Of a stretch of 64,000 nucleotides of DNA, positions 1 to 64,000 are shown one piece after another (positions within the stretch are counted from its first letter, which is position 1; the number at the start of each line of letters is the position of its first letter). A program made the position numbers and the translations under genes. This DNA is from Candidatus Limnocylindria bacterium (GTDB lineage Bacteria > Chloroflexota > Limnocylindria > QHBO01). Location: positions 2,788-66,787 of the forward strand of contig DASSTC010000057.1 of the NCBI GenBank assembly GCA_035708065.1, written 5' to 3'. Under the pieces are notes generated by a model. It saw nothing but the letters and a program-made list of their open reading frames with translations, was not told where the DNA came from and searched no databases.

Positions 1-812
1 CGCGCCGCGGCCACCACCTCGTCGTGACCCCACGCCGCCTGCTCGGGGAGATGCGCGTCGCTGGCCAGCGTGATCGGCACGCCGGCGGCGTGGAACAGCT
101 GGAGGAACGCGGGAGCGGGGTAGACCTCGGCCGCCTGGCGACGCAGGCCGCCGCTCGAGACCTCGATCGCCGTGCCGGTCCGGGCTGCGGCCGCGACCAC
201 CGGCTCGTAGAGCGGCGTCAGGTCCCCGTCAGGCACGAACCCGGCGACCTTGATGACGTCGGCGTGTCCGAGCACGTCGACCATGCCGCTGGCCGCCAGG
301 GCGGTCTCGAGCGCGAAGTACTCGTCGAACGCCACCCCGACGCCGCGGCGCAGGTACTCCTCGGGCGCGTTCGGTCCCATGAAGCGCCACGCGCCGATCC
401 AGTGGATCGAGCCGACCAGGTAGTCGAACGGATAGCCGGCCAGCAGCTCGAGGACCCGCTCCTCGGTGCCCGGGACGAAATCGACCTCGAGCCCGAGCTT
501 CACCGGCAGGCCGCGCGACTTGGCGTCCTGGATCAGCTCGACGTAACGGTCCAGCGAAAGCGTGCGCTCGACCCGCAGGCTCTCGGCCATCTGCTCGACG
601 AGCACCGGGTTCGGATCGTTCTTCCAGTCCGATCCGAGCACCGGCTCGGACTCGACACATCGGTACAGGTGCTCGGTGAAGCCAAGCTCGGTCACGCCGC
701 GCGCCAGCGCGGCCTCGACGTAGCGGTCGATGTAGTCGGCGGGGTAGTCGTTCGGCCGCCGACCGTCGGGCATCGGTCCGTGCGGCAGAAGGTGCAGGTG
801 GTAGTCGCTCAC
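1..812 (-). CDS. PHP-domain histidinol-phosphatase-family hydrolase (C-terminus cut by window edge)
   Basis: Own minus-strand translation from GTG 810-812: MSDYHLHLLPHGPMPDG...VGSIHW...LGHADVIKV...LASDAHLP, the His/Asp pattern of PHP phosphoesterases. The ORF is open to position 1, so it is absent from the track. Its GTG overlaps the stop of the upstream MBL gene (GTGA). Confidence 0.75.
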   Translation of the reverse strand, partial: MSDYHLHLLPHGPMPDGRRPNDYPADYIDRYVEAALARGVTELGFTEHLYRCVESEPVLGSDWKNDPNPVLVEQMAESLRVERTLSLDRYVELIQDAKSRGLPVKLGLEVDFVPGTEERVLELLAGYPFDYLVGSIHWIGAWRFMGPNAPEEYLRRGVGVAFDEYFALETALAASGMVDVLGHADVIKVAGFVPDGDLTPLYEPVVAAAARTGTAIEVSSGGLRRQAAEVYPAPAFLQLFHAAGVPITLASDAHLPEQAAWGHDEVVAAA

Positions 813-1675
813 CTCGTGCGGAAGCCCGCGCTGAGCTGGTCCCACAGCGCGCCGGCGTTGTGCCGCTGGATGTAGTCCATCATGTATTCCTGACCGATGT
901 CGACCGGGTAGCGGTCGGCGAAGTTGACGCGAGCGATCGTCTCGTCGCGTGACCAGCCGTTGGCCACGGCATCGGCCACGGCGGCCTTCCAATCGAGCAG
1001 CACCGCCTTCTGCGTGGCGAGGTAACCGGTGGTGGTGACCGGCCCGTGCCCTGGGACCACGCGGTCGACGTCGAGCGTGGCGATCCGGTCGAGCGCCGCG
1101 AGCCACTGCTCGACGTCGGACGACATGAGCCAGGTCTGGACCTCGGAAAAGACGGTGTCGCCGGTGAACACGGTCCGCTCCTCGGGGACGTGCACGGCGA
1201 CCTGTCCGGGAGTGTGCCCGGGGGTGTGGATCAGCTCGAAGGTGTGCTCGCCGACGTGGAGCGTCACGTCGCCGGTGAAGACGATCCGTCCGCGGTTCAT
1301 GTCCTGCTCGTACACGTCGCGCTCGGGGAAGATCGCCGCGGCGTCCGGATCATCGGTCGGGATCGCCTCGGCGGCGTAGGCGTACGGGTCGAGGATCGCG
1401 CCGACGACCATGAAGTTGTCGGCCACGCCGCGGTGGTGGATCACCGGGCCAGCGCCCTTGAAGTAGTAGTTGCCGAAGATGTGGTCGACGTGGTGCTCGG
1501 TATTGACCACGTAGCGAATCGGCCCATGTGATTCGGCTTCCGCGCGCATGGCCACGGCGCGGGTGGGGAGCTGCGGCGTGTCGATCACCACCACGCCATC
1601 CGCCGTGGTGACGTAGCTCGGATTGCAGCCGCGGATGTCGATGGCGGTGCGGACGTTCGGCGTGAGCTGCTGCAT
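809..1675 (-). CDS. MBL-fold metallo-hydrolase
   Basis: 288 aa with HHVDH (HxHxDH) zinc motif and later HTPGHTPG and PGHG His ligands. Co-directional and overlapping with the PHP gene. Confidence 0.85.
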   Translation of the reverse strand: MQQLTPNVRTAIDIRGCNPSYVTTADGVVVIDTPQLPTRAVAMRAEAESHGPIRYVVNTEHHVDHIFGNYYFKGAGPVIHHRGVADNFMVVGAILDPYAYAAEAIPTDDPDAAAIFPERDVYEQDMNRGRIVFTGDVTLHVGEHTFELIHTPGHTPGQVAVHVPEERTVFTGDTVFSEVQTWLMSSDVEQWLAALDRIATLDVDRVVPGHGPVTTTGYLATQKAVLLDWKAAVADAVANGWSRDETIARVNFADRYPVDIGQEYMMDYIQRHNAGALWDQLSAGFRTR

Positions 1676-1694
1676 GGGTGCGTGCTGCGGCGCG

Positions 1695-2480
1695 CTACTG
1701 CGTCGCGGTCAGGCCGCCGTCCAGGGTCAGGATCTGGCCCGTCACGAACGACGACGCGTCGGAGCAGAAGAAGAGCAGGGCACCGACGAGGTCATCGGTG
1801 TCGGCGATGCGCCCGATCGGGATTCGCTTCAGCAGGTTGGTGCGGAACTCCTCGTCGGCCAGCAGGGTCTCGACCTGCGGCGTGGCCACGAAGGTGGGCG
1901 CGATGGCGTTGACCGTGATGCCGTGCTTGGCCCACTCGGTGGCCTGCTGCCGGGTCAGCGCGTTGATCGCGCCCTTGGCGGCGACGTACGCCGAGAAGCC
2001 CTGGTTGATGCCGAGCTGGCCGCGCACCGAGCTGATGTGCAGGATGCGGCCGCCCCGGCCGCCGGCGATCATCGCTCGCGCAGCCGCCTGGGTGATGAGC
2101 AGGTCACTGCGCAGGTTGAGATCCATGATCCGATCCCACTCGTCCTGCGGGTACGCCTCGGCATCGTAGAGTGCGGTGCCGGCGCCGCCGCCGACGGCGG
2201 TGACCAGCGCATCGACCCGTCCGAAGCGCTCCACGGTCCGCTCGATGGCGCGGTCGGCGTCCTCCTTGCGCACCAGGTCGGCGTTGACCAGCAGCGCCTC
2301 CGATCCTGCCTCGGAGATCGCCTCGGCGATGTCGCCCGCCTGCTCGGCGGAGCGTCCGACCACCGCAACACGCGCTCCGGCACCGGCGAAGGCGACCGAC
2401 AGCCGGCGGCCGATGCCCCCGGTTCCGCCGGATACCACGGCAACGCGACCGTCGAGGCGAAAGCGGGCGAGTTCGTCCAT
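1695..2480 (-). CDS. SDR-family short-chain dehydrogenase/reductase
   Basis: VSGGTGGIG cofactor motif and S...YVAAK catalytic motif; 261 aa. Confidence 0.9.
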   Translation of the reverse strand: MDELARFRLDGRVAVVSGGTGGIGRRLSVAFAGAGARVAVVGRSAEQAGDIAEAISEAGSEALLVNADLVRKEDADRAIERTVERFGRVDALVTAVGGGAGTALYDAEAYPQDEWDRIMDLNLRSDLLITQAAARAMIAGGRGGRILHISSVRGQLGINQGFSAYVAAKGAINALTRQQATEWAKHGITVNAIAPTFVATPQVETLLADEEFRTNLLKRIPIGRIADTDDLVGALLFFCSDASSFVTGQILTLDGGLTATQ

Positions 2481-2613
2481 ATCATCGATTATCGAGGATC
2501 CCTTGCAAGAGGGTCAAGAAACGCGGGAGAATCAGGCCTGCAGCGTTGCGACCACCCGGGCGGAGTCCGACGCGGCGAGGCGCCGACGGTAATCCTTTGC
2601 AACGGAGGTTGTG

Positions 2614-4221
2614 ATGGCGGAACCAGCAGACGTCGTGATCATCGGCGCCGGAGCCTCCGGCGGGGTCGTCGCCAGACGGCTGGCGGAAGCCGGGTACCAC
2701 GTCGTCTGCCTCGAGCAGGGGGACTGGCACGACAAGGGCGAGTACCGCGGCGTCCACCTCGACTGGGAGCTGACCGCGCGCAAGCAATGGGCCACCAGCC
2801 CGAACGTGCGCGGCCTCGAGGAGGACTACCCGGTCGTCGAGAACTCGCCGGTCTCGCCGCTCATGTTCAACGGCGTCGGCGGCTCGATGATCCTGTTCGC
2901 CGGTGCGTGGCCGCGCATGCTGCCATCGGACTTCCGGGTGCGCTCGCTGGACGGCATCGCCGACGATTGGCCGCTCACCTACGACGAGCTGGCGCCGTAC
3001 TACCGTCAGACCGATCGCGACTTCGGCGTCTCCGGCCTGGGCGGCGACCCGGCCTATCCGCCTGACCCCGAGGATCCGCCGCTGCCTCCGCTGCCGATCG
3101 GGGCGGCCGGCATGAAGGTCGCCCGCGCCCACGCGCGCCTGGGCTGGCACTGGTGGCCGGAGTTCAACTCGATCCTGTCCGCGCCGTACGACGGCCGGCG
3201 GCCCTGCGTCCAGCGCAGCACCTGCCAGTCCGGTTGCAATGAGGGGGCCAAGGCCTCGACCGACCTGACGCACTGGCCCAAGGCGATCGCGCGCGGCGCC
3301 CGGCTGGTCACCGGTGCTCGGGTGCGGCGCATCGAGACGAATGCCCGGGGCCTGGCCACCGGGGCGACCTGGGTCGATCGCGACGGCGGCGAGCACTTCG
3401 AGCCGGCGAAGGTGGTCGTCATGGCAGCCAATGCCATCGGCACCGCGCGGCTGCTGCTGCTCTCCTCCGACTCGCGCAGCCCCGACGGGCTGGCGAACTC
3501 CTCCGGGCTGGTCGGGAAGCGGCTGATGATGCACCCGTTCGCCAACGTGGCCGGGCTGTTCGAGGAGCCGCTCATGAGCTGGCAGGGCCAGTTCGGCGAC
3601 CTCATCGAGTCGCTCGAGTTCTACGAGACCGACGAGCGTCGTGGCTTCGTGCGAGGTGCGCGCTGGGGCCTGGCGCCGACCGGCGGACCGATCAACGCCG
3701 CGCTGCCCAGCCGGGCGGGCACCCAGGTCTGGGGGCCCGATCACCACCTTCATCTGCGCTCGCACCTCGGCCACGGTGCCAACTGGGGTCTCTTCGGCGA
3801 GGATCTGCCGGACGAGGCAAACCGCGTGACGCTGTCGTCGACGGTGACCGACTCGTCCGGGATCGCGGCGCCGCAGATCGACTACGCCATGAGCGAGAAC
3901 TCGCGCAGGATGCTCGACTTCCACATCGAGCGCGCCACCGAGTCGCTCACCGAGGCCGGCGCCTACAAGGTCGAGGTCGACCGCTTGATGCGCTACTCCG
4001 GCTGGCATCTGCTCGGGACCGCACGGATGGGCGACGACCCGGCGACCTCGGTGGTCGACCGCTGGAATCGGGCGCACGACGTCCCGAACCTGTACGTCGT
4101 CGACGGCAGCTGCTTCGTCACCTCCAGCGGCGTCAATCCGACGTCGACGATCGTCGCCCTGGCCCTGCGCGCGGCGGAGCACATGATCGAAACGCGCTTC
4201 GAGCAGCAGGTGCCGGCATGA
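2614..4221 (+). CDS. GMC-family FAD-dependent oxidoreductase
   Basis: DVVIIGAGASGG FAD motif; C-terminal VVDGSCF.TSSGVNPT GMC-like block. GGAGG lies 5 nt before ATG 2614 (the track starts at GTG 2611). Confidence 0.85.
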   Translation: MAEPADVVIIGAGASGGVVARRLAEAGYHVVCLEQGDWHDKGEYRGVHLDWELTARKQWATSPNVRGLEEDYPVVENSPVSPLMFNGVGGSMILFAGAWPRMLPSDFRVRSLDGIADDWPLTYDELAPYYRQTDRDFGVSGLGGDPAYPPDPEDPPLPPLPIGAAGMKVARAHARLGWHWWPEFNSILSAPYDGRRPCVQRSTCQSGCNEGAKASTDLTHWPKAIARGARLVTGARVRRIETNARGLATGATWVDRDGGEHFEPAKVVVMAANAIGTARLLLLSSDSRSPDGLANSSGLVGKRLMMHPFANVAGLFEEPLMSWQGQFGDLIESLEFYETDERRGFVRGARWGLAPTGGPINAALPSRAGTQVWGPDHHLHLRSHLGHGANWGLFGEDLPDEANRVTLSSTVTDSSGIAAPQIDYAMSENSRRMLDFHIERATESLTEAGAYKVEVDRLMRYSGWHLLGTARMGDDPATSVVDRWNRAHDVPNLYVVDGSCFVTSSGVNPTSTIVALALRAAEHMIETRFEQQVPA

Positions 4222-4826
4222 CGGCCATGAACCTTCCCGGCACCGATGCGACCGGGCGCGACCACGGCGCCATGCCGGTGGCCGACCCGCTCGCCGCGCT
4301 CGACGCCGAGCAGCGGGCCGCCTTCAGCGCGATCGCGGAGCACCTCATTCCGGCCGCGCACGGCATGCCCTCCGCCGCGGAGGTGGTCAACGAGCAGCGG
4401 CTGCGCTTCGTGCTGCTCGCCAGACCGGATCTGCTCGAGCAGTTCGCGGCGGCACTGCGGCCGGAACTTGGGACCGATCCCCAGGCGCGGCTCGACGCGC
4501 TCGCCGAGTCCGATCCTGGAGCGCTGGCCGCACTGCAGCTGGTCCTGGTCGGCGGCTATTACACCGACCGCCAGGTTCGCCAACTGATCGGCTACCCGGG
4601 TCAGATGGCGATTGAGGTGCGCGCCTGGGAGGTGCCGCCCTATATCGAGGAAGGGCTGGTCGACGCGGCGCTGGCGCGCGGACCGGTCTGGCGCGACCCG
4701 GTCACCGGGCAGCGTGCCGTCGTGGACGGTGCGCCGCGCGCCTACGCGGAGCGATACGACTCGAGCGCCGGCCCGGCGGCCGCCGCTGAGCACGAAGGAG
4801 GACAAGATGGTCGCGATCACCCCTGA
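4218..4826 (+). CDS. gluconate 2-dehydrogenase subunit 3-like small subunit
   Basis: ATGA overlap with the GMC gene stop. About 200 aa with the L..EQ..AF.AIAEHLIPA..GMPSA pattern typical of small partners of GMC dehydrogenases. Confidence 0.55.
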   Translation: MTAMNLPGTDATGRDHGAMPVADPLAALDAEQRAAFSAIAEHLIPAAHGMPSAAEVVNEQRLRFVLLARPDLLEQFAAALRPELGTDPQARLDALAESDPGALAALQLVLVGGYYTDRQVRQLIGYPGQMAIEVRAWEVPPYIEEGLVDAALARGPVWRDPVTGQRAVVDGAPRAYAERYDSSAGPAAAAEHEGGQDGRDHP

Positions 4827-6291
4827 GTCGCTCGGCGAGACGGGCGGTGCGAGCTGGCTCGACGCGTTCCTCGCCGGCTGGCAACCGGGGAGCGGCGGTA
4901 CTCGCGACGTTCGCGAGCCGGCGACGGGTCGTGCGCTCCTCTCGATGGCGGACTCGACCGTCGACGAGGTGGGTGCCGCCGCGGCGCGCGCGGCGGCCGC
5001 CCAGGTGGAATGGGCCGAGACGAACTACCAGGAGCGTGCGGCGATCCTGCGCCGAGCGGCCGACATCTACGAGGCGCATCGGTCCGAGTTCGGCGCGTGG
5101 ACCCAGCGTGAGACCGGCGCGCACTACAACAAGATGCACCACGAGCAGAACTTCACCGTGCAGGAGCTGCTCAACGCCTCGACCATGCCGTCGCAGCCGT
5201 ACGGCTCGCTCATGCCCTCGGCGGTCGGTCGGCTCTCGATCGCCAGGCGCGTGCCCCTCGGCGTCATCGGCGCGATCACGCCCTGGAACTCGCCGAGCGT
5301 GCTCGGCATGCGCGTCGTGGCTCCGGCCCTTGCGCTCGGCAACGCAGTGATCCTCAAGCCGGATCCGCAGACTCCGGTGTGCGGCGGCGCCATGTTCGCG
5401 GCGATCTTCGCCGAGGCCGGCCTGCCCGACGGCCTGCTGCAGATCGTGGTGGGCGACGCGGAGGTCGGCGAGGCGCTGGTCACCGACCCGAACGTCGCGA
5501 TGGTCTCGTTCACCGGTTCGACCGAGGTGGGACGCCGCGTCGGGGCGCTCGCCGGAGGCCTGCTCAAGAAGGTGTCGCTCGAGCTGGGCGGCAACAACGC
5601 CTTCGTCATCCTCGACGATGCCGATCTGCAGGCCGCCGCATCGGCCGGCGCCTACTCGGCGTTCCAGTTCCAGGGCCAGGTCTGCTTCGCGGTCGGCCGC
5701 CACATCGTGCATCGCTCGGTCGCCGACGAGTACGTCGAGCTCCTGGCGTCGAAGGCGAAGCGCCTGCGCCTGGGCGATCCCTACCGGGACGACGTCGACC
5801 TCGGGCCGATCGTCAACGAGCAGCAGCTCCGGCGCGTCGACGACATCGTCCAGCGCTCGGTCGAGCGCGGCGCGCGCCTAGCGGCGGGCGGCAGCCACCA
5901 GGGGCTCTTCTACCAGCCGACCGTGCTTGCCGGCATCACCACCGAGTCACCGGCGTGGACCGACGAGATCTTCGGTCCGGTCGCGCCGGTCATCACCTTC
6001 GAGAGCGATGACGAGGCGGTCTCGCTGGCCAATGCGACCGACTACGGCCTGTCGGCCGGCGTCTATTGCCGATCGATCTCGCGCGGCCTGGCCGTCGCGA
6101 ACCGGATCAAGGCGGGCATGGTCCATGTCAACGATCAGACCGTGAACGACGAGGCGATCGTGCCGTTCGGCGGCATGGGCGTCTCGGGCAACGGCGGGCG
6201 CTTCGGCGGCCTCGCGAACTACGAGGAGTTCAGCCAGTGGCAGTGGCTCACCGTTCGCGATGAAGGCAAGCTCTATCCGGCGCCGTACTGA
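4807..6291 (+). CDS. NAD(P)-dependent aldehyde dehydrogenase
   Basis: ELGGNNAF and FQFQGQVCFA (catalytic Cys) motifs. AAGGAGGA SD precedes ATG 4807. The track start at 4612 is an Arg-rich out-of-gene extension. Confidence 0.9.
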   Translation: MVAITPESLGETGGASWLDAFLAGWQPGSGGTRDVREPATGRALLSMADSTVDEVGAAAARAAAAQVEWAETNYQERAAILRRAADIYEAHRSEFGAWTQRETGAHYNKMHHEQNFTVQELLNASTMPSQPYGSLMPSAVGRLSIARRVPLGVIGAITPWNSPSVLGMRVVAPALALGNAVILKPDPQTPVCGGAMFAAIFAEAGLPDGLLQIVVGDAEVGEALVTDPNVAMVSFTGSTEVGRRVGALAGGLLKKVSLELGGNNAFVILDDADLQAAASAGAYSAFQFQGQVCFAVGRHIVHRSVADEYVELLASKAKRLRLGDPYRDDVDLGPIVNEQQLRRVDDIVQRSVERGARLAAGGSHQGLFYQPTVLAGITTESPAWTDEIFGPVAPVITFESDDEAVSLANATDYGLSAGVYCRSISRGLAVANRIKAGMVHVNDQTVNDEAIVPFGGMGVSGNGGRFGGLANYEEFSQWQWLTVRDEGKLYPAPY

Positions 6292-6315
6292 GCGCACGGT
6301 GGGAGCAGCAGTCCG

Positions 6316-7548
6316 TCAGGCGGCGCGCATGTTGGAACCGAGCCGGCGCACGGCGAGGAGGCACAGGATCGCGCTGGCCGCGGCCAGGATCCAGAAGGCC
6401 ACGTCGAACGAGCCGGTTGCGTCGCGGACCCAGCCGAGCAGCGCCGGCGCCACCGCCGCGAGCCCGAAGCCGCCGGCCAGCATCATCGCGGCATGCCCAG
6501 CGACCCGGTCCTGGCCGACATCGATCGGCATCGTCATCGACAGCGGGAAGAGGGCACCGAGCGCCAGGCCGCCGACGATGACCCAGACGACGACCGCGGC
6601 CGGCACGAGCTCGATTCCGGCGATCGCCAGGGTGGTGATGACGCCAGCCACCAGGATGTACCGATGCCGGCTGGTCGCCCGGTCGGAGAGCCACGGGATC
6701 GTCAGCGTGGCCGGCAGGCAGGAGAGGTTGAGGATCGCGACCAGCCGTCCCGCGCTCTCCTCCGTCCAGCCCGCGTCGACGAACGCCGTCGGCAGCCAGG
6801 TGATCAACCCGTAGTAGCACAGCGAGTGGAGGGCAAAGATGGCGGTCATTCGCCAGGCAGCGGTCGATCCCCACGGGATGCGCGGTCGCTCTGCCGCGCT
6901 CGGCATCCGCGGCAGTGAGCGGGTCGTGGCCAGCCAGCCGGCGAGGATGAACGCGACGCCGACCGAGAAGACCGCCAGCGCGAAGCGCCAGTCGACGAGG
7001 ATTGCCAGCGGCGCGGCGGTCGCGGCCGCGATGGCGGCGCCGGTCTGGATGCCGCCGCTGTACAGGCCGGTGGCGAAGCCGGTGCGCGCCGGGACCATGA
7101 TCCGCACCGCGCGCGGCAGGAGCGCCCCGCCGACCGCGATGCCGATCCCGATGCCGATGGTTGCCACCAGGATCAGCGCGTACGAGGGCGCCAGCGCCCG
7201 CAGGACGCCGAAGATCGTGATGGTGGCCAGCGCGCCGGTCATCGCATTGCGCAGCCCGATCCGATGCGCCAGGCGAACCGCCGGCAACGCGAAGAGCGCC
7301 ATGCACAGCACCGGCACCGTGGTCAGCAGCCCGGCGAGCGTATGGGACACGCCCAGATCGCCCTGTATCGCGGGCAGCAGCGGCCCGAGGCCGACCAGCT
7401 GGGGTCGCAGCGCGAGCGCCGCGATCAGCAGCGCGGCAAGCGGACGGAAGCTCGTCGCCCCGACGGCGACCCGTGGCACAGTGCCGACGTCTGGGTTCGC
7501 AAGCTCGCGCAAGACCGGCGTGGATACCTCGAAGAAAAGCGTTTCCAT
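6316..7548 (-). CDS. MFS transporter (CynX-like)
   Basis: 410 aa with about 12 hydrophobic segments. The N-terminal LRPQLVGLGPLLPAIQGDLGVS block resembles cyanate-permease-type MFS proteins. Exact start uncertain. Confidence 0.75.
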   Translation of the reverse strand: METLFFEVSTPVLRELANPDVGTVPRVAVGATSFRPLAALLIAALALRPQLVGLGPLLPAIQGDLGVSHTLAGLLTTVPVLCMALFALPAVRLAHRIGLRNAMTGALATITIFGVLRALAPSYALILVATIGIGIGIAVGGALLPRAVRIMVPARTGFATGLYSGGIQTGAAIAAATAAPLAILVDWRFALAVFSVGVAFILAGWLATTRSLPRMPSAAERPRIPWGSTAAWRMTAIFALHSLCYYGLITWLPTAFVDAGWTEESAGRLVAILNLSCLPATLTIPWLSDRATSRHRYILVAGVITTLAIAGIELVPAAVVVWVIVGGLALGALFPLSMTMPIDVGQDRVAGHAAMMLAGGFGLAAVAPALLGWVRDATGSFDVAFWILAAASAILCLLAVRRLGSNMRAA

Positions 7549-7682
7549 CCGCGGGCGTAGACGCTATCCTACCGCCGTTCCACGCCCTGAACGCCACGTC
7601 TGGGGGACCTCGACAACACAAGGAGGTGGATGAGAGACTGCCGCGTCGTTGGGGGAGAGAGATACGGAGGATTTGGCGACTG

Positions 7683-8825
7683 ATGTTGAGTAAGACACGA
7701 GTCAGGACCCTGAGCGCCGTGCTGGCTGTCGGGTTGCTGACGGTTGCTTGCGGGGGCGGGCAGGGCTCGTCCTCACCCACCGCGTCGGGGTCGACCCCGG
7801 CGAGCGGTGGCACGTCCGGCGGCACGTATGCGCTGGGCTACTCCAACGGCGGTGGCGTCGGCAACGGGTTCCGCGAGGAGCAGGTCTGCACCGCCAAGGC
7901 GCAGGCGCTCGTCTCGGATGACGTCTCCAAGCTGACCACCATCCACCGCAACACCGATGCGGCCGGCCAGCTCTCCGACATCCGCGACCTGATCGCCGCG
8001 GGCGTCAACGCCATCGTGTTCAACCCGAATGATCCTGCCGCCCTCAACCCGGCGCTCGAGGAAGCGCATGCGGCCGGCATCAAGACCGTATCGGTCGACG
8101 CGTACGTCACCGATCCGAACACCTACAACCTGTACAACAACCAGGTGAAGTACGCCGAGCTCGGCGCCAAGTGGCTGTTCGACAAGCTCGGCGGCAAGGG
8201 CACCGTCTACTACATGCGCGGTCTCGCGGGCAACTCGGCCGACAGCGACCGCGACAAGGGCTTCAAGAACGTCCTGAAGGACTACCCGGACATCAAGATC
8301 GTCCCGAACGAGGAAGGCGTCTTCACCGGCTGGGATCCGGCAACCACGACCCAGCTGATCAACGACTTCATCGCAAGCGGGCAGTACGACCAGATCAACG
8401 GCATCTGGACGTCCGGCATGGACTCGCAGGTCGTCGACGCGGTGAAGGCCGCCGGCAAGAAGTACGTGCCGATCGTCGGCGCGGACCTCGGCGCATTCGT
8501 CGGCCAGCTGCTGAACCCGACCGACTATCCGGGCCTCGAGGGCGCGGCGGTGACCAACACCGCGGCCGTCGGCGGCGCCGGCATCACGCTCGCGCTGAAG
8601 CTGCTGAAGGGCGAATCGGTCCAGACCGATCCGTCGGCCAGCCAGCCGAACACCGTGCTGCTCGACCCCGTCATCGCTGACAACACCAGTGACGAGGGCA
8701 AGAGCACGCTCAAGTCATGGCAGGTCGATGGCCTCGATCCGCTGTGGCCGCTGGGCCTGAAGGTCGAGGGCTGGACCTCGTACACGCCGGAGCAGGCGAT
8801 CGCCTGCAAGGGCCCGGGCGAGTAA
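7683..8825 (+). CDS. sugar ABC transporter substrate-binding lipoprotein
   Basis: MLSKTRVRTLSAVLAVGLLTVAC signal/lipobox followed by a periplasmic-binding-protein (ribose/xylose-type) sequence. Sequence upstream in the track ORF is Arg-rich non-coding-like. Confidence 0.85.
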   Translation: MLSKTRVRTLSAVLAVGLLTVACGGGQGSSSPTASGSTPASGGTSGGTYALGYSNGGGVGNGFREEQVCTAKAQALVSDDVSKLTTIHRNTDAAGQLSDIRDLIAAGVNAIVFNPNDPAALNPALEEAHAAGIKTVSVDAYVTDPNTYNLYNNQVKYAELGAKWLFDKLGGKGTVYYMRGLAGNSADSDRDKGFKNVLKDYPDIKIVPNEEGVFTGWDPATTTQLINDFIASGQYDQINGIWTSGMDSQVVDAVKAAGKKYVPIVGADLGAFVGQLLNPTDYPGLEGAAVTNTAAVGGAGITLALKLLKGESVQTDPSASQPNTVLLDPVIADNTSDEGKSTLKSWQVDGLDPLWPLGLKVEGWTSYTPEQAIACKGPGE

Positions 8826-8851
8826 CGGGCCGACCAGGCCCCGGAACACGA

Positions 8852-8880
8852 GTGGGAAGGTCCGCCGCGGACCTTCCCAC
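8852..8880 (+). terminator. intercistronic stem-loop (13-bp perfect stem, 3-nt loop) between SBP and ATPase genes
   Basis: GTGGGAAGGTCCG-CCG-CGGACCTTCCCAC read directly. The position after the binding-protein gene is typical of partial terminators / mRNA stabilisers in ABC operons. No U-tract. Confidence 0.5.
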
Positions 8881-8892
8881 TTCACCCACCCG

Positions 8893-10422
8893 ATGACCTC
8901 CACGGAACGCGCGCCGCTGCTCGAGGCGACCGATGTCGTCAAGAGCTACGGCGCGGTCACCGCCCTGCGGGGCGCATCGCTGTCGGTGCTGCCCGGCGAA
9001 GTGCACGCCCTGATGGGCGCCAACGGCGCCGGCAAGAGCACGTTCGTCAAGATCCTGACCGGCGCCGTTCGGCCGGACGGCGGCCGCATCCTGGTCCGCG
9101 GCCGCGAGCGGCGCGCGCATTCGCCGGCCGAGGCGCGGCGCCACGGGGTCGTATCGGTCTACCAGGAACCCGCACTCATCCCGGACCTCGACATCCGCGA
9201 CAACCTGCGCCTGACCCGCACGCCGCTCGAGCCGTTCCGCGGCTGGCTGGCGAAGCTCGGCCTGCCGGAGATCAACCTGTCGAGCCCGGCGCGGCGCCTG
9301 CCGCTGGCATCGCTGCGCATCATCGACCTGGCGCGTGCGCTGGCGATCGAGCCGGACGTGCTGCTGCTCGACGAGATCACCGCGGCGCTGCCGGCCAACT
9401 TCACCGAGCGCGTGCTCGACGTGGTCAACTCGCACCGCGGCGGCGAACGCTCGATCATCTTCATCTCACACCGCATGACCGAGATCGGCACGATCTGCGA
9501 CCGCGCCACCGTGCTGCGCGAGGGCCAGACCGTCGGTGTCGTCGAGATGGCGACCGCCGGCGCCGACGACCGGATCGTCGAGCTGATGCTCGGCCAGATC
9601 GAGGCGATGCCCGCCCGCCTCGTGGCGGGTGCCGCGGGCCACGGAGACGTCACGCCGCGCCTCTCGGCGCGCGGGCTGCGGCAGGGCAGCAAGCTCTCCG
9701 ACGCGAGCTTCGACCTCTACGCCGGCGAGGTGCTCGGCGTTGTGGCACTCGAAGGGCAGGGCCAGGACGAGCTGTTCGACGTCCTCTCCGGATCGGTGCG
9801 GGCCGATGGCGGCGAGCTGCTGGTGGACGGTCGGCCGGTGAGCTTCCGGCATCCCGCCGACGCCATCAGCAGCGGGATCGTCTTCGTGCCCGCGGATCGC
9901 GCGGAGGCGCTGCTCATGCAACGCTCCGTGCGAGAGAACATCGGCCTGCCGCTGATCACCGGCCTGCGTCACTGGGGACTGATCCCGGCTCGCCGCGAGG
10001 AGCGGCAGGTGAGGGAGTCGATCGAGACGCTGCAGATCGACACGCGGGCGCAGCGCGAGGTCCGCCGGCTGTCGGGCGGGAACCAGCAGAAGGTGACGAT
10101 CGCGCGCTGGGTCGCCGGCGGAGTCAGCACCATGCTGTGCTTCGATCCGACGCGGGGCATCGACATTCGGACCAAGCAGCAGATCTACCGGCTGCTGCGC
10201 GACCTCGCGGAGGCGGGCGCGGCCGTCCTGCTGAACACCTCCGAGCTCAAGGAGGTCCAGCTCGTGTGTGACCGCGCGATCGTCCTGTTCAATGGGCGGG
10301 TGGTGGGCGAAGTCGATGCGGCACACGCCGACGAGGCGACCTTGCTGCGCGCGGCGCACAACCTCGGGCCGCAGCATGCGGCGGCAGCGTCGGCGGCCGG
10401 CATGGTCGCGGCGGACGCATGA
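8893..10422 (+). CDS. sugar ABC transporter ATP-binding protein (duplicated cassette)
   Basis: 509 aa with GANGAGKST Walker A and a second cassette carrying the LSGGNQQKV signature. Confidence 0.9.
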   Translation: MTSTERAPLLEATDVVKSYGAVTALRGASLSVLPGEVHALMGANGAGKSTFVKILTGAVRPDGGRILVRGRERRAHSPAEARRHGVVSVYQEPALIPDLDIRDNLRLTRTPLEPFRGWLAKLGLPEINLSSPARRLPLASLRIIDLARALAIEPDVLLLDEITAALPANFTERVLDVVNSHRGGERSIIFISHRMTEIGTICDRATVLREGQTVGVVEMATAGADDRIVELMLGQIEAMPARLVAGAAGHGDVTPRLSARGLRQGSKLSDASFDLYAGEVLGVVALEGQGQDELFDVLSGSVRADGGELLVDGRPVSFRHPADAISSGIVFVPADRAEALLMQRSVRENIGLPLITGLRHWGLIPARREERQVRESIETLQIDTRAQREVRRLSGGNQQKVTIARWVAGGVSTMLCFDPTRGIDIRTKQQIYRLLRDLAEAGAAVLLNTSELKEVQLVCDRAIVLFNGRVVGEVDAAHADEATLLRAAHNLGPQHAAAASAAGMVAADA

Positions 10423-11423
10423 CGGCGATCAGCGGCCGCGTCGGCTCGCTTCGCTCCGGCCCGCGCGAGCTGGCGGTCGGCTGGGTGCGCCGCAACGGCT
10501 GGACCGCCGGTCTCATCGTGTTCCTCGCGGCGCTGCTCCTGTTCACCAAGCTCATCCAGCCGAACTACGGGATCCCCGGCCTGCAGGGCCTCGCGATCTC
10601 GGTGCTGCCCCTGGCCCTTGCCGCCGTCGCGCAGGCGGTCGTCGTCATCGCCGGCGGCCTGGACCTGTCGATCGGCTCGCTCATGGCGCTCACCAGCGTG
10701 ATCAGCGCCACGCTGATGCAGGGCCAGAGCCCCGAGGTCGCGGTGCTGATCGTCATCGGCGTCCTGCTGCTCGGCCTGGTGCTGGGAGCGATCAACGGCG
10801 GGCTGGTGGTGCTGACCAAGGTGCCCGACATTGTCGTCACGTTGGCGATGCTGTACGTCTGGGCCGGCTTCGCGCTGCTCGTGCGGCCGGCACCCGGTGG
10901 CGAGGCCGCCGACTGGCTGCGCCAGCTCGTCCTCGGCTCGTTCGTCTTCGACTGGCTGCCGAAGGCGGCGGTGGTGCTGGTCGTGGTCGTCGCGCTGGTC
11001 TGGGTGCCGGTCGTCCGCTCGAGGCTCGGGCTGTCGATCTATGCCGTCGGCAGCAACGCGCTGGCTGCGTTCCGCAGCGGCGTGTCGGTCGAGCGCACGA
11101 AGTTCCTGGCGTACGTGCTTGCCGGGCTCTTCGCCGCGCTTGCGGGGCTGTCGCTGACCGCGAGCACTGGGATCGGCACGCCGGTGCCCGGGCCGTACAC
11201 GCTCATGAGCGTCGCCGCGGTGGTGCTCGGCGGCGTGAGCCTGGCGGGAGGTCGGGGGGGCCTGTTCGGGACGCTGGTCGCCGTCGTCATCCTGCAGCTC
11301 ATTCGTACCGACATGACGTTCCTGAGCGTGAACACCAACCTGGCCGTCGTGGCGCAGGGCGTCATCCTCATCGTGGTGGTCATGGTCGGCAGCCTGATCC
11401 AGATGCGGAGGAGCCGCGTGTGA
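10419..11423 (+). CDS. sugar ABC transporter permease
   Basis: ATGA overlap with the ATPase stop. 334 aa polytopic protein of RbsC/AraH type. Confidence 0.9.
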   Translation: MTAISGRVGSLRSGPRELAVGWVRRNGWTAGLIVFLAALLLFTKLIQPNYGIPGLQGLAISVLPLALAAVAQAVVVIAGGLDLSIGSLMALTSVISATLMQGQSPEVAVLIVIGVLLLGLVLGAINGGLVVLTKVPDIVVTLAMLYVWAGFALLVRPAPGGEAADWLRQLVLGSFVFDWLPKAAVVLVVVVALVWVPVVRSRLGLSIYAVGSNALAAFRSGVSVERTKFLAYVLAGLFAALAGLSLTASTGIGTPVPGPYTLMSVAAVVLGGVSLAGGRGGLFGTLVAVVILQLIRTDMTFLSVNTNLAVVAQGVILIVVVMVGSLIQMRRSRV

Positions 11424-12406
11424 CCGAGGCAGTTCACGGCCTGCCGATCCGCGGCCAGGCGTCCTGGCGTCGCACGCTTCGCGACCGGCCGATCATTCCC
11501 CTGCTGATCCTGCTCGCGCTGCTGGTGCTCGCGATCCAGATCGCGCAGCCCGGGGTGGTCGGGCCGGCCTGGGCCGGCTACGTGCTGCGCCAGGCGATCC
11601 CGCTGGCGATCCTGGCGGGCTGCCAGACCATCGTGATGCTGACCGCCGGCATCGACCTGTCGGTCGGGGCGATCGCCTCGATGGCGGGCTTCCTGGTGGC
11701 CACGCTGGTCGCCGGCCAGGGGCTGCCGATCGCCATCCTGGCCGCCCTCGTCGCCGCGGCGCTGGCGGGCTTCGTCAACGGCATCGGCGTCGGCGTCTTC
11801 CGCGTCCACCCGCTGATCATGACCCTCGGCATGAGCCTGGTGGTGCTCGGCTTCGCCAATGTCTGGCAGCTGATGATGGTTCAGACGGGGTCCGGCGTGC
11901 CGGCGGAGCTGCGGACGATCGGCTCCGGGACGATCTCCGGCATCGTGCCGATGAGCCTGTTCGTGTTCGTGCCGGTCGCCCTGATCATCCTGTTCGGGCT
12001 GCGCACCACCGGGTTCGGCCGCCTGCTGTACGCCATCGGCGACAATCCGATCGCGGCACGCCTCTCCGGCGCGCGGTCGTGGAAGGTGCTCACCGCGCTG
12101 TACATCATCTCGGCGCTGCTGGCCGCGATCGCGGGCTTCCTGGTCACCGGCCTGACGAACACCGCGAGCGTCACGCTGGCCGATTCGCTGGTGCTGCCCT
12201 CGGTCGCCGCCGCGGTCATCGGCGGGACGTCGATCTTCGGCGGCCGCGGCGGCTACGGCGGGACGATCGTGGGCGCGCTGATCCTCACCGTCCTGGCCGC
12301 ACTGCTCACCATCCTGCACCTGCCCGAGCCGACGCGGCAGATCGTCTACGGCGCGCTCATCGTGCTCGTCGCCGCGGCCTACACCAAGGTCACCCTGGAG
12401 AGCTAG
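11420..12406 (+). CDS. sugar ABC transporter permease (second)
   Basis: GTG 11420 overlaps TGA 11421-11423 of permease 1. VTEAVHGLPIRG... is followed by a polytopic RbsC-type sequence. This is only the 3' third of track ORF 10268..12406. Confidence 0.85.
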   Translation: MTEAVHGLPIRGQASWRRTLRDRPIIPLLILLALLVLAIQIAQPGVVGPAWAGYVLRQAIPLAILAGCQTIVMLTAGIDLSVGAIASMAGFLVATLVAGQGLPIAILAALVAAALAGFVNGIGVGVFRVHPLIMTLGMSLVVLGFANVWQLMMVQTGSGVPAELRTIGSGTISGIVPMSLFVFVPVALIILFGLRTTGFGRLLYAIGDNPIAARLSGARSWKVLTALYIISALLAAIAGFLVTGLTNTASVTLADSLVLPSVAAAVIGGTSIFGGRGGYGGTIVGALILTVLAALLTILHLPEPTRQIVYGALIVLVAAAYTKVTLES

Positions 12407-12421
12407 CCGAACCCGTCCGGC

Positions 12422-13210
12422 TCAGCGCGGCGGCATCGCCTCGAAGCTGGCGTCGATCTCGCCGAGGACCCGCACCGTGGCATTCGTGACCACGCTGAGG
12501 TAGCGCTCGCCGAACTCCGCCGTCGCCTCGCGCGCGTCGCCCCACGTGCCGGAGTGCGAGGCGCGGTACACCGACCCGGGCGTCGAGAAGAAGAAGGCGG
12601 TGTGCACCGGCGCCTGGTTGGTGACGTCGGGGAACGGCGGCATCTCGGCGTTGGCGGCGTCCATGTCGACCAGCTCCGGATCGATGGCCAGCACCGCCGA
12701 GATCTCCCCGCGGTTGGCATGCAGGCCGGTCGACGGGCCGAAGAACTCCGACGCCTCCTCGGCGCTCATCCCGTCCCAGTAGTTGATCGGGAAGGCCTGC
12801 ACGCCGGTCGGCAGCCGGGACGCCGCATTGGCACACGCATAGGCGATCGCGTAGGTGTTGTCGTAGTGGCCGTTGAGGAAGACGATCCGCCTGAAGCCCA
12901 TGGCGGCGAGCGACGCCGCGACATCCTCGACGAGCGCCATGAAGGTCGGGATGCGCAGATGCGCGACGCCGGTGAACCCGACGTGCGGGTACGAGAGCCC
13001 GTAGTTGATCGACGGTGCGATCGCGGCGCCGATGCGCTCCGCCACCCGCCGGGCGACCTCCGTCGGCACCAGCACGTCGGTCAGGAGCGGGCCGTGCGGC
13101 CCGTGCTGCTCGGTCGAGCCGGTCGGGACCAGCACGGTGCCGTGCTCGGCCACGAACGCCTCGACCTCGCGATTGGTCATCTCCCCGAGGAACGCGGTCG
13201 CGCGCTTCAT
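12422..13210 (-). CDS. creatininase-family amidohydrolase
   Basis: VPTGSTEQHGPHGPLLTD motif characteristic of the creatininase family; 262 aa. Confidence 0.85.
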   Translation of the reverse strand: MKRATAFLGEMTNREVEAFVAEHGTVLVPTGSTEQHGPHGPLLTDVLVPTEVARRVAERIGAAIAPSINYGLSYPHVGFTGVAHLRIPTFMALVEDVAASLAAMGFRRIVFLNGHYDNTYAIAYACANAASRLPTGVQAFPINYWDGMSAEEASEFFGPSTGLHANRGEISAVLAIDPELVDMDAANAEMPPFPDVTNQAPVHTAFFFSTPGSVYRASHSGTWGDAREATAEFGERYLSVVTNATVRVLGEIDASFEAMPPR

Positions 13211-13233
13211 CCGGTCGAATCCTCCTGTGCGGC

Positions 13234-13998
13234 TCAGTACGCGCCGCTGTCGTCGACGCCGCCGCTGGCCGCGGTCGCCGCGACGGTCGAGCCCGCCTTG
13301 CGAGCGCGGAAGTCGTCGATGATCGTCTTCGTCGCCGTCGCGCCGATGCGGGTGACGCCGAGTGCCATGACCTCGAGCAGCGCGTCGAGCGTCCGGACGC
13401 CGCCGGCCGCCTTGATCCGGACGTGCGGCGAGGTGTTGGCGCGCATGAGGCGCAGGTCGTGGTGCGTGGCGCCGCTCGGCGCGTAGCCGGTCGAGGTCTT
13501 CACGAAGTCGGCGCCGGCCGCCTCGGAGAGATGGCAGGCACGGATCTTCTCGTCGTCGGTGAGGTAGGCGTTCTCGAAGATCACCTTGACGATCGCGCCG
13601 CGCGCATGCGCGACGTCGACGACCGCCGCGATATCGGCCTGCACGTCGTCATCGCGCCCCGACTTCAGCGCGCCGATCGGCAGCACCATGTCGAGCTCGG
13701 TGGCGCCGTCGTCGAGCGCGTGCTGTGCCTCGAAGACCTTCGTGGCGGTCAGATGGTTGCCATGCGGGAAGCCGACCGTGGCCGCGATGCCCACATCGGT
13801 TCCGGCCAGCAGCTCGCGCGCTCGCGCGACATCGGCCGGTCGCACGCAGACGGTCGCGACGTCGTACTCGACCGCCAGGCGGCAGCCGTCGGCGATGAAC
13901 GCGTCGTCGAGCTCAGGGCGCAGCAGCGAATGGTCGATCGTCTTGGCGATGTCTCGCTCGGTCAGGTCCGCGATCGAGAGCGGTGTCACGTCGCTCAC
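13234..13998 (-). CDS. deoC: deoxyribose-phosphate aldolase
   Basis: IDHSLLRPE...CVRP...VGFPHG...VKVI...DFVKTSTG (Schiff-base Lys region) pattern. GTG 13998 overlaps the upstream gene stop (GTGA). The rest of the track ORF is an Arg-rich extension. Confidence 0.85.
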   Translation of the reverse strand: MSDVTPLSIADLTERDIAKTIDHSLLRPELDDAFIADGCRLAVEYDVATVCVRPADVARARELLAGTDVGIAATVGFPHGNHLTATKVFEAQHALDDGATELDMVLPIGALKSGRDDDVQADIAAVVDVAHARGAIVKVIFENAYLTDDEKIRACHLSEAAGADFVKTSTGYAPSGATHHDLRLMRANTSPHVRIKAAGGVRTLDALLEVMALGVTRIGATATKTIIDDFRARKAGSTVAATAASGGVDDSGAY

Positions 13999-14909
13999 TT
14001 GATGTACGGCCGCAGGATGTCGCGGGCCAGCAGGAAGCCGCGCTTCACCAGCTCGTCCGTTCCCTCGAAGTCGCGGTCCTCGTGCTCGATGATGACGTCG
14101 CCGTCGTAGCCGGCGCGCCAGAGTGCCGAGAAGATGTCGGCCCAGTTCGCGTCGCCCAGCCCCGGCAGCCGCGGGATCTGCCAGCCGATGCCACCCGACA
14201 GCGTGCCGCGCTCGTACAGGCCGTCCCAGTCGATCTGCACGTCCTTGGCCTGCACGTGGAGGATGTTCGGCCCGAACTCCCGGATGAAGCGCGGCTGGTC
14301 GATCATCAACCAGACGAGATGCGAGGGGTCGTAGTTCAGGCCGACCACGTCGCCCCACTCGCCGATGATCCGGCGCCAGATGTACGGCGACCAGGCGATG
14401 TTGTTGCCCGCCGGCCACTCGTCGCGGGTGAAGATCATGGGGCAGTTCTCGATCGTAATGCGCACGCCGTGGCCTCGTGCGTGATCGACGATCGCCGGCC
14501 AGATCTCGAGCGCGGTCTCCCAGTTCTCGTCCACCGACTTCACCGGGTCGCCGCCCATGAACGTGTTGACGAACGGCACGCGCATCTTGGCTGCCGCCTC
14601 GATGACGAGCTTGATGTGGGCGATCGCCGCCTCGCGCGTCTCGCGGTCGGGGTGCATCGGGTTCGGATAGAAGCCCAGGCCGGAGATCGTCAGCCCCTTG
14701 CTCTCGACCTCGTCCCGGATCTCGCCAGCCTGCTGGTCGGAAAGGTTGGCGACGTCGATGTGCGAGGTGCCGGCGTAGCGGCGCGTCGGCCCCGAGGAGC
14801 GTGGCCAGCAGGCGATCTCCAGGCTCTCGAAGCCGCTCGCTGCCGCCCAGTCGGCGACCTCGGGCAGCGGCAGCTCCGGAAATGGTGCGGTCAGGATGCC
14901 AAGTCTCAT
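13995..14909 (-). CDS. sugar phosphate isomerase/epimerase (xylose-isomerase-like TIM barrel)
   Basis: MRLGILTAPF...GFESLEI...ITIENCP...HVQAKD...IIEHED motif series; ATGA overlap at both ends. Confidence 0.85.
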   Translation of the reverse strand: MRLGILTAPFPELPLPEVADWAAASGFESLEIACWPRSSGPTRRYAGTSHIDVANLSDQQAGEIRDEVESKGLTISGLGFYPNPMHPDRETREAAIAHIKLVIEAAAKMRVPFVNTFMGGDPVKSVDENWETALEIWPAIVDHARGHGVRITIENCPMIFTRDEWPAGNNIAWSPYIWRRIIGEWGDVVGLNYDPSHLVWLMIDQPRFIREFGPNILHVQAKDVQIDWDGLYERGTLSGGIGWQIPRLPGLGDANWADIFSALWRAGYDGDVIIEHEDRDFEGTDELVKRGFLLARDILRPYIK

Positions 14910-16081
14910 GCAGTCTCCTTGCGACGGGCGGCGGGCGCCACGTCGATCCAGCTTCGGGTCCGTGCGCTCTCGGCGATCGCGTCGCCGATGAGCATCTCGT
15001 GGTGGCCGTCCGCGAACGTCGCGTACGGCGGGTCCGCCGACCGGTGGCCGGCGGCGATGTCGGAATAGATCGCCCGGAACAGCGCCGCGAACGTGTCGGC
15101 GAAGCCTTCGACGTGGCCGGCCGGCAGCGCCGCGGCCGCCTGGCCGTGGACGCCCATCAACGCCGGGTTCTTGATCAGGACCTCGTTCGCGCCGTCGCGA
15201 TGCCCGAGCCACAGCTGATCGGGCTGCTCGGAGTCCCAGGCGAGGGACCCCGCCGAGCCGTCGATCTCGTACGTCAGCGAATTCTTGCGGCCCGGGCTGA
15301 CCTGGCTGATGCTCACCGAGCCGCGCGCGCCGTTGTCGAAGCGCAGCAGGATGTTGGCGACGTCCTCGGTCGCGATTTCGCGCGCCGCCGTCTCCCCGGC
15401 GGATGCCGTGAACGTCTCGACCGGCCCCGCCGGCTCCTGGTGCATCGGTACGAAGGTGGCGAGGTCCGCCATGACCGATGCGACGCGCAGCCCGCTGACG
15501 TGCGCGACGAGGTCGAGCCAGTGCGAGCCGATGTCGCCGACCGCGCGCAGGGCGCCGCCCCGCTCTGGCAGCAGCCGCCAGTTCCAGTCGGTCTGGTAGA
15601 GCAGCCAGTCCTGGAAATAGTGCCCGGTCACCAGCCGCAGCTCGCCCAGCGTTCCGTCGGCCACGACGTCGCGGGCGTGCTGGTTGACCGGGTAGAAGCG
15701 GATGTTGAAGTTCACCGCCGCGACGCGATCGGTCGTGGCCGCCAGCTCGACCAGCTCTGCCGACTCGGCCGAGGTCATGGCCAGCGGCTTCTCGCACACG
15801 ACGTGCTTCCCGGCGCGCAGGACGGCTGCCGCCTGGGCGAAGTGCAGATCGTTCGGTGAGGTCACGTGCACGGCGTCGACCTGTGCGTCGGCCAACAGCT
15901 CGTCGAGCGACGCGTAGGCGCGCGGCAGGCCGAGTCGCTCGGCGTTCGCGACGCCACGTTCGGGGGTGCTGGCCAGCACGCCGGTGACCTGCACGCCGAT
16001 GCGTCGCAGGGCCTCGATGTGGACCGTGCCGATGAATCCGGCACCGATGACCGCCGTTCGAACCGCCGCCACTCCGCGCAC
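14906..16081 (-). CDS. Gfo/Idh/MocA-family oxidoreductase
   Basis: VRTAVIGAGFIGTVH Rossmann N-terminus and VVCEKP motif. Start chosen at GTG 16081; GTG 16072 is also possible. Confidence 0.85.
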   Translation of the reverse strand: MRGVAAVRTAVIGAGFIGTVHIEALRRIGVQVTGVLASTPERGVANAERLGLPRAYASLDELLADAQVDAVHVTSPNDLHFAQAAAVLRAGKHVVCEKPLAMTSAESAELVELAATTDRVAAVNFNIRFYPVNQHARDVVADGTLGELRLVTGHYFQDWLLYQTDWNWRLLPERGGALRAVGDIGSHWLDLVAHVSGLRVASVMADLATFVPMHQEPAGPVETFTASAGETAAREIATEDVANILLRFDNGARGSVSISQVSPGRKNSLTYEIDGSAGSLAWDSEQPDQLWLGHRDGANEVLIKNPALMGVHGQAAAALPAGHVEGFADTFAALFRAIYSDIAAGHRSADPPYATFADGHHEMLIGDAIAESARTRSWIDVAPAARRKETA

Positions 16082-16116
16082 CTGTCTAGACAACCTTGCC
16101 TGTCGATGGTACCGAG

Positions 16117-17748
16117 TCACATGGCATCGTGCAGGACCGTTCCCTCGAGCAGCGTCATGGCCACGGTCGCGTCGCCGATCGGTCCCGCGTCGCGATCCAG
16201 GATGTCGCGATCGAGGACCACGAGGTCGGCCGACTTCCCCGGCTCGATCGACCCGCACACCGCCTCGAGATGGTTCACGTACGCGGCGCCACTGGTGTAC
16301 GCGGCGAGCGCCTGCGCGAGTGTCAGCGACTCAGCGGGAACGAGGGCAGGCGCCGCGCGGTTCTCCGGCGAGACGCGGTTCACGGCCGTCTCGACCTCGA
16401 GCAGCGCGTTCGGCGTGCTCACCGTCCAGTCGCTGCCGCCGGCCAGGGTCGCCCCGGCGCGGGCCAGGCTGGCGAACGGGTACTGCAGGCCGATCCGTTC
16501 CGGCGGCAGGAACGGGATGGTGTAGTCGTCCATCTGGGCGTCGTGGCACGCCCAGTAGGGCTGGATGTTGGCGACCGCGCCGAGCTCGGCGAAGCGTGGG
16601 ATGTCGACCGGGTCGACGACCTGCAGGTGCGCCAGGTGGTGCCGGTGATCGTTCGCGCCGTTCGCGCGCCGCGCGGCCGCGACGCCGTCGAGCGCGACGC
16701 GCACCGCCCGGTCGCCCAGCGCGTGGAAGTGAACCTGGAAGCCGAGCGCGTCGAGCCGCGTCACCGCCTCCGACAGCAGCGCCGGCTCCAGGAAGGTGAG
16801 GCCGCGGTTCGACGTCGGCGTGCCGGTCGCGTCGAGATACGGATGCAGCATCGCCGCGGTGAAGTTCTCGGCCACGCCGTCGACCATGATCTTCACCGTA
16901 TTGCCATCCAGCCGGCCGAGCGTCCCGCGTTCGCGTCGCTCGACGATCGAGTCGACCTGCTCGAGCCCCTGCCGGCGCTCCCACCAGTGCGCCGCGACGA
17001 CCCGGGCCGTCAGCTCGCCGCGCTCGGCGAGGATGCGGTACGCCTCGAGCTCGAGCGGCTCGACCCATGCGTCCTGGAAGGCAGTGATCCCCAGCCGGTT
17101 AAGGTGGGCCTGCCCGAGGCGGATCCCCTCGACGACCTCCTCGAGCGTCGTCTCGGGCAGGAACGCGCGTGCCCGCTCCATCGCGCCCTCGTGGACCGTG
17201 CCGGCCGGCGTGCCGTCGCCTTCCCGCTCGATCCGTCCGTCGGGCGGATCGGCAGCCTCGCGGATGTAGCCGACCCGCTCGAGCGCCGGGGTGTTCAGCC
17301 AGGCGCGGTGCCCGTCGCGATCGGTGAAGAACGCCGGCCGGCCCGGCACCGCCCGGTCGAGGTCGTGGCGCGCCGGCGTGCCGCCGGGAAATGCCGCCAT
17401 GTACCAGCCGCTGCCCACGATCCACTCGAGGTTGGGATGGCGCAGGGCGTACGCGCCGATCGCGTCCAGGTAGACGTCGAGCGACGGCGGCAGCTCGTCG
17501 AGCGGACAGCGGGTCATCTTCACGCCCGCCGACGAGGGATGGACGTGCGCGTCGCCGAACGACGGGAGCAGCGTTCGGCCACGGAGCTCGATCGTCCGCG
17601 TTCGGGCGCCGACCAGCGACGCGACGTCGGCATCGGTGCCGACTGCCAGGATGCGTCCCGCGCCGACGGCGACCGCCGAGGCCGTCGAGCGAGTGGCGTC
17701 CATGGTCAGGACGCTGCCGCCCAGGAAGGCGAGGTCGGCATCGGTCAT
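16117..17748 (-). CDS. metal-dependent amidohydrolase (YtcJ-like)
   Basis: FGDAHVHP metal motif, HFHALGD, GSDW. ATG 17748 overlaps the MFS stop (ATGA). Confidence 0.85.
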   Translation of the reverse strand: MTDADLAFLGGSVLTMDATRSTASAVAVGAGRILAVGTDADVASLVGARTRTIELRGRTLLPSFGDAHVHPSSAGVKMTRCPLDELPPSLDVYLDAIGAYALRHPNLEWIVGSGWYMAAFPGGTPARHDLDRAVPGRPAFFTDRDGHRAWLNTPALERVGYIREAADPPDGRIEREGDGTPAGTVHEGAMERARAFLPETTLEEVVEGIRLGQAHLNRLGITAFQDAWVEPLELEAYRILAERGELTARVVAAHWWERRQGLEQVDSIVERRERGTLGRLDGNTVKIMVDGVAENFTAAMLHPYLDATGTPTSNRGLTFLEPALLSEAVTRLDALGFQVHFHALGDRAVRVALDGVAAARRANGANDHRHHLAHLQVVDPVDIPRFAELGAVANIQPYWACHDAQMDDYTIPFLPPERIGLQYPFASLARAGATLAGGSDWTVSTPNALLEVETAVNRVSPENRAAPALVPAESLTLAQALAAYTSGAAYVNHLEAVCGSIEPGKSADLVVLDRDILDRDAGPIGDATVAMTLLEGTVLHDAM

Positions 17749-18986
17749 GCGGATGGCTCGTCGCGCGGCGTCGTGCGGATGGGGATGATCGCCAGGCCGC
17801 CGGCCACGAAGGTGAGGGCCATGATCCAGAACACCATCGGCAGCCCGGCGACGTCGCCTGCCGCTCCGAGGATGACGCCGAAGACCGCGGTCCACAGCGA
17901 GCCGACGCCGAACGCCAGGGTGAAGTACGTCGAGAAGGCCGTGTCACGGACGGCGGGCGGCGCGATGTCGGCCAGGATCGCCTGCAGCTGCGGGCTCTCG
18001 ACGTAGGCGAACACGCTGATCACCACGATCGCCGCCCAGACGACGGCCAGGTTCGAGCCGGCCAGGACGAAGAGCGCCATGCCGGCGGCGGCGAACAGGT
18101 AGGCCGCCAGGATCACCGGCCGTCGACCGATGCGGTCCGACAGCCAGCCGGCGGCCAGCGGCGCGGGCACGCTGCCGAGCAGCAGCACGGTGTACATCCA
18201 GCCGATGGTGGTGGTGTCGAGGTGGAGCACCTCGGACAGGTAGAGCGGCACGAACAGGGTGATCACGCCCAGCCCGCGGCCGCCCGCGGCGACCACCGAG
18301 GCGAAGTACAGCATCAGCAGGTCGCGATCGCGGAGGACCGATGCAAAGGCGTTGCGCAGCGAGCCATGCGCGCGCGCCGCCTCCCGGTCGGCGCCCGACT
18401 CGCGCACGAGGGCGGCGATGGCGATCGCGATGAGGATCGCCGGTACACCGAACAGGACCACCGTGCTGCGCCAGCCGATGCCGGCGATGAGCCAGGTGCC
18501 GATCAGCGGCACGGCCAGCGTGCCCACGTTGCCCCCGGCGATGTGGGCGCTGATCGCGAAGCCCCGGCGATGTGGCGGGAACTGCTCGGCGAGCAGCGCG
18601 TTGCCGACCGGATGCTGCGGCGAGGCGCCGATCTTCGAGGCGACGTTTGCCGCCGAGAACGCCCCGAAGCTGTGGACGAGGCCCTGCAGCGCCATGCCGC
18701 CGCCGAAGACGATGCCGCCGGCGACCAGGATGGCGCGCCGCGAGAAGGCTCGCGTCAGGCCGCTGTAGCCGAGCTGCGCAAGGCCCGAGGTCAGGCTGCC
18801 GACCGCGCTGAGGATGGCGATCGCCGCCGCATCGACGTGCATCTCGTCGATGACCTGCAGGTAGACCAGCGGCAGCAGGATCGCCAGGGCGTGGTTGACC
18901 GCGTGCGCGCCGGCGAGCAGCCACAGCGTGCGGATCGGGCGCACCGCAGCACCGGCCGCGGGCTGCAGGCTACGGGGAATGGCCAC
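17745..18986 (-). CDS. MFS transporter
   Basis: 413 aa polytopic protein with a GWLSDRIGRRP-type MFS loop; GTG start. Confidence 0.85.
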   Translation of the reverse strand: MAIPRSLQPAAGAAVRPIRTLWLLAGAHAVNHALAILLPLVYLQVIDEMHVDAAAIAILSAVGSLTSGLAQLGYSGLTRAFSRRAILVAGGIVFGGGMALQGLVHSFGAFSAANVASKIGASPQHPVGNALLAEQFPPHRRGFAISAHIAGGNVGTLAVPLIGTWLIAGIGWRSTVVLFGVPAILIAIAIAALVRESGADREAARAHGSLRNAFASVLRDRDLLMLYFASVVAAGGRGLGVITLFVPLYLSEVLHLDTTTIGWMYTVLLLGSVPAPLAAGWLSDRIGRRPVILAAYLFAAAGMALFVLAGSNLAVVWAAIVVISVFAYVESPQLQAILADIAPPAVRDTAFSTYFTLAFGVGSLWTAVFGVILGAAGDVAGLPMVFWIMALTFVAGGLAIIPIRTTPRDEPSA

Positions 18987-19187
18987 CTCGCGACGTTACG
19001 TGATCGGGAGCCGGTCGCGCGGTGGTCAGCCGCATCTCGCGGCGAGCAACGCCGCGCTTCGGGCGAACAGGACCGCCGAAAAGGGGCCATCCGGCCCGAT
19101 CGCCGCCATGCCCCGGCAAGGGATCCTCGGTCGGGCTCCGGCCGCTTCGCCGGAGTGATTCAGCACGCACCCCGAGGACCGACATCC

Positions 19188-19685
19188 GTGCCATCCCGAT
19201 TGCGCCTCTGCCTCCTGCTCCTGCTCGCCGCCACGCTCGCCGCGTGCACTGCCGCACCGCCTGCCGGGCGGATGCCAACCGGACCCGCCAGCGGCGGAAT
19301 GATGGCGGGCGGATCCGGCAACATGTCGTTCGAGATCCACGCGTCGCCGACCTGCTCGTGCTGCCACGGGTGGACGTCGTACCTCGATGCCGCCGGCGCG
19401 CGGACATCGACCGTCGCCGAGCAGGACATGCCCTCGTTCAAGATGGCCCGGGCGGTCCCGCAGGCGCTGTGGAGCTGCCATACGGCGATGATCGGCGGCT
19501 ACGTCGTCGAGGGTCATGTGCCGATCGCCGCGGTCCAGCGACTGCTCGCCGAGCGGCCGGCGGTCGACGGGATCGCGGTCGCCGGGATGCCGGCCGGCTC
19601 GCCGGGGATGCCGGGCGAGCAGAACGGCCCGCTCCAGGTGATGGCGTTCAGCCCCGAGGGCATCACGCTCTTCGGCGAGTACTAG
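19188..19685 (+). CDS. DUF411 metal (copper)-binding lipoprotein
   Basis: Signal/lipobox LLLAATLAAC, then CSCCHGW...SCHTAMIGGYVVEGHVP...GMPAGSPGMPG, the DUF411 signature. This is only the last 165 codons of track ORF 17391..19685. Confidence 0.8.
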   Translation: MPSRLRLCLLLLLAATLAACTAAPPAGRMPTGPASGGMMAGGSGNMSFEIHASPTCSCCHGWTSYLDAAGARTSTVAEQDMPSFKMARAVPQALWSCHTAMIGGYVVEGHVPIAAVQRLLAERPAVDGIAVAGMPAGSPGMPGEQNGPLQVMAFSPEGITLFGEY

Positions 19686-19734
19686 AGCGCCCGCTCGCCG
19701 GTGCGTCCCGGCCGTCGGCCGTAGACTTGCCGGC

Positions 19735-20622
19735 ATGGCGCTCTACGAGATCCTGCGCGAGCCGCAGCTGACCGCGCCCGTCATCGTCGCCGCGCTCGAG
19801 GGCTGGGTCGACGCCGGCGGGGCCGGCACCACCGCTGCCGCACAGGTTGCCGACGACGGCGAGATCATCGCCACCTTCGACGCGGATGCGATCTTCGACT
19901 ACCGCGTGCGGCGGCCGACGCTCGATATCGTCGACGGCCGGCCGATGCGTCTCGAATGGTCGGCGCTGACGCTGACGCACCGCCGCATCGGCGAGCGCGA
20001 CGTGCTCGTCCTGCTCGGTGCGGAGCCCGACTATCGCTGGCGCGAGCTGGCGTCGGACGTGGTCGACCTGGCGCGGCGCTTCGGGGCCGTCGGCTGGGCG
20101 AGCCTCGGCTCGATCCCCGCGGCCGTCCCGCACACCCGGCCGGTGCCGGTGCTCGCCACCGCGTCGGCCAACGGGCTGCTGCCCGAGGGCATCAAGCAGG
20201 GACCGGACGGCCTGCTGCGCGTCCCAGCCGCCGCGCTGTCGGTGATGGAGGTCGAGGTGGCGGCCGCCGGCGTGCCGAGCATCGGGCTGTTCGCGCAGGT
20301 GCCGCACTACGTCAACACCTCGTACCCCGCGGCGTCGATCGCCCTGCTCACCGCCCTCGGCGCGTACCTTGGCGTCGACGTGCCGATGGGCCAGCTGGCA
20401 ACCCGGGCGCTGGAGCGGCGCAACCAGCTCGACAGCGCGGCGGCCTCGGATAGCGACACGAAGGCCCACGTCGAACGGCTCGAGCTTCTCGCCGACCAGT
20501 CACGACTCCCCGAGGGCGACGAGCTGATCGCGGACATCGAGCGATTCCTGCGCGATCGCGGCGGTGACGGGGGAGCAGGGGGAACCGGCGGCCCCGGCGG
20601 CGGAGGCGGCCGGCTGCACTAG
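19735..20622 (+). CDS. PAC2-family (proteasome assembly chaperone-like) protein
   Basis: MALYEILREPQLTAPVIVAALEGWVDAGGAG N-terminus typical of actinobacterial PAC2 proteins; Gly-rich tail. Confidence 0.8.
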   Translation: MALYEILREPQLTAPVIVAALEGWVDAGGAGTTAAAQVADDGEIIATFDADAIFDYRVRRPTLDIVDGRPMRLEWSALTLTHRRIGERDVLVLLGAEPDYRWRELASDVVDLARRFGAVGWASLGSIPAAVPHTRPVPVLATASANGLLPEGIKQGPDGLLRVPAAALSVMEVEVAAAGVPSIGLFAQVPHYVNTSYPAASIALLTALGAYLGVDVPMGQLATRALERRNQLDSAAASDSDTKAHVERLELLADQSRLPEGDELIADIERFLRDRGGDGGAGGTGGPGGGGGRLH

Positions 20623-21323
20623 CCGCCGGCGAGCGAAGCCAGCTCGTCGCGGAGCGCGACGAGGTCGGGATCCTCCCTGGCGAACTCGGCGACGTCGGGT
20701 CGCATCGCGAACGCATCGCGGAGCAGCGGCCGGGCGCGGTCGAGGCGGCCGGCGAGGGCATGTGCGCAGGCCAGGTTGTAGAAGCCCGTCCCGCGGTCGC
20801 GGTCGGGGAGCGTGGCCGTGCGCAGCATGTGCTCCTGGCCGTCCAGGAAGGCGGCCAGCCGCGCCTCGTCGAGCGCGACGCCGGCATCGGCCAACCAGCC
20901 GAAGTGGGTGATCGCGTGAAACGGCCCGTTGCCGAACGTGCCGGCCACCAGCCGCTCGTTGGCGGCGAGCGTCGCCTCGTCAGTCGCGGCGATCTCCGAG
21001 GCGAGCCGCTCGCTGACCTCGTCGGACTGGCGCACCACCTCGTCCCACGGCCAGTCGGCGGTTCGCGCGTGGAGCTCGGCGTTGATCTCGTCGTCCTCGC
21101 GCTCGTCGACGAGGGGCTCACGGCCGTTGCGAATCGCCTCGTAGCGATCGGCCTGCCGCTCCTTCCAGGCGGTGAGGTGCGCCTGGTGATCCTTGGGCGA
21201 CCAGTCGCCGGGACGCATCGGTCGATCGCGAACGTCGGGATCCAGCGCGTCGAAGATGTCGCGCTCGGCGTCGCGGGTGCTGAGCACGTGCTCGACGAGC
21301 GAGTCGCGGATGGAATCGGTCAT
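20619..21323 (-). CDS. DinB/ClbS-like four-helix-bundle domain protein
   Basis: MTDSIRDS...GDWSPKDHQAHLTAWKERQ pattern with a TPR-like C-terminal tail. Its stop overlaps the PAC2 stop (CTAG). Confidence 0.45.
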   Translation of the reverse strand: MTDSIRDSLVEHVLSTRDAERDIFDALDPDVRDRPMRPGDWSPKDHQAHLTAWKERQADRYEAIRNGREPLVDEREDDEINAELHARTADWPWDEVVRQSDEVSERLASEIAATDEATLAANERLVAGTFGNGPFHAITHFGWLADAGVALDEARLAAFLDGQEHMLRTATLPDRDRGTGFYNLACAHALAGRLDRARPLLRDAFAMRPDVAEFAREDPDLVALRDELASLAGG

Positions 21324-21448
21324 GCGGACAGTATCCGCCTCGCACGCCGTTGGTTCATGCGCGCCTGCAGGCCGGCGGCAGGACGAACGGGTCATGGCGG
21401 TACCGGTCGCATCGGTCCGACGATGAGCCCACCGAACGAGGGACCTGC

Positions 21449-22534
21449 GTGTTCGACGAATCCAAACTGCCCGAGGTGGTCCGCGCCCTGGAGCGCCGCG
21501 AGGCGTCGCTGTGGCATGCCTGCCAGCTCCTCGAGCTGGCGGCCTGGCTGCGGCTGGGCGGGATCGCCTCCGGCCCCGCCTTCGCGCGATCCGGCCTGTC
21601 TGCCCCCGATCGGACCGATGCCGGCGCGCGCATCCGGTTCCATCTCGACGACATCGGGCACGGCTTCGCCGGCGGCTGGGCGACGATGCCGGACCTGTCC
21701 GGGCCGATCGCTTTGCAGCTGGCTCCCGCCGCGCTCAGCGATGCAACCGATGCGACAGTCACGCTGCGTTCGTCGCTGGCCAGCGGCGACGAGGCGGGGA
21801 GCGGCTCGCTGAGCGACCCGCGCACCGTGGACGAGCTCTTCTGGCACGAGTGGCAGATCGGCTTCCCGCGGAGCACCTGGATGCGCTTCGGCGACCATCT
21901 GCAGGGCAACTTCGGCGGGCGCGATGCGAGCACGGTCGACGTGCTCGTCACCCCGCGGCACGCCTCGATGGGGCTGCAGCATGTCGTGGCGGTGTGGGTC
22001 GACCCCGTCGAGCTGAACGGCGTGCAGCTCATCGACGTCGTGTCCGGACTGTGCGAGGAGCTCGGCGTTCCGTTGCGCATCCGGCGCCGCACCATGGTCG
22101 ACCCCCGGCGTGCCGACGTGTGGACGGACATCACGCGCCTGTTGTGCAACGGCCCCCTGCCGCTGCTGCGCCTGGTCAAGCGGGTCGATGCGTCGGACGC
22201 GTTTCGAAGCTGGGCCGCGGAGATGCGAGCCGCCGGACGGTCCGAGGCGTGGGAGCGCTTCGCGCACGGTCTGTACGACGGCACGCTGCGTCCGTTGGTC
22301 GCCGCCGCACGTGCCGGGGAGCCGAGCGGCGACGGGTTCTGGTCGCGCTCCCGGCGACAGCCGCCGGCCGTGGAGGAGCGGCCGCGCGCCCGCAAGCGCA
22401 CGGCCACGCTCACCCGGACTGAGCCGGTGCGTGCCTGCGGCCACCCCGTGCAGGAGTGGGACAGCGGCGTGTGCTACGCCTGCCTCGCTCGCGCGCGCAG
22501 CGCCTGGCGCTACGAGACCCGCTCCGACGAGTAG
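21449..22534 (+). CDS. hypothetical protein (no family recognised)
   Basis: Balanced amino-acid composition (W, F, D, E), unlike the Arg-rich alternative frames. GAGGGA lies 6 nt before GTG 21449. Cys-containing C-terminus CGHPVQEWDSGVCYAC. Confidence 0.5.
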   Translation: MFDESKLPEVVRALERREASLWHACQLLELAAWLRLGGIASGPAFARSGLSAPDRTDAGARIRFHLDDIGHGFAGGWATMPDLSGPIALQLAPAALSDATDATVTLRSSLASGDEAGSGSLSDPRTVDELFWHEWQIGFPRSTWMRFGDHLQGNFGGRDASTVDVLVTPRHASMGLQHVVAVWVDPVELNGVQLIDVVSGLCEELGVPLRIRRRTMVDPRRADVWTDITRLLCNGPLPLLRLVKRVDASDAFRSWAAEMRAAGRSEAWERFAHGLYDGTLRPLVAAARAGEPSGDGFWSRSRRQPPAVEERPRARKRTATLTRTEPVRACGHPVQEWDSGVCYACLARARSAWRYETRSDE

Positions 22535-22537
22535 CGC

Positions 22538-24211
22538 TCAGCGCGCCACGTCGCGCCGCTGCATGCCCCAGCTGCCAAGCACGATGCCACCCACCGCCAC
22601 CACCGCGCAGGCCGCGATGCCGGCGGCGTCCCACTGGCCGACCATCGGCTGGCCGAGGTGCGAGGTGAGCGCCAGCTGGTGGACCCAGTCGGGCAGGTTG
22701 AGCGGGGGAGCCAGCAGGTCGACCAGGTAGGTCGCCACCACCGCGACTGCGGCGATCTCGCCGGCCAGCGACGTGCGCCACAGGCCACCCGCGGCGAAGC
22801 CGACGCCGACGACCGCCGCGGCGTACAGGCCCATCGCGACCGACCCCGCCATCGCGGTGCCGACCGCGACCTCGCCCGACGCGCCGCCGGCACCGATCGC
22901 CACCGCGAAGATGAGCGTCATGACGGCGACCGCCAGCAGCGCGCCGAACGCTCCGTCGATCACCCAGCCGACACGCGTCTGCGGCGTGGCCAGGATCTCC
23001 TCCAGGCGGCCGTCGGTCTCATCGGATGCCCACTTCGCGACGAACGTCGCGGCGGCGAAGCCGGCGGCGATGTAGAACAGCTGCAGGAACAGCTGCAGGA
23101 ACCCGCCCGCCGAGGCGAGGTCGAAGGTGGGGAACGCGATCCGGAACGTGCGGAGCAGGTCCGGCGATGCGCCGATCTGCCGTGACATCGGTCCGACCAG
23201 CGAGGCGAGGGTGGCCGCGAAGAGGCCGATACCCACGCCCCAGGCCACCGCCCGCGGCAGCTGGTCCGCGAACGCTCGGCCGACCGGGCCGCGCACCCCG
23301 AGGAGCGCCGCCGGCAGCGGTGGCAGGCCGATGCGAGCGGTGACGCCCATGTCGCGCCGGGCAAAGAGCTCGACGCCGATCGCCAGGAACGCCGCCGCCG
23401 CGATGCCCACCAGCGCCAGGCCCGCCCAGTCGTACTGGCCGGCAAGCGCGACGTGGTTCGCCGTCCAGCGGAAGGGGCTCAGCGCCGCGAGCGGCCCGAG
23501 CACATCGAGCCCGTTGGCGGCCCACAGGATCGCCAACGCGACGCCGGCAAGGCCCGCCGCGGCGCCACGGCCGAGCAGCGGAGCGAGGGCGAAGGCCAGG
23601 CCGCCGAAGAAGAGCGCGTTGAAGCCGAGCCACAGGGCGAAGCCGACCGACGAGAGCAGCGGGACGGGATCGCCGAGTGCCGGGTTGCCGTAGGCGTTGG
23701 AGCTGACCGTGGTCATGACCACGAGCACCGCGAGGGCGAGCACGAGCATCGTCAGGTGCGCGGCAAGCTTCTCGAGCGCGATCCGCCGTTTGCCGAACGG
23801 CCCCGCCGCCACGATGTCGAGGCTGCCCCGGCTGGCCTCGCCCGCGAGGGTCGACGAGAGCGCCAGGATCGACCAGATCCCCGTGAGCAGCACGAAGACG
23901 AGGCCGTATTTCCACGTGAGGTAGCCGCCGAACGTGCCGAGCGCGACCGGCTTGCCGAAGAAGGTGACCATCTCCGGCGGCATGCCACCGATGAGGGCGT
24001 CGATCTCGTGACGCGCCTCGGGCGTGGGGAACACGCTCGGGATCGCGGCGCCCATCGCCAGCGCCAGGCCGCCGAGCAGGCCCGCCGCGATGATGAACGC
24101 AAGGCGCGAGTCGCGGATCGTCTTGGCGTAGATGCTCCCGAAGCCGTAGACCCGCGTCAGCAGCGGGATGCGCTGCGGGACGCCGGACGCAGGCTGCGCC
24201 AGGGCGGTCAT
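22538..24211 (-). CDS. ABC-2-type transporter permease (large, about 12 TM)
   Basis: 557 aa polytopic protein; ATGA overlap with the upstream ABC ATPase. Confidence 0.8.
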   Translation of the reverse strand: MTALAQPASGVPQRIPLLTRVYGFGSIYAKTIRDSRLAFIIAAGLLGGLALAMGAAIPSVFPTPEARHEIDALIGGMPPEMVTFFGKPVALGTFGGYLTWKYGLVFVLLTGIWSILALSSTLAGEASRGSLDIVAAGPFGKRRIALEKLAAHLTMLVLALAVLVVMTTVSSNAYGNPALGDPVPLLSSVGFALWLGFNALFFGGLAFALAPLLGRGAAAGLAGVALAILWAANGLDVLGPLAALSPFRWTANHVALAGQYDWAGLALVGIAAAAFLAIGVELFARRDMGVTARIGLPPLPAALLGVRGPVGRAFADQLPRAVAWGVGIGLFAATLASLVGPMSRQIGASPDLLRTFRIAFPTFDLASAGGFLQLFLQLFYIAAGFAAATFVAKWASDETDGRLEEILATPQTRVGWVIDGAFGALLAVAVMTLIFAVAIGAGGASGEVAVGTAMAGSVAMGLYAAAVVGVGFAAGGLWRTSLAGEIAAVAVVATYLVDLLAPPLNLPDWVHQLALTSHLGQPMVGQWDAAGIAACAVVAVGGIVLGSWGMQRRDVAR

Positions 24212-25113
24212 GCGCTCACCCCGTGGCCAGTCTCGCTGTACTGGGCCAGGAAGGTCTCCTCGAGGCTCGGTTCGCGGCTCACGAAGTCGGCGAGCTCGAA
24301 CCGCGCCGCCTCCTTCACGACGGGCGCAATCGGTCCTGAGACGTGCATGCGCAGGGTGTGGTCATCGGCGGTCACGTTGCTGACGCCCTCGATCCGTTCG
24401 AACGCCTCGACCGGCACCGGACCGCTGAAGCGCAGCTCGACCTGGTGCGCCGCCAGGTCGCGCAACGCGTCGACCCGGTCGACCTTGACCAGCTCGCCGC
24501 CGCGGATGATCGCGACGCGGTCACAGGTCTTCTCGACCTCCGACAGGACGTGGCTCGACATAAAGACGGTGCGACCCTCCGCCTTCGCCTCGGCGATCAC
24601 CGCGAAGAAGGTCTGCTGCACGAGCGGGTCGAGCCCGGAGGTCGGCTCGTCGAGGATGAGCAGGTCGGGCCGATGCTGCAGCGCCGCGATGAGCCCGATC
24701 TTCTGCTTGTTGCCCTTCGAGTACTCCTTGTAGCGCCGCGACGGATCGACGTCGAAGCGTTCGATCAGCGAGCGCTGGTAGGACCGATCCACGCCGCCGC
24801 GCAGGTTGGCGAAGTACTGGAGCGTCTGGCCGCCGGTCAGGCGGTCGTAGAGCGCGAATTCGCCGGGCAGGTAGCCGATGCGCCGATGGATGGCGACCGG
24901 GTCCTCGGTCGTCTGGATGCCGAAGACGAACGCTCGGCCGCCGGTCGGCCGGATGAGGTCCAGCAGCGTGCGGATCGTCGTCGTCTTGCCGGCGCCGTTG
25001 GGGCCGAGGAAGCCAAAAACCTCGTTCTCTTCGACCGTCAGGTCGACGTCGGTGATGCCTCGATGCGCCCCGTACGCCTTCGTCAGCTTCTCGGTGTGGA
25101 TGACTGCGGTCAC
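24208..25113 (-). CDS. ABC transporter ATP-binding protein
   Basis: GPNGAGKTT Walker A, YSKGNKQKIGL signature, LILDEPTSGLD Walker B. AAGGAG SD precedes GTG 25113; GTGA overlap with the tetR stop. Confidence 0.9.
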   Translation of the reverse strand: MTAVIHTEKLTKAYGAHRGITDVDLTVEENEVFGFLGPNGAGKTTTIRTLLDLIRPTGGRAFVFGIQTTEDPVAIHRRIGYLPGEFALYDRLTGGQTLQYFANLRGGVDRSYQRSLIERFDVDPSRRYKEYSKGNKQKIGLIAALQHRPDLLILDEPTSGLDPLVQQTFFAVIAEAKAEGRTVFMSSHVLSEVEKTCDRVAIIRGGELVKVDRVDALRDLAAHQVELRFSGPVPVEAFERIEGVSNVTADDHTLRMHVSGPIAPVVKEAARFELADFVSREPSLEETFLAQYSETGHGVSA

Positions 25114-25835
25114 CTGGGGTTGCTCCTTTCGAGCGGTGCTTGCTCCGTGAACGAACCGAACCACTCGCGAACGACCGATGGATCGACGAGCTCGAGCGTT
25201 CCGCGCGGGACGCCCAGGATCTTCTCGAGTGCGCCGAGGTAGCCGGCGAAGGTCGACTCGACGTCGGCGACCGACACCTCGCCCGCCTGCGCCGCGAGAT
25301 AAAGGTGGCCGGCCCGCTCGTTGAGCGCGAGCAGCAGCGCCACGAACACCTCGGCCGAGTTCGCCGGAGCCGAGGCATCGAACGTCCCCTCGGCATTTCC
25401 CTGCTCGATGATCCGGCGCAGAACCGGCGTCATGCGCTCGCTGACGTGACGGCGGAACTTCTCGCGAACGACGATGTTCTCTTCGGAATACCACGTGTCG
25501 AGCAGCGCGAGCAGCAGCTCCTTGCGCTGCGTCTTCCAGCTGCTGATGCCGGCGAACAGCCGGCTGAGCTTCTGGGGGGCGGGGACCGTCGAGTCGTCAA
25601 GCAGCGGATTCGCATTGGCGAGCGCCGCCGCGGTCATCCGTTCGACGATCCCCTCGAGCAGATCGGCCTTCGACCCGAAGTAGTGGTAGAAGGCGCCCTT
25701 CGACGCGCCGGTCGCAGCCAGCACGTCCTGGACGCTGACCTGATCGAATCCCTTCGACGCCATCAAGGCCTGTCCGGCGTCGATGAACCGGTCGCGGCGC
25801 AGGCCGTGGGCGACCGGATCGAGCGTGCGAGCCAC
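25110..25835 (-). CDS. TetR/AcrR-family transcriptional regulator
   Basis: N-terminal HTH block FDQVSVQDVLAATGASKGAFYHYFGSKADLL; first gene of the tetR-ATPase-permease operon. Confidence 0.9.
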   Translation of the reverse strand: MARTLDPVAHGLRRDRFIDAGQALMASKGFDQVSVQDVLAATGASKGAFYHYFGSKADLLEGIVERMTAAALANANPLLDDSTVPAPQKLSRLFAGISSWKTQRKELLLALLDTWYSEENIVVREKFRRHVSERMTPVLRRIIEQGNAEGTFDASAPANSAEVFVALLLALNERAGHLYLAAQAGEVSVADVESTFAGYLGALEKILGVPRGTLELVDPSVVREWFGSFTEQAPLERSNPR

Positions 25836-25858
25836 GTGTTCCTGTCGCCTCCGAGTAA

Positions 25859-25881
25859 CTTAGACCGACGGTCGGTTTAAG
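25859..25881. promoter_or_regulatory. candidate TetR operator, 23-bp near-perfect palindrome
   Basis: CTTAGACCGAC-G-GTCGGTTTAAG (one arm mismatch) lies 24 nt upstream of the tetR GTG, in a locally AT-richer stretch. Confidence 0.55.
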
Positions 25882-26117
25882 AATAGCCTCGGTGTCAAGG
25901 GCCTCGGACGGCGTGGGGTGCCCGCCTCAGTAACCGCGCGGGTCGCTCGAGCCCTCACTCTCCTCGTCGGCTGCGGGAACGTCCGTGCCAATGCCACCCC
26001 GCACCCGTGGCGGCCGGCGGCCGAAGCCGCGGTTGGTCCCACCCAGGCCGGCCAGGCCCTCGACCTCGGTCTTCTCGCCGCCGCCGGCGCCGGACCGATG
26101 CAGGAAGTGCGCCTCGT

Positions 26118-27014
26118 TCAGCGTGTCCGATCACGCATGCGGGTCGTCGCGTCGGCGAGGCGTCGCACCGCCTCCGGCGTCGAAGGGTAGGTCGTCACCA
26201 TGACGTGGCCGACGCCGGCCCGTGCGTAGTCGTCCAGGCCGGCGGCGATGTCGACGGTCGACCCGGACAGCGAGACCTTCGGGGTCGGGCCGTTGCCGAC
26301 GAGGTCGCCGAACACGACGTTCAGGCCGACGGTCAGCTCGATCGATGCGAAGTCGCGGCCGACGTGCGCGCACGCCGTGCGAAGCGGCGCGATCCGCTCC
26401 TCGAGCCCCGAGACCGGGCCGAGCCACGCGCAGTTGAACGCGTCGGCGAGCTCGGCGACGAGCCGCATCATGCGAGGCCGCCGTGCCGCCATGAGCAGCG
26501 GCGTGCGAACCGCCGGGGAAGGCAGCAGGACCACGTCGCGTGCCACGTGGTGCCGGCCCTCGAACGAGGCGGACCCGTCCCGCAGCAGCGCGGCGAGGAT
26601 ACGCACTCCCTCCTCGAAGGCGCCGACCCGGCCCGCGAACGGGAAGCCGAAGGCGTCGAACTCCGGCTCATGCCATCCTGCACCCACCCCGAGGATCAGG
26701 CGGCCGTCGCTGACCTCCTGCAGCGTCGCGGCCATCTTGGCGAGGAGCGCCGGGTTGCGGAACGCCATCGCCAGCACGAGCGTTCCGAGCTGGACGCGCG
26801 AAGTCTCGGCTGCCAGCGCCGACAGGATCGTCCAGCCTTCGTGTTGCCCCTCGGGGCGCTCGCCGGGGAAGCGAAAGAGGAGGTGATCGAAGACCCAGAT
26901 GGAGTCGAGGCCCGACTCTTCGGTCGCCCGGGCCATCGCGCGCAGCTCCGCGTAGGTGGAGTAACGTCCGAATGCGTCGTCGAGCCCGATCGGCATCACC
27001 ACGCCGACCTTCAT
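26118..27014 (-). CDS. LLM-class (luciferase-like) flavin/F420-dependent oxidoreductase
   Basis: MKVGVVMP...GLDSIWVFDHL...LILGVGAGW pattern; ATGA overlap with the upstream gene. Confidence 0.85.
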   Translation of the reverse strand: MKVGVVMPIGLDDAFGRYSTYAELRAMARATEESGLDSIWVFDHLLFRFPGERPEGQHEGWTILSALAAETSRVQLGTLVLAMAFRNPALLAKMAATLQEVSDGRLILGVGAGWHEPEFDAFGFPFAGRVGAFEEGVRILAALLRDGSASFEGRHHVARDVVLLPSPAVRTPLLMAARRPRMMRLVAELADAFNCAWLGPVSGLEERIAPLRTACAHVGRDFASIELTVGLNVVFGDLVGNGPTPKVSLSGSTVDIAAGLDDYARAGVGHVMVTTYPSTPEAVRRLADATTRMRDRTR

Positions 27015-27652
27015 GCGGCGCGGCCCCGGAGATGCCGCACCACCTCGTCGGCGAGCGCCTCGAGCCCGCGGCGATGGACCGTGACGCGGTGGGCGACGTG
27101 GCAGACATCGAACCGGTACAGCGCGCTGACCTTGTGCGGCAGCGGTGTCGGCGCCCAGATGACGAGGAGCTGCGCCCAGGCGCAGTCTCGCAGCGCATCG
27201 GTCTGGTTCGGCAGGTTCGAGGTGCCGTCGACGAAGCGCAGGTTCATTCCGGCGAGCTCGCGCTCGAGCTCGACGTAGGCCGGTGGCCGGCCACCGACGA
27301 CCAGGACGCGACGGATGCCAGCGGTCACGCACGCATCGGCCATCGCGCGCAGTGCGCGGCGGTTGTTCGAGCCGGAGCAGATCGAGCAGTGCGGCTTGGC
27401 GACCTCGAGCGGCAGGCGGCCGTCCCTCCCGACCGCGGCGGCACATGAGGCATCGGCGCAATGACGGACCACCGCGGCGTCGAGCGCGGCGCGGACGCGA
27501 TCCAGCTTCTCGGCCGCCATGCGCTCCTTGCCGGGCCGCGTCAGCCCGGCCGCCTCCAGCACGCCGCGCGCGGCCGCGCGCGCATCGGCCGTGACGAAGC
27601 CTTCGTCACGCAGCAACGCGTCGATCAGGAGGTCGGGCATGCAGCGAACCAT
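27011..27652 (-). CDS. hypothetical protein, Cys4 segment + DUF2325-like C-terminal domain
   Basis: HCADASC...HCSICSG, then RRVLVVGGRPPAY...LLVIWAPTPLPHKV..., resembling DUF2325. GGAGG lies 4 nt before ATG 27652. Confidence 0.6.
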   Translation of the reverse strand: MVRCMPDLLIDALLRDEGFVTADARAAARGVLEAAGLTRPGKERMAAEKLDRVRAALDAAVVRHCADASCAAAVGRDGRLPLEVAKPHCSICSGSNNRRALRAMADACVTAGIRRVLVVGGRPPAYVELERELAGMNLRFVDGTSNLPNQTDALRDCAWAQLLVIWAPTPLPHKVSALYRFDVCHVAHRVTVHRRGLEALADEVVRHLRGRAA

Positions 27653-27682
27653 AGCGCCTCCGCATCGGTCATCATCCCGGGC

Positions 27683-28567
27683 ATGTCTTCGCGGACCGAT
27701 ACGGTCGCAGCCACCGACGGCACGCCGCTGCTGACCCGCTCGTGGCCGGTCGCCGGCAAGCCATGGGCGGTCCTCCTGCTGGTGCACGGCCTGTCGGAGC
27801 ACTCCGGTCGCTACGAGCACGTCGGGGAGTGGCTGGCAGCGGCCGGCCTCGAGGTGCACGCCTACGACCATCGCGGCTTCGGCGGTTCGGGCGGCAGGCG
27901 CGGAGACGTGCCGCGCTGGTCGCTGCTGCTCGACGACCTGGAGCAGCGGCTGGCGGCGGTGCGCCGTCCCGGCCTGCCGGTGGCGCTGTACGGGCACTCG
28001 ATGGGCGGGCTGATCTGCGTCGAGTACGCCGAGAGCTCGCGGCCGCAGCCGGACGCACTCGTCGTCTCATCCCCTGCGCTCGATTCGAGTCACCCGCGCT
28101 ACCTGCACTGGCTGGCCGCGGTCGTCGGCCGCATCGTGCCGTGGCTCAGCGTGCCGGGCGGAGACGACTTCTCGGTGCTGTCACGAGATCCGGCGGTCGG
28201 GGCGGCATTCGCGCACGACCCGCTCGTCGTCAACCGCGCGACGGCGCGCTTCGGCCGCGAAGTGTTCGAGGCCCAACGCCGCACCCGGCGGCGGCTGCCG
28301 CGGATCCACATCCCGACGTTGGTGATGCACGGCGATTCGGACCGGCTCGTGCCGCCGTCGGCATCGGCGGCGCTCGGTCGACTGGCCGGCGCCACGCGGC
28401 GCGTGTATCCGGGCCTGCGCCACGAGCTGCACAACGAGCCGGAGGCCCGGCACATCGTGGCCGACGTCGTCGCCTGGCTGCGGTCACGCCTCGTCGACGA
28501 CGACCGGCTCCTCGAGCACGACCGGACGGCGCACGAAGAAGAGCAGCGCCGCCCCGAGCAGCAGTGA
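27683..28567 (+). CDS. alpha/beta hydrolase (lysophospholipase / monoacylglycerol-lipase-like)
   Basis: HGLSEHSGRY, nucleophile elbow GHSMGG, and a late GLRHELHNE His region. Confidence 0.85.
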   Translation: MSSRTDTVAATDGTPLLTRSWPVAGKPWAVLLLVHGLSEHSGRYEHVGEWLAAAGLEVHAYDHRGFGGSGGRRGDVPRWSLLLDDLEQRLAAVRRPGLPVALYGHSMGGLICVEYAESSRPQPDALVVSSPALDSSHPRYLHWLAAVVGRIVPWLSVPGGDDFSVLSRDPAVGAAFAHDPLVVNRATARFGREVFEAQRRTRRRLPRIHIPTLVMHGDSDRLVPPSASAALGRLAGATRRVYPGLRHELHNEPEARHIVADVVAWLRSRLVDDDRLLEHDRTAHEEEQRRPEQQ

Positions 28568-29188
28568 GCCGAGCGCCGGGACCGAGAGCCAGGCCAGCAG
28601 TGCCAGGAAGGCGAGGCGCAGCCCACCGCCGGCGATGATCGCGGCCGTGCCGCGACTCCCGCTCAGGGCCTCGAGCCGGACGGTCAGGCGCTGCATGTCG
28701 TCGTGCAGGCGGTCGAGGTCGCTGCCGCTCGTGTCGAGCGCGGTGCTGATCGAGTCGAGGTCGCCCGACAGGCTCTGCAGCTGGGTCGACAGCTCGTTGA
28801 AGTTGGCGGCCATCGGCAGCAGCGGCTGGGTGCCGAAGATCGAGAGGGACATCGCCCCCGCCAGCTGCGCGCTCGTGGTGGACGCCTGGTCGACCAGGTT
28901 GCCGGCGTCGTCGGCCGCGGTGCTGCTCTGGGTCACGCCGCCGCGCAGGTTGTCGAGCGCGGTCACCGAGCTGCGGGCCGTGGTGGCCGCCGCGGTCAGC
29001 GTGCTCGACAGTGACCCCGTCAGCTGCTCGGCACGGCCGAGTGCGGCGCCGCCGACCAGGAGGGAGACGACGATCAGCACGATGCCCAGCACGCCGTAGG
29101 CGACGAGCCCGACGCCCGCCGCGCGGGCGACGCCCGGACCGATGCTGATGCCGGTGACAGAGCGATTGGTCATGGGGCGGCCACGCAT
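28484..29188 (-). CDS. hypothetical two-TM membrane protein with Ser/Thr/Ala-rich helical ectodomain
   Basis: Hydrophobic segments at both ends flank a long S/T/A/L/D-rich region. It overlaps the lipase 3' end by 84 nt (convergent). Confidence 0.55.
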   Translation of the reverse strand: MRGRPMTNRSVTGISIGPGVARAAGVGLVAYGVLGIVLIVVSLLVGGAALGRAEQLTGSLSSTLTAAATTARSSVTALDNLRGGVTQSSTAADDAGNLVDQASTTSAQLAGAMSLSIFGTQPLLPMAANFNELSTQLQSLSGDLDSISTALDTSGSDLDRLHDDMQRLTVRLEALSGSRGTAAIIAGGGLRLAFLALLAWLSVPALGSLLLGAALLFFVRRPVVLEEPVVVDEA

Positions 29189-29256
29189 GCAACAGCGGTG
29201 CCCGCTGGCATGCCCGGTGCTGGGAGAGCGCCCAACGCTGCATCCACGGGGGAACG

Positions 29257-29469
29257 GTGGACGGACGAACGAGGAATCAGCTGGCGGTACGGACCGTCGT
29301 GGTCAGCTATCGCGCTGCCCTGCGGCACGCCCGCAACGGCGATCGAGAGCGGCTGCGCCGGCGCGCGCTGGAGCTCCTCGACGTCGTCGCCGTGCGTGTC
29401 GAGCCCGAGCACGACCCGGCCCTCATCCGGCTGCTGGACGAGGCCCGGGAGACGGTCGCCTCCACCTAG
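29257..29469 (+). CDS. small hypothetical protein (about 70 aa or shorter)
   Basis: High third-position GC in this frame and a helical R/E/L-rich sequence ...RRRALELLDVVAVRVEPEHDPALIRLLDEARETVAST. GTG start uncertain. Confidence 0.3.
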   Translation: MDGRTRNQLAVRTVVVSYRAALRHARNGDRERLRRRALELLDVVAVRVEPEHDPALIRLLDEARETVAST

Positions 29470-29479
29470 CCGCGAGCGG

Positions 29480-29555
29480 TGGAGCGGGAGACGGGGATCG
29501 AACCCGCGACATTCAGCTTGGAAGGCTGACGCTCTGCCAACTGAGCTACTCCCGC
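29480..29555 (-). tRNA. tRNA-Gly (anticodon UCC), CCA encoded
   Basis: Reverse complement GCGGGAG-TA-GCTC-AGTTGGCA-GAGC-G-TCAGC-CTTCCAA-GCTGA-ATGTC-GCGGG-TTCGATC-CCCGT-CTCCCGC-T-CCA folds as a 76-nt cloverleaf with TCC at positions 34-36. Confidence 0.95.
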
Positions 29556-29687
29556 ACCGCAAGCAACGCGCGCCAGACGATAACGCACTTCGGCACTCCG
29601 GCCAACCGACCGAGCGAACCCGCTGATCCCACGGCACGGAACGTGCGCCAGAGTCCACGCCCATCATCGCCCGCGGAGCCCCACGGA

Positions 29688-29888
29688 TTGGACCGACGCG
29701 ACATCGAGCTGCAGATTCGCATCATCCGGCTGACGTACCGTCGCGAGGCGCGCGACCACCGGTCGCGGACGCTGGACGACTTCCGCCGGCGGGCGAAGGA
29801 GATCATCGACGGCATCGCGCCGCTCGAGCCCGATCTCGAGCGGGAGCTCGACGACCTCCGCCGCGAGATCGGTTTGCTCGAGGACTAG
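29688..29888 (+). CDS. small hypothetical protein (66 aa)
   Basis: TTG start with GGAG upstream and high GC3. Helical charged sequence LDRRDIELQIRIIRLTYRREARD...LERELDDLRREIGLLED. Its stop overlaps the stop of the convergent receiver gene. Confidence 0.3.
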   Translation: MDRRDIELQIRIIRLTYRREARDHRSRTLDDFRRRAKEIIDGIAPLEPDLERELDDLRREIGLLED

Positions 29889-30274
29889 CCGGTCGCGGCG
29901 GCCAGCAGCTCGTCGATCTTGGCGATGAGCTCGTCGATCGCGAACGGCTTCTGCAGCCGCTCGACCAGGTGCGTCGTCTCGAGCTTGTCGCCGACCTCAC
30001 CCAGGGCGCGCTGGTCGGCGCTGCAGACGAGGATCGGGATCGATACCAGATCGTCGTCGGCCCGCACCTGCATCGCCATGTGCCAGCCGTGGAGCTCGTC
30101 GCTGCCCATCCGCAGATCGATGATCAGCAGCTCGGGGTTCGACTCCTTCACGTGCACCAGCGCATCGTCGCGGTCGCCGTCGATCAGGGTGACGGTGTGT
30201 CGCTCATCGGTCAGGATCTCGCCGACGAGCTCGAGGAAGTCGGGGTTGTCGTTCACGACGGTGATCCGCGGCAC
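29885..30274 (-). CDS. single-domain response regulator (CheY-like receiver)
   Basis: LLIIDLRM phospho-acceptor Asp, VCSA and KPF motifs; GTG start with GGAGA SD. The acidic pocket reads NDN rather than DD. Confidence 0.85.
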   Translation of the reverse strand: MPRITVVNDNPDFLELVGEILTDERHTVTLIDGDRDDALVHVKESNPELLIIDLRMGSDELHGWHMAMQVRADDDLVSIPILVCSADQRALGEVGDKLETTHLVERLQKPFAIDELIAKIDELLAAATG

Positions 30275-30336
30275 TGGCCTTTTCTCCGATCCGGCCCGGC
30301 GGGCTCATGAAGCAGCGCGAATTCTACGCCGCAGGC

Positions 30337-30876
30337 TCAACCAGTGCTCGCGGTGCGGCGGCTGACGAACTCGGCGACGCGGTCGAGCGCATCGTCGAGC
30401 ACCGGACCAAGGCCGTGGCCGACCCGCGCGTACGTCACCAGCTGCCCGTGCGACAGTCGCTCGACGGCCTTCCGCAGCAGACCGATGTCGGCGAACGGAT
30501 CCGACTCGCCGGACAACAGCAGCACCGGGCAGTCGATCGACAACCAGTGAGCCGTGCGCTCCTCCCAGCGCTCACGGCGGCCGGGCGGGTGCAGCGGATA
30601 GGAGAGCAGCACGAGGCCGGCGACCTCGACGTCGGCGGCGAGCAGCGACGCGACGCGGCCGCCGAACGAATGGCCTCCGATCATCGTCCGCTCCGAGCCG
30701 AGCTCCGCCAGCAGCCGGCGGTAGACGGCGAGCGCCGGATCCGTCCGGCCACGTGGCAGCGCGATCGCCCGTGCCTGGACGCCCCGCCGCTGGAGGCCGC
30801 GCACATGTGGCGCCAGCCGCTCGACGCCGCCGGATGCGCCCGGCGCCAGCAGCAGCCCAGCCGATCGCCTCGTCAT
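30337..30876 (-). CDS. small alpha/beta hydrolase (dienelactone-hydrolase / KANL3-like)
   Basis: 179 aa with GGHSFGG nucleophile elbow and LLSGESDPF / GHGL late motifs. The rest of the track ORF is Arg-rich shadow. Confidence 0.75.
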   Translation of the reverse strand: MTRRSAGLLLAPGASGGVERLAPHVRGLQRRGVQARAIALPRGRTDPALAVYRRLLAELGSERTMIGGHSFGGRVASLLAADVEVAGLVLLSYPLHPPGRRERWEERTAHWLSIDCPVLLLSGESDPFADIGLLRKAVERLSHGQLVTYARVGHGLGPVLDDALDRVAEFVSRRTASTG

Positions 30877-30945
30877 CGGTCGAGGATACGCAGCGCGCTG
30901 CCCGAGGGCCTGCTCGCTTGCGGATCGTGACGTGGCTGATAGGCT

Positions 30946-31860
30946 GTGCGGCGGATCCATACCGAGCCCCCGAGTCAAGTGCCCGCAGTTCACATCCAGC
31001 ATCGGACCGGCCGCGCCCTCGGCTGGCGCCAGCGTGCCGCGATCGGTGCGTTCCTGGCGCTCCTGCTCGTCGGCCTGCTGCCCGGGCTGGTGGCCGCCGG
31101 TGGACCGGTCGCCGGCGCCGATGTCGAGCATGCCGCCACGGGCAAGGGTCCGCCGGCCCCAGCTCCCATCGGGTACGACGTCAGCTATCCGCAGTGCGAC
31201 GACGTGCTGCCCGCCAACGTTGCCTTCGGGATCGTTGGCGTGAACCGCGGGATCGTGTTCAGCCCGAATCCGTGCCTCGGCGCCGGGAATCGGCCAAGCC
31301 AGCTGGCGTGGGCTGGAACCGACGCCGAGCTGTATGCCAACACCGGCAACCCCGGGCCGGACGTGTCGTCCCACTGGCCCGTCGGGCAGATTGAGCCGCG
31401 CGTGTGCGACGCGGCGACTCCGGATTCGGCCGGATGCGCCTTCGACTACGGCTTGAACGCCGCTGCCGACTCGTACGCCACGGCGGTGGCGGCGTACGTC
31501 TCGCTGGGCTGGGCGGATGCCGGTGTGACGCGGACGCCGGTCGCCAACCACTGGTGGCTCGACGTCGAGACCGCCAACTCGTGGCGCGACGACACGTCGC
31601 TGAACGTCGCCGCGCTGCAGGGGGCGGTTGCCTACCTCGAGTCCGTCGACGTCGCGAGCGTCGGCTTCTACTCCGCGCCGCGGATGTGGAGCCGCATCAC
31701 GGGCGACACCGACGCGTTCGCCGGCTATCGAAGCTGGGTCGCCGGGGCGAGCACGCTGCAGGGCGCGCAGCGGAATTGCCGGGGCGACGGCTTCACCCGT
31801 GGCGGCGTGGAGCTGGCGCAGTACTTCTCAGGCGGGTTCGACGCCGACCATCGCTGCTGA
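30946..31860 (+). CDS. secreted hypothetical protein (glycoside-hydrolase-like / DUF1906-like fold suspected)
   Basis: N-terminal hydrophobic segment AAIGAFLALLLVGLLPGLVAAG, then GYDVSYPQC...WWLDVE...GFYS pattern. GTG start uncertain. Confidence 0.6.
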   Translation: MRRIHTEPPSQVPAVHIQHRTGRALGWRQRAAIGAFLALLLVGLLPGLVAAGGPVAGADVEHAATGKGPPAPAPIGYDVSYPQCDDVLPANVAFGIVGVNRGIVFSPNPCLGAGNRPSQLAWAGTDAELYANTGNPGPDVSSHWPVGQIEPRVCDAATPDSAGCAFDYGLNAAADSYATAVAAYVSLGWADAGVTRTPVANHWWLDVETANSWRDDTSLNVAALQGAVAYLESVDVASVGFYSAPRMWSRITGDTDAFAGYRSWVAGASTLQGAQRNCRGDGFTRGGVELAQYFSGGFDADHRC

Positions 31861-33570
31861 TAATGACGCGCCAGGCAGACCGATGCTGAACGTGCTGCCC
31901 TGCTCGCTGCCGGGGCTCGATGCCCGGATCCAGCCGCCGTGGCGGTTCACGATCTCGCGACACACCGCCAGGCCCATGCCCATGCCCGCGGCACGCACGT
32001 TGGCGTCGCGCGTGCGGTGGAACGGCTGGAAGATCGCCTCGAGCTGATCGGCCGGGATGCCCAGGCCGGTGTCGCTGATGTCGATGCGTGCCTCGTCGCC
32101 GTCGAGCCACAGCCGGAGGTTGACCGCATCGCCGTCCGATGAGTACTTCAGCGCGTTGTCGAGCACGTTGAACAGCACCTGCTCGATCCGGGTCTCGTCC
32201 CAGGTGCCGACGATGTCCCCGTCCTCGGGAAGGTCGAAGCTCAGGTCGACATTCGTGGCGTAGCGGCCCTCGGTCTGTTGCACGTTGACCCCCTCGAGGG
32301 TCGAGCGCACCACGGCGGACAGGTTCATCGGCCGGGGAACCGGCACGAGCGAGCCCGAATGCAGGCGGGTCACGTCGAGGAGGTCGCCGACGAGCTGGGT
32401 GAGTCGCTCGCTGGCGCGATCGACCTGGCGTACCGTCCGGCCCAGGCGCGCCGCCTCCAGGTTGATCGTCGTCGAACCGGGCGCCGCCTCCCGCTGCCGC
32501 TCGACCAGCCGCTCGAGCGACTGCGCGTAGCCGCGCACGATGGTCACCGGCGTCAGCAGCTCGTGCGCGGCCACCTGCAGGAAGCGGTCGCGCAGCGTCA
32601 CCGCATCGGCCGCTTCGCGGTAGAGCCGCGAGTTCTGCACCGCCAGGCCCGCGCGTGCGCCGAGCAGCTCCGCGACCGACAGGTCGCGGGGACCGTAGCT
32701 CCGCTTCGATTCTGAGATGACGAGCGTGATCGCCCCGATCACCCGTTCCCCGGCGAGCAGCGGGGCGACGATGGCGGAACGGATGCCGAGCTGGCGCATC
32801 AGCTCGACGTACTCGGGCCCGTAGCGTGCCGCATCCGGCGACGCGGCGAGCTGCTCGTCGGTGACCTCGGCGGCGAGCATGGCCCTGCCGGTCTGCATCA
32901 CCGAGTACACCCCGGTCGGCGCATCGGGATTCGGCGGGAAGCGGCTCCGGAACTCCTCGGCGAAGGCGAGCTTCGCCGTATCGCTGTGGTGGATCCCGAC
33001 GCGCTGGACGCCGCCCTCGTCGTCGAGCACGTCGATCGCGCACCAGTCCGCGAACACCGGAACGGCCAGGCGGGCGAGGTTGCGCAGCGTCTCCTCGTAA
33101 TCGAGCGACGCCGACAGCACGGCGCCGGCGTCGGACAGGAAGCGCAGCGCCTGCGAGGCCTGCTTCTCGTCGGTCACGTCGTGGAACGTGTTCACGACCT
33201 GCGTCACCCGGCCGTCGGCGTCGAGGATCGGCTCCGAGCGGACCACGGCGTAGCGTTCCTCGCCGGTCGCCTTCACCCGGAAGCGCAGCACGATCGGCGG
33301 GGAGACCTCGCCGAGCAGGGCACGACGTCCGGGCAGCTCGTCGCGCTCGAGCGGCGTGCCGTCCTCGTGGAGCAACTGGAAGCGGTCCAGGACCTCACCG
33401 GGCGCCGCGTCGAGCAGCTCCTCCAGCTCGGTGAATCCGATCAACGCCAGGCCTGCCGGATTGGCATAGACCAAACGGCCGCTCGGCTCCTGGATGGTGA
33501 TTCCCTCGGTGACGCGGGACAGGATCGGGTCGAGCCGGTCGATCTCGACCAGGGGGTTCTCGGCTGCCAT
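31828..33570 (-). CDS. PAS/GAF sensor histidine kinase
   Basis: H-box AAHELLTPVT and HATPase blocks NALKYS, DTGLGIP, GMGMGLAV; N-terminal PAS-like and GAF-like regions. ATG 33570 chosen (GGAG upstream). Confidence 0.85.
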   Translation of the reverse strand: MAAENPLVEIDRLDPILSRVTEGITIQEPSGRLVYANPAGLALIGFTELEELLDAAPGEVLDRFQLLHEDGTPLERDELPGRRALLGEVSPPIVLRFRVKATGEERYAVVRSEPILDADGRVTQVVNTFHDVTDEKQASQALRFLSDAGAVLSASLDYEETLRNLARLAVPVFADWCAIDVLDDEGGVQRVGIHHSDTAKLAFAEEFRSRFPPNPDAPTGVYSVMQTGRAMLAAEVTDEQLAASPDAARYGPEYVELMRQLGIRSAIVAPLLAGERVIGAITLVISESKRSYGPRDLSVAELLGARAGLAVQNSRLYREAADAVTLRDRFLQVAAHELLTPVTIVRGYAQSLERLVERQREAAPGSTTINLEAARLGRTVRQVDRASERLTQLVGDLLDVTRLHSGSLVPVPRPMNLSAVVRSTLEGVNVQQTEGRYATNVDLSFDLPEDGDIVGTWDETRIEQVLFNVLDNALKYSSDGDAVNLRLWLDGDEARIDISDTGLGIPADQLEAIFQPFHRTRDANVRAAGMGMGLAVCREIVNRHGGWIRASSPGSEQGSTFSIGLPGASLSAAMVGVEPA

Positions 33571-33592
33571 TGCCACGGCTCCGCCTCGGTGG

Positions 33593-33967
33593 TCAGCCGG
33601 CGCAGAGCTCGTCGACCGTGTTGAGCAGGTCGTCGAGCTGAAGCGGCTTGCCGAGCCAGCTCCTGGCACCGAGCCTGGGCGCATCGGAGGCGAAGCGTGG
33701 GTTGGCCGCGATGATCACGAACGGGATGTCACGCAGCTGCTCGTCGCGACGCAGCTCCTCGGCGAAATCCCAGCCGTTCATGCGCGGCATCATCAGGTCG
33801 AGCAGGATCATGCACGGACGGGACGTGCCACCGCGCAGGGCATCGAGGGCCGCGGCCCCGTCCGGCGCGGTCATCACCTCGTGTCCCTCGCTGCTCAGCA
33901 CATCCTCGAGCATCTCGCGAACCGCCGGCTCGTCGTCGACGACAAGCACGGTGTGGGCCTGGTGCAT
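33593..33967 (-). CDS. single-domain response regulator
   Basis: VLVVDDEP, ILLDLMMP and KP motifs; 124 aa; 22 nt upstream of the kinase gene. Confidence 0.85.
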   Translation of the reverse strand: MHQAHTVLVVDDEPAVREMLEDVLSSEGHEVMTAPDGAAALDALRGGTSRPCMILLDLMMPRMNGWDFAEELRRDEQLRDIPFVIIAANPRFASDAPRLGARSWLGKPLQLDDLLNTVDELCAG

Positions 33968-34002
33968 GTGATCGCCCGCCCCAGCAATCCGCGGGCCAGC
34001 CA

Positions 34003-35031
34003 TCAAGGGGCGAGCCGCTCGGCGAGAAAACGTAGCGCGCTCGGGTAGCGCCACTCGATGTTGGCGTGCGTGCCGTCGAACAGCTCGAACCGGACGGCAT
34101 CGGTCACGCCGAGCTTCTCGAGCTCGTCGCGAAACGCCTCCGCGCCGAGGTCGAGGTAGAAGTCATCCGAGCGGCCGGCATCGATCCAGATGGCGCGCAT
34201 CGAGCGCAGGTCGTCGGCATGTGCGGCGGCCATCCGCACCGGGTCCCAGGCGAGCCAGCGCTCCCAGACATCCGGCCGCAGGCGGCCGGTGCGCAGGTCG
34301 AACGGAAGCTGGACCGTGCCGTCGGCATCGGCAGAGTAGCAGGCGGCCATGCAGTACATGTTGAGCAGGGCGCCATCGGTCTTCTTCGGACGCCCCGGGC
34401 GTGCGCGCAGGTCCGCCCAGAAGGCGTCGTAGCTGAAGTCGTACGCGTCGCGCAGCGCGCGGACCGCCTCGCGGATGTCCGGCTGGTAGCTGACCTCGAA
34501 GAGCGCGTCGCCCGCGTGGGTCGCCAGCCCGCCGAACAGGTCGGGACGCAGCATCGGCGTGACCATGGCGCCGTAGCCGCCGCTCGACTTCCCGGCGATG
34601 CCGCGGTGGTCGCGGTCGGCCATGGTCCGGTACCCGGCATCGACGAACGGCACGACCTCGTCGCACAGGTAGGTGTGGTAGCGGCCGGTCGCCGGGGAGT
34701 CGAGGAACTGGCTGCCCCCCAGGCTGGTCCAGCAGTCGACGAAGACCACGATCGCCGGCGTGGCGCCGCGCTCGGCGAAGGCCGCGTCGATCAGCTCCGG
34801 CGGGTTGGGGGCGAATGCCTTGCGGTTGCGCCACATGTCGAGCTGGCCGGTCAGGCCCTGGATGACATACAGGCTCGGGTAGCGCCGCTCGGCGTCATCG
34901 TCGTAGCCGGGCGGGGTGTAGACCCAGATCGGACGCCGATGCGGGTCGCCCAGCGGATTGCCGGTCAGGGCCTGGCTGTCGATGACGTGCTCGTCCAGGT
35001 GACCGGCGAAGTCGCGGCTCCATGGCTGCAT
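34003..35031 (-). CDS. esterase-family alpha/beta hydrolase (putative esterase / esterase D-like)
   Basis: 342 aa with GKSSGGYGA nucleophile elbow and the YTPPGYDD...YPSLYV pattern of the putative-esterase family. Confidence 0.8.
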   Translation of the reverse strand: MQPWSRDFAGHLDEHVIDSQALTGNPLGDPHRRPIWVYTPPGYDDDAERRYPSLYVIQGLTGQLDMWRNRKAFAPNPPELIDAAFAERGATPAIVVFVDCWTSLGGSQFLDSPATGRYHTYLCDEVVPFVDAGYRTMADRDHRGIAGKSSGGYGAMVTPMLRPDLFGGLATHAGDALFEVSYQPDIREAVRALRDAYDFSYDAFWADLRARPGRPKKTDGALLNMYCMAACYSADADGTVQLPFDLRTGRLRPDVWERWLAWDPVRMAAAHADDLRSMRAIWIDAGRSDDFYLDLGAEAFRDELEKLGVTDAVRFELFDGTHANIEWRYPSALRFLAERLAP

Positions 35032-35060
35032 CCGCGCACCATAGCAGCGGCCGCGGGGCG

Positions 35061-35807
35061 TCAGACGGTCTCGCCGGCGATCTCGAAGCGCTGCAGGCGC
35101 CGGATGGCGAGGGCGGTGGCTCCCACGAGCAGGATCGCGCCCACGACGAGCGCGGTCGTCAGGTCGAGCTGCGCATCCAGCACCGTGGTCGGCGCATCCG
35201 ACAGGGCATCGGCCACGGCGAGCGTGATCTGCCGGACGCTCAGCACGCGCGTGCCGGCGAACAGGCCGGCCAGCAGCCCCTCCCAGACCAGGACGTAGAG
35301 CAGCCCGAAGATCAGCGCGCGGCTGGTGAGCAGGCTGAACGCCAGGAACATGGCGACGTAGATCACCGATCCGACGGCGGCCGCCACCACGAAGCCGAGG
35401 ACGAGGCCATCTGCCGGACCGTGAGCCGCCAGCAGCCCGGCGAGCAGCACCGGCACGCCGGTGAGCAGCACCGCTCCGCCGGCCGCGACCACGAGCTTGG
35501 TCAGCACGACCGACGTGCGCGAGATGGGTTTGGCCAACAGGTAGACCGCCGTGCCGTCCTCGATCTCGGCGCCGAGCGCCGCCGTTCCGAGCAGCAGTGC
35601 CACGAGCGGCATGAGCACCGCCAGCCCGAAGTTCTGGAGCAGCCGGCCGGCGAAGCGCTCGCTGCCCGCCTCACCGCCGCTCGCCGCGCGGTTGAGGAAG
35701 TAGATGAGCGCCACCAGCACCATCAGTCCGCCGAGCAGCAGGAGGAGCAGCAGCCGGCGGCGGCCGAGCAGCTGGCGGAGCGTCAGGCGCGCGATGACGG
35801 CGTTCAT
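35061..35807 (-). CDS. ABC-2-type transporter permease
   Basis: 248 aa, six hydrophobic segments, directly downstream of an ABC ATPase. Confidence 0.75.
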   Translation of the reverse strand: MNAVIARLTLRQLLGRRRLLLLLLLGGLMVLVALIYFLNRAASGGEAGSERFAGRLLQNFGLAVLMPLVALLLGTAALGAEIEDGTAVYLLAKPISRTSVVLTKLVVAAGGAVLLTGVPVLLAGLLAAHGPADGLVLGFVVAAAVGSVIYVAMFLAFSLLTSRALIFGLLYVLVWEGLLAGLFAGTRVLSVRQITLAVADALSDAPTTVLDAQLDLTTALVVGAILLVGATALAIRRLQRFEIAGETV

Positions 35808-35817
35808 GCCCCGATGC

Positions 35818-36804
35818 TCATCGGCGCACCAGGTAGCTGAAGACCGATTCGAGGGACTCGTCGGTCGGCAGCAGCTCGTGGAGCGACACGCCGGCGCGGC
35901 GTGCCAGGCCGGTGACGCTGCGGCTGAACGCGCCGAAGTCGGTGCTGCGCACGGTCAGCATCCCGTCGTCGAGCGATACGCCGGCGATGCTCGGCTGGGT
36001 CACCAGCACCGCGGCGAGAGCCCGGTCGTCCGAGGAGCGGACCGTGAAGGTGTGCGGCCGGTCGGTCATCAGCCGGCGGATCTCGCGGAAGTCGCCCGAG
36101 GCGGCGAGGCGGCCGGCCACGATGACCAGCACCTGCTCGGCCAGACGGCCGACCTCCTCGAGGATGTGCGAGCTGAACAGGATCGTGCGGCCTTCGGCGG
36201 CCATGCGGCGCAGCAGCTCCATCATGTGGAGCCGCTGCCGCGGGTCCATGCCGTTGAACGGCTCGTCGAGCAGCAGGATCGGCGGGTCGTGGACCAGCGC
36301 CGACGCGACCTTGATGCGCTGTCGCATGCCCTTCGAGTAGGTGCCGATCCGGCGGTCCTCGGTGGCGGCCATCTCCACGTGGCCGATCGCGCGAGTCGCA
36401 GCGGCCTCCGGATCCGCAAGCTGGTGCAGGCGCGCGCTGGCGGTCACGAACTCGCGCCCGGTGAGGAAGGTGTAGGCCGATTCGCGTTCCGGAACCAGGC
36501 CGATGCGGCGGTACACCTCCGGGTTGCCGAAGGTCGGCGTGCCCTCGACCGCCACGCTGCCGGTCGACGGTCGCAGGAAGCCGGACAGCATGTGCAGCAG
36601 GGTCGACTTGCCCGCGCCGTTCGGGCCGAGCAGCCCGGTGACGCCGCCGCTCAGCGAGAAGCTGACGTCGTTGATGGCGACGACGTTGCCGTACCAGCGC
36701 GAGACGTGGTCGACGGCCAGCGCCGGCGTCGTGACCGGTTCGGCCGGCACGACCGGCTCCGCCGGGGCGGGCTCGACGCCAGCGATCGGTGTCGGATCGG
36801 TCAT
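35818..36804 (-). CDS. ABC transporter ATP-binding protein
   Basis: GPNGAGKSTLL Walker A, YSKGMRQR signature, LLLDEPFNGMD Walker B; ATGA overlap with the upstream permease. Confidence 0.9.
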   Translation of the reverse strand: MTDPTPIAGVEPAPAEPVVPAEPVTTPALAVDHVSRWYGNVVAINDVSFSLSGGVTGLLGPNGAGKSTLLHMLSGFLRPSTGSVAVEGTPTFGNPEVYRRIGLVPERESAYTFLTGREFVTASARLHQLADPEAAATRAIGHVEMAATEDRRIGTYSKGMRQRIKVASALVHDPPILLLDEPFNGMDPRQRLHMMELLRRMAAEGRTILFSSHILEEVGRLAEQVLVIVAGRLAASGDFREIRRLMTDRPHTFTVRSSDDRALAAVLVTQPSIAGVSLDDGMLTVRSTDFGAFSRSVTGLARRAGVSLHELLPTDESLESVFSYLVRR

Positions 36805-37706
36805 GCCTGGATCCGCCGGTAGCGGACGACGATCACGGCGATGCCGACGACCCACACCGCCGCGAGCGCGGCGAGGTACCACCACGCCGGGTTGTCGACG
36901 ATGCCCTCCCGGTTCGTTGGCATGGCGATGCCGGTGAACAGCCACTGGTTGACGGCGTCGGCCACGCCCACCGGGTCGAGCAGCGGCGCCCAGGCGATCG
37001 GCGGCGACCCGATGTTGCTCAGCATGGCGCTGACGATCGCCGTCACCAGGAAGAAGGCGATGATCGCGCCGGTGGCGTATGCGCGGCGCGGCGTGAACGC
37101 GGCGATCGCCAGGCCGATGATCGCCAGCGTCAGCGAGTAGACCAGCGAGCTGACGGCGATCTGGATCAGCTTCGGCACCTCGTCGCCGAGGGCGGCGAGG
37201 ACATCGGTCGCCGACAGCACCTTGCCAGCGAACAGCACGAGCTGCGGTGCCACGGTGAGCACCAGCAGCGCGGCGGTCAGCGCCGCAAGCTTCGCCGCGG
37301 CGTAGTCGAGGCGCAGGATCGCGTGGCTGAAGTAGAGCGACAGCACCCGGTTGCGCTGGTCGCCGCCGACGAGCTCCGGCGCCTGCGCGGCGACGAACAG
37401 GGTGAGCGCCACCTGGATCTGGGACAGGTAGTTGTCGTAGCTGAACGGCTGGATCGCGTTCCCGACGAGCGCCACGATGCCGACCGCGATCCCTGCGGGG
37501 AGCAGTGCGATGATCGTCAGTCCCCACGGCACGATCTTGGCGCGGCCGCTGCGTCCGAGGCCGAACGCCGCGCGCCAGCTCGACCAGAAGAGCGTGGCGA
37601 TCGCCGCTCGCCGGCCGAGGCGCGGGCCGTCGTAGCCCTGGTAGCCGAGGTCGTAGATGGCGCCGCTGCGCGCGGTCGCGGTCGCGGCGCTCGGCTCAGG
37701 CTGCAT
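36801..37706 (-). CDS. ABC-2-type transporter permease
   Basis: 301 aa polytopic protein with N-terminal IYDLGYQGYDGPRLGR block; overlaps the upstream ATPase by 11 nt. Confidence 0.75.
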   Translation of the reverse strand: MQPEPSAATATARSGAIYDLGYQGYDGPRLGRRAAIATLFWSSWRAAFGLGRSGRAKIVPWGLTIIALLPAGIAVGIVALVGNAIQPFSYDNYLSQIQVALTLFVAAQAPELVGGDQRNRVLSLYFSHAILRLDYAAAKLAALTAALLVLTVAPQLVLFAGKVLSATDVLAALGDEVPKLIQIAVSSLVYSLTLAIIGLAIAAFTPRRAYATGAIIAFFLVTAIVSAMLSNIGSPPIAWAPLLDPVGVADAVNQWLFTGIAMPTNREGIVDNPAWWYLAALAAVWVVGIAVIVVRYRRIQA

Positions 37707-38610
37707 CGTCGGCGGCTCCGCTGAACAGGTCCTCGAGCCGATGGCGGCGCTGCTCCATGCGCAGCAGCGCCAGGTCGAGCTCGTCGACGGTGTCGCGCAC
37801 GACGTCGTAGGGCTCGGCGTTCGGCAGGTCCACGAGCACGATCTGGCCGTCGAGCCGCGCGGTCAGGCCGTGGTCGACCAGGCGTCGCACCAGCAGCTCG
37901 GCGCCCTCCTCGACCTCCACCGCCAGCGTGCCGGTGCGCTCGGTGAACGAGGCGATCGGGGCGGCGCGCAGCAACTTGCCGCCGTCGATGGCCAGCAGGA
38001 AGTTGCAGACCCGCTCGATCTCGCCGAGCAGGTGGCTGGCGACGATGGTGGTGATGCCGAACTCGGTGCCGGTGCGCTTCACCAGGTCGAGCATCTCGTC
38101 GCGCCCGGCCGGGTCGAGGCCGTTCGTCGGTTCGTCGAGGAGCAGGAGCTTCGGGTCGTGGACCAGCGCCTGTGCCAGCTTGACGCGCTGCTTCATGCCG
38201 GTCGAGTAGCCGCCGATCGCTCGATAGCGCTCCTCGTACAGCCCGACGTGGCGCAGCACCTCGGCGGTTCGCTCGCGGGAGGCATCGGCTGGCAGCCCGG
38301 CCATGCGGCCCATGTGCGTGACGAAGTCGGTGGCCGACAGGTCCGGTGGCAGCGAGTCGTGTTCCGGCAGGTAGCCGACGAACTGGCGGATCCGGGTCCC
38401 CTGCGTCGCGACATCCATGTCCATGACGCTGACGCTGCCGCTGGTCGGCGCGAGCAGGCCGAGCAGGATCTTGATCAGCGTGCTCTTGCCGGCGCCGTTG
38501 GCGCCGACCAGGCCGATGATGCCGGGCTCGACGTCGAGCGTCAGCCCGTCCAGGGCGGTGACTCCCCCGGGATAACGCTTCGTCAGGGCTCGGGCTGAGA
38601 TGAGCGGCAT
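37696..38610 (-). CDS. ABC transporter ATP-binding protein
   Basis: GANGAGKSTL Walker A, YSTGMKQR signature, LLLDEPTNGLD Walker B. Confidence 0.9.
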   Translation of the reverse strand: MPLISARALTKRYPGGVTALDGLTLDVEPGIIGLVGANGAGKSTLIKILLGLLAPTSGSVSVMDMDVATQGTRIRQFVGYLPEHDSLPPDLSATDFVTHMGRMAGLPADASRERTAEVLRHVGLYEERYRAIGGYSTGMKQRVKLAQALVHDPKLLLLDEPTNGLDPAGRDEMLDLVKRTGTEFGITTIVASHLLGEIERVCNFLLAIDGGKLLRAAPIASFTERTGTLAVEVEEGAELLVRRLVDHGLTARLDGQIVLVDLPNAEPYDVVRDTVDELDLALLRMEQRRHRLEDLFSGAADDAA

Positions 38611-38652
38611 CTGCCGCGTAAGTCTAGCGGGCGCTTCCCCGCCTCTCGACGG

Positions 38653-39765
38653 TCAGCCGACCGCCGTGCCCAGCAGGGTGCCGATGCCGAACGTCACCGC
38701 CGCCGCCGCGAGGCCGAAGCCGACCTGGCGCAGCCCGGACTGCAGCGCGTGCTTGCCGGTCATCACCGTGATCGCGGCGCCCAGTGCGAAGAGCGCCACG
38801 GCCGACAGCACGGCCGAGAGCAGGATCGCGCCGGTACCGCTGCCGAGCAGGAACGGGATGACCGGGATGATCGCGCCGAGGGCGAAGAGCACGAACGAAG
38901 TGAAAGCGGCGACCCACGCCGATCCGCCGAGCTCGTCCGGGTCGATCCCCAGCTCCTCGCGGCTCATCGTGTCGAGCGCGATCTGCGGATCGCCGCTGAT
39001 GATCCGATGCGCCAGGGTGCGCGCCTCGTCCGGCGCCAATCCCTTCGATTCGTAGATCAGGCGCAGCTCCTCCTCTTCCTCCTCGGGGAAGGCGGCCAGC
39101 TCGTCGGCCTCCGTCGCGATCTGGTTGGCGTACAGCTCGCGTGCGCTCTGGACGCTCAGCCACTCGCCGAGGGCCATCGACAGGGACCCGGCGAGCAGCC
39201 CGGCGAGGCCGGCCACGATCACCGCCGCGCCGCCCGAGCTCGCGCCGGCGACGCCCATGACCAGGCTGAAGTTCGAGACGAGGCCGTCGTTCGCGCCGAG
39301 CACCGCGGCGCGCAGCGCGTTGCCGCCGATGCCGCGGTGGCGACCCTCGAAGCGGGCCAGCGTCGCGCCGCTCGCGCCCCCGGTGATGTTGTGCAGCAGC
39401 CGGGCGTGCGATCGCTCATCGGCAGGCAGTGACGTGCCGGCAGCCTCCGGCTGGTCGTCGTACATCGTCCGCCCCTGGCGTTCCTGGGTGGCCATGATCG
39501 GCGCGACCAGCCCGGCGCCGAAGCGGCGCGCGACGAAGGCCAGGGTGCGCGCCCGCCAGGACGGGCCGGCGACGCCGTCCGCGCCCGCAGCGGCGAGCTG
39601 CCGACGCCACAGCTCGCCGTGCCGCTCCTCGACGTCGCCCATGCGCCGGTACAGCTCGGCCAGTCGATCGTCCCCGGCGCGATCGGCCATCGCGCGGTAG
39701 ACGTGTGCGCCGTCGACCTCGCCCTGCAGGTTCTCGCGCCAGCGCGCGACATCCGAGGTGGCCAT
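38653..39765 (-). CDS. ferritin-like (erythrin) domain fused to VIT1/CCC1 transporter, MbfA-type
   Basis: N-terminal GEVDGAHVYRAMA...EERHGELW di-iron-like helices, then the GGNALRAAVLGANDGLVSNF and C-terminal TM blocks of VIT1. ATG 39765 lies 2 nt after the YHS stop. The track N-terminal extension runs out of frame through the YHS gene. Confidence 0.8.
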   Translation of the reverse strand: MATSDVARWRENLQGEVDGAHVYRAMADRAGDDRLAELYRRMGDVEERHGELWRRQLAAAGADGVAGPSWRARTLAFVARRFGAGLVAPIMATQERQGRTMYDDQPEAAGTSLPADERSHARLLHNITGGASGATLARFEGRHRGIGGNALRAAVLGANDGLVSNFSLVMGVAGASSGGAAVIVAGLAGLLAGSLSMALGEWLSVQSARELYANQIATEADELAAFPEEEEEELRLIYESKGLAPDEARTLAHRIISGDPQIALDTMSREELGIDPDELGGSAWVAAFTSFVLFALGAIIPVIPFLLGSGTGAILLSAVLSAVALFALGAAITVMTGKHALQSGLRQVGFGLAAAAVTFGIGTLLGTAVG

Positions 39766-39767
39766 GC

Positions 39768-39971
39768 TCAGTGCATGTGCGGGACGTAATCCGGCCCGAA
39801 GACCTTCTTCGGGTCGTCGGCGAACTCGAGCAGGCAGCCGCGGCTGCAGAAGGAGTAGGTCCGTCCGTCGTACTCCGCCGTGCGCCCGTCGGCGCGGGCC
39901 TCCTCGGGGTTCACCGCCATGCCGCAGACGGGATCGGTTTCGAAGTCGGTGCGCTGGTCGAGATCGGTCAT
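39768..39971 (-). CDS. YHS-domain (TRASH-type) metal-binding protein
   Basis: DPVCGMAV...YDGRTYSFCSRGCLLEF is the YHS signature. 67 aa; starts 7 nt after the copA stop. Confidence 0.85.
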   Translation of the reverse strand: MTDLDQRTDFETDPVCGMAVNPEEARADGRTAEYDGRTYSFCSRGCLLEFADDPKKVFGPDYVPHMH

Positions 39972-39978
39972 CGGTCAT

Positions 39979-42228
39979 TCACCTTTCGCGATGTGGTTGC
40001 GAGGAAGCCGGCTGGAAGGCGCGCAGTCGCAGCGAGTTGCTGACCACGCTCACGCTGGAGAGTGCCATGGCGCCGGCAGCCAGGGCTGGGCTGAGGGTCA
40101 GGCCCAGCAGCGGGTACAGCACGCCAGCCGCCACCGGGATGAGCAGGATGTTGTAGCCGAACGCCCAGCCAAGGTTCTGGCGGATTACCCGCATCGTCGC
40201 CCGCGACAGACCGATGCCATCCGGCACGCTGCCCAGGTCGTCGCCCAGGATCGTGATGTCCGACGCCTCGAGCGCGACGTCGGCGCCGGTGCCGATGGCG
40301 ATGCCCAGGTCCGCCTGGGCCAGCGCCGGCGCGTCATTGATCCCATCGCCGACCATCGCGACGGTCGCGCCCTCTCGCTGCAGGCGATCGACCTGCGCGG
40401 CCTTCTCACCGGGGAGCACCTCGGCCAGGATCCGGTTCGGCGCGATGCCGGCCCGTTCGGCGATCCTTGCCGCCGTCGCGGCGCGGTCGCCGGTGATCAT
40501 CCACACGTCGAGGCCGCGGTTTCGCAGCCTGGCGACCGCGTGGGCCGCCTCGGGACGGATGGTGTCGGCCACGCCGATGACGCCGGCCAGCTGGCCGTCG
40601 ACGGCCACGAACACCGGCGAGTCGCTGGTTCGCGCTGCGTCGACCGCGATCCCGGCGTCGCGCAGCAGCCGTTCGGTGCCGATCAGCAGCGCATGCCCGT
40701 CGACCGTGGCGCGCACGCCGCCGCCGGCGATGGCTTCGAAGTGGCTGGCGTCGGGGACCGGCTGGCCGGCAGCCAGCGCGTGACGGACGATTGCCTCGGC
40801 GACCGGGTGCTCGCTGCCGCGCTCGGCGCCTGCGGCGAGTGCCAGCAGCTCCGCCTCCGGCATGTCGCGCGGCTCGACCGCGGTGACGCTCAGCGCACCG
40901 CGGGTCAGCGTGCCGGTCTTGTCGAGCACCACCGTGGTGATGCGCTGCGCTTCCTCGAGCGCCGTCCCGTTCCGCACCAGGATGCCGTGCTCGGCGCCCT
41001 TGCCGGTGCCCACCATGATCGCCGTCGGCGTGGCGAGGCCCATGGCGCATGGGCAGGCGATGATCAGCACCGCGATCGCGCTCGACAGCGCGAAGGGCAG
41101 CCGTGGCTCCGGACCGAACAGCATCCAGGTCGCGAACGTCAGCAGCGCCACGCCCACGACGGCGGGCACGAACCAGCCGGTGACGCGGTCCGCGAGCCGC
41201 TGGATCGGCGCCTTCGAGCCCTGTGCCTGCTCGACCAGCCGGACGATCTGCTCCAGCGCGGTGTCGCTGCCGACCTTCTCGGCACGCATCACGAAGGACC
41301 CGCTCGTGTTGAGCGTCGCGCCGATCACGCGATCGCCCGCGACCTTCTCGACGGGGAGCGACTCGCCGGTGAGCATCGATTCGTCGAGGGCGGAGGCGCC
41401 ATCGGTCAGGATGCCGTCGACCGGGACCTTGTCCCCCGGACGCACGCGCAGCAGGTCGCCCTCGCGCACCTGATCGACCGGCAGGTCGAACTCGACGCCG
41501 TTGCGGATCACCCGCGCGGTGGCCGGTCGCAGCTCGAGCAGCGCCCTGATGGCGCCCGACGCACGACCCTTGGCACGCGCTTCGAGCCATCGGCCGAACA
41601 GGATCAGGCCGATGATCACCGCCGCGCTGTCGTAGTACGTCTCGAGCGTCAGGCCGGCGTCGGTGACGACCTCGGGGAGCAGCGTGACGAACAGCGAATA
41701 GCCGTACGCCGCCAGGGTGCCCATCGCCACCAGCGTGTTCATGTTGAGGTCGCCGTGGGGCAGACCCTTCGCCGCCGGCACGATGAAGCGCCGGCCGAGC
41801 ACGAACTGGACGATCGTGGCCGGCACGAGGAGCCAGACGTTGATGCGTTCCATCGGCCAGGGCGCACCGCCCGGCCAGAACATGACCGCCATCATCGCCA
41901 GGCCGATGCCGGTCGCGGCCAGCGCCTGCCAGAGCAGGTCGCGCTGCTCGCGCTCGGCGGCTTCCTGGACCTGGCCGGCTTCGTCGCCGGTCGCCGCCGC
42001 ATCGGTCCGGCGCACGTCATAGCCCGCCGCCCGGATGGTGTCGACGATCCCGGCGCGATCGATGCGCGCCGGATCGAAGTGCACCGTGGCTCGCTCGGTG
42101 GCGAGATTGACGGTCGCCTGCGCCACGCCGTCGGCCCTGTTGAGGTAACGCTCGATGCGGTTGACGCACGACGCGCAGGTCATGCCGATGACCGGCAGCG
42201 TGAGCTCGGTGTCAGCGTTGGTCGCCAT
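39979..42228 (-). CDS. copA: copper-translocating P1B-type ATPase
   Basis: GMTCASC metal-binding domain, CPC in TM6, [16 protein letters not shown] and MALSS motifs are typical of Cu(I) pumps. ATG 42228 chosen; in-frame ATG 42267 is an alternative. Confidence 0.9.
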
Positions 42229-42268
42229 ACTGCTGGGGAGTATACCGCGAGCGGGAAAATCCATCGAC

Positions 42269-42426
42269 CGCCGGCAGGTGACTCTATCGGAGAACGAAGC
42301 GGCTGAACGGTGCCTTTGCGGTGCCTTCCACCGCCGCCGGAGCCAGCCTGTGGCGATTTTGCCGGAGGAAGTCGGCGAACCGAGCTCCGCGAGCCGCTCG
42401 TTCGCTGATAGGGCCACCTGCTGGCT
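42269..42426. repeat. 158-nt imperfect-palindrome repeat element, copy 1
   Basis: 28-nt arms at 42269-42296 and 42399-42426 are inverted (22/28 WC plus 3 G:T) with a 102-nt core. The right arm is 26/28 identical to 53273-53300. Confidence 0.6.
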
Positions 42427-42473
42427 GCTGAGCGTCGGCGATGGGCACCCAGCCGCTGCTAGCCTACAAACCG

Positions 42474-43652
42474 ATGCGCGCGCTGATCCTGACCAACGAG
42501 TTCCCGCCGACGATCTACGGCGGCGCGGGCGTGCACGTCGGTGAGCTGACACGCGCGCTGCGGCAGCTCATCGAGGTCGAGGTGCGCACCTTCGGTGACG
42601 ACCAGGTCGACGAGCCGGGCTGGCAGGTGACCGGCTTCCCGGCGGACGAGCGCTTTGGCGGAGTGTTCAAGACGCTCGAGCGCGACATCCACATGGCGGC
42701 GCCGCCGACCGAGGCCGACGTCGTCCATGCGCATACCTGGTACACCCACCTGGCGGCGGTGCTCACCAGGCTCAACGCCGGCATCCCGCTGGTCGTGACG
42801 GTTCACTCGCTCGAGCCGCTGCGCCCGTGGAAGCGCGAGCAGCTCGGCGGCGGCTACGACGTTTCGAGCTGGATCGAGAAGACCGCGCTCGAGATGGCCG
42901 ATGCGGTGATCGCCGTCAGCCGCGAGACGCGCGACGACGTGCTGCGCCTGTTCGACGTGCGGCCGGAGCGGGTCCACGTCATCCACAACGGCATCGATGC
43001 CGACTTCTTCCACCCGGTCGTCGAGACCGATGCCCTCGAGCGGCACGGCGTCGACCCGTCGCGGCCGTACGTCCTGTTCGTCGGTCGCATCACGCGGCAG
43101 AAGGGGATCGTCCACCTGGTGCGCGCCATCGCGCAGCTCGACCCCGGCATCGGTGTGGTCCTGTGCGCCGGACAGCCCGACACCCCGGAGATCGCGCGGG
43201 AGATGGAGGAGGGAGTGGCGGCCGCTCGGGCGCATCGGTCGAACGTGGTCTGGATCCCGGAAATGGTCAGCCGCGAAGCGGTCCGGCAGCTGTACAGCCA
43301 TGCCGCCGTGTTCTGCTGTCCATCGGTCTACGAGCCGTTCGGGATCATCAACCTCGAGGCGATGGCCTGCGAGACGCCGGTCGTGGCCAGTGCGGTGGGC
43401 GGCATCCCGGAGGTCGTCGTCGAGGGCGAGACCGGTGTCCTGGTGCCCCTCGAGCTGGCGGCGCCGATGCAGCCGGCCGACGCCGCGCGCTTCGAGGATG
43501 ACCTGGCCGACGCGATCAACGCGCTCATGGCCGATCCGGGGCGGCGACGGGCGATGGGCGAAGCCGGTCGCCGCCGGGCCGTCGAGTCGTTCGGCTGGGA
43601 CGCGATCGCCCGACGCACCATCGAGCTGTACGCTGCGACGGGGTCCGCATGA
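42474..43652 (+). CDS. glgM: GT4 glycosyltransferase, GlgA/GlgM-type (glycogen / alpha-maltose-1-phosphate synthase)
   Basis: [29 protein letters not shown] closely resembles the N-terminus I recall for mycobacterial GlgM. C-terminal E..G....EAMA GT-B motif ([15 protein letters not shown]). Confidence 0.75.
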
Positions 43653-43665
43653 TGGCAGTGGCTCC

Positions 43666-44301
43666 CTAGCGGTCAGCCGCAACCCGCGACATCAGCGCCA
43701 GGGTGTTGCCCTCACCGTCCTCGAAAAAGGCCATCCACTCCTCGTCGCCGCTCGCGTCATCGGTGAAGATCAGGTGCGGTGCACCGGTGAAGTGGACGCC
43801 GCGTGCCGTGAGCTCGGCGTGCTCCGTGCCGATGTCGTCGACCCGGAAGTAGAGGATGGAGCCCGGCTTCCACTCGTCAGCGCTCTTGCGGTGGAGGTAG
43901 AGCCGGGTGCCGGCCATGTCGAAGAAGGCCAGGTCACCGAAGGTGAAGACGTGCGGCAGCCCGAGCACTTCCCCGTAGAAACGTTCGGCGCGAGCGACGT
44001 CTCCGACGTCGAGCGAGACCTGGCCGAGTGGCCCGAGGTGAAGGTCGCTGGTCATGGAGTCCTCCAGGGCGCGGTGCATGGGGCTCGACTGCGGGTAGCC
44101 CGGCCAGTGCCGGAGCTGCCTTGTCTCGACACCGAGCTTCGCGCTGATGTTGGCAAGGTGGTACTTCACCGCGTCGATGCTGGTGTGGCGCAGCCGCGCG
44201 ATCTCCGCGCGCCCGAGCCCGTGGCGCACGAGGTCCAGGACTGCCCACTCGGCGGGCGTCAGGGTGTCCGGGTGCGGTGGCCGGCCGCGGCTGCGAGGCA
44301 T
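43666..44301 (-). CDS. LuxR-type HTH fused to VOC (glyoxalase/bleomycin-resistance fold) domain
   Basis: LTPAEWAVLDLVRHGLGRAEIARLRHTSIDAVKYHLANISAKLGV HTH, followed by GPLGQVSLDVGDVARAERFYGEVLGL... VOC-like beta-alpha-beta units. Confidence 0.7.
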   Translation of the reverse strand: MPRSRGRPPHPDTLTPAEWAVLDLVRHGLGRAEIARLRHTSIDAVKYHLANISAKLGVETRQLRHWPGYPQSSPMHRALEDSMTSDLHLGPLGQVSLDVGDVARAERFYGEVLGLPHVFTFGDLAFFDMAGTRLYLHRKSADEWKPGSILYFRVDDIGTEHAELTARGVHFTGAPHLIFTDDASGDEEWMAFFEDGEGNTLALMSRVAADR

Positions 44302-44335
44302 GCGGGCAGGGTAGAGGGGCGTGGCCCGAATTACC

Positions 44336-45550
44336 CTACCCGCGACGTCGCCGGCGCAAGACACCGGCAACGCCGAGGCCGCCGAGCAGGAAGACGAGGC
44401 CGGCTGCCGGGAAGATGCCGTCGACGCCGGTCGCCCACGCCACCAGGGCGCCGGCGGTCGGGCCGATGATGCCGGCGACGTACAGCGGCAGCAGGACGAG
44501 GTTGAGGGTGGCGGAGCGGCGCTCGGCGGGCGCCTCGGTGGCGATCAGGCCGAACATCATGGCCTGCACCGCTGCCTGGAATGCCGCGTAGATCGCCGCC
44601 AGCCCGGCCAGCAGCACCACGCCGGACGCCAGCGGCATGAGGCCGACGACCACGCCGCCGCCGATCAACGAGGCGGCGAGCACTGGACGGAAGCCGATGC
44701 GGTCGCCGATCGGACCGGAGATCGGCGACACCAGCGCGCCGACGAGCGCTGCGGTGCCGGTGACCAGCGCGATCGCGCTGGCGAGCCCGGCGCCCGTTCC
44801 GAAGATGCGCTCGACCAGGATCGGCAGGAAGGGACGGAACATCTGGTTGGCGAGGATCGCCACCCCGAAGATCAGGAAGAGGCGCCGCACGGTCGCGTCG
44901 CGCAGCACGCCGACGATCGCGTCGCGTGCCAGCGGGAGCGTCCCGCCGGCCGGCACGATCTCGGGCCGGATCTCGCGGGTGCCGACCAGCAGGACCACGA
45001 CGATCGCCGCGGACAGGGCCGCGGACAGCGCGAACACCGCGGGCAGCGGCAGGTGCAGGCCGTCGACCATCAGTCCGGCGATGACCGGGCCGATGGCGAA
45101 GCCGATGGGACTGGTCGCGCCGAACAGCGCGCTCATCGTGCCGATCCGGTGCCGCGGCGTGACGTCGCGCAGGGCCGCCAACATCACCCCGGTGTTGCCC
45201 AGCTGCAGCCCGGTGAGCAGCAGCGCGCCGCCCAGCTGCCACGGTTCGCGCGCCGCGGCGACCGCGCCGAAGACGACCGCTTCGACGACGGCGCTGCGCA
45301 CGATCACCGCCCGGCGGCTGTACTTGTCGGCCCACACGCCCCAGAACGGCACGAGCAGGATGCCGAAGACGAAGATCAGCGAGGTGAAGATGCCGGTGAA
45401 CGCCGGGATGTCGGCCTCGGGCAGGCCAACCTCGCGCAGCCGCAGCGGCAGGAAGGCGAAGATCTGGCTGACACCGAGCGCCTCGATCGTCGAAGTGACG
45501 CCGTAGGCGAGCAGCAGCGAGCGCCAGCCCTGCCGAGCGGGGGAGTCCAC
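44336..45550 (-). CDS. MFS transporter
   Basis: 404 aa polytopic protein with a WADKYSRR MFS loop motif. Confidence 0.85.
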   Translation of the reverse strand: MDSPARQGWRSLLLAYGVTSTIEALGVSQIFAFLPLRLREVGLPEADIPAFTGIFTSLIFVFGILLVPFWGVWADKYSRRAVIVRSAVVEAVVFGAVAAAREPWQLGGALLLTGLQLGNTGVMLAALRDVTPRHRIGTMSALFGATSPIGFAIGPVIAGLMVDGLHLPLPAVFALSAALSAAIVVVLLVGTREIRPEIVPAGGTLPLARDAIVGVLRDATVRRLFLIFGVAILANQMFRPFLPILVERIFGTGAGLASAIALVTGTAALVGALVSPISGPIGDRIGFRPVLAASLIGGGVVVGLMPLASGVVLLAGLAAIYAAFQAAVQAMMFGLIATEAPAERRSATLNLVLLPLYVAGIIGPTAGALVAWATGVDGIFPAAGLVFLLGGLGVAGVLRRRRRG

Positions 45551-45611
45551 GCCGCGAGTCTATCGACGACCGATGCCCCGGGCCGGTAATGTGCTGCCGG
45601 AGGCGGATGAC

Positions 45612-46589
45612 ATGAGCACGAGATACGAACCTGCGCGACGCGGCGCGCTGATCGGCGGCATCTGGCTGGTGGGCCTGGGCCTGATCTTCCTCGCCCAGCA
45701 GCTGCTCGAGATCCCCTGGTCGCAGGCGTGGCCGCTGTTCCTGATCCTGGCCGGCATCGCCGGGGCGGCGCAGATCCTGTTCGGCTTCGGCGGGTGGGCA
45801 GGCTCTGTCGCCTGGATGCGCTGGATCTGGCCGGTCCTGCTCGTCGGCCTGGGCGTGCTGTTCCTGGGGGTCACCACCGGCACGTGGGGCATCCGCTTCG
45901 GCGACCTGGTCACCTGGTGGCCGCTACTGCTGGTGGGCATCGGCGTCCTGTTCCTGATCGGCGCGGTCTGGCCCGGCCAGCGGCGCTCGGCGCAGGAAGC
46001 GGTGTCGATGGATGCCGAGGGCGTGTCACGCGCCGAGGTCGTGGTGCGCTTCGGCGCCGGTGAGCTCGCGATCGGTGCCGGTCGCAGGGGCAAGCTGGTC
46101 GAGGGCGAGTTCGTTGGCGGTGTCGTCGCCAAGCGGCCGTCGCGCGAGCGCGTCGAGCTCAGCCCGGACATGGAGCGCGGCGCGTGGTGGGGCGGGGAGC
46201 GGCTCGACTGGGACGTCCGCCTGGCGCCGGACATCGAGCTCGACCTGCGGATCGAGGGCGGGGCGAGCCGCAGCGCGCTCGACCTGCGTGAGCTGCGGGT
46301 GCGGCGGCTGGATCTCAGGACGGGCGCCAGCCAGACCAACGTGCGCTTGCCGGCGCATGGCGCCACGGCGGTGCGTGCGGATGCCGGCGCCGCGCAGGTG
46401 AGCTTCGACGTGCCGCCCGGCGTGGCGGCCCGTATTCGCTCGCAGATGGTCGTCGGCGCGACCGATGTCGACGAGTCGCGCTTCCCGAAGCTCGACCGCG
46501 GCCGCTACGAGTCGCCTGACTTCGCGACCGCCGCGGATCGCGTCGAGATCGACGTCCGCGGCGGCATGGGCAACGTCCGGATCAGCTGA
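45612..46589 (+). CDS. LiaF/toastrack-like membrane protein
   Basis: Four N-terminal TM segments, then a beta-rich repetitive C-terminal domain (LDLR..GASRS.LDLREL...LDLRTGASQT) resembling LiaF/DUF2154 toastrack domains. GGAGG lies 8 nt before ATG 45612. Confidence 0.55.
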   Translation: MSTRYEPARRGALIGGIWLVGLGLIFLAQQLLEIPWSQAWPLFLILAGIAGAAQILFGFGGWAGSVAWMRWIWPVLLVGLGVLFLGVTTGTWGIRFGDLVTWWPLLLVGIGVLFLIGAVWPGQRRSAQEAVSMDAEGVSRAEVVVRFGAGELAIGAGRRGKLVEGEFVGGVVAKRPSRERVELSPDMERGAWWGGERLDWDVRLAPDIELDLRIEGGASRSALDLRELRVRRLDLRTGASQTNVRLPAHGATAVRADAGAAQVSFDVPPGVAARIRSQMVVGATDVDESRFPKLDRGRYESPDFATAADRVEIDVRGGMGNVRIS

Positions 46590-46610
46590 GCGCACTCACC
46601 TGATCGCGGA

Positions 46611-47189
46611 TCAGGCTCGCCGGTCGAACACCTCTCCGGGCTGCCACGGCGTGCCGAGCGCGGGGAGCAGCCAGCGGTCGAGGCCGAGCCAGCCGGCATT
46701 GCGCCACGCGAGCACCAGCAGCGTGCCGAGGATGATCAGGATCGGGTTGCTGCTCACCGTGCCGGCCAGCAGGTAGTTCGCGTTCATCACGATCCCGAAG
46801 AACGCCGCGATGCCGGTCAACGCACCGAGGATCAGCGCCAGGCCGACGGCCAGCTCGCCGATCGTCACCAGCCAGCCGAAGATGCCGGCGTTGGGGACGA
46901 CCACGTTCTGCAGGAACCAGGCGTACCAGCCGGTGACGTCGGGATGATCGCCGCCGGTCTTGGCGAGCGCCCCCTGCGCGAAGCCGTTCACCGCGGCGCC
47001 GGCCTGCGCGCCGGTCCACGCCGGCGAGCCGAGCTTGCCGAGCCCCGACGACAGCCATTCGTAGCCGAGGTAGAGGCGCACGATGAGCCAGATCCACGAG
47101 GCGCGCGTGTCCGCAAACAACCACCGGGCGAACGGCGGCTCGCGCAGCTCGCCGGGTTGCGGGCCTGTCCCCCGCGCAAGAGCGGTCAT
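46611..47189 (-). CDS. DoxX-family membrane protein
   Basis: IVRLYLGYEWLSSGLGKL...GELAVGLALILG pattern; GGGAGAG SD before ATG 47189 (the track starts at TTG 47210). Confidence 0.65.
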   Translation of the reverse strand: MTALARGTGPQPGELREPPFARWLFADTRASWIWLIVRLYLGYEWLSSGLGKLGSPAWTGAQAGAAVNGFAQGALAKTGGDHPDVTGWYAWFLQNVVVPNAGIFGWLVTIGELAVGLALILGALTGIAAFFGIVMNANYLLAGTVSSNPILIILGTLLVLAWRNAGWLGLDRWLLPALGTPWQPGEVFDRRA

Positions 47190-47291
47190 CACATCTCTCC
47201 CTAGAACCAATCCGATTCGGGACCGATGGCTCGCACGTCACGTGCCGTCTGGCCCTGCCCCCGCCGGTGGCGCAGCTCGCATTGTTGCAGC

Positions 47292-47819
47292 ATGCATGGC
47301 GACTTCGTCCAGTCCCAGGCCGCACACGACGACGTTCCATCCGGGATGTCGCACCTGGTCGTGGTCGCCGACACGGACCTTCCCACCGATGCCTTCCGTC
47401 GCGCGGTCGTCGAGGACGATCCGGCCTGGATCGGTGGCCGCATGCCGGACGCCGCCGCGCCCGCCGGGATGTCGCGGCATCTGACGGGTCTGGGGCTGCA
47501 CATCGTCGATCACAGCGGGGCGTTGCTGCGCAAGGCCGCGTTCGTGGACATCGGTCCGCTCCGGAGCGTGGGGGACGGGTTCGAGGTCGAGATCGGCTGG
47601 TGCGCAGCGACGCTGGCGCCGCTCTTCCCGGTCTTCGCCGGGCGGCTGGCGGTCGCCGAGGGCCAGCTGCGCATCGAGGGCTGGTACGCGCCGCCGGGCG
47701 GCATCGTCGGCCGGGTCGCCGACCGGATGCTGCTGAACCTCGCCGCGCGCGGAACGGCGCGCTGGCTGCTCGCCGCGCTCGCCGACGTGGTGCGCTCGCG
47801 CGACGTGCGGGTCGCCTAG
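47292..47819 (+). CDS. hypothetical protein
   Basis: Non-Arg-biased frame (FEVEIGWCAATLAPLFPVFAGRL...IEGWYAPPGG); start uncertain (47292 or a downstream ATG). Confidence 0.4.
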   Translation: MHGDFVQSQAAHDDVPSGMSHLVVVADTDLPTDAFRRAVVEDDPAWIGGRMPDAAAPAGMSRHLTGLGLHIVDHSGALLRKAAFVDIGPLRSVGDGFEVEIGWCAATLAPLFPVFAGRLAVAEGQLRIEGWYAPPGGIVGRVADRMLLNLAARGTARWLLAALADVVRSRDVRVA

Positions 47820-47861
47820 CCGCTCGTCACCGCGGCGGTCGCGGCGTCGAACGGCGTTGCG

Positions 47862-48539
47862 TCAGCCGCGGTCGAGTCCGTGCTTGGCGACGAACGCGGC
47901 GGCCTGCGCGCGACGCTGCAGGTCGAGCTTGGCGAGAATGCTGCTCACGTAGTTCTTCACCGTCTTGTCGGAGAGGAAGACCTCGGCGGCGATCTCCTTG
48001 TTCGTCTTCCCCTCGGCGACCAGCAGCAGGATCTTGCGCTCCTGGGCGGTGAGCTCGGCGAGCTCGTCGTGCTCGTCGCCCGATGCGGCGCGCCGGACGC
48101 GCTCGAGCACGCGCTCGGTGACGGCCGGGTCCAGCAGCGAGTCGCCGCGGCCGACGGCCTCGAGCGCGGCGACCAGGTCGCGACCGCGCACCTGCTTGAG
48201 CAGGTAGCCGCTCGCCCCGGCGATGATCGCCGACAGGACGGCCTCCTCGTCCGGGTAGCTGGTCAGCATGACGACCCGGGTCTGCGGCATCTCGGCACGG
48301 ATCTCCCGGCAGGCCTCGATCCCCGAGCCGTCCGGCAGCCGCACGTCCATCACCACCAGGTCGGGCTGGAACTTGCGCGCCGCGGCCAGCGACTCGGCGA
48401 CCGTCCCTGCCTGCGCGACCACGGTGAACTCCGGCCGGCGCTCGAGCAGCGCCACGAGGCCCTGTCGCACGATCTCGTGGTCGTCCACGACCAGCAGCCG
48501 CAGTGGATGCGTCGCGTCGTGGATCGTGTCCTGTGTCAT
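47862..48539 (-). CDS. NarL/LuxR-family response regulator (DosR-like architecture)
   Basis: LLVVDDHEIVRQG, VVMDVRLPDGSG and a C-terminal LTAQERKILLLVAEGKTNKEIAAEVFLSDKTVKNYVSSI HTH; ATGA overlap with the kinase stop. Confidence 0.9.
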   Translation of the reverse strand: MTQDTIHDATHPLRLLVVDDHEIVRQGLVALLERRPEFTVVAQAGTVAESLAAARKFQPDLVVMDVRLPDGSGIEACREIRAEMPQTRVVMLTSYPDEEAVLSAIIAGASGYLLKQVRGRDLVAALEAVGRGDSLLDPAVTERVLERVRRAASGDEHDELAELTAQERKILLLVAEGKTNKEIAAEVFLSDKTVKNYVSSILAKLDLQRRAQAAAFVAKHGLDRG

Positions 48540-50029
48540 TCGCTGACGACTCCTGCATCGGTCCCGAGCGGGACGTCGAGGATGATACGGGTGCCGGCGC
48601 CCGGCTGGCTCACGATCTGGAACCCGGCGCCCATGCGCGTGGCACGATCGGCCATGTTGCGCAGGCCGCGGTGGCTCGTGCCGACCTTCGCCGCGGCGTC
48701 GAAGCCGCGGCCGTCGTCGGCGATCTCCAGGTGCAGCTCGCCCTCGGCCGGCTCGATCGAGATCGTGGCGTGGCTCGCCTGCGCATGGCGAGCGACGTTG
48801 GCCAGCGTCTCGCGGACGATGCTCAGCAGCTCGCCCGACAGGTCGACCGGCAGCGGCCCGGGGTCGCTGCCGCGCACGTCGATGTCGACCGCCGAGTTGA
48901 GGCGCACCTCGTCGGCCAGGGTCTCGAGGGCGAGCAGCAGGCCGCCCTCCTCGAGCAGCACCGGTCGCAGGCCGAAGATGAAGCCGCGGATCTCGTTGAT
49001 CGTGCCGTGCAGCGAGTCGATTGCGGCGTCGACCCGCGCGGCCGCCTCCTCGGGCGCCTCGCTGACCAGCTCCGGGACGTCGTCAAGCGACAGCGTGACG
49101 CCGTAGATGCGCTGGATGATCGTGTCGTGCAGATCGCGGCTGATGCGCTCGCGCTCGGTGACGATCCCCAGGCGACGCACCCGATCATGCAGGCGTGCGT
49201 TCTCCATGGCGATCCCGCTGTGCAGCGCGAAGCGCTCGACGAGCCGCTGGTCGTCCTCGTTGAACTCCGGCGCTCCCTGCTTCTCGGTGAGGTACAGGCG
49301 GCCGATCGACCGTTGGCCGACGGTGATCGGCACCCCCAGGAACGAGCGCATCGCCGGGTGGTTCGGCGGGAAGCCGTAGCGTCGCGGGTCGGTCGTGATG
49401 TCGGCGATGCGATAGGCGCGGTTCTCGCGGATGATCAGGCCCAGCAGTCCTCGTCCCCGCGGCAGCGAACCGATGCGCTCGCGCTGCTCGTGGCTCATGC
49501 CCGAGGTCACGAAGCGCTCGATGACCCCGTCCTCGTCGACGATGCCGAGCGCGGCGTACGTGGCGTCGACCAGCTCGCGCACGCGGTCGACGATGCCCTG
49601 CAGCACGCCGTCCACGCTCTGCAGACCGGCAATGCCGCGAATCGCCACGTCGAGGGCGGCGAGGTTGCCCTCGGCGCGTCGGGCGCGGGCCTCGCCGTGG
49701 ACCGATTCGAGCGCCAGGCCGACCGCGTGGCGCAGCAGCGAGGCCGCCTCGCCGTCCGGCGGATCCAGCGCCAGGCGGCCGAGCGCCGCCGGCGCGCCGA
49801 CCGGGCGGCCGCCGGCCGCGGCATCCGCGACGAGCGTTCCGCAGCCCACCACCACCCCGGCGAGGGGCGGCGCGTCGATCAGCAGCGCCGCTCCCCGGAA
49901 GCCGAGCTGCTCGGCGAGGAGCTGAAGGGTGGACGCGATGCGATCGCGCTCCGCATCGGTCCGCCCATCCTGCCAGGCCGACACAGCGTCGATGAGGTGA
50001 GTCAGCGGCAGCGCGACCGGGTCAGGCAT
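48536..50029 (-). CDS. GAF-domain sensor histidine kinase (HisKA_3 type, DosS/DevS-like architecture)
   Basis: GAF block GFPPNHPAMRSFLGVPI, H-box ERERISRDLHDTIIQ, and HATPase blocks NVARHA and DDGRGF. Confidence 0.85.
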   Translation of the reverse strand: MPDPVALPLTHLIDAVSAWQDGRTDAERDRIASTLQLLAEQLGFRGAALLIDAPPLAGVVVGCGTLVADAAAGGRPVGAPAALGRLALDPPDGEAASLLRHAVGLALESVHGEARARRAEGNLAALDVAIRGIAGLQSVDGVLQGIVDRVRELVDATYAALGIVDEDGVIERFVTSGMSHEQRERIGSLPRGRGLLGLIIRENRAYRIADITTDPRRYGFPPNHPAMRSFLGVPITVGQRSIGRLYLTEKQGAPEFNEDDQRLVERFALHSGIAMENARLHDRVRRLGIVTERERISRDLHDTIIQRIYGVTLSLDDVPELVSEAPEEAAARVDAAIDSLHGTINEIRGFIFGLRPVLLEEGGLLLALETLADEVRLNSAVDIDVRGSDPGPLPVDLSGELLSIVRETLANVARHAQASHATISIEPAEGELHLEIADDGRGFDAAAKVGTSHRGLRNMADRATRMGAGFQIVSQPGAGTRIILDVPLGTDAGVVSE

Positions 50030-50041
50030 GGGACAAGGCTA

Positions 50042-50080
50042 CCGGGATGTCCCGGTCACTGTCCCGGCCAGACCGGGACA
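50042..50080. promoter_or_regulatory. cluster of GGGA/TCCC inverted repeats (candidate response-regulator boxes)
   Basis: CCGGGA-TG-TCCCGG (50042-50055) and TGTCCCGG-CCAGA-CCGGGACA (50060-80) lie in the 166-nt divergent region between the kinase ATG and the nirK ATG. The half-sites resemble DosR-type GGGAC/GTCCC. Confidence 0.45.
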
Positions 50081-50195
50081 TCGGGCATGCGATGGCGGGC
50101 CGCATGGCACGTGTCGCGGTCGCATCGGTCTGGTGAAATGGGAAACGTCGAAATGGAGCCGCCCAACGACGGCTCTTCCACGAAGCAGGGAACAG

Positions 50196-51551
50196 ATGAC
50201 CAGGATCTTCATCTTCATCTCGGCGTTCGTCAGCATGGCGCTGCTTACGCTCATCTACACGCAGGTCGCACAGCAACCCGCCGTCGCCCAGGCCGAGAAC
50301 GGCGGAGCGAACCAGGGCACGCTGGAGATTCACGCCTTCGACCTCGGCTTCAAGCCGAACATGCTCCACGTCCCGAACCCGGGGCGTTACACGATCAAGC
50401 TCGTCAACGACGGTGCGATGCCGCATGACTTCGCGACGGCCGATGGCACGGTGATCGTCGCCGCGCAGGCGGGCGAGACGGTCACCGCGGAGATCGACGT
50501 GCCGGCCGCCGGATTCGACTTCATCTGCTCCATCCCCGGCCACGCAGCCGCGGGCATGACCGGCAGCATCATGGTCGATGGCGGCACCGCCGGGCGGCCG
50601 AACGCGACACCGGCGCCGAGCATGGGCGATCACGGCGGTCCCGGGGCGGCGCTGCCCGCCAAGGACCCCAATGCCCCGAAGTACGAGCTCCGCGATCCCA
50701 CCGCACCGAAGCTGATGTCGGGCAAGGTCCACGACATCACCCTCGTCACCGAGGAGAAGCTGATGACCGTGGCCGACGGCTACGTGCAGAAGGTCTGGAC
50801 GTTCAACGGCACCGTGCCGGGTCCAGTGCTGCGGGTGAAGGTCGGTGACACGGTGCGGATCCACCTCCAGAACCCGAAGACCAGCCAGATGAACCACTCG
50901 GTCGACTTCCACGCCTCGATGGTGGCCTGGAACGACGAGATGACCGATATCGCGCCGGGCCAGGAGAAGCTCTACGAGTTCACGGCCGAACATGCGGGCG
51001 TGTGGATGTACCACTGCGGCACGGCGCCGACGCTGCATCACATCGCCAACGGGATGTACGGCATGATCATCGTCGAGCCGACCGCGGGCCTGCCGACGGT
51101 CGACGCCGAGTACGCCATCGTGCAGAGCGAGTGGTACCTCGGCCCGCAGGGCCAGCCGACCGATCTGACCAAGGCCTCGGCCGGTGCGCCGGATCCCGAC
51201 TTCGTGGTCTTCAACGGCGTGGCCAACCAGTACAAGGACAACCCGATCAAGGTCAAGACCGGCGAGCGCGTGCGGATGTTCATCCTGGACGCCGGACCGA
51301 GCGTGGACAGCTCGTTCCACATCGTTGGTACGATCTTCGATGACGTGATCAAGGAAGGCATCCACCTGAAGCGCGGCAACGATGGCTCGTGGGGCTCGCA
51401 GGCCGTCGACCTCTCGCCGGCGCAGGGGGCGATCGTCGAGTTCACCACGGCCGAGGATGGCCTCTACCCGATGGTGACCCATGCGTTCAACCTGGTTGGA
51501 CGCGGAGCGCTGGGCTTGGTCCAGGCCGGTGACGGCGATCCCCTCAACTGA
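50196..51551 (+). CDS. nirK: copper-containing nitrite reductase with N-terminal cupredoxin extension
   Basis: HSVDFH (T1/T2 Cu His), YHCGTAPTLHHIANGMYG (His-Cys...His...Met) and the class-II marker SSFHI. The N-terminal extra domain has cupredoxin ligands PHDF...CSIPGHAAAGM. A signal/TM segment follows ATG 50196. Confidence 0.85.
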   Translation: MTRIFIFISAFVSMALLTLIYTQVAQQPAVAQAENGGANQGTLEIHAFDLGFKPNMLHVPNPGRYTIKLVNDGAMPHDFATADGTVIVAAQAGETVTAEIDVPAAGFDFICSIPGHAAAGMTGSIMVDGGTAGRPNATPAPSMGDHGGPGAALPAKDPNAPKYELRDPTAPKLMSGKVHDITLVTEEKLMTVADGYVQKVWTFNGTVPGPVLRVKVGDTVRIHLQNPKTSQMNHSVDFHASMVAWNDEMTDIAPGQEKLYEFTAEHAGVWMYHCGTAPTLHHIANGMYGMIIVEPTAGLPTVDAEYAIVQSEWYLGPQGQPTDLTKASAGAPDPDFVVFNGVANQYKDNPIKVKTGERVRMFILDAGPSVDSSFHIVGTIFDDVIKEGIHLKRGNDGSWGSQAVDLSPAQGAIVEFTTAEDGLYPMVTHAFNLVGRGALGLVQAGDGDPLN

Positions 51552-51555
51552 TCCG

Positions 51556-52836
51556 ATGGACCTGGCCATCGGTCCGATGCCGGAGCGGCGCGATGCCGCT
51601 CCGGCATCCGCACGCCTGAGCGAACGCTCCGTCCTGCAGCTGGGCATCGGCCTGGCCGCGGGCTTCGTCGTCCTGTCGCTGGTGACCGGCGTCGTGCCGC
51701 TCGGCCCGCTGCACGGCTGGGTGGCGATCCACCTCGCGCTGGCCGGCGCCACCACCGTGGCGATCGGCACGTTCATGCCTCACTTCGGGGTGACGCTGGC
51801 CGGCACCCGGCCGGAGCCCGTCGCCGCGCGGCTCGCCGGCGTCCTGTCGCTGGCAAGCGGCATGGCGCTGGTCGCGCTCGGGCGACCGCTGCTCGGCGAT
51901 CACCTGGCTGCCGGCGGCGGCGTATTGGTGCTCATCGGCCTCGGCATCACGGCCTGGAACACGTATGCACCGATGCGCTCGGGCCTGACCCGGCGCCACC
52001 CGATCGTGCAGGTCACCTACGGCGTGGCGCTGGCCGACCTGGTCGTGGGTGCCACGCTGGCCACGTTGTTCCTGCTCGGCTTCGCGCCGGTGACCGGTGC
52101 ATGGGTCGCGCTCAAGCCGGCCCACGCCTGGCTCAACGTCTTCGGCTTCGTGTCGCTGACGATCGCCGGAACGCTGATCTACCTCTATCCGACGATGCTC
52201 GGCACCCGCATCCGGCCCCACTGGACGATGGTGATGGCCGTCATCGGCCTGCTGGTCGGGCCGCCGGTGGTGGCCATCGGATCCGCGCTCGAGTCGCAGG
52301 CCGTGGCGGTGGTCGGCGGCGCGGTCGCGCTGGCCGGTGCCATCGGTCTGCTCGGCTACGGCCTCGAGATCCGGAGCCGCCGCGGCCGATGGGCGAACGA
52401 CCTCGCCTGGCACAGCCTCACCGCACGCCACGGCCTGGCCGGCATGGCGTGGTTCGTGGTGACCGTCGCCGTGGCGCTGGTGGGCCTCGTGCGTAACGGC
52501 GCAGCCGTGCCCGGCTGGACGCTTGGATCCATGGCGCTGCCGCTCATCGGCGGCTGGGCCCTGCAGGAGCTGGTGGCGGCCTGGGGCCATCTGCTGCCGG
52601 CGGTCGGCCCGGCCGACATGGCGGCCAAGGCCCGCCAGCGTGCCGTGCTGTCGCGGCTCGCGCTGCCTCGGGTCATCGCCTGGAACCTGGGCGTGGCGCT
52701 GGCCTGGATCGGCCTCGGCCTGTGGATGCCGGTGCTGATCGGGTTGGGCGCGGTGCTGCTGGGTGGCGCAGTGGTCACCGCGCTCGTGTTGCTCGGCAGG
52801 GCGCTGAGCATCGGACAGGCACGCCGGTCATCCTGA
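51556..52836 (+). CDS. polytopic His-rich membrane protein (about 12 TM; NnrS-like suspected)
   Basis: Starts 4 nt after the nirK stop; 426 aa. Intramembrane His motifs IHLALAGATTVAIGTFMPHF, AHAWLNVFGF and AAWGHLLP. Confidence 0.7.
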   Translation: MDLAIGPMPERRDAAPASARLSERSVLQLGIGLAAGFVVLSLVTGVVPLGPLHGWVAIHLALAGATTVAIGTFMPHFGVTLAGTRPEPVAARLAGVLSLASGMALVALGRPLLGDHLAAGGGVLVLIGLGITAWNTYAPMRSGLTRRHPIVQVTYGVALADLVVGATLATLFLLGFAPVTGAWVALKPAHAWLNVFGFVSLTIAGTLIYLYPTMLGTRIRPHWTMVMAVIGLLVGPPVVAIGSALESQAVAVVGGAVALAGAIGLLGYGLEIRSRRGRWANDLAWHSLTARHGLAGMAWFVVTVAVALVGLVRNGAAVPGWTLGSMALPLIGGWALQELVAAWGHLLPAVGPADMAAKARQRAVLSRLALPRVIAWNLGVALAWIGLGLWMPVLIGLGAVLLGGAVVTALVLLGRALSIGQARRSS

Positions 52837-53142
52837 GCGTACGGACGCCGGCGTGCTCGCATGACCGGGTCGGTGGATCCTCGGCTGACCTCGGTGGCTG
52901 CCGGGAAGAGGTTGCCGATCAGCGCGACTGCTACAACCGGGCCTGATCGGCGGCAGGTGTCCCGCCGATATCAGTCGCACTGCTCGGCGAGGCGCGGATC
53001 AGTCCGAACGCCCGATTTCAACAAGCGCGACTGATCGCCGGCCGCGGCGGGGCGCTCGTCGCAGGCGCTGGATCGGTCAGGCGCAGAGCCGGCAGCCGTC
53101 GCTGCTCAGGAACGCGTGACCGAGCCAGAAGCGCCTCCGGAT

Positions 53143-53300
53143 CGTCAGCCCGTGGCTCTATCCACGATCGAGGGCGCTCTGCACACGCCTTGTTCGCTGT
53201 CGTAGCCGCTGGCTGGCGATTACGACGGCCGACGAGCCGAGCTGACGTGCCGACGCACGCCGAACCACTTGCCGTTCGCCGATAGAGCCACCTGCTGGCT
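53143..53300. repeat. 158-nt imperfect-palindrome repeat element, copy 2
   Basis: Arms at 53143-53170 and 53273-53300 (21/28 WC) with a 102-nt core, the same geometry as copy 1. The right arm is 26/28 identical to copy 1. Confidence 0.6.
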
Positions 53301-53327
53301 CCGCGGAGGGGTTCCGCCCGTCGCTGC

Positions 53328-53831
53328 CTAGTGTGCCGTGGCCGGCGTGGCGATCATCTCGGCGATCTCATCTGCCCAGCTGTCGATCGCGTCCCATTCG
53401 CGGAAGTCGCCGTATGGCGCGCGGACCAGGCCGACGATCGCCCGCTCGCCGAAGCCGAGCTGCGCTCGCTCGAGGGCCCCGCTGAAGACGCGATGCCCGA
53501 CCGCGGAGACCTGGCGCACCAGGCCGTCGACCTCGACCGCGTCCCCGGCCGGAACCGGCGGCTCGCCCAGCGGACCGCTCGAGAAGAGCCACACGGCACG
53601 GTCGCGCAGGGTGTCCGCCTGGCGCTGCACGAACTCGGTGGCGCTCTTCATCCAGTGCCCGGCGTAGACGGCGCTGCCGATGATCACCGCGTCGTACCCG
53701 GCCGCCGACCCGACGACCTCGGGTGGCAGCACTTCGACGTCGACCCCGCGTTCACGGAGCCGCTGTGCAAGTGATTCGCCGATCTCGGCGGTCGCGCCGT
53801 GCTTCGAGGCGACCGTGACCAAAGCTCTCAT
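53328..53831 (-). CDS. flavodoxin-domain protein (HemG-like long-chain type)
   Basis: MRALVTVASKHGATAEIGESLA...AVIIGSAVYAGHW...GDFREWDAI pattern. Confidence 0.8.
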   Translation of the reverse strand: MRALVTVASKHGATAEIGESLAQRLRERGVDVEVLPPEVVGSAAGYDAVIIGSAVYAGHWMKSATEFVQRQADTLRDRAVWLFSSGPLGEPPVPAGDAVEVDGLVRQVSAVGHRVFSGALERAQLGFGERAIVGLVRAPYGDFREWDAIDSWADEIAEMIATPATAH

Positions 53832-54011
53832 CTCGATGCCCTGCCTTTCAGCGTCGGCGGCCGCCGGCCGTCAGCGGGCGTGGCCGATCGCCGACCGTTC
53901 GGAACAAGCATGGCTGACGCCCTGACAGCCGAGCACCTGCCAGAGGTCAGGTGCAGTCGGGAGCAATGGCATGGCAAACGATGCGCTCGGACATGCTCGA
54001 TTGAGCGGGCG

Positions 54012-54518
54012 TCACTCGGGTCGACGGTGCGAAACGTACTCGCCGGCGGGGCGGCGGAAGCCGACCGACAGCCGGTTCCAGCCGTTGATGGCGATGATCG
54101 CCAGCGTCAGGGCGACCTGTTCGGCCGCGTCGAACTCGCTCGCCATCCAGTCGTAGTCGTCGGCCGGCGCGCCGGTCTGCGGCAGCAGCGTCAGCGCCTC
54201 GGTCCAGGCCAGCGCGGCGCGCTCGCGGCTGCTGAAGTCGGGCGCCTCGCGCCAGACCGCGACCATGTTCAGTCGCTGCTGGTCCTCGCCGATGGCCAGC
54301 GCGTCCTTGGTGTGCATGTCGACGCAGAAGGCACAGCCGTTGAGCTGCGAGGCGCGCAGCTTGACAAGCTCGCGGAGCTTCGGCTCGAGCGTGCTGTGAT
54401 GGACGACCGTCTCGAGCGCCGACATGGCGCGGGTCGCCTCGGGGAGGGCTTCGTTGTAGTCGAGCCGGGGCTCCTCGACGGCGTGTGCGGTATGGCGTTG
54501 GATCAGTTCGGTGGTCAT
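54012..54518 (-). CDS. carboxymuconolactone decarboxylase-family (AhpD-like) protein
   Basis: LRASQLNGCAFCVDMH CxxC motif of CMD/AhpD proteins; AGGAGAA SD before ATG 54518. Confidence 0.85.
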   Translation of the reverse strand: MTTELIQRHTAHAVEEPRLDYNEALPEATRAMSALETVVHHSTLEPKLRELVKLRASQLNGCAFCVDMHTKDALAIGEDQQRLNMVAVWREAPDFSSRERAALAWTEALTLLPQTGAPADDYDWMASEFDAAEQVALTLAIIAINGWNRLSVGFRRPAGEYVSHRRPE

Positions 54519-54525
54519 GGTTCTC

Positions 54526-55266
54526 CTAGTACCCGGTGAATTCTTCACTGCGAATGTCGTCCTCGTCGACGGCCATCTCGGCCAGCACGGCGCGCATGGC
54601 GCGCACCATGCCGGCCGGGCCGGCGAGGTAGTAGATCGGCTGCTCGATGCCGTCGAGGTGGCGTCGCAGCATGTCGGCGTCGACATGGCCGCGCTCGCCG
54701 CCCCACGCGTCGGCCGGCTGGGGAGCGGACATCACCGGCACGAACGCGAGCTTCGGCTCGCGCTCGGCAAGCTGCCGCAGCTCGTCGGCAAAGGCCGCAT
54801 CGGTCGGGCGCCGGTTGGCGTGGATCAGCACCACCCGATAGGGGAGCGACCCGCCGTGCATCTGCTCGACAAGGATGCTGCGGAACGGGGTGATCCCAAC
54901 GCCGCCGGCGAGAAGCACGGCCGGGCGCTGCGCATGGTGCAGCCGGAAGTCGCCGAACGGTCCCTCGAGCTTCATGCTGGTGCCCAGCGGCACGCGCTGC
55001 AGGACACGCTTGAACGCGGTATCGCGCAGTCGGGTGGTGATCTGGATGATCTCCTCTGACGGTGCGCTGGAGACCGAGAAGCCGCGTGTGTTGCCCTCGG
55101 CATCGGTCTCGGGCGGATCGTGCAGCGTGATATCGATGAACTGACCGGCCCGGTACGTCCAGTCCGCGGGCTTGGCCCAGCGGAAGCTCATCGTGCGGTC
55201 GGCGACCAGCTCGCGGCTGACCAGCGGTGCCTCGAAGACCGGCCAGGCGACGGTCTCGGTGCTCAT
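54526..55266 (-). CDS. FAD/NAD(P)-binding ferredoxin-reductase-type (FNR-like) oxidoreductase
   Basis: RGFSVSSAP (RxYS-type FAD motif), GPFG and LLAGGVGITP NAD(P) motifs; 246 aa. Confidence 0.85.
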   Translation of the reverse strand: MSTETVAWPVFEAPLVSRELVADRTMSFRWAKPADWTYRAGQFIDITLHDPPETDAEGNTRGFSVSSAPSEEIIQITTRLRDTAFKRVLQRVPLGTSMKLEGPFGDFRLHHAQRPAVLLAGGVGITPFRSILVEQMHGGSLPYRVVLIHANRRPTDAAFADELRQLAEREPKLAFVPVMSAPQPADAWGGERGHVDADMLRRHLDGIEQPIYYLAGPAGMVRAMRAVLAEMAVDEDDIRSEEFTGY

Positions 55267-55431
55267 GCGGGCACCCGTGACCGCGCGAGATTCGCGCGGC
55301 GCCAGCCGCCGTTCGCCATGGCGATCGTCGCGAGCTCGAAGGTGATCAGGCTGGTGTTCGGTACGAGCTCGCTCGACATGTGAGCACTGGTTCCTCTCTG
55401 CTTCCGATGATGGTGGTGGCAGACCGATGCA

Positions 55432-56574
55432 TCAGTCGATCCGCACGATTTCGCGCTGCAGGGTGTGGGCGGGGCGCCGCTCGGGGCGCGGCCGCGCGCC
55501 GCGGCGCAGCGACAGCCCCTGGACCACGGCACCCGCCGACGAGCCGACGAACAGCAGCAGGGCGATCACGTTCAGCACGCCGCCGGTCTGCCACAGCGCC
55601 TGGTTGCCGAGCAGGTCCCCCCCGACGATGCGCACCAGCAGCCCGGCGTGCAGCAGGACGAGGTGCGCGTAGAAGCGCGGCCGGTAGGGGAGCGGCACGC
55701 GCAGCACCGCCGGCACGATCACCGGCGCATGGCCGAAGACCATCGACATCACGAAGCCGAGGAAGATGGCGTGCAGCATCGTGTCGTAGGCGCTGCCGGC
55801 AACGCTGGCGCCGAACGCCAGCCAGGCGATGCCGCCGACCGCCAGCCAGGCGTAGCCGATGAGCAGGCAGAGCGCGATGAACCGCGTGACGCCCTGCATG
55901 CGGACGGTCCGGCGGGCGAGGTCGTGGGCCGCCAGCCAGGCGGTCAGGGCCAGCAGACCGATGCCCGCGACCCGCATCCCGAGGTCGGGCAGCACGAGGG
56001 ACACGGCCACCCCGGCGACGAAGGGGAGCGCCGCGGCGACGAATGTGGCTCGGGCGCTCGGCGACAGCTTTCCCAGCCGCGACAGCTCGAGCCGCTCGCC
56101 GGCGATGACCAGCACCAGGAATGCGGCGAGCCAGGGAATGATGGCGCTCACCGGCCGGCCGGCAACCCACAGGAGGGCGGCGACCGCCCACCCCACGGCG
56201 CCGACCGCCTGGACCCGGGTGTGCAGCGCGACCTCGATGCGGTCGAAGGCGACGTACATCGCCATGAGCACGATGCCCGCGGCCAGCAGCAGCGCGCCGG
56301 CGAGCACGTCGGGCGCGCCGACCAGCAGCGCAACCCCGCCCAGCCCGGCGGCCAGTGGCGAAGCGTAGGCCCAGCGCGCGCCCAGCGCCACGGCGCGCTC
56401 AAGCGCGATCATCGTGCCGAGGAAGCCGAGCGCCATGAGCAGGCCGTGGGCGGCCGCCAGGTGCGTGGCGGCGCTCGGCATGCCAATCCCGAGCAGCACC
56501 AGCGCGCCGGTCAACCCGCCGAGCAGCGCCGCTCCGCCGAGGGCCAGCAGCGCGAGGCTGCGACGGTTGATCAT
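55432..56574 (-). CDS. polytopic His-rich membrane protein (NnrS-like suspected)
   Basis: 380 aa, about 12 TM. Motifs AAHGLLMALGFLGTMIALE and LHAIFLGFVMSMVFGHAPVIVP; ATGA overlap with the DUF59 gene. Confidence 0.7.
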   Translation of the reverse strand: MINRRSLALLALGGAALLGGLTGALVLLGIGMPSAATHLAAAHGLLMALGFLGTMIALERAVALGARWAYASPLAAGLGGVALLVGAPDVLAGALLLAAGIVLMAMYVAFDRIEVALHTRVQAVGAVGWAVAALLWVAGRPVSAIIPWLAAFLVLVIAGERLELSRLGKLSPSARATFVAAALPFVAGVAVSLVLPDLGMRVAGIGLLALTAWLAAHDLARRTVRMQGVTRFIALCLLIGYAWLAVGGIAWLAFGASVAGSAYDTMLHAIFLGFVMSMVFGHAPVIVPAVLRVPLPYRPRFYAHLVLLHAGLLVRIVGGDLLGNQALWQTGGVLNVIALLLFVGSSAGAVVQGLSLRRGARPRPERRPAHTLQREIVRID

Positions 56575-56924
56575 CGGCGCCAGCCGAGCTGGGCCTTGGC
56601 CGTATCGGTCATCAGGTCCGGTGACCAGAGCGGGTCGTAGGTGACCTCGATGTCGACGTCGAGCACCCGGTCGAGGCCGAGCAGCGCCCAGCGGATGCCG
56701 TCGCTGAGGTACGGCCCGAGCGGGCAGGCGGGCGTCGTGGTGGTGATGAGGATGTTCGCCACGCCATCGGTCACCGAGGCGTCGTAGACCAGGCCGAGGT
56801 CGACGATGTTCACGCCGAGCTCGGGGTCGATCACGTCCCGCAGGCGCTCGTCGAGCTCGTCGCGGGTCACCTCGCTGGAGAGCAGCGCCGCCACGTCGAG
56901 CGGCTGGTCGAGTTTGTCGTTCAT
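56571..56924 (-). CDS. DUF59 (SufT/MIP18-type) Fe-S assembly-related protein
   Basis: VIDPELGVNIVDLGLVY...TTPACPLG signature; ATGA overlaps at both ends. Confidence 0.8.
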   Translation of the reverse strand: MNDKLDQPLDVAALLSSEVTRDELDERLRDVIDPELGVNIVDLGLVYDASVTDGVANILITTTTPACPLGPYLSDGIRWALLGLDRVLDVDIEVTYDPLWSPDLMTDTAKAQLGWRR

Positions 56925-57577
56925 GGCCGCGATCCCACGTGCGCCAAGCAGAGGGTCGGCTCGACGAACGGCTCGAGGCGCACCTCCTCGTACGGCGCGC
57001 CGAGCTCCTCCAGCGCCCCGCGCATCAGGCCCAGGTGGACGCCGCAAACCACGTCACCGCGGTCGCGGGCGAGCCGGCCGAACGGGCAGGCGTGGAGCCG
57101 GATCGGGTCGCCGGCGTGCGCGGGTGCCTCCGGCGAGAAGCCCGCGTCGTCGAGCAGGTCCACCAGCTGGCCGACGGCGTCGTCGCCGCTGTCGTCCGCG
57201 GCGCCGGCCAGCGCGCGGCCCCAGCGCTCCCCGGCACGGCGGGCCGCGGCGTGCGAATCGGGACGTCGGGCGAGCTCGTCGGCCAGGACCGTGGCCAGCG
57301 CGCGGTAGGGCGCCGCATCGTCATCGGTCGCGCCGGGTGCGACGCGGTAGCGGATCGATGGGCGGCCTCGACCGCCGGACCGGGCGAATTCGGTGACGAC
57401 CAGTCCGGCGCCGATCAGCTGCTCGAGGTGTTCGCGCGCGGTGTTCGGGTGGAGATCGACCGCATCGGCCAGATCGCGGATGCCCATCGGCTCCGGTGCC
57501 GCCTGGCGCAGGACGGTCAGCAGCCGCGAGCGGCTGACGCCCGCGAGCAGGCGATGTCGGTCGAGTGACGGCGTCAT
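56921..57577 (-). CDS. winged-HTH (ArsR/SufR-like) regulator with C-terminal Cys/His domain
   Basis: SRSRLLTVLRQAAPEPMGIRDLADAVDLHPNTAREHLEQLIGAGLV wHTH. C-terminal LHACPFGRLA...VVCGVHLG...TLCLAH. Confidence 0.75.
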   Translation of the reverse strand: MTPSLDRHRLLAGVSRSRLLTVLRQAAPEPMGIRDLADAVDLHPNTAREHLEQLIGAGLVVTEFARSGGRGRPSIRYRVAPGATDDDAAPYRALATVLADELARRPDSHAAARRAGERWGRALAGAADDSGDDAVGQLVDLLDDAGFSPEAPAHAGDPIRLHACPFGRLARDRGDVVCGVHLGLMRGALEELGAPYEEVRLEPFVEPTLCLAHVGSRP

Positions 57578-57579
57578 GC

Positions 57580-57609
57580 TTGCATTTTGCACGGAAGTAG
57601 GCGTAAATA
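57580..57609 (+). promoter_or_regulatory. candidate sigma70-type promoter for the hemerythrin operon
   Basis: TTGCAT, 18 nt, TAAATA in the most AT-rich stretch of the window, about 40 nt upstream of ATG 57650. The -35 overlaps a TTGCA-TT-TTGCA direct repeat 4 nt from the divergent regulator ATG. Confidence 0.45.
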
Positions 57610-57649
57610 TCAAGTGTCCACACCCGCGGGCCCCAAGGAGCCACCCGAG

Positions 57650-58120
57650 ATGATGACCATGACCGACCAGCAGGCAGCCGATGCCATGCATGCCCACCAC
57701 GAAGAGATGAGCACGGCGCTGCGACAGCGCGTCGCGGCCCTGGGTGCCGCCGTTCAGTCGCGGCAGGGGCATTTCGACCAGCAGCGTGCCGTCCTCGACT
57801 ACCTCGAGCACGACCTGCTGCCGCACGCCATGGCCGAGGAGAAGGCGCTCTATCCGGCCGGTGACAGTGGCCTCACCGCCATGCTGGTGCGGGCGATGCT
57901 TGCCGAGCACCGGAATCTCATCGCGCACGTCGATGCGTTCCGCAACGCGACCGATGCCATCCAGGCGGTCGCGCTGTCGAGCGCCATCCTGGCGCTCTTC
58001 GAATCGCACCTGTCCAAGGAGAACGACCTGCTCATCCCGGCGCTGGTCGCCGACGAGCACGTCTCCCTGGTCGAGCTGCTGGGCGGCATGCACGAGCTGC
58101 TCGGCGAAGGCCACGCATGA
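57650..58120 (+). CDS. hemerythrin HHE cation-binding domain protein
   Basis: HHEEM, LLPHAMAEEKALYP, EHRNL and ESHLSKENDLLIP His/Glu ligand pattern. AAGGAG SD lies 9 nt before ATG 57650. Confidence 0.8.
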   Translation: MMTMTDQQAADAMHAHHEEMSTALRQRVAALGAAVQSRQGHFDQQRAVLDYLEHDLLPHAMAEEKALYPAGDSGLTAMLVRAMLAEHRNLIAHVDAFRNATDAIQAVALSSAILALFESHLSKENDLLIPALVADEHVSLVELLGGMHELLGEGHA

Positions 58121-58590
58121 CCGATGCCGCCGTCGACGGGCTGGCCGGGGTGCTCATCAAAGCCCTGCGACGGCTTGGCACCGCCGGTCAGCCCGAGGCG
58201 GCCAGCCGCCTCGGCGCGGAGGCCTACGTCCTGGTGCGGCATGACCAGCCGCGCATCGCGGAGCGCCTGAACGGCGTGATGCACCATCTCGCGCGGCTCG
58301 AAGCCGCGCTCGAATCCGAAAGGAGCACACCGGTGACCGATGATCTCGTCCTCGACGTTCGCAGCGAGCCGCCCATCCGACGGCACGGCCTCATCTTCGA
58401 GACGTTCGACAAGCTCGCCGTCGGCACGGCATTCGTGCTGGTCAACGACCACGACCCGAAGCCGCTCTACTACCAGCTGGCCGCCGAGCAGGGCGGCACG
58501 TTCAGCTGGGACTACCTGGAGCAGGGCCCGCAGGTCTGGCGCGTCCGGATCGCTCGAACCGCGGAAGCCGATGTCGCTCAGCCGGCCTGA
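58117..58590 (+). CDS. DUF2249 domain protein
   Basis: LDVRSEPPIRRHGLIFETFDKLAVGTAFVLVNDHDPKPLYYQL...FSWDYLEQGPQVWRVRI is the DUF2249 pattern; ATGA overlap with the hemerythrin stop. Confidence 0.8.
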   Translation: MTDAAVDGLAGVLIKALRRLGTAGQPEAASRLGAEAYVLVRHDQPRIAERLNGVMHHLARLEAALESERSTPVTDDLVLDVRSEPPIRRHGLIFETFDKLAVGTAFVLVNDHDPKPLYYQLAAEQGGTFSWDYLEQGPQVWRVRIARTAEADVAQPA

Positions 58591-58593
58591 CCG

Positions 58594-58785
58594 ATGATGC
58601 ACATCCCGATCGAGGCGCCGCGCGATGAGCGTGCGTTGCTCGAGCTCGGGGATCCTGCCGGCCGCGCGACCCATGCCGATGGTGGCCTGACCCCATGGGC
58701 GTGTGGCTGCTCGGAGGACGCCGCCGTGTGCAACGACGAGCGCTGCGTCGACATCGTCCCCGAGCTGTTCGTCGAGCTGATCTGA
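58594..58785 (+). CDS. small Cys-rich hypothetical protein (63 aa)
   Basis: Starts 3 nt after the DUF2249 stop; C-x-C-x7-C-x5-C (WACGCSEDAAVCNDERCVDIVPELF); GC3 mostly high. Confidence 0.4.
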   Translation: MMHIPIEAPRDERALLELGDPAGRATHADGGLTPWACGCSEDAAVCNDERCVDIVPELFVELI

Positions 58786-59195
58786 CGCTCACCCTGCCGA
58801 CCGGTCGCCTCGCGGCGCTGCTGCGCGGCGCGGCGACCGGTGATCTCCTGCCGCCCGCGACCGTGGAGTTCGGTCGCGCGCGCCGCCTCGATGCGACCGC
58901 GTTCGTGCTGCCCGGCACCGGTCGCATCGAGGACTATGTCGCCGCGCTGTCCGGCGAGGCTCCCACCTTCGCCGCGTGGGACGGGCGCATCGCCGTCGTC
59001 GAGCCGGATGGCGCGACACCGCACCGGGTGGTGATCGTCGATCGCTACGGCCAGGTCTACGAAGCCACCGACGCGGAGGGCACCGCGGGGTTGCCGACGG
59101 TGGCGGCCCTCGAGGAGTGGTTCAGGTTCCTGGCCACGGCGTGCCCGGAGTGCGGCGTGCTCGACGACCCGCGACCGCGGGACTGGACTCCGTAG
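58695..59195 (+). CDS. hypothetical thioredoxin-fold-like protein, start unresolved
   Basis: The convincing coding part runs from about 58786 (LTLTLPTGRLAALL...VVIVDRYGQVYEATD...ATACPECG). The only upstream start codons give an Arg-rich overlap with the previous ORF. Confidence 0.45.
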   Translation: MGVWLLGGRRRVQRRALRRHRPRAVRRADLTLTLPTGRLAALLRGAATGDLLPPATVEFGRARRLDATAFVLPGTGRIEDYVAALSGEAPTFAAWDGRIAVVEPDGATPHRVVIVDRYGQVYEATDAEGTAGLPTVAALEEWFRFLATACPECGVLDDPRPRDWTP

Positions 59196-59204
59196 ACGAC
59201 GCAT

Positions 59205-59240
59205 GCGAGGGCGGCCGCTCGATCGAGCGGCCGCCCTCGC
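59205..59240. terminator. 36-nt perfect palindrome, bidirectional terminator candidate
   Basis: GCGAGGGCGGCCGCTCGA/TCGAGCGGCCGCCCTCGC between convergent gene ends 59195 (+) and 59260 (-). Confidence 0.55.
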
Positions 59241-59259
59241 TGCTTGCCGACGCAGACGG

Positions 59260-59586
59260 TCAGACGGGTCGCGGCGCGTGCGTGTACGACCCACCGGTCA
59301 TGTAGCGCACCGCGGCGTCCACGACCACGCCCAGCACGATTCCGCCGATGAGCGCCGTCACCAGATACAGGCCGTCGAATGCCGGCCCGAACGTGCTGAG
59401 GCTGCCGAACGCCTCGCTGCCGAGCCAACCGCCGACCAGCACCGCCGCGGCGCTGACCAGCCACTCGTAGCCGGTCTTCGGCTCACCGACGAACAGCGGA
59501 ACGGCGCCGAGCACCAGGGCGCCGGCGATCAACAGGATCACGGCAATGCCGCTCATCCCCACGTTCCAGTCGAACAGCTCGAGCAT
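59260..59586 (-). CDS. GlsB/YeaQ/YmgE-family stress membrane protein
   Basis: Small three-TM Gly-rich protein (IAVILLIAGALVLG...GGWLGSEAF...LIGGIVLGVVVD); GAGGAGG SD before ATG 59586. Confidence 0.75.
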   Translation of the reverse strand: MLELFDWNVGMSGIAVILLIAGALVLGAVPLFVGEPKTGYEWLVSAAAVLVGGWLGSEAFGSLSTFGPAFDGLYLVTALIGGIVLGVVVDAAVRYMTGGSYTHAPRPV

Positions 59587-59843
59587 GTCACACCTCCTCG
59601 GGTTCACTCGTGTGTCGACATGCTCAGGATCGGCGGCCGATTCGCGACCGTTGAGTGCCAGAGGTCGTCAATCGGCGGGTACGTTCGGCCCGAATCGGCG
59701 GCGCGCCGCTGCTGCGGCCGGGTTCGGGCCATTGGTCGTCGATCGCGATGACGGGCGGCCCTTCCACGGCGGCGGGCCGACCGCCGAGGCTTGCATGAGC
59801 AGCCGGCGAATCCAGAGCGTGGCGCCGGCGGAAGGAGATGGGC

Positions 59844-60305
59844 ATGAAATCGGTAGTGATCTACGCGTCTCACGCCGGGAACACGCGGCGCATCGCCGAG
59901 GCGGTCGCCAGGGCGCTTCGCACGGCAGGCCCGACGGAGGTGATGCACGCCGAGCAGGTGATGGCGCTCGAGGACGACGTCGACCTGCTCGTCATCGGTG
60001 GGCCGACGGAGGGCCACGGTCCGACGCCGGAGATCAAGGACCTGGTGCACCGCATCGCCGGCACGGTGCGCGGCCTTCGCGCAGCCGCGTTCGACACGCG
60101 GCTGCAATGGCCGAAGCTGCTCTCGGGCTCGGCCGCCGCGGCGATCGGCGCCTCCCTGCGTGCCAGCGGCGCGCGGGTGGTGCTGCCGCCGGAAAGCTTC
60201 ATCGTATCGATGAAGCCGGAGCTGCTGCCCGGAGAGGAGGAGCGCGCGACGGCCTGGGGCGAACAGCTCGTGAACCGCGTCGCGGAGCTGGCCATCCCGG
60301 TCTAG
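59844..60305 (+). CDS. flavodoxin-family protein
   Basis: MKSVVIYASHAGNTRRIAEAVA...DLLVIGGPTEGHG pattern; AAGGAG lies 7 nt before ATG 59844. Confidence 0.8.
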   Translation: MKSVVIYASHAGNTRRIAEAVARALRTAGPTEVMHAEQVMALEDDVDLLVIGGPTEGHGPTPEIKDLVHRIAGTVRGLRAAAFDTRLQWPKLLSGSAAAAIGASLRASGARVVLPPESFIVSMKPELLPGEEERATAWGEQLVNRVAELAIPV

Positions 60306-60539
60306 CGAAAGGAGGTCGACATGCCGCGGCGAATCGGTCGTCCGCGAGTCGTTCGCAATCTCACCTCTCCGCTGCGCACCAGGCTGCGGACGAGCGTACC
60401 GCGCATTCGGCGGCGCCTCGTGCGACGGCCGATGCGCTGGATGCTGCCTCGCTGGTTCGAGCTACGGGTTCCCGGCCGGCGATCGGTTGGGGGGTGACCC
60501 ACGCTGCGGCGGCGGCCGGTCGGCCGCTGCCGCCTTCCC

Positions 60540-60776
60540 TCATTCGTCGGGCCAGTCGAGGCCGAAGATCAGCGGCCGGCTGATCGCCAGCCGCGGCTCG
60601 AAGTAGCCGCACAGGATCGCCGCATCCGGCCCCTCCACCGACCCCTGGGAGTATGCGCAGGTCCGGCACTCGGTGGCCGGGCGTCGTCCGTGGCGGGGAC
60701 AGGCGACGGCACCCTCGCGCACGAGCAGCTGCAACGGAGCGCGACGGTCGTTTCGCTGAACTGTTGAGCTCACCAT
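60540..60776 (-). CDS. small Cys-containing hypothetical protein (78 aa)
   Basis: High GC3 in this frame; CPRH...CRTC...C arrangement; start uncertain. Confidence 0.4.
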   Translation of the reverse strand: MVSSTVQRNDRRAPLQLLVREGAVACPRHGRRPATECRTCAYSQGSVEGPDAAILCGYFEPRLAISRPLIFGLDWPDE

Positions 60777-60865
60777 GCGGTCAGCGTGCCGCTTGACCGA
60801 CGAGGCGCCAAGGGCCATTCGGCACCATTGCATCGCTCGGCTGCTGGCCGTCCTGGTGCGTCTCC

Positions 60866-61756
60866 TCAGCCGGGTGCGCGAACGACCAGGACCGATGCGC
60901 CGGCGTGCTGGATCACGTTCCGCGCCACGCTGCCCAGCGCCCCGGGGAAGCCGGTCGAGCTGCGTCGCGAGCCGGTGACGATCAGGTCAGCTCCGATCTC
61001 CCTGGCCAGCTCGAGGATCTCCTGGGCCGGGTTGCCGGTGGCGACCCGGGCTTGCGCCTCGACGCCCGCCGCGCGCAGCCGTTCGGTGGCGACCCGCGCA
61101 ACCTCACGGTGCGTGGCGAGCCGCTCGTCGGCGAGCTGAATCTCGAGCTCGGCCCACGCTGCCGACCCGAATCCGCCGGCGCCGACGCCGACGAGTGACG
61201 AGATCGGCTGGCTGACGCTGACCACGTCGACCGGCATGCCGCGAACGATCGGCCAGGAGGCGACCGCTTCGACGGCGGGTTCCGAGGTGGCCGTGCCGTC
61301 GCTGGCCAGCAGGACGTGGCTGACCGACGGCGCGCGCGCGACGAGCACCGAGCAGTGCGCCTGGCTGCTCACCTCGGTTGACACCGACCCGAGCAGCGCC
61401 GAGCGAATGACACCATGTCCGCGGCTGCCCATCACGATCAGGTCGGCATTGATGCGCTCCGCCTCCGCCCGGACCGCGGCGCCCGGATGGCCGCGCAGCA
61501 CCGCGCTCTCGACGCGACGGCCGGGGCCGGAAAGCGCACGGACGACGGTCTGCAGCTCCGCGGCAAGGTCCTCGACCAGCTGGGCATCGGCCTCCGCCGG
61601 ATCGACCGGCACGCTGCCGAGCTCGAACAGCGATGAGCGCGGCCGGAGCACCGTCACCGCTTCGATGTAGCTGTCGTCGGGTAAGTCGAGGTGGGCGAGC
61701 AGGTCGCGCGCCTGCTCCGAGCCCGCCGATCCGTCGTACGCGTAGAGCACTCGCAT
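60866..61756 (-). CDS. universal stress protein, tandem UspA domains
   Basis: Two repeats, each ending in the ATP-binding-type motif (VMGSRGHG...VS and IVTGSRRSSTG...GSVA); GGGAG SD before ATG 61756. Confidence 0.85.
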   Translation of the reverse strand: MRVLYAYDGSAGSEQARDLLAHLDLPDDSYIEAVTVLRPRSSLFELGSVPVDPAEADAQLVEDLAAELQTVVRALSGPGRRVESAVLRGHPGAAVRAEAERINADLIVMGSRGHGVIRSALLGSVSTEVSSQAHCSVLVARAPSVSHVLLASDGTATSEPAVEAVASWPIVRGMPVDVVSVSQPISSLVGVGAGGFGSAAWAELEIQLADERLATHREVARVATERLRAAGVEAQARVATGNPAQEILELAREIGADLIVTGSRRSSTGFPGALGSVARNVIQHAGASVLVVRAPG

Positions 61757-61936
61757 CCGCAATCTCCCGTTGGGTCTGTTCACGCCCAGCATGGCCGCGC
61801 CGGCGGACGTTGAACAGGGCCACTCGGCCGGTCGGCGAGCGCCGAGCACGAGGCTCGCCGACCGAGGGCCGAATGGCACGACCCTTCACGACGCGCGGCA
61901 CTCGCCAGCGCGGCGGCCCGGACCGAGGCTCAGTGC

Positions 61937-62359
61937 ATGAACGACACTGAGCAGCCGCTGAACCTGGTGCTCTTTTCGGGCACCGATGACAAGCTCGAGG
62001 CGGCCGCCGTCCTGGCCGCCGGAGCGGCGGCCCTGGGCCGGCCGGTCCACATCTTCCTGCAGTACTGGGCGCTGAACGCGTTCCGATCGGACGGCATCGG
62101 CGGCGACCACGGGCTCGCCGCGGAGGCCGGGGAGGCCGGCCGCGCATCGGTCGATGCGCTGGCGGCGGCCGGGCAGTCGGGCTGGCCGGAGACGCTGCGC
62201 CAGGTCAAGGAGATCGGCGAGGTCGATATCCAGGCCTGCTCGCTGTCGATGGACCTGTTGCATCTCGAACCCGGCGACCTCGATCCACTCGTCGACGGCG
62301 TGGAGGGCGTGACCTCCTTCTGGCTGTCGGCGGCAAGCGGCCAGGTCGTCTTCATCTGA
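61937..62359 (+). CDS. DsrE/DsrF-like sulfur-relay family protein
   Basis: LNLVLFSGTDDKLEAAAVLAAGAAALG...IQACSLSMDL, 140 aa. Confidence 0.75.
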   Translation: MNDTEQPLNLVLFSGTDDKLEAAAVLAAGAAALGRPVHIFLQYWALNAFRSDGIGGDHGLAAEAGEAGRASVDALAAAGQSGWPETLRQVKEIGEVDIQACSLSMDLLHLEPGDLDPLVDGVEGVTSFWLSAASGQVVFI

Positions 62360-62370
62360 CGGAGAACGCC

Positions 62371-62607
62371 ATGACCACCATGACCATCAATCAGCGGGTG
62401 GACGCCCGCGGCTTGTCCTGCCCGATGCCGATCGTCAAGGTCGCACAGACCATGAAGCAGCTCGGCGCAGGCGAGACGTTGGAGATGCTCGCCACGGACC
62501 CCGGGTCGGTGCGCGACGTCGAGGCCTGGGCTCGGACGACCGGACACCAGCTGCTCGAATCGACGACGGACGGCGGCGTCTACCGCTTCGTCCTGCGCCA
62601 CAAGTGA
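62371..62607 (+). CDS. TusA/SirA-family sulfurtransferase
   Basis: DARGLSCPMPIVK CPxP active-site motif, 78 aa. Confidence 0.85.
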   Translation: MTTMTINQRVDARGLSCPMPIVKVAQTMKQLGAGETLEMLATDPGSVRDVEAWARTTGHQLLESTTDGGVYRFVLRHK

Positions 62608-62617
62608 GGCGATCGAC

Positions 62618-63166
62618 ATGACGCTGACCGTTGACCGCCCGGTCGAAGCACCGGCGGTCGAACCACAGCCAACCATCGACGAGCCGCTGAAGACGAAGGA
62701 GCTCGTCATCGTCAACTGGAGCGGCGACCTCGACAAGATGTGGCCGGTCCTGATCCTGTCGTCGACCGCTGCCGCCAGCGGCGTCCACTGCAAGGTGTTC
62801 GTCACCTTCTGGGGGCTGCTGCCGTTCGTCAAGGACGGGAAGCGGATCGTGGGCGACAACTGGATGCAGAAGATGCTGTCGCTGATGCAGCGACCGGGCA
62901 TCGACCACCTCAAGCTCTCGAAGATGAACTTCTTCGGGATGGGCCCCTGGATGCTGGACAGCTTGCGCCGCCGGTACAACGTCGCCAGCCCGCGCGAGCT
63001 GCTCGAGGCCGCCCTGGCGATGGGCGTCGAGTTCGTCCCGTGCCAGATGACGATGGACATGTTCGGGCTCAAGCGCGAGGACCTGGTCGACGAGATGGGC
63101 GAACCGGCCGGCGCGGCCACCGCGATCGCCCTGATGACCGAGGCCGATGCCTCGCTCTTCATCTGA
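62618..63166 (+). CDS. DsrE/DsrF/DrsH-like family protein
   Basis: LVIVNWSGDLDKMWPVLILSSTAAASG...FVPCQMTMDMFGL, 182 aa. Confidence 0.75.
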   Translation: MTLTVDRPVEAPAVEPQPTIDEPLKTKELVIVNWSGDLDKMWPVLILSSTAAASGVHCKVFVTFWGLLPFVKDGKRIVGDNWMQKMLSLMQRPGIDHLKLSKMNFFGMGPWMLDSLRRRYNVASPRELLEAALAMGVEFVPCQMTMDMFGLKREDLVDEMGEPAGAATAIALMTEADASLFI

Positions 63167-63183
63167 ACAAGGAGGCGACTGAC

Positions 63184-63432
63184 ATGATCCAGACCGCCCG
63201 TCCCGCCGTCACCCGGGTCGTCGACGCGCGTGGAAGCTATTGCCCGGGACCGCTGATGGAGCTGATCCGTGCCATCCGGGAGGGAGCCGTCGGCGACGTC
63301 ATCGCCGTGTACTCGTCGGACTCGGGCAGCAAGATCGACATCCCGAAGTGGGTGGAAAAGGCGCAGCACCGGCTGATCGCGGTCGAGTCACGCGACGGCT
63401 ACGACGAGATCGTCGTCGAGAAGATGCGGTAG
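63184..63432 (+). CDS. TusA-like sulfurtransferase
   Basis: DARGSYCPGPLMEL CPxP-type motif; AAGGAGG SD before ATG 63184. This is only the last 82 codons of track ORF 62740..63432. Confidence 0.8.
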   Translation: MIQTARPAVTRVVDARGSYCPGPLMELIRAIREGAVGDVIAVYSSDSGSKIDIPKWVEKAQHRLIAVESRDGYDEIVVEKMR

Positions 63433-63439
63433 GCGAGCG

Positions 63440-64000
63440 ATGGACCGCATCGTCATCGTCGGTGGGGGCGTCGGCGGAACGCTCACCGCCAACCTGCTCG
63501 TGAAGCGGCTGCGACGCCGCCTGCGGCTCGGCGACGTGACGATCACGCTGATCGACCGCGCCGGACGACACGTCTACCAGCCCGGCTTCATGTACATCGC
63601 CATGGGCGGTGAGCGCGCCGAGCACCTCGAGCGGAGGGAGCGCGCGCTCGTCGACCCGTGGGTGCACATCGTCGTCGGCGAGGTCGAACGGGTGGATGAG
63701 GTGCTCCACACCGTGAACCTCGCCGACGGCGAGCGCGTCGGCTACGACCATCTCGTGCTGGCGCCCGGCTGCCGGATCGTCCCCGAGGAGATCGAACATT
63801 TCGGTGCCGAGGCTCACCACTTCTACACGGCCGATGCCGCGCTCGCGCTGCGCCAGGCGCTCGACGCCTTCGACGGCGGGCGGATCGTCATCGGCATCGC
63901 CGGGATGCCGTACAAATGCCCGCCGGCCCCGCTGGAGGTCGCGTTCCTCATCGAGTCGGAGCTGCGCGACCGCGGATTGCGCGACGCTTCCGAGCTCCAC
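63440..64000 (+). CDS. FAD-dependent sulfide:quinone oxidoreductase-like protein (3' end beyond window)
   Basis: Own translation: MDRIVIVGGGVGGTLTANLL...YQPGFMYIA...GMPYKCPPAPLE. The ORF is open to the window end, so it is absent from the track. Confidence 0.8.
   Translation, partial: MDRIVIVGGGVGGTLTANLLVKRLRRRLRLGDVTITLIDRAGRHVYQPGFMYIAMGGERAEHLERRERALVDPWVHIVVGEVERVDEVLHTVNLADGERVGYDHLVLAPGCRIVPEEIEHFGAEAHHFYTADAALALRQALDAFDGGRIVIGIAGMPYKCPPAPLEVAFLIESELRDRGLRDASELH

Follow-up and report, generated by a model that had tools for sequence, protein, structure and literature searches.

A small palindromic element occurs twice in a 64-kb stretch of DNA (hereafter the window; G+C content 70.8%, i.e. 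0.708) from Candidatus Limnocylindria, a soil Chloroflexota. Each copy has a size of about 158-176 nt and consists of two inverted arms enclosing a spacer of 102 nt, and the two copies lie 10.8 kb apart in unrelated intergenic contexts. The repeat is a genuine one of an ordinary kind, and a new RNA is not supported. With moderate confidence, it is best explained as a low-copy, lineage-restricted and non-coding palindromic repeat of the MITE/REPIN kind, which is mobilised, or was once mobilised, in trans.

Architecture of the two copies

The arms and spacers have the following positions in the window; the last line gives the arm sequence as it would be expected in the terminal inverted repeats of a matching IS.

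42269-42296: left arm of copy 1, CGCCGGCAGGTGACTCTATCGGAGAACG; 22/28 complementary to its own right arm; E = 1.9e-7 with the nhmmer arm profile
42297-42398: spacer of copy 1, 102 nt
42399-42426: right arm of copy 1, CGTTCGCTGATAGGGCCACCTGCTGGCT; 26/28 identical to 53273-53300
53143-53170: left arm of copy 2, CGTCAGCCCGTGGCTCTATCCACGATCG; 21/28 complementary to its own right arm; E = 7e-7 with the arm profile
53171-53272: spacer of copy 2, 102 nt
53273-53300: right arm of copy 2, CGTTCGCCGATAGAGCCACCTGCTGGCT; 26/28 identical to 42399-42426
Arm sequence of the element: GCCAGCAGGTGGCTCTATCGGCGAACG

The initial annotation had described the right arms as alike, the left arm as an imperfect reverse complement of the right arm, and the distance between the arms as exactly 102 nt in both copies. 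All three features were confirmed. The right arms agree at 26 of 28 positions and, when the window was searched with a right arm and up to three mismatches, no match beyond the two right arms occurred; none of 100 shuffled sequences yielded any match (0/100). Watson-Crick complementarity between left and right arm amounts to 22/28 positions in copy 1 and 21/28 in copy 2. If G-U pairs are included, 83.9% of the cells are paired, in comparison to 30-49% after the partner arm had been slid by one to three columns. The left arms are far less conserved than the right arms (19/28 mutually identical positions, ~68% by hand count, versus 93%), and the left arm of copy 2 is the most degenerate among the four. 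Outward, the palindrome of copy 2 can be extended to 53134-53309, which results in arms of 37 nt with 73% complementarity and 102 nt between them, and the stem predicted for copy 1 runs from about 42264 to 42304 on the side of the left arm.

Inverted repeats of this quality (21-22/28, spacing 40-200 nt) were counted 27 times in the window in comparison to 5-26 times in shuffled sequences. A lone inverted repeat of this kind is thus nothing unusual in such a G+C-rich window, and the significance rests on the conjunction of features: the non-random part is the same arm sequence occurring four times, in two inverted pairs and with equal spacing. The equal spacing of 102 nt around unrelated spacers is the only feature suggestive of a geometric constraint that a protein would impose.

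Spacers, folding and coding potential

It had also been proposed that the cores of both copies share sequence boxes, offset by compensating 11-nt indels. This did not hold, as the similarity of the spacers is at chance level. Their local alignment reached a score of 18 (mean of the shuffled sequences 16.9), and 351 of 1000 shuffles were as good; in the global alignment this applied to 132 of 1000. Because both alignments score at shuffle level, the shared boxes carry no evidential weight, and the 'conserved core' is an artefact of visual inspection.

As had been stated before, neither copy is coding: GC at third codon positions is not raised in any frame, and a conserved small ORF is lacking in the element. 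A peptide encoded by the 102-nt spacer (34 codons) was considered and rejected, because none of the hand-translated frames is conserved from one copy to the other and codon bias is absent.

Long hairpins are predicted for both whole copies on either strand (plus strand, z = -6.2 and -3.6; minus strand, z = -5.0 and -2.8). The spacers themselves showed no excess of structure over shuffled sequences (plus strand, z about -1.0; minus strand, about -0.3). Among the 28 arm pairs compared across the two copies, 17 are invariant, three are changed on one side and eight are broken in either copy; a double-sided compensatory change was not present among them. The three arm positions which were reported to differ and nevertheless to stay pairable are real, relying on G-U pairs on the plus strand, but each of them is a one-sided change, and they stand beside 8/28 broken pairs. 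The local hairpin GAGCCA-CCTGC-TGGCTC that had been noticed in the 3' arm is confined to the right arms, as read from the sequence; the corresponding stretches of the left arms (AGTCA..CGGCG and AGCCA..TGACG) do not pair. The element has a four-arm architecture and shows neither a coding constraint nor one of the RNA type.

Searches of Rfam agree with the initial annotation, in which the element was not recognised as a known RNA. At the gathering threshold, the single match in the whole window was a tRNA outside both loci (gene at 29483-29555, minus strand, 71.8 bits), and at E values up to 10 the two loci matched only sub-threshold, generic models of long-hairpin miRNAs (best E = 0.1-0.6). 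Neither locus contains a consensus promoter or terminator, and a terminator-like site with a U-tract was not detected. To our knowledge, the element also carries no defining motif of attC, dif, CRISPR repeats or ISL3-type ends.

Copy 1 is incomplete in close relatives

Copy 1 occupies 158 of the 212 nt which separate two divergent genes:

39979-42228, minus strand: copper-type P-type ATPase gene (copA), with HMA domain
42441 or 42474 to 43652, plus strand: gene of a GT4 glycogen-synthase-type glycosyltransferase

The right arm ends 15 nt ahead of the glycosyltransferase ORF, counted to its first ATG (42441). Two relatives are syntenic at this locus, the strain L013 with 97.4-98.0% and the species L014 with 85-90% nucleotide identity in the flanking genes, and the gap between copA and the glycosyltransferase gene comprises ~98 nt in L013 and ~127 nt in L014. 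In L013, where the site reads GGCGGCAGGTGGCGTTTCGGAG/GCTGATAGGGCACCTGCTGGC, the left end is kept in its outer part and the right arm for the most part, and ~111 nt of the interior are missing (roughly 42293-42403). L014 possesses a recognisable left arm (GCCAGCGGGTGGCTGTGTCGGACGATGAAGCGG), and its right arm is diverged or gone. Both relatives consequently show partial arms with a missing interior, and neither represents a clean empty site. Since they keep different internal portions, the simplest history is an ancestral long element with independent truncations. As the palindrome is symmetrical, the alignment is ambiguous, and as to direction we infer no more than that copy 1 was probably shortened by deletion in the relatives, instead of having grown in the lineage of the window. 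In the more distant L015, L034 and L035, other genes are located between copA and the glycosyltransferase gene, and the arms are absent. A second assembly with the long form of copy 1 was not found, and database records of the glycosyltransferase product are lacking for either start codon.

Copy 2 lies in a strain-specific segment

Copy 2 is located within a 491-nt gap between two convergent genes, and the gap is largely made up of a segment that is restricted to certain strains:

51481-52836, plus strand: gene of a 451-aa protein without Pfam match, downstream of a multicopper oxidase gene
52841-53313: strain-specific non-coding segment of ~473 nt (boundaries approximate), present in the window, L003 and L004
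53328-53831, minus strand: Flavodoxin_5 gene

Between the right arm of copy 2 and the stop codon of the gene with the flavodoxin domain lie 27 nt. L003 and L004, two metagenome contigs which stem from independent runs, are essentially identical to the window over the gap, and an assembly artefact is thereby ruled out. In L036 the flavodoxin gene is 98.2% identical at the nucleotide level, yet only 27 nt lie between the two stop codons; in two lineages with 88% identity the gap has a length of 33 nt (L016-L025) and 13 nt (L026-L029). The 473-nt segment is missing from L036 as well as from L016-L029, and copy 2 is situated at its right end. The unit which is present or absent at this site therefore comprises 473 nt and is not a clean insertion of 158 nt. 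The segment shows no coding signal and has a G+C content of 0.69, close to that of the window (0.708); apart from the arms it has no similarity elsewhere, which includes its left 293 nt.

A direct repeat of 5 bp, CTCCG, surrounds copy 2 (53135-53139 and 53299-53303), which alone is not significant. If the element and one CTCCG were removed, a perfect palindrome CCTCCG/CGGAGG (CCTCCGCGGAGG), the putative site before insertion, would be restored, and the empty site of L036 includes GGCCTCCGAGC. Judged from these sequences, CTCCG may be the target-site duplication of copy 2. No such repeat was detected around copy 1, and the ends of the element are not defined to the base. The check for target-site duplications and empty sites that had been suggested along with the repeat thus gave a divided answer: CTCCG and the empty sites of L036, L016 and L026 at copy 2 stand against the lack of any duplication at copy 1 and a gap difference of 473 nt. 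Another direct repeat of 10 nt (CCGTCGCTGC, at 53096 and 53318) was dismissed, as ~0.6 occurrences are expected by chance in the region and it does not adjoin the arms.

At both loci the element is dispensable, and it was recently gained or lost, or truncated, among near-identical strains.

Beside copy 2, the segment contains two further small imperfect palindromes (52914-52988 and 53068-53128), the sequences of which are unrelated to the main arms. In one pair the arms have 20 nt and are 85% complementary, in the other 16 nt and 88%; the overall folding of the stretch with these two palindromes does not exceed that of shuffled sequences (z = -1.5). Next to the left junction of the segment, the last ~10 codons of the gene for the 451-aa protein (52800-52840) are unlike those of all relatives: the C-terminus reads ...ALSIGQARRSS before the stop in the window and ...ALLLGRTRAAVQL before the stop in L036. 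The 3' end of this gene was apparently altered by the event which made the 473-nt segment.

Search for further copies and for an enzyme

The window and ~190 kb of related contigs were searched with an nhmmer profile built from the four arms and with a covariance model built from both copies. Beside the known copies, these returned only the remnants present in L013 and L014 and a borderline match in L034, and no further copy was found. The borderline match (L034, 5938-6075, minus strand, 19.8 bits, with the arm-like sequences GCTTCATCGG and CCGATGGAGC) lies in a GerE-family ORF of an 83% relative and was taken as a chance match. A degenerate arm pattern gave two matches in 185,579 GTDB species representatives, eight in JGI metagenome contigs and four in IMG/VR, all of them single arms in unrelated DNA and without an inverted partner. 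All were attributed to chance, including the best one (L002), which is located inside an ORF for a Gfo/Idh/MocA oxidoreductase. BLASTN of both copies and of the 473-nt segment against plasmids and phages revealed nothing meaningful. A search for further members, which the initial annotation had recommended, hence yielded none beyond the two copies in the collections and contigs covered, the source genome being represented by the 64 kb of the window.

No gene for a transposase, recombinase, invertase or HUH/Y1 (RAYT) transposase was found within the 64-kb window. A composite transposon or island bounded by both copies was also considered and rejected. The intervening genes are syntenic core genes in the relatives, and since the genes around and between the copies are conserved in the same order, these do not mark the boundaries of an island.

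A probable small mobile-type repeat and the alternatives

The repeat resembles an ordinary small selfish repeat, because its non-coding pairs of inverted ends are missing or truncated in very close relatives. Inverted ends, the non-coding nature, the unrelated contexts, and the presence/absence or truncation among 98%-identical relatives all fit a mobile or selfish repeat. Against it stand the number of only two copies found, the failure of the shared core boxes in the shuffle test, the lack of a clear target-site duplication and of a transposase or recombinase gene in the window, the 473-nt size of the polymorphism at copy 2 and the far weaker conservation of the left arms (68% versus 93%). 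The initial annotation had offered a MITE/ERIC-like mobile repeat or a small family of structured RNAs; the former, as a mobile or selfish repeat, fits these data and the latter is unsupported.

Mobility itself and the type of enzyme are what we infer here, and the course of events would be as follows. The two loci would be diverged members of one small family of selfish or neutral DNA, in which the conserved part is an inverted pair of ~28-35 nt at the ends, and the 102 nt between them are conserved in length and free in sequence. An enzyme encoded elsewhere in the genome would recognise the ends, either as inverted repeats in duplex DNA or folded into a hairpin where the DNA is single-stranded, and would then move or copy the unit into intergenic DNA. 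Candidates for this enzyme are the DDE transposase of an IS whose ends match the arms, or a tyrosine transposase of the IS200/IS605 type (RAYT-like). After insertion, the copies would decay and undergo internal deletions. That the arms are recognition sites of a dedicated, possibly domesticated, RAYT-like tyrosine transposase or site-specific recombinase which requires the 102-nt geometry appears very improbable. If it were true, this would be the first REPIN/RAYT-like or inverton-like system described in the Chloroflexota, and copy 1 might modulate the divergent promoters of copA and the glycogen-synthase gene.

It is unlikely, though worth serious consideration, that both loci are non-mobile relics, i.e. 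palindromic filler DNA which arose locally by template switching or hairpin-primed repair, or by partial duplication or gene conversion between two neighbouring intergenic regions, and which involves neither a dedicated enzyme nor a function. The occurrence of only two copies, 10.8 kb apart and with none elsewhere in the collections searched, would suit such an origin, as would the missing target-site duplication and transposase gene and the embedding of copy 2 in a larger strain-specific, non-coding segment of 473 nt with a G+C content near that of the window. Identical spacings of 102 nt around unrelated spacers are, however, hard to obtain by random repair, and a recent duplication of copy 1 to give copy 2 would have resulted in a near-identical spacer and left arm, which is not the case. 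Moreover, in a hand alignment the left arm of L014 resembles that of copy 2 including the flanking GATCG, and this likeness suggests several diverged family members. A role of the arms as protein-binding sites, as the pair of an inverton recombinase or as DNA-looping operators which control the intergenic region of the glycosyltransferase gene and copA, is quite improbable. Conserved inverted ends with equal spacing and a free interior do have the look of sites for a shared protein, copy 1 fills most of the 212-nt divergent promoter region, and copper-related genes adjoin both copies; but copy 2 is flanked by the 3' ends of two convergent genes, and a promoter that can be switched would make little sense there. 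Neither spacer has a consensus promoter, an invertase or recombinase gene is missing from the window, the orientation of copy 2 is the same in three independent assemblies (window, L003 and L004), and the arms are imperfect (21-22/28). Relatives without the element furthermore keep the same genes and a conserved copA promoter/operator.

An extremely unlikely explanation is a structured non-coding RNA or a cis-regulatory hairpin, which would serve as 5' leader of the glycosyltransferase gene or as 3' stabiliser or terminator of the flavodoxin gene. Hairpins of the REP/ERIC type located after stop codons are known stabilisers of mRNA, and copy 2 begins 27 nt past a stop codon. The predicted long hairpins are stable, and the three differing arm positions still pair via G-U on the plus strand. 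Opposed to this are the lack of an Rfam match, of double-sided compensation and of a U-tract terminator, the 8/28 pairs broken in one copy, and the folding of the spacers at the level of shuffled sequences. In addition, relatives that retain the flanking genes lack the element or carry it in truncated form, and with respect to the neighbouring genes copy 1 and copy 2 would be transcribed from different strands.

If more copies of the small mobile-type repeat exist, this would be the first description of a MITE/REPIN-type element in the uncultured and poorly studied class Limnocylindria. The element could then be used as a strain-level marker, since both loci vary between ~98%-identical strains.

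Comparison with known repeat families

Conserved inverted ends around a spacer that is fixed in length and free in sequence are typical of small non-autonomous mobile elements. The published description of REPINs (PMC3116915) corresponds to this anatomy especially well, MITEs and palindromes of the ERIC type are also similar, and the element is not assigned to any one of these families. REPINs are doublets of REP sequences which form hairpins and are moved by RAYT transposases in Pseudomonas and Enterobacteria (Bertels & Rainey 2011, PMC3116915). Their ends are conserved, and their spacer is less conserved in sequence but its length matters (PMC3116915). The element described here is similar in that the right arms are identical at 26/28 positions and both spacers have 102 nt and a similarity at chance level; the whole unit is extragenic and can form a hairpin, and excision or decay leaves partial ends ('singlets'). 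It differs in that only two copies were found instead of tens to hundreds, and its ends are not consistently short palindromes, as the local hairpin AGCCA-CCTGC-TGGCT occurs in the right arms only. Furthermore, its spacer has neither a hairpin signal nor compensatory changes, no RAYT gene is found in the window, and the host belongs to another phylum, the Chloroflexota.

Bacterial MITEs such as Correia/NEMIS of Neisseria, RUP of Streptococcus and Nezha of cyanobacteria are non-coding, intergenic elements of ~100-400 bp with terminal inverted repeats of ~20-35 bp, which differ in presence and absence between strains. The element shares with them the small size, the non-coding nature, the terminal inverted repeats (22/28 and 21/28) and the promoter-proximal and 3' positions. 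Members of a MITE family normally share their interior, however, whereas the interiors are unrelated here; in addition, a target-site duplication is not demonstrable, the copy number is apparently low, and no parent IS was found in the window.

ERIC/IRU sequences are imperfect palindromes of ~127 bp in Enterobacteria, the copies of which share a full-length consensus. The element is likewise an imperfect palindrome of similar size near genes, and shorter variants with internal deletions occur at some loci, but no sequence relationship was shown and the taxon is another one. Invertons are invertible promoters flanked by inverted repeats, e.g. fimS or the capsule promoters of Bacteroides. Short inverted repeats with a consensus common to the loci and, at copy 1, a flanked segment in the range of 100-300 bp ahead of a gene are reminiscent of them. 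In contrast to invertons, no invertase gene is present in the window, the segment contains no promoter, only one orientation was observed, and copy 2 is upstream of no gene.

Neighbouring genes

Copper-related genes are neighbours of both copies: the P-type ATPase gene (39979-42228) at copy 1, and the genes of a multicopper oxidase/cupredoxin protein and then the 451-aa protein (50001-52836) at copy 2. This association is probably coincidental, as judged from the relatives, which keep those genes without the element.

At the start of copA, an inverted repeat (ATACTGCTGGGGAGTAT, 42227-42243) overlaps the start codon (42226-42228, minus strand). Together with a TATACT hexamer resembling a -10 box on the copA strand, it is conserved in the window, L013, L014, L015 and L035. 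It resembles an operator for a copper repressor of the CsoR type at a leaderless or short-leader copA. This repeat is independent of the palindromic element. The arms were also considered as the operator of a copper regulator and rejected: the ATAC..GTAT palindrome at the copA start persists in relatives which lack the arms, and the arms are absent from the more distant copA promoters.

Upstream of copA, an open frame of 441 codons (38653-39978) gave a VIT1 match and a weak rubrerythrin-like match. At the same position, L013 and L014 possess separate genes for a VIT1 protein (370 aa) and a YHS protein (67 aa).

Follow-up and report, generated by a model that had tools for sequence, protein, structure and literature searches.

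Gene content of the locus

On the minus strand of the 64-kb stretch of DNA that we analysed (the window), five real genes and a doubtful mini-ORF follow one another head to tail, beside a divergent operon and in the neighbourhood of a copper nitrite reductase gene, nirK (Table 1). The original prediction had proposed a tightly coupled operon here, and all six of its open reading frames are found on the minus strand where it had placed them; the ATGA overlaps claimed at 56921/24, 56571/74 and 55263/66 are all three real, and a gap of 7 nt separates the FNR-like gene from the CMD gene. The domain calls were likewise right, with HTH_20/HTH_5 in the regulator, FeS_assembly_P in the DUF59 protein, two domains (NAD_binding_1 and FAD_binding_6) in the FNR-like protein, and CMD with a CAFC motif in the last gene product.

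Table 1. Features of the locus and its surroundings, in order of window position
Feature	Coordinates	Strand	Description
NirK, copper nitrite reductase	50196..51551	plus	N-terminal membrane anchor and cupredoxin domain
Second 12-TM protein	51556..52836	plus	426 aa, predicted oxidase/NOR-like fold, translationally coupled to NirK
CMD (AhpD-like) gene	54012-54518	minus	168 aa
FNR-like NAD(P)H:flavin oxidoreductase gene	54526-55266	minus	246 aa
Mini-ORF	55263-55379	minus	38 aa, inside spacer 55267-55431
Spacer with mini-ORF	55267..55431	minus	165 nt, lineage-specific insertion
12-TM membrane protein gene	55432-56574	minus	380 aa, no named family
DUF59 (FeS_assembly_P) gene	56571-56924	minus	117 aa
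Regulator gene	56921-57577	minus	218 aa
Divergent control region	57578..57649	.	72 nt, between regulator and hemerythrin genes
Hemerythrin-domain gene	57650..58120	plus	156 aa, PF01814, first in divergent operon
DUF2249 gene	58117..58590	plus	157 aa, PF10006 (101 bits), overlaps hemerythrin stop codon
Two ORFs past DUF2249	58594..59195	plus	63-aa Cys-rich (58594-58785) and 58695-59195

The membrane protein has a predicted oxidase-like fold

The 380-aa membrane protein matches no Pfam or NCBIfam model, even at E=10, and belongs to a family of 2353 clusters at 50% identity. Its AF2 model (pLDDT 85, pTM 0.84) was compared with known structures using Foldseek, and eight of the best nine matches are oxidase or NO reductase (NOR) chains (NorB, CcoN, qNOR, aa3), the best of these reaching a TMq of 0.55-0.68 at a probability of 0.99-1.0. 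By E-value these matches are weak (0.01-0.15), although they do well in TM-score and exclusivity, and on this model the protein is predicted to adopt a haem-copper-oxidase/NO-reductase-like fold. The original prediction had missed this fold.

Residues H43, R60, E160, R161, W213, D218, Y241, W243, H268, H282 and R315 are invariant across the family, and E59 is retained family-wide in 31/32. The earlier description of the protein as His-rich was overstated, as the family-invariant histidines number three (H43, H268 and H282). The protein does not have the set of six histidines found in oxidases and NORs, which excludes a NOR-type active site, and we rejected a canonical NO reductase identity for it. 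Several relatives are fusion proteins. DUF59 is fused at the N-terminus of the membrane protein in four representatives (P0155, P0184, P0263 and P0217); a NirK 36% identical to that of the window is joined to the family via a 13th helix (P0124), and cytochrome c is attached in the same way through an extra helix (P0214); the remaining partners are the second 12-TM protein of the locus (P0211) and a quinone-linked VKOR domain (P0167).

DUF59 and the membrane protein form a pair conserved across phyla

We surveyed the neighbourhoods of 81 species-level loci from many phyla, and counted companion genes within 3 kb of the membrane gene at the 49 loci that are fully flanked. DUF59 is found at 32/49, mostly on the same strand and directly upstream, DUF2249 at 28/49 and a hemerythrin gene at 12/49 or more; NirK lies within 3 kb at 8/49, and close to the membrane gene in 15-17 of all 81. 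At least one of DUF59, DUF2249, hemerythrin, NirK and the regulator is present at 41 of the fully flanked loci, and no companion gene of the module at 8/49. The conserved set consists of DUF59 and the 380-aa membrane protein, usually joined by DUF2249 and frequently by a hemerythrin, and the DUF59/membrane pair is the uncharacterised heart of the operon, spread over many bacterial phyla; hosts of the family include Nitrospira defluvii, Thiobacillus denitrificans, Rhodocyclales and many Actinomycetota and Chloroflexota. The regulator type differs by lineage, being ArsR-like in the window and Rrf2 or Crp/Fnr elsewhere, and these NO-type regulators occupy the equivalent position at 6 (Rrf2) and 9 (Crp/Fnr) loci. 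The surveyed neighbourhoods contain no recurring suf, isc or copper-chaperone genes.

The DUF59 protein, predicted to be cytoplasmic and carrying a TPACP cysteine motif, matches PF01883 at 58.4 bits; identities as SufT, SUF-associated protein or PaaD were rejected, as it scores under those equivalog cut-offs. DUF59 as an obligate-looking partner of the membrane protein, even gene-fused to it, is another feature that had escaped earlier notice.

The FNR-like and CMD genes are additions seen in some Limnocylindria relatives only

The gene order proposed for the full set of six is conserved across phyla for the DUF59/membrane pair, but the FNR-like and CMD genes, which share one distribution, are found in only three of five close relatives and each stands beside the membrane gene in just 2/49 fully flanked loci. 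A six-gene system is not borne out by these counts, and FNR-like and CMD are lineage-specific additions confined to some Limnocylindria relatives. Because they so rarely accompany the membrane gene, the redox chain once proposed from the membrane protein, FNR-like and CMD proteins is at most a lineage-specific add-on, and a route driven by NAD(P)H cannot hold for the family as a whole. Of the five close relatives, L085, L086 and L088 have the FNR-like gene behind the membrane gene, and L001 and L087 do not. The FNR-like product contains no Fe-S or globin domain; the best partial NCBIfam matches are to the flavohaemoprotein reductase domain, BenC and Fre, and its PDB relatives are BenC, NqrF, MmoC, flavohaemoglobin and Fre. 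The CMD protein matches PF02627 and the TIGR00778 AhpD core, and the closest solved structures are Atu0492 and PA0269.

The mini-ORF had been counted as a member of the operon. Only the window and contig L088, a close relative, have the 165-nt insertion that holds it, and a spacer of 19-20 nt takes its place in L085 and L086 (73-74% identity). Between the window and L088, all three substitutions in the mini-ORF are non-synonymous, whereas synonymous changes outnumber non-synonymous ones in the real genes, and a 1-nt indel lies upstream of it. It has no family or Rfam match, its GC3 is 0.87, and its GC1 is below its GC2, opposite to the real genes. Its status as a gene is not supported, and conservation as one is improbable; should it be translated, its role may be limited to translational coupling with the FNR gene via the ATGA overlap.

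The regulator and the divergent control region

The regulator consists of an ArsR-type winged helix (residues ~9-80; Pfam HTH_20, HTH_5 and HTH_IclR) and a C-terminal domain of ~130 aa, for which no solved relative or named family was found. Pfam detects no Rrf2 domain in it, and its homologues are named no further than 'predicted ArsR family'; a SufR identity was rejected (TIGR02702, 20.5 bits against a cut-off of 178.8, in the HTH only). The HACPF...VVCGVH...C.AH motif reported earlier is present, but H162 and H213 vary, and only Cys164 (CPF), Cys178-x2-His181 and Cys210 are invariant in ~26 true homologues of 36-68% identity. This conserved 3-Cys/1-His set would suit either a metal or an Fe-S cofactor, in keeping with what had been suggested for the protein, and we propose the regulator as a candidate metal or Fe-S sensing repressor.

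In the control region, a promoter scan identifies the minus-strand promoter TTGATA-N18-CAAAAT, which ends 6 nt short of the regulator ATG and would thus yield a leaderless mRNA. We read the 40-nt block 57578-57617 as two face-to-face promoters, of which the plus-strand one, TTGCAT-N18-TAAATA, would serve the hemerythrin operon; the element TGCAAAATGCA in this block is a likely operator. Nine Chloroflexota loci, with proteins just 49-99% identical, share this block almost unchanged, and between the window and L088 the control region is identical at 72/72 positions, against 95.5-99.2% identity for the genes. The promoter/operator block is conserved more strongly than coding DNA. The TGCAAAATGCA motif occurs once in the window, where a search did not find it upstream of nirK.

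The hemerythrin-DUF2249 operon and the nirK genes

The hemerythrin protein resembles the RIC/YtfE/DnrN di-iron domain weakly, at a score below threshold, and tblastn finds homologues in 24/88 loci; all five close relatives carry one. The two ORFs downstream of DUF2249, which match no Pfam family, are kept in L085, L087 and L088 and probably belong to the divergent operon. The DUF2249 protein DrpA is needed for nitrate respiration in Thermus, where DrpA and DrpB influence how the nar and dnr operons are expressed (PMC6282519), and in Haloferax denitrification induces DUF2249 genes, which adjoin oxidase-homology genes (PMC11218638).

NirK, which matches Cu-oxidase_3, Cu-oxidase_2, Cupredoxin_1 and Copper-bind in Pfam, is the local NO source in the window, and a DosS/DevR-like two-component pair adjoins its gene. 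The second 12-TM protein, which follows NirK also in L001, L087 and L088, matches nothing in Pfam and shows no similarity to the 380-aa protein by BLASTP. Its AF2 model (pLDDT 88) is most similar by Foldseek to NorB (3o0r_B, E 5.5e-5), followed by CcoN and RdNOR, and JGI labels the protein 'nitrite reductase (NO-forming)'.

A proposed accessory role in denitrification

We favour, with moderate confidence, the reading that this locus is an NO-responsive accessory module of denitrification, built on a haem-binding oxidase-homology membrane protein. The nitrosative link drawn in the original prediction gains strong backing from context: NirK lies 3 kb off and is adjacent or fused elsewhere, the hemerythrin-DUF2249 operon is divergent, Rrf2 or Crp/Fnr proteins replace the regulator in other phyla, and on the megaplasmid pHG1 of Cupriavidus necator the module lies downstream of norB. 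The handling of nitric oxide is the most likely task of the DUF59/membrane pair, given that it adjoins a nitrite reductase and NO-type regulators.

In the mechanism that we propose, the winged-helix repressor, with a cofactor at its 3-Cys/1-His site, would occupy the overlapping divergent promoters until NO or a related signal modified the cofactor, whereupon it would let go and both operons would be switched on. The rightward operon would then supply the DUF2249 protein and a hemerythrin-type protein, presumably di-iron, and the leftward one the regulator, the putatively cytoplasmic DUF59 protein and the 12-helix NO-reductase-like protein, the last two acting as a conserved functional unit. 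The membrane protein may hold a single b-type haem, with His43 on helix 2 and His268 on helix 10 on either side of it, close to the outer face and at a site resembling the low-spin haem position of oxidases; Glu59, Glu160 and His282, at equivalent helix positions, would lie close to the cytoplasmic face and offer the DUF59 cysteine a possible docking site. The pair would bind or turn over NO, or NO-derived iron-nitrosyl species, from the adjacent NirK, with electrons perhaps drawn from periplasmic copper or cytochrome c partners and, in this Limnocylindria lineage, possibly also from NAD(P)H by way of the FNR-like flavin reductase transcribed with the pair. A thiol-based defence against peroxide or peroxynitrite might come from the AhpD-like protein.

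Some of these observations would also fit a role in the repair or assembly of metal centres, the idea put forward in the original prediction, in which DUF59, hemerythrin and DUF2249 rebuild or re-metallate Fe-S, haem or copper centres damaged by NO, for example in NirK or respiratory enzymes, and the membrane protein is a scaffold or an iron/copper conduit that does not itself act on NO. The DUF59 family is an Fe-S assembly accessory, the hemerythrin weakly resembles RIC/YtfE/DnrN repair proteins, DUF59-membrane fusions are compatible with a delivery complex, and NnrS is reported to guard the cellular iron pool against NO rather than to remove NO. We nevertheless judge repair unlikely: DUF59 and hemerythrin score far under the SufT, SUF-associated and RIC equivalog cut-offs, the cytochrome c and NirK fusions indicate electron transfer, and suf, isc and copper-chaperone genes do not recur nearby.

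The NirK fusion through an extra helix (P0124) might alternatively mean that the oxidase-like proteins tether NirK and feed it with electrons taken either from quinol or, through the FNR-like reductase, from NAD(P)H in the cytoplasm, and so serve nitrite reduction, not NO handling. The second oxidase-like gene, always found behind NirK, its counterpart fused to the 380-aa family (P0211), the quinone-linked VKOR fusion (P0167) and the JGI label all point this way. Such a conduit is improbable, however, given that NirK accompanies the membrane gene within 3 kb at so few loci (8/49), that the window's NirK has its own cupredoxin donor domain, that a single haem is insufficient to span the membrane, and that the partnership with DUF59, DUF2249 and hemerythrin would go unexplained. 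Even less probable, in our estimate, is a signalling module in which DUF2249, hemerythrin and the membrane protein sense nitrate, nitrite, NO or oxygen and modulate denitrification gene expression with no enzymatic role. Hemerythrin domains are often O2 or NO sensors, a dedicated regulator always stands beside the module, and there is a parallel in Thermus, where DrpA/DrpB are proposed to act in this way on the nar and dnr operons (PMC6282519); but no output domain is recognisable in the membrane protein, the family is fused to redox proteins and not to kinases or cyclases, and the locus already has a regulator, with the DosS/DevR-like pair beside nirK.

Comparison with known systems

An NO-responsive accessory module of the kind that we favour has several partial counterparts. 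NnrS (PF05940), a haem- and copper-containing 12-TM protein, resembles the 380-aa protein in size, is controlled by NsrR, NnrR, DNR or NorR and adjoins nirK (PMC1274295). It differs in that it is not paired with DUF59 and has no sequence relationship to the 380-aa family: the NnrS Pfam model is silent on the 380-aa protein even at E=10, and a profile of the family does not match S. meliloti NnrS. Pei et al. reportedly proposed NnrS in 2014 as an oxidase-homology protein and, to our knowledge, this best-known protein of the kind is likewise without defined chemistry. NorB, cbb3 CcoN and qNOR are the best structural matches to both membrane proteins of the window and share the denitrification context; the 380-aa protein, by contrast, with three invariant histidines in place of six, can have no haem b3-FeB centre, is ~70-370 residues shorter, and shows neither a Pfam COX1 match nor profile similarity to NorB.

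Pei, Li, Kinch and Grishin, in Protein Sci in 2014, are said to have described 'HCOH' families, 12-helix, three-unit oxidase relatives with few conserved histidines, and reportedly predicted for them one haem and a role in denitrification or NO detoxification. We probably have here a family that was flagged computationally in 2014 and is experimentally unstudied. The original statement that no such system had been described is right as far as experiments go; on the computational side, PMC11218638 cites Pei et al. 2014 for oxidase-homology families that lie near DUF2249 genes. On pHG1 of C. necator H16 (H16_RS32665-H16_RS32645), the module begins ~4.4 kb downstream of norB, past the anaerobic ribonucleotide reductase genes nrdD/nrdG, and runs DUF59, family member, Rrf2, DUF2249, hemerythrin; the family member, 42.5% identical across 55% of the query, carries no annotation beyond 'hypothetical protein'. 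This locus differs in having an Rrf2 (NsrR-like) in place of an ArsR-like regulator, and no FNR or CMD gene.

In the flavohaemoglobin Hmp and the split glbN-lpg2536 system of Legionella, a haem protein within an NO regulon relies on an NAD(P)H reductase of the FNR family, and the Legionella pair of haem protein and ferredoxin reductase, in the NsrR regulon, has been proposed as a split NO dioxygenase (PMC1274295). The window's FNR-like reductase has its best partial match in the Hmp reductase domain and is related to Fre as well. Fre works with the membrane haem protein MsrQ, a precedent for pairing such a reductase with a membrane haem protein. Unlike in Hmp-type systems, the haem would here reside in an oxidase-like membrane protein and not in a globin, and the window-type reductase is found in some Limnocylindria only. 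The regulator, finally, is a member of neither the SufR nor the NsrR/IscR family, but resembles these Fe-S factors in having a winged helix and a set of three cysteines with one further ligand, and NsrR-type regulators hold its position in other phyla.

Gene order and the conserved unit

The reading frames proposed for the minus-strand operon all exist, and its layout is as described in the original prediction: ATGA overlaps join genes at 56921/24, 56571/74 and 55263/66, and a 7-nt gap precedes the CMD gene. One of the six, the mini-ORF, does not stand as a gene (see below). Every domain named earlier was recovered with Pfam and NCBIfam. GC content in the window is high (65-76%), and homologues of its proteins carry the label Candidatus Limnocylindria (phylum Chloroflexota). 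A copper nitrite reductase gene and its coupled partner lie about 3 kb from the operon, on the side opposite to the hemerythrin and DUF2249 genes.

Features of the operon and its surroundings in the window
Feature	Position	Strand	Remarks
GAF-HisKA_3 histidine kinase and LuxR-type response regulator	47862-50029	-	adjoin nirK
Copper nitrite reductase NirK	50196-51551	+	own N-terminal membrane anchor and extra cupredoxin domain
Second membrane protein, unnamed family	51556-52836	+	coupled to NirK
Flavodoxin_5-type gene	53328-53831	-	flanks the module
CMD protein, 168 aa	54012-54518	-	ORF confirmed
FNR-like reductase, 246 aa	54526-55266	-	ORF confirmed
Mini-ORF, 38 codons	55263-55379	-	ORF exists; not conserved as a gene
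Membrane protein, 380 aa	55432-56574	-	ORF confirmed
DUF59 protein, 117 aa	56571-56924	-	ORF confirmed
Regulator, 218 aa	56921-57577	-	ORF confirmed
Hemerythrin gene	57650-58120	+	divergent from regulator; true ATG at 57650
DUF2249 gene	58117-58590	+	overlaps hemerythrin gene
Two ORFs without a Pfam family	58594-59195	+	follow DUF2249
Flavodoxin_5-type gene	59838-60305	+	flanks the module
Tandem universal-stress protein and DsrE-family genes	60866-63166		beyond the module

Several features of the surroundings recur in close relatives. The listed NirK frame opens at 50028, probably 56 codons early: its counterpart in the closely related contig L088 has been called with a length of 451 aa. The histidine kinase and response regulator adjoin NirK in relatives L001 and L087 too, and we take this pair to resemble the haem-GAF DosS/DevR type of NO/hypoxia sensor. 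The two ORFs that follow DUF2249 (one of 63 aa with a CxC-x7-C-x4-C pattern, and a companion of 137-166 aa) are kept in L085, L087 and L088; we regard them as probable members of the hemerythrin operon. A flavodoxin near the DUF2249 side is also found in L085 and L088. The L088 stretch matching the universal-stress and DsrE genes adds TusA and a pyridine-nucleotide disulfide oxidoreductase, which suggests a wider stress/sulfur island beyond the module. Among the sequencing runs searched for expression evidence, only DNA runs from soil metagenomes and a single ambiguous one of low depth contained the locus.

Five relatives (71-99% identity) carry the hemerythrin-DUF2249 genes and, divergently, the regulator-DUF59-membrane protein genes as in the window. 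The FNR and CMD genes continue the operon in three of them (L085, L086 and L088); L001 and L087 have EamA or the NirK pair there instead. After the operon, L086 (73% identity) carries EamA, a cytochrome c and a NarG-type nitrate reductase (9233-13580), linking the module in this relative to genes of nitrate respiration.

We then scanned one genome per species, which gave 594 confirmed relatives, and 80 loci were kept. These come from Chloroflexota, Actinomycetota (Actinomadura, Spirillospora, Nocardiopsis), Nitrospira including N. defluvii, Thiobacillus denitrificans, Rhodocyclales, deltaproteobacterial lineages, Binatia and Calditrichaceae. In an unbiased clustering of neighbourhood genes, crude ORF calls in high-GC DNA gave many shadow-frame clusters, and only Pfam- or tblastn-confirmed clusters were retained. 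Genes within 3 kb of the membrane gene were counted in the 49 loci flanked by 3 kb or more of sequence in both directions. DUF59 was found in 32 of the 49 loci, DUF2249 in 28, the window-type ArsR-like regulator in 14, hemerythrin in at least 12 and NirK in 8, and 41 loci hold at least one of these five; the FNR-like and CMD genes each occur in 2 and the mini-ORF in none. Hemerythrin homologues were present in 24 of 88 loci. DUF59 is nearly always directly upstream of the membrane gene on the same strand, and the membrane family is locked to this partner in at least seven phylum-level lineages. Loci without the ArsR-like regulator have Rrf2 (6 loci) or Crp/Fnr (9 loci), with cupin and ferredoxin genes. 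On megaplasmid pHG1 of Cupriavidus necator H16, the order is DUF59, family member, Rrf2, DUF2249 and hemerythrin, and norB lies about 4.4 kb upstream of the start of the module, separated from it by nrdD and nrdG.

Together, these counts and gene orders establish that the conserved unit is DUF59 plus the membrane protein, accompanied by DUF2249/hemerythrin and an NO-type regulator, and that FNR and CMD are a lineage-specific extension. The six-gene redox chain is thus not a conserved system: the DUF59-membrane pair is kept across phyla, whereas FNR and CMD follow it only in some close relatives.

Gene fusions occur in the membrane protein family. In four representatives DUF59 is joined to the N-terminus, which places that terminus in the cytoplasm. 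In P0124 an additional 13th helix leads into a cupredoxin and a NirK 36% identical to that of the window; in P0214 a 13th helix leads into cytochrome c; P0167 carries an N-terminal VKOR domain; and in P0211 the 380-aa family is joined to a protein related to the second membrane protein of the window. The fusions favour a coupling of the family, both physical and by electron transfer, with redox proteins of the periplasm on one side and DUF59 on the other.

Two membrane proteins with a predicted oxidase-like fold

The 380-aa protein belongs to a family of 2353 clusters at 50% identity whose members are labelled hypothetical in every source, and it has no Pfam match even at E=10. A confident AlphaFold (AF2) model built from 31 sequences has 12 long helices (pLDDT 85, pTM 0.84). 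When this model was compared with the PDB by Foldseek, eight of the top nine matches were NorB, CcoN, qNOR or aa3 chains, among them P. aeruginosa NorB, cbb3 CcoN, qNOR and an M. tuberculosis aa3 subunit, which fits less well and ranks eighth. The best eight matches have TMq 0.55-0.68 and probability 0.99-1.0, against TMq of at most 0.32 for the rest of the list, all unrelated folds. The protein is thus predicted to have the 12-helix core, with three-fold pseudosymmetry, of a haem-copper oxidase/NO reductase (NOR) catalytic subunit.

This predicted kinship has no counterpart in sequence, as a search of the PDB with the family profile returned no chain at E=10. The NorB and NnrS sequences of S. 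meliloti pSymA (contig L084) were taken from ORFs; hhalign gave a probability of 0.2% against NorB, and the family alignment scored 0.5% with NnrS, a comparison of limited power that used a single template sequence. Pfam gave no match to NnrS (PF05940) or, at E=10, to COX1. An internal three-fold repeat was likewise not significant by hhalign: the motifs FLGTMIALER, FLVLVIAGER and FLGFVMSM..GH align weakly (E 0.3-0.5).

Residues invariant in members down to 36% identity are H43, R60, E160, R161, W213, D218, Y241, W243, H268, H282 and R315, and E59 is kept in 31 of 32 members. FLGTMIAL-E59-R, FLVLVIAG-E160-R and FVMSMVFG-H282-A each lie in the second helix of a four-helix unit. The six histidines that ligate two haems and CuB or FeB in haem-copper oxidases and NORs are absent as a set: invariance is confined to H43, H268 and H282, whereas H118, H304 and H309 vary across the family, and helices 6 and 7 hold no conserved histidine. 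Three invariant histidines cannot form a haem b3-FeB centre, and the membrane protein is therefore not a canonical NOR. In oxidases, as in the NorB structure, the low-spin haem is ligated from helices 2 and 10. H43 is in helix 2 and H268 in helix 10, and the simplest reading, by analogy, would be one bis-His haem between them.

The second membrane protein, a 12-helix protein coupled to NirK, has a model (pLDDT 88) whose best match is likewise NorB (E 5.5e-5), then CcoN and a Roseobacter NOR; H59, H76, H148 and H190 are invariant. JGI labels its homologues 'nitrite reductase (NO-forming)', a label that presumably spread from fusion proteins. No homology between the two membrane proteins was supported, as a BLASTP comparison of the 380-aa protein with the 451-aa ORF returned nothing. 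The locus thus has two proteins of unrelated sequence and predicted oxidase fold flanking NirK. On pSymA, a 452-aa, very hydrophobic ORF (18232-19590, minus strand) lies between nnrS and the nor genes; BLASTP found no similarity between it and the window's second membrane protein.

A regulator with a conserved Cys3His set

The regulator matches HTH_20 (32.5 bits) and HTH_5 (24.5 bits), both above cut-offs, and so has an ArsR/SmtB-type winged helix; it scores 23.4 bits against a cut-off of 55 with the ArsR/SmtB subfamily model NF033788. Its conserved ligands lie in a separate C-terminal domain, for which we found no named family and no solved relative. Cys164 (in CPF), Cys178, His181 and Cys210 are kept in about 26 true homologues (36-68% identity), in which His162 and His213 vary. 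Three-Cys/one-His sets are typical of Fe-S or zinc sites. These invariant residues lend weight to the earlier proposal that the regulator may bind a cofactor. Because of this set, and because Rrf2 or Crp/Fnr regulators replace the protein in other phyla, the best inference is a putative NO- or redox-sensing regulator.

The 72-nt region between the regulator and hemerythrin genes is 100% identical in the window and L088, whereas the genes differ by 0.8-4.5%. Within it, a 40-nt block (57578-57617) is almost invariant in nine Chloroflexota loci, including loci whose regulators are only about 50% identical. The block reads as two overlapping, divergent putative promoters. TTGATA-N18-CAAAAT, on the regulator side, ends 6 nt ahead of the ATG, which would make the transcript leaderless; on the opposite strand, TTGCAT-N18-TAAATA may serve as the other. 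The window as a whole contains a single copy of the element TGCAAAATGCA.

The mini-ORF lies in a lineage-specific insertion

In L085 and L086, the gap between the membrane protein and FNR genes is 19-20 nt and contains a GAAAGGA ribosome-binding site. The window and L088 have a 165-nt insertion in place of this short gap, and in their lineage the FNR gene appears to be without a ribosome-binding site of its own. The insertion is not a repeat within the window, has no Rfam match, and has an unremarkable RNA fold (z = -1.9). The mini-ORF it contains has no Pfam family and no homologue beyond one near-identical contig. All three substitutions that separate its window and L088 copies are non-synonymous, and a 1-nt indel lies immediately ahead of it, whereas in the real genes synonymous changes outnumber non-synonymous ones (22 versus 5 in the membrane gene). 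The mini-ORF is not a conserved gene; if translated, we infer that it may only couple translation into the FNR gene.

What the module may do

The DUF59 protein matches PF01883 (58.4 bits; cut-off 23.5) and has a TPACP Cys motif, and it is below the equivalog cut-offs of SufT (79.7 versus 202.6), the SUF-associated protein (74.7 versus 143.4) and PaaD (66.2 versus 180). The regulator is likewise no full-length SufR: TIGR02702 aligns to residues 33-80 only, at 20.5 bits against 178.8. The FNR-like protein reaches 100 bits against the 432 required of a flavohaemoprotein (Hmp), and the model aligns in its reductase half only (profile positions 184-392 of 399). The CMD protein matches PF02627 (85.6 bits) and the AhpD core model TIGR00778 (65.2 versus 27.8), with a CAFC motif. 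The hemerythrin protein, a hemerythrin domain without the N-terminal ScdA domain, scores 17.9-22.8 bits against RIC/YtfE/DnrN cut-offs of 204-300.

The suggested link to nitrosative stress fares well, as NirK and norB occur in neighbourhoods of the family and Rrf2 and Crp/Fnr regulators take the equivalent place in other phyla. An NO-responsive accessory module around a pair of DUF59 and a predicted oxidase-fold haem protein would best explain these data. We consider an NO-handling role for the module more probable than not, and hold any specific reaction of the pair with far less confidence. One such reaction, which we regard as unlikely, would make the pair a new NO-converting enzyme, with an oxidase fold, one bis-His haem and a cytoplasmic-side metal site of Glu, Glu and His (plus a DUF59 Cys), that reduces NO or consumes it in another way and is fed by NAD(P)H through the FNR-like reductase in the window's lineage; with the second oxidase-like protein, it would be the NO sink of the many NirK-bearing Chloroflexota, Actinomycetota and Nitrospira without an evident canonical NOR.

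NO is a toxic, climate-relevant intermediate between nitrite and N2O, and many bacteria of soil and water that carry NirK lack a recognised NO reductase. In the window, members of two unnamed families with a predicted NO-reductase-like fold stand beside NirK. Should the pair handle NO, this would close a gap in the gene inventories of the nitrogen cycle and assign a concrete function to DUF59 and DUF2249, and an ArsR-type Cys3His regulator would join the few NO sensors. Culturable carriers (Cupriavidus necator H16, Thiobacillus denitrificans, Actinomadura, Spirillospora and Nocardiopsis) make the system testable.

Relation to known systems

Pei et al. 2014 reportedly described oxidase homologues of 12 helices that have two conserved histidines; the predictions for them are a single bound haem and a role in denitrification or in NO detoxification. 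The 380-aa family is probably a member of these oxidase-homology families. A study of Haloferax, whose DUF2249 proteins are induced under denitrification, credits the association of DUF2249 with oxidase-homology families to Pei et al. 2014 (PMC11218638). In Thermus, the DUF2249 protein DrpA is required, with DrpB, for nitrate respiration (PMC6282519). The passages considered from a comparative study of NO regulons do not describe the DUF59 module; they list nnrS and dnrN as core members and propose a Legionella haem protein and ferredoxin-reductase pair as a split NO dioxygenase (PMC1274295). Like those of NnrS (PF05940), the neighbourhoods of the window's family hold Rrf2 and Crp/Fnr regulators, NirK and norB. 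We read this widespread module as a variant among the NnrS-like oxidase-homology proteins of NO regulons.
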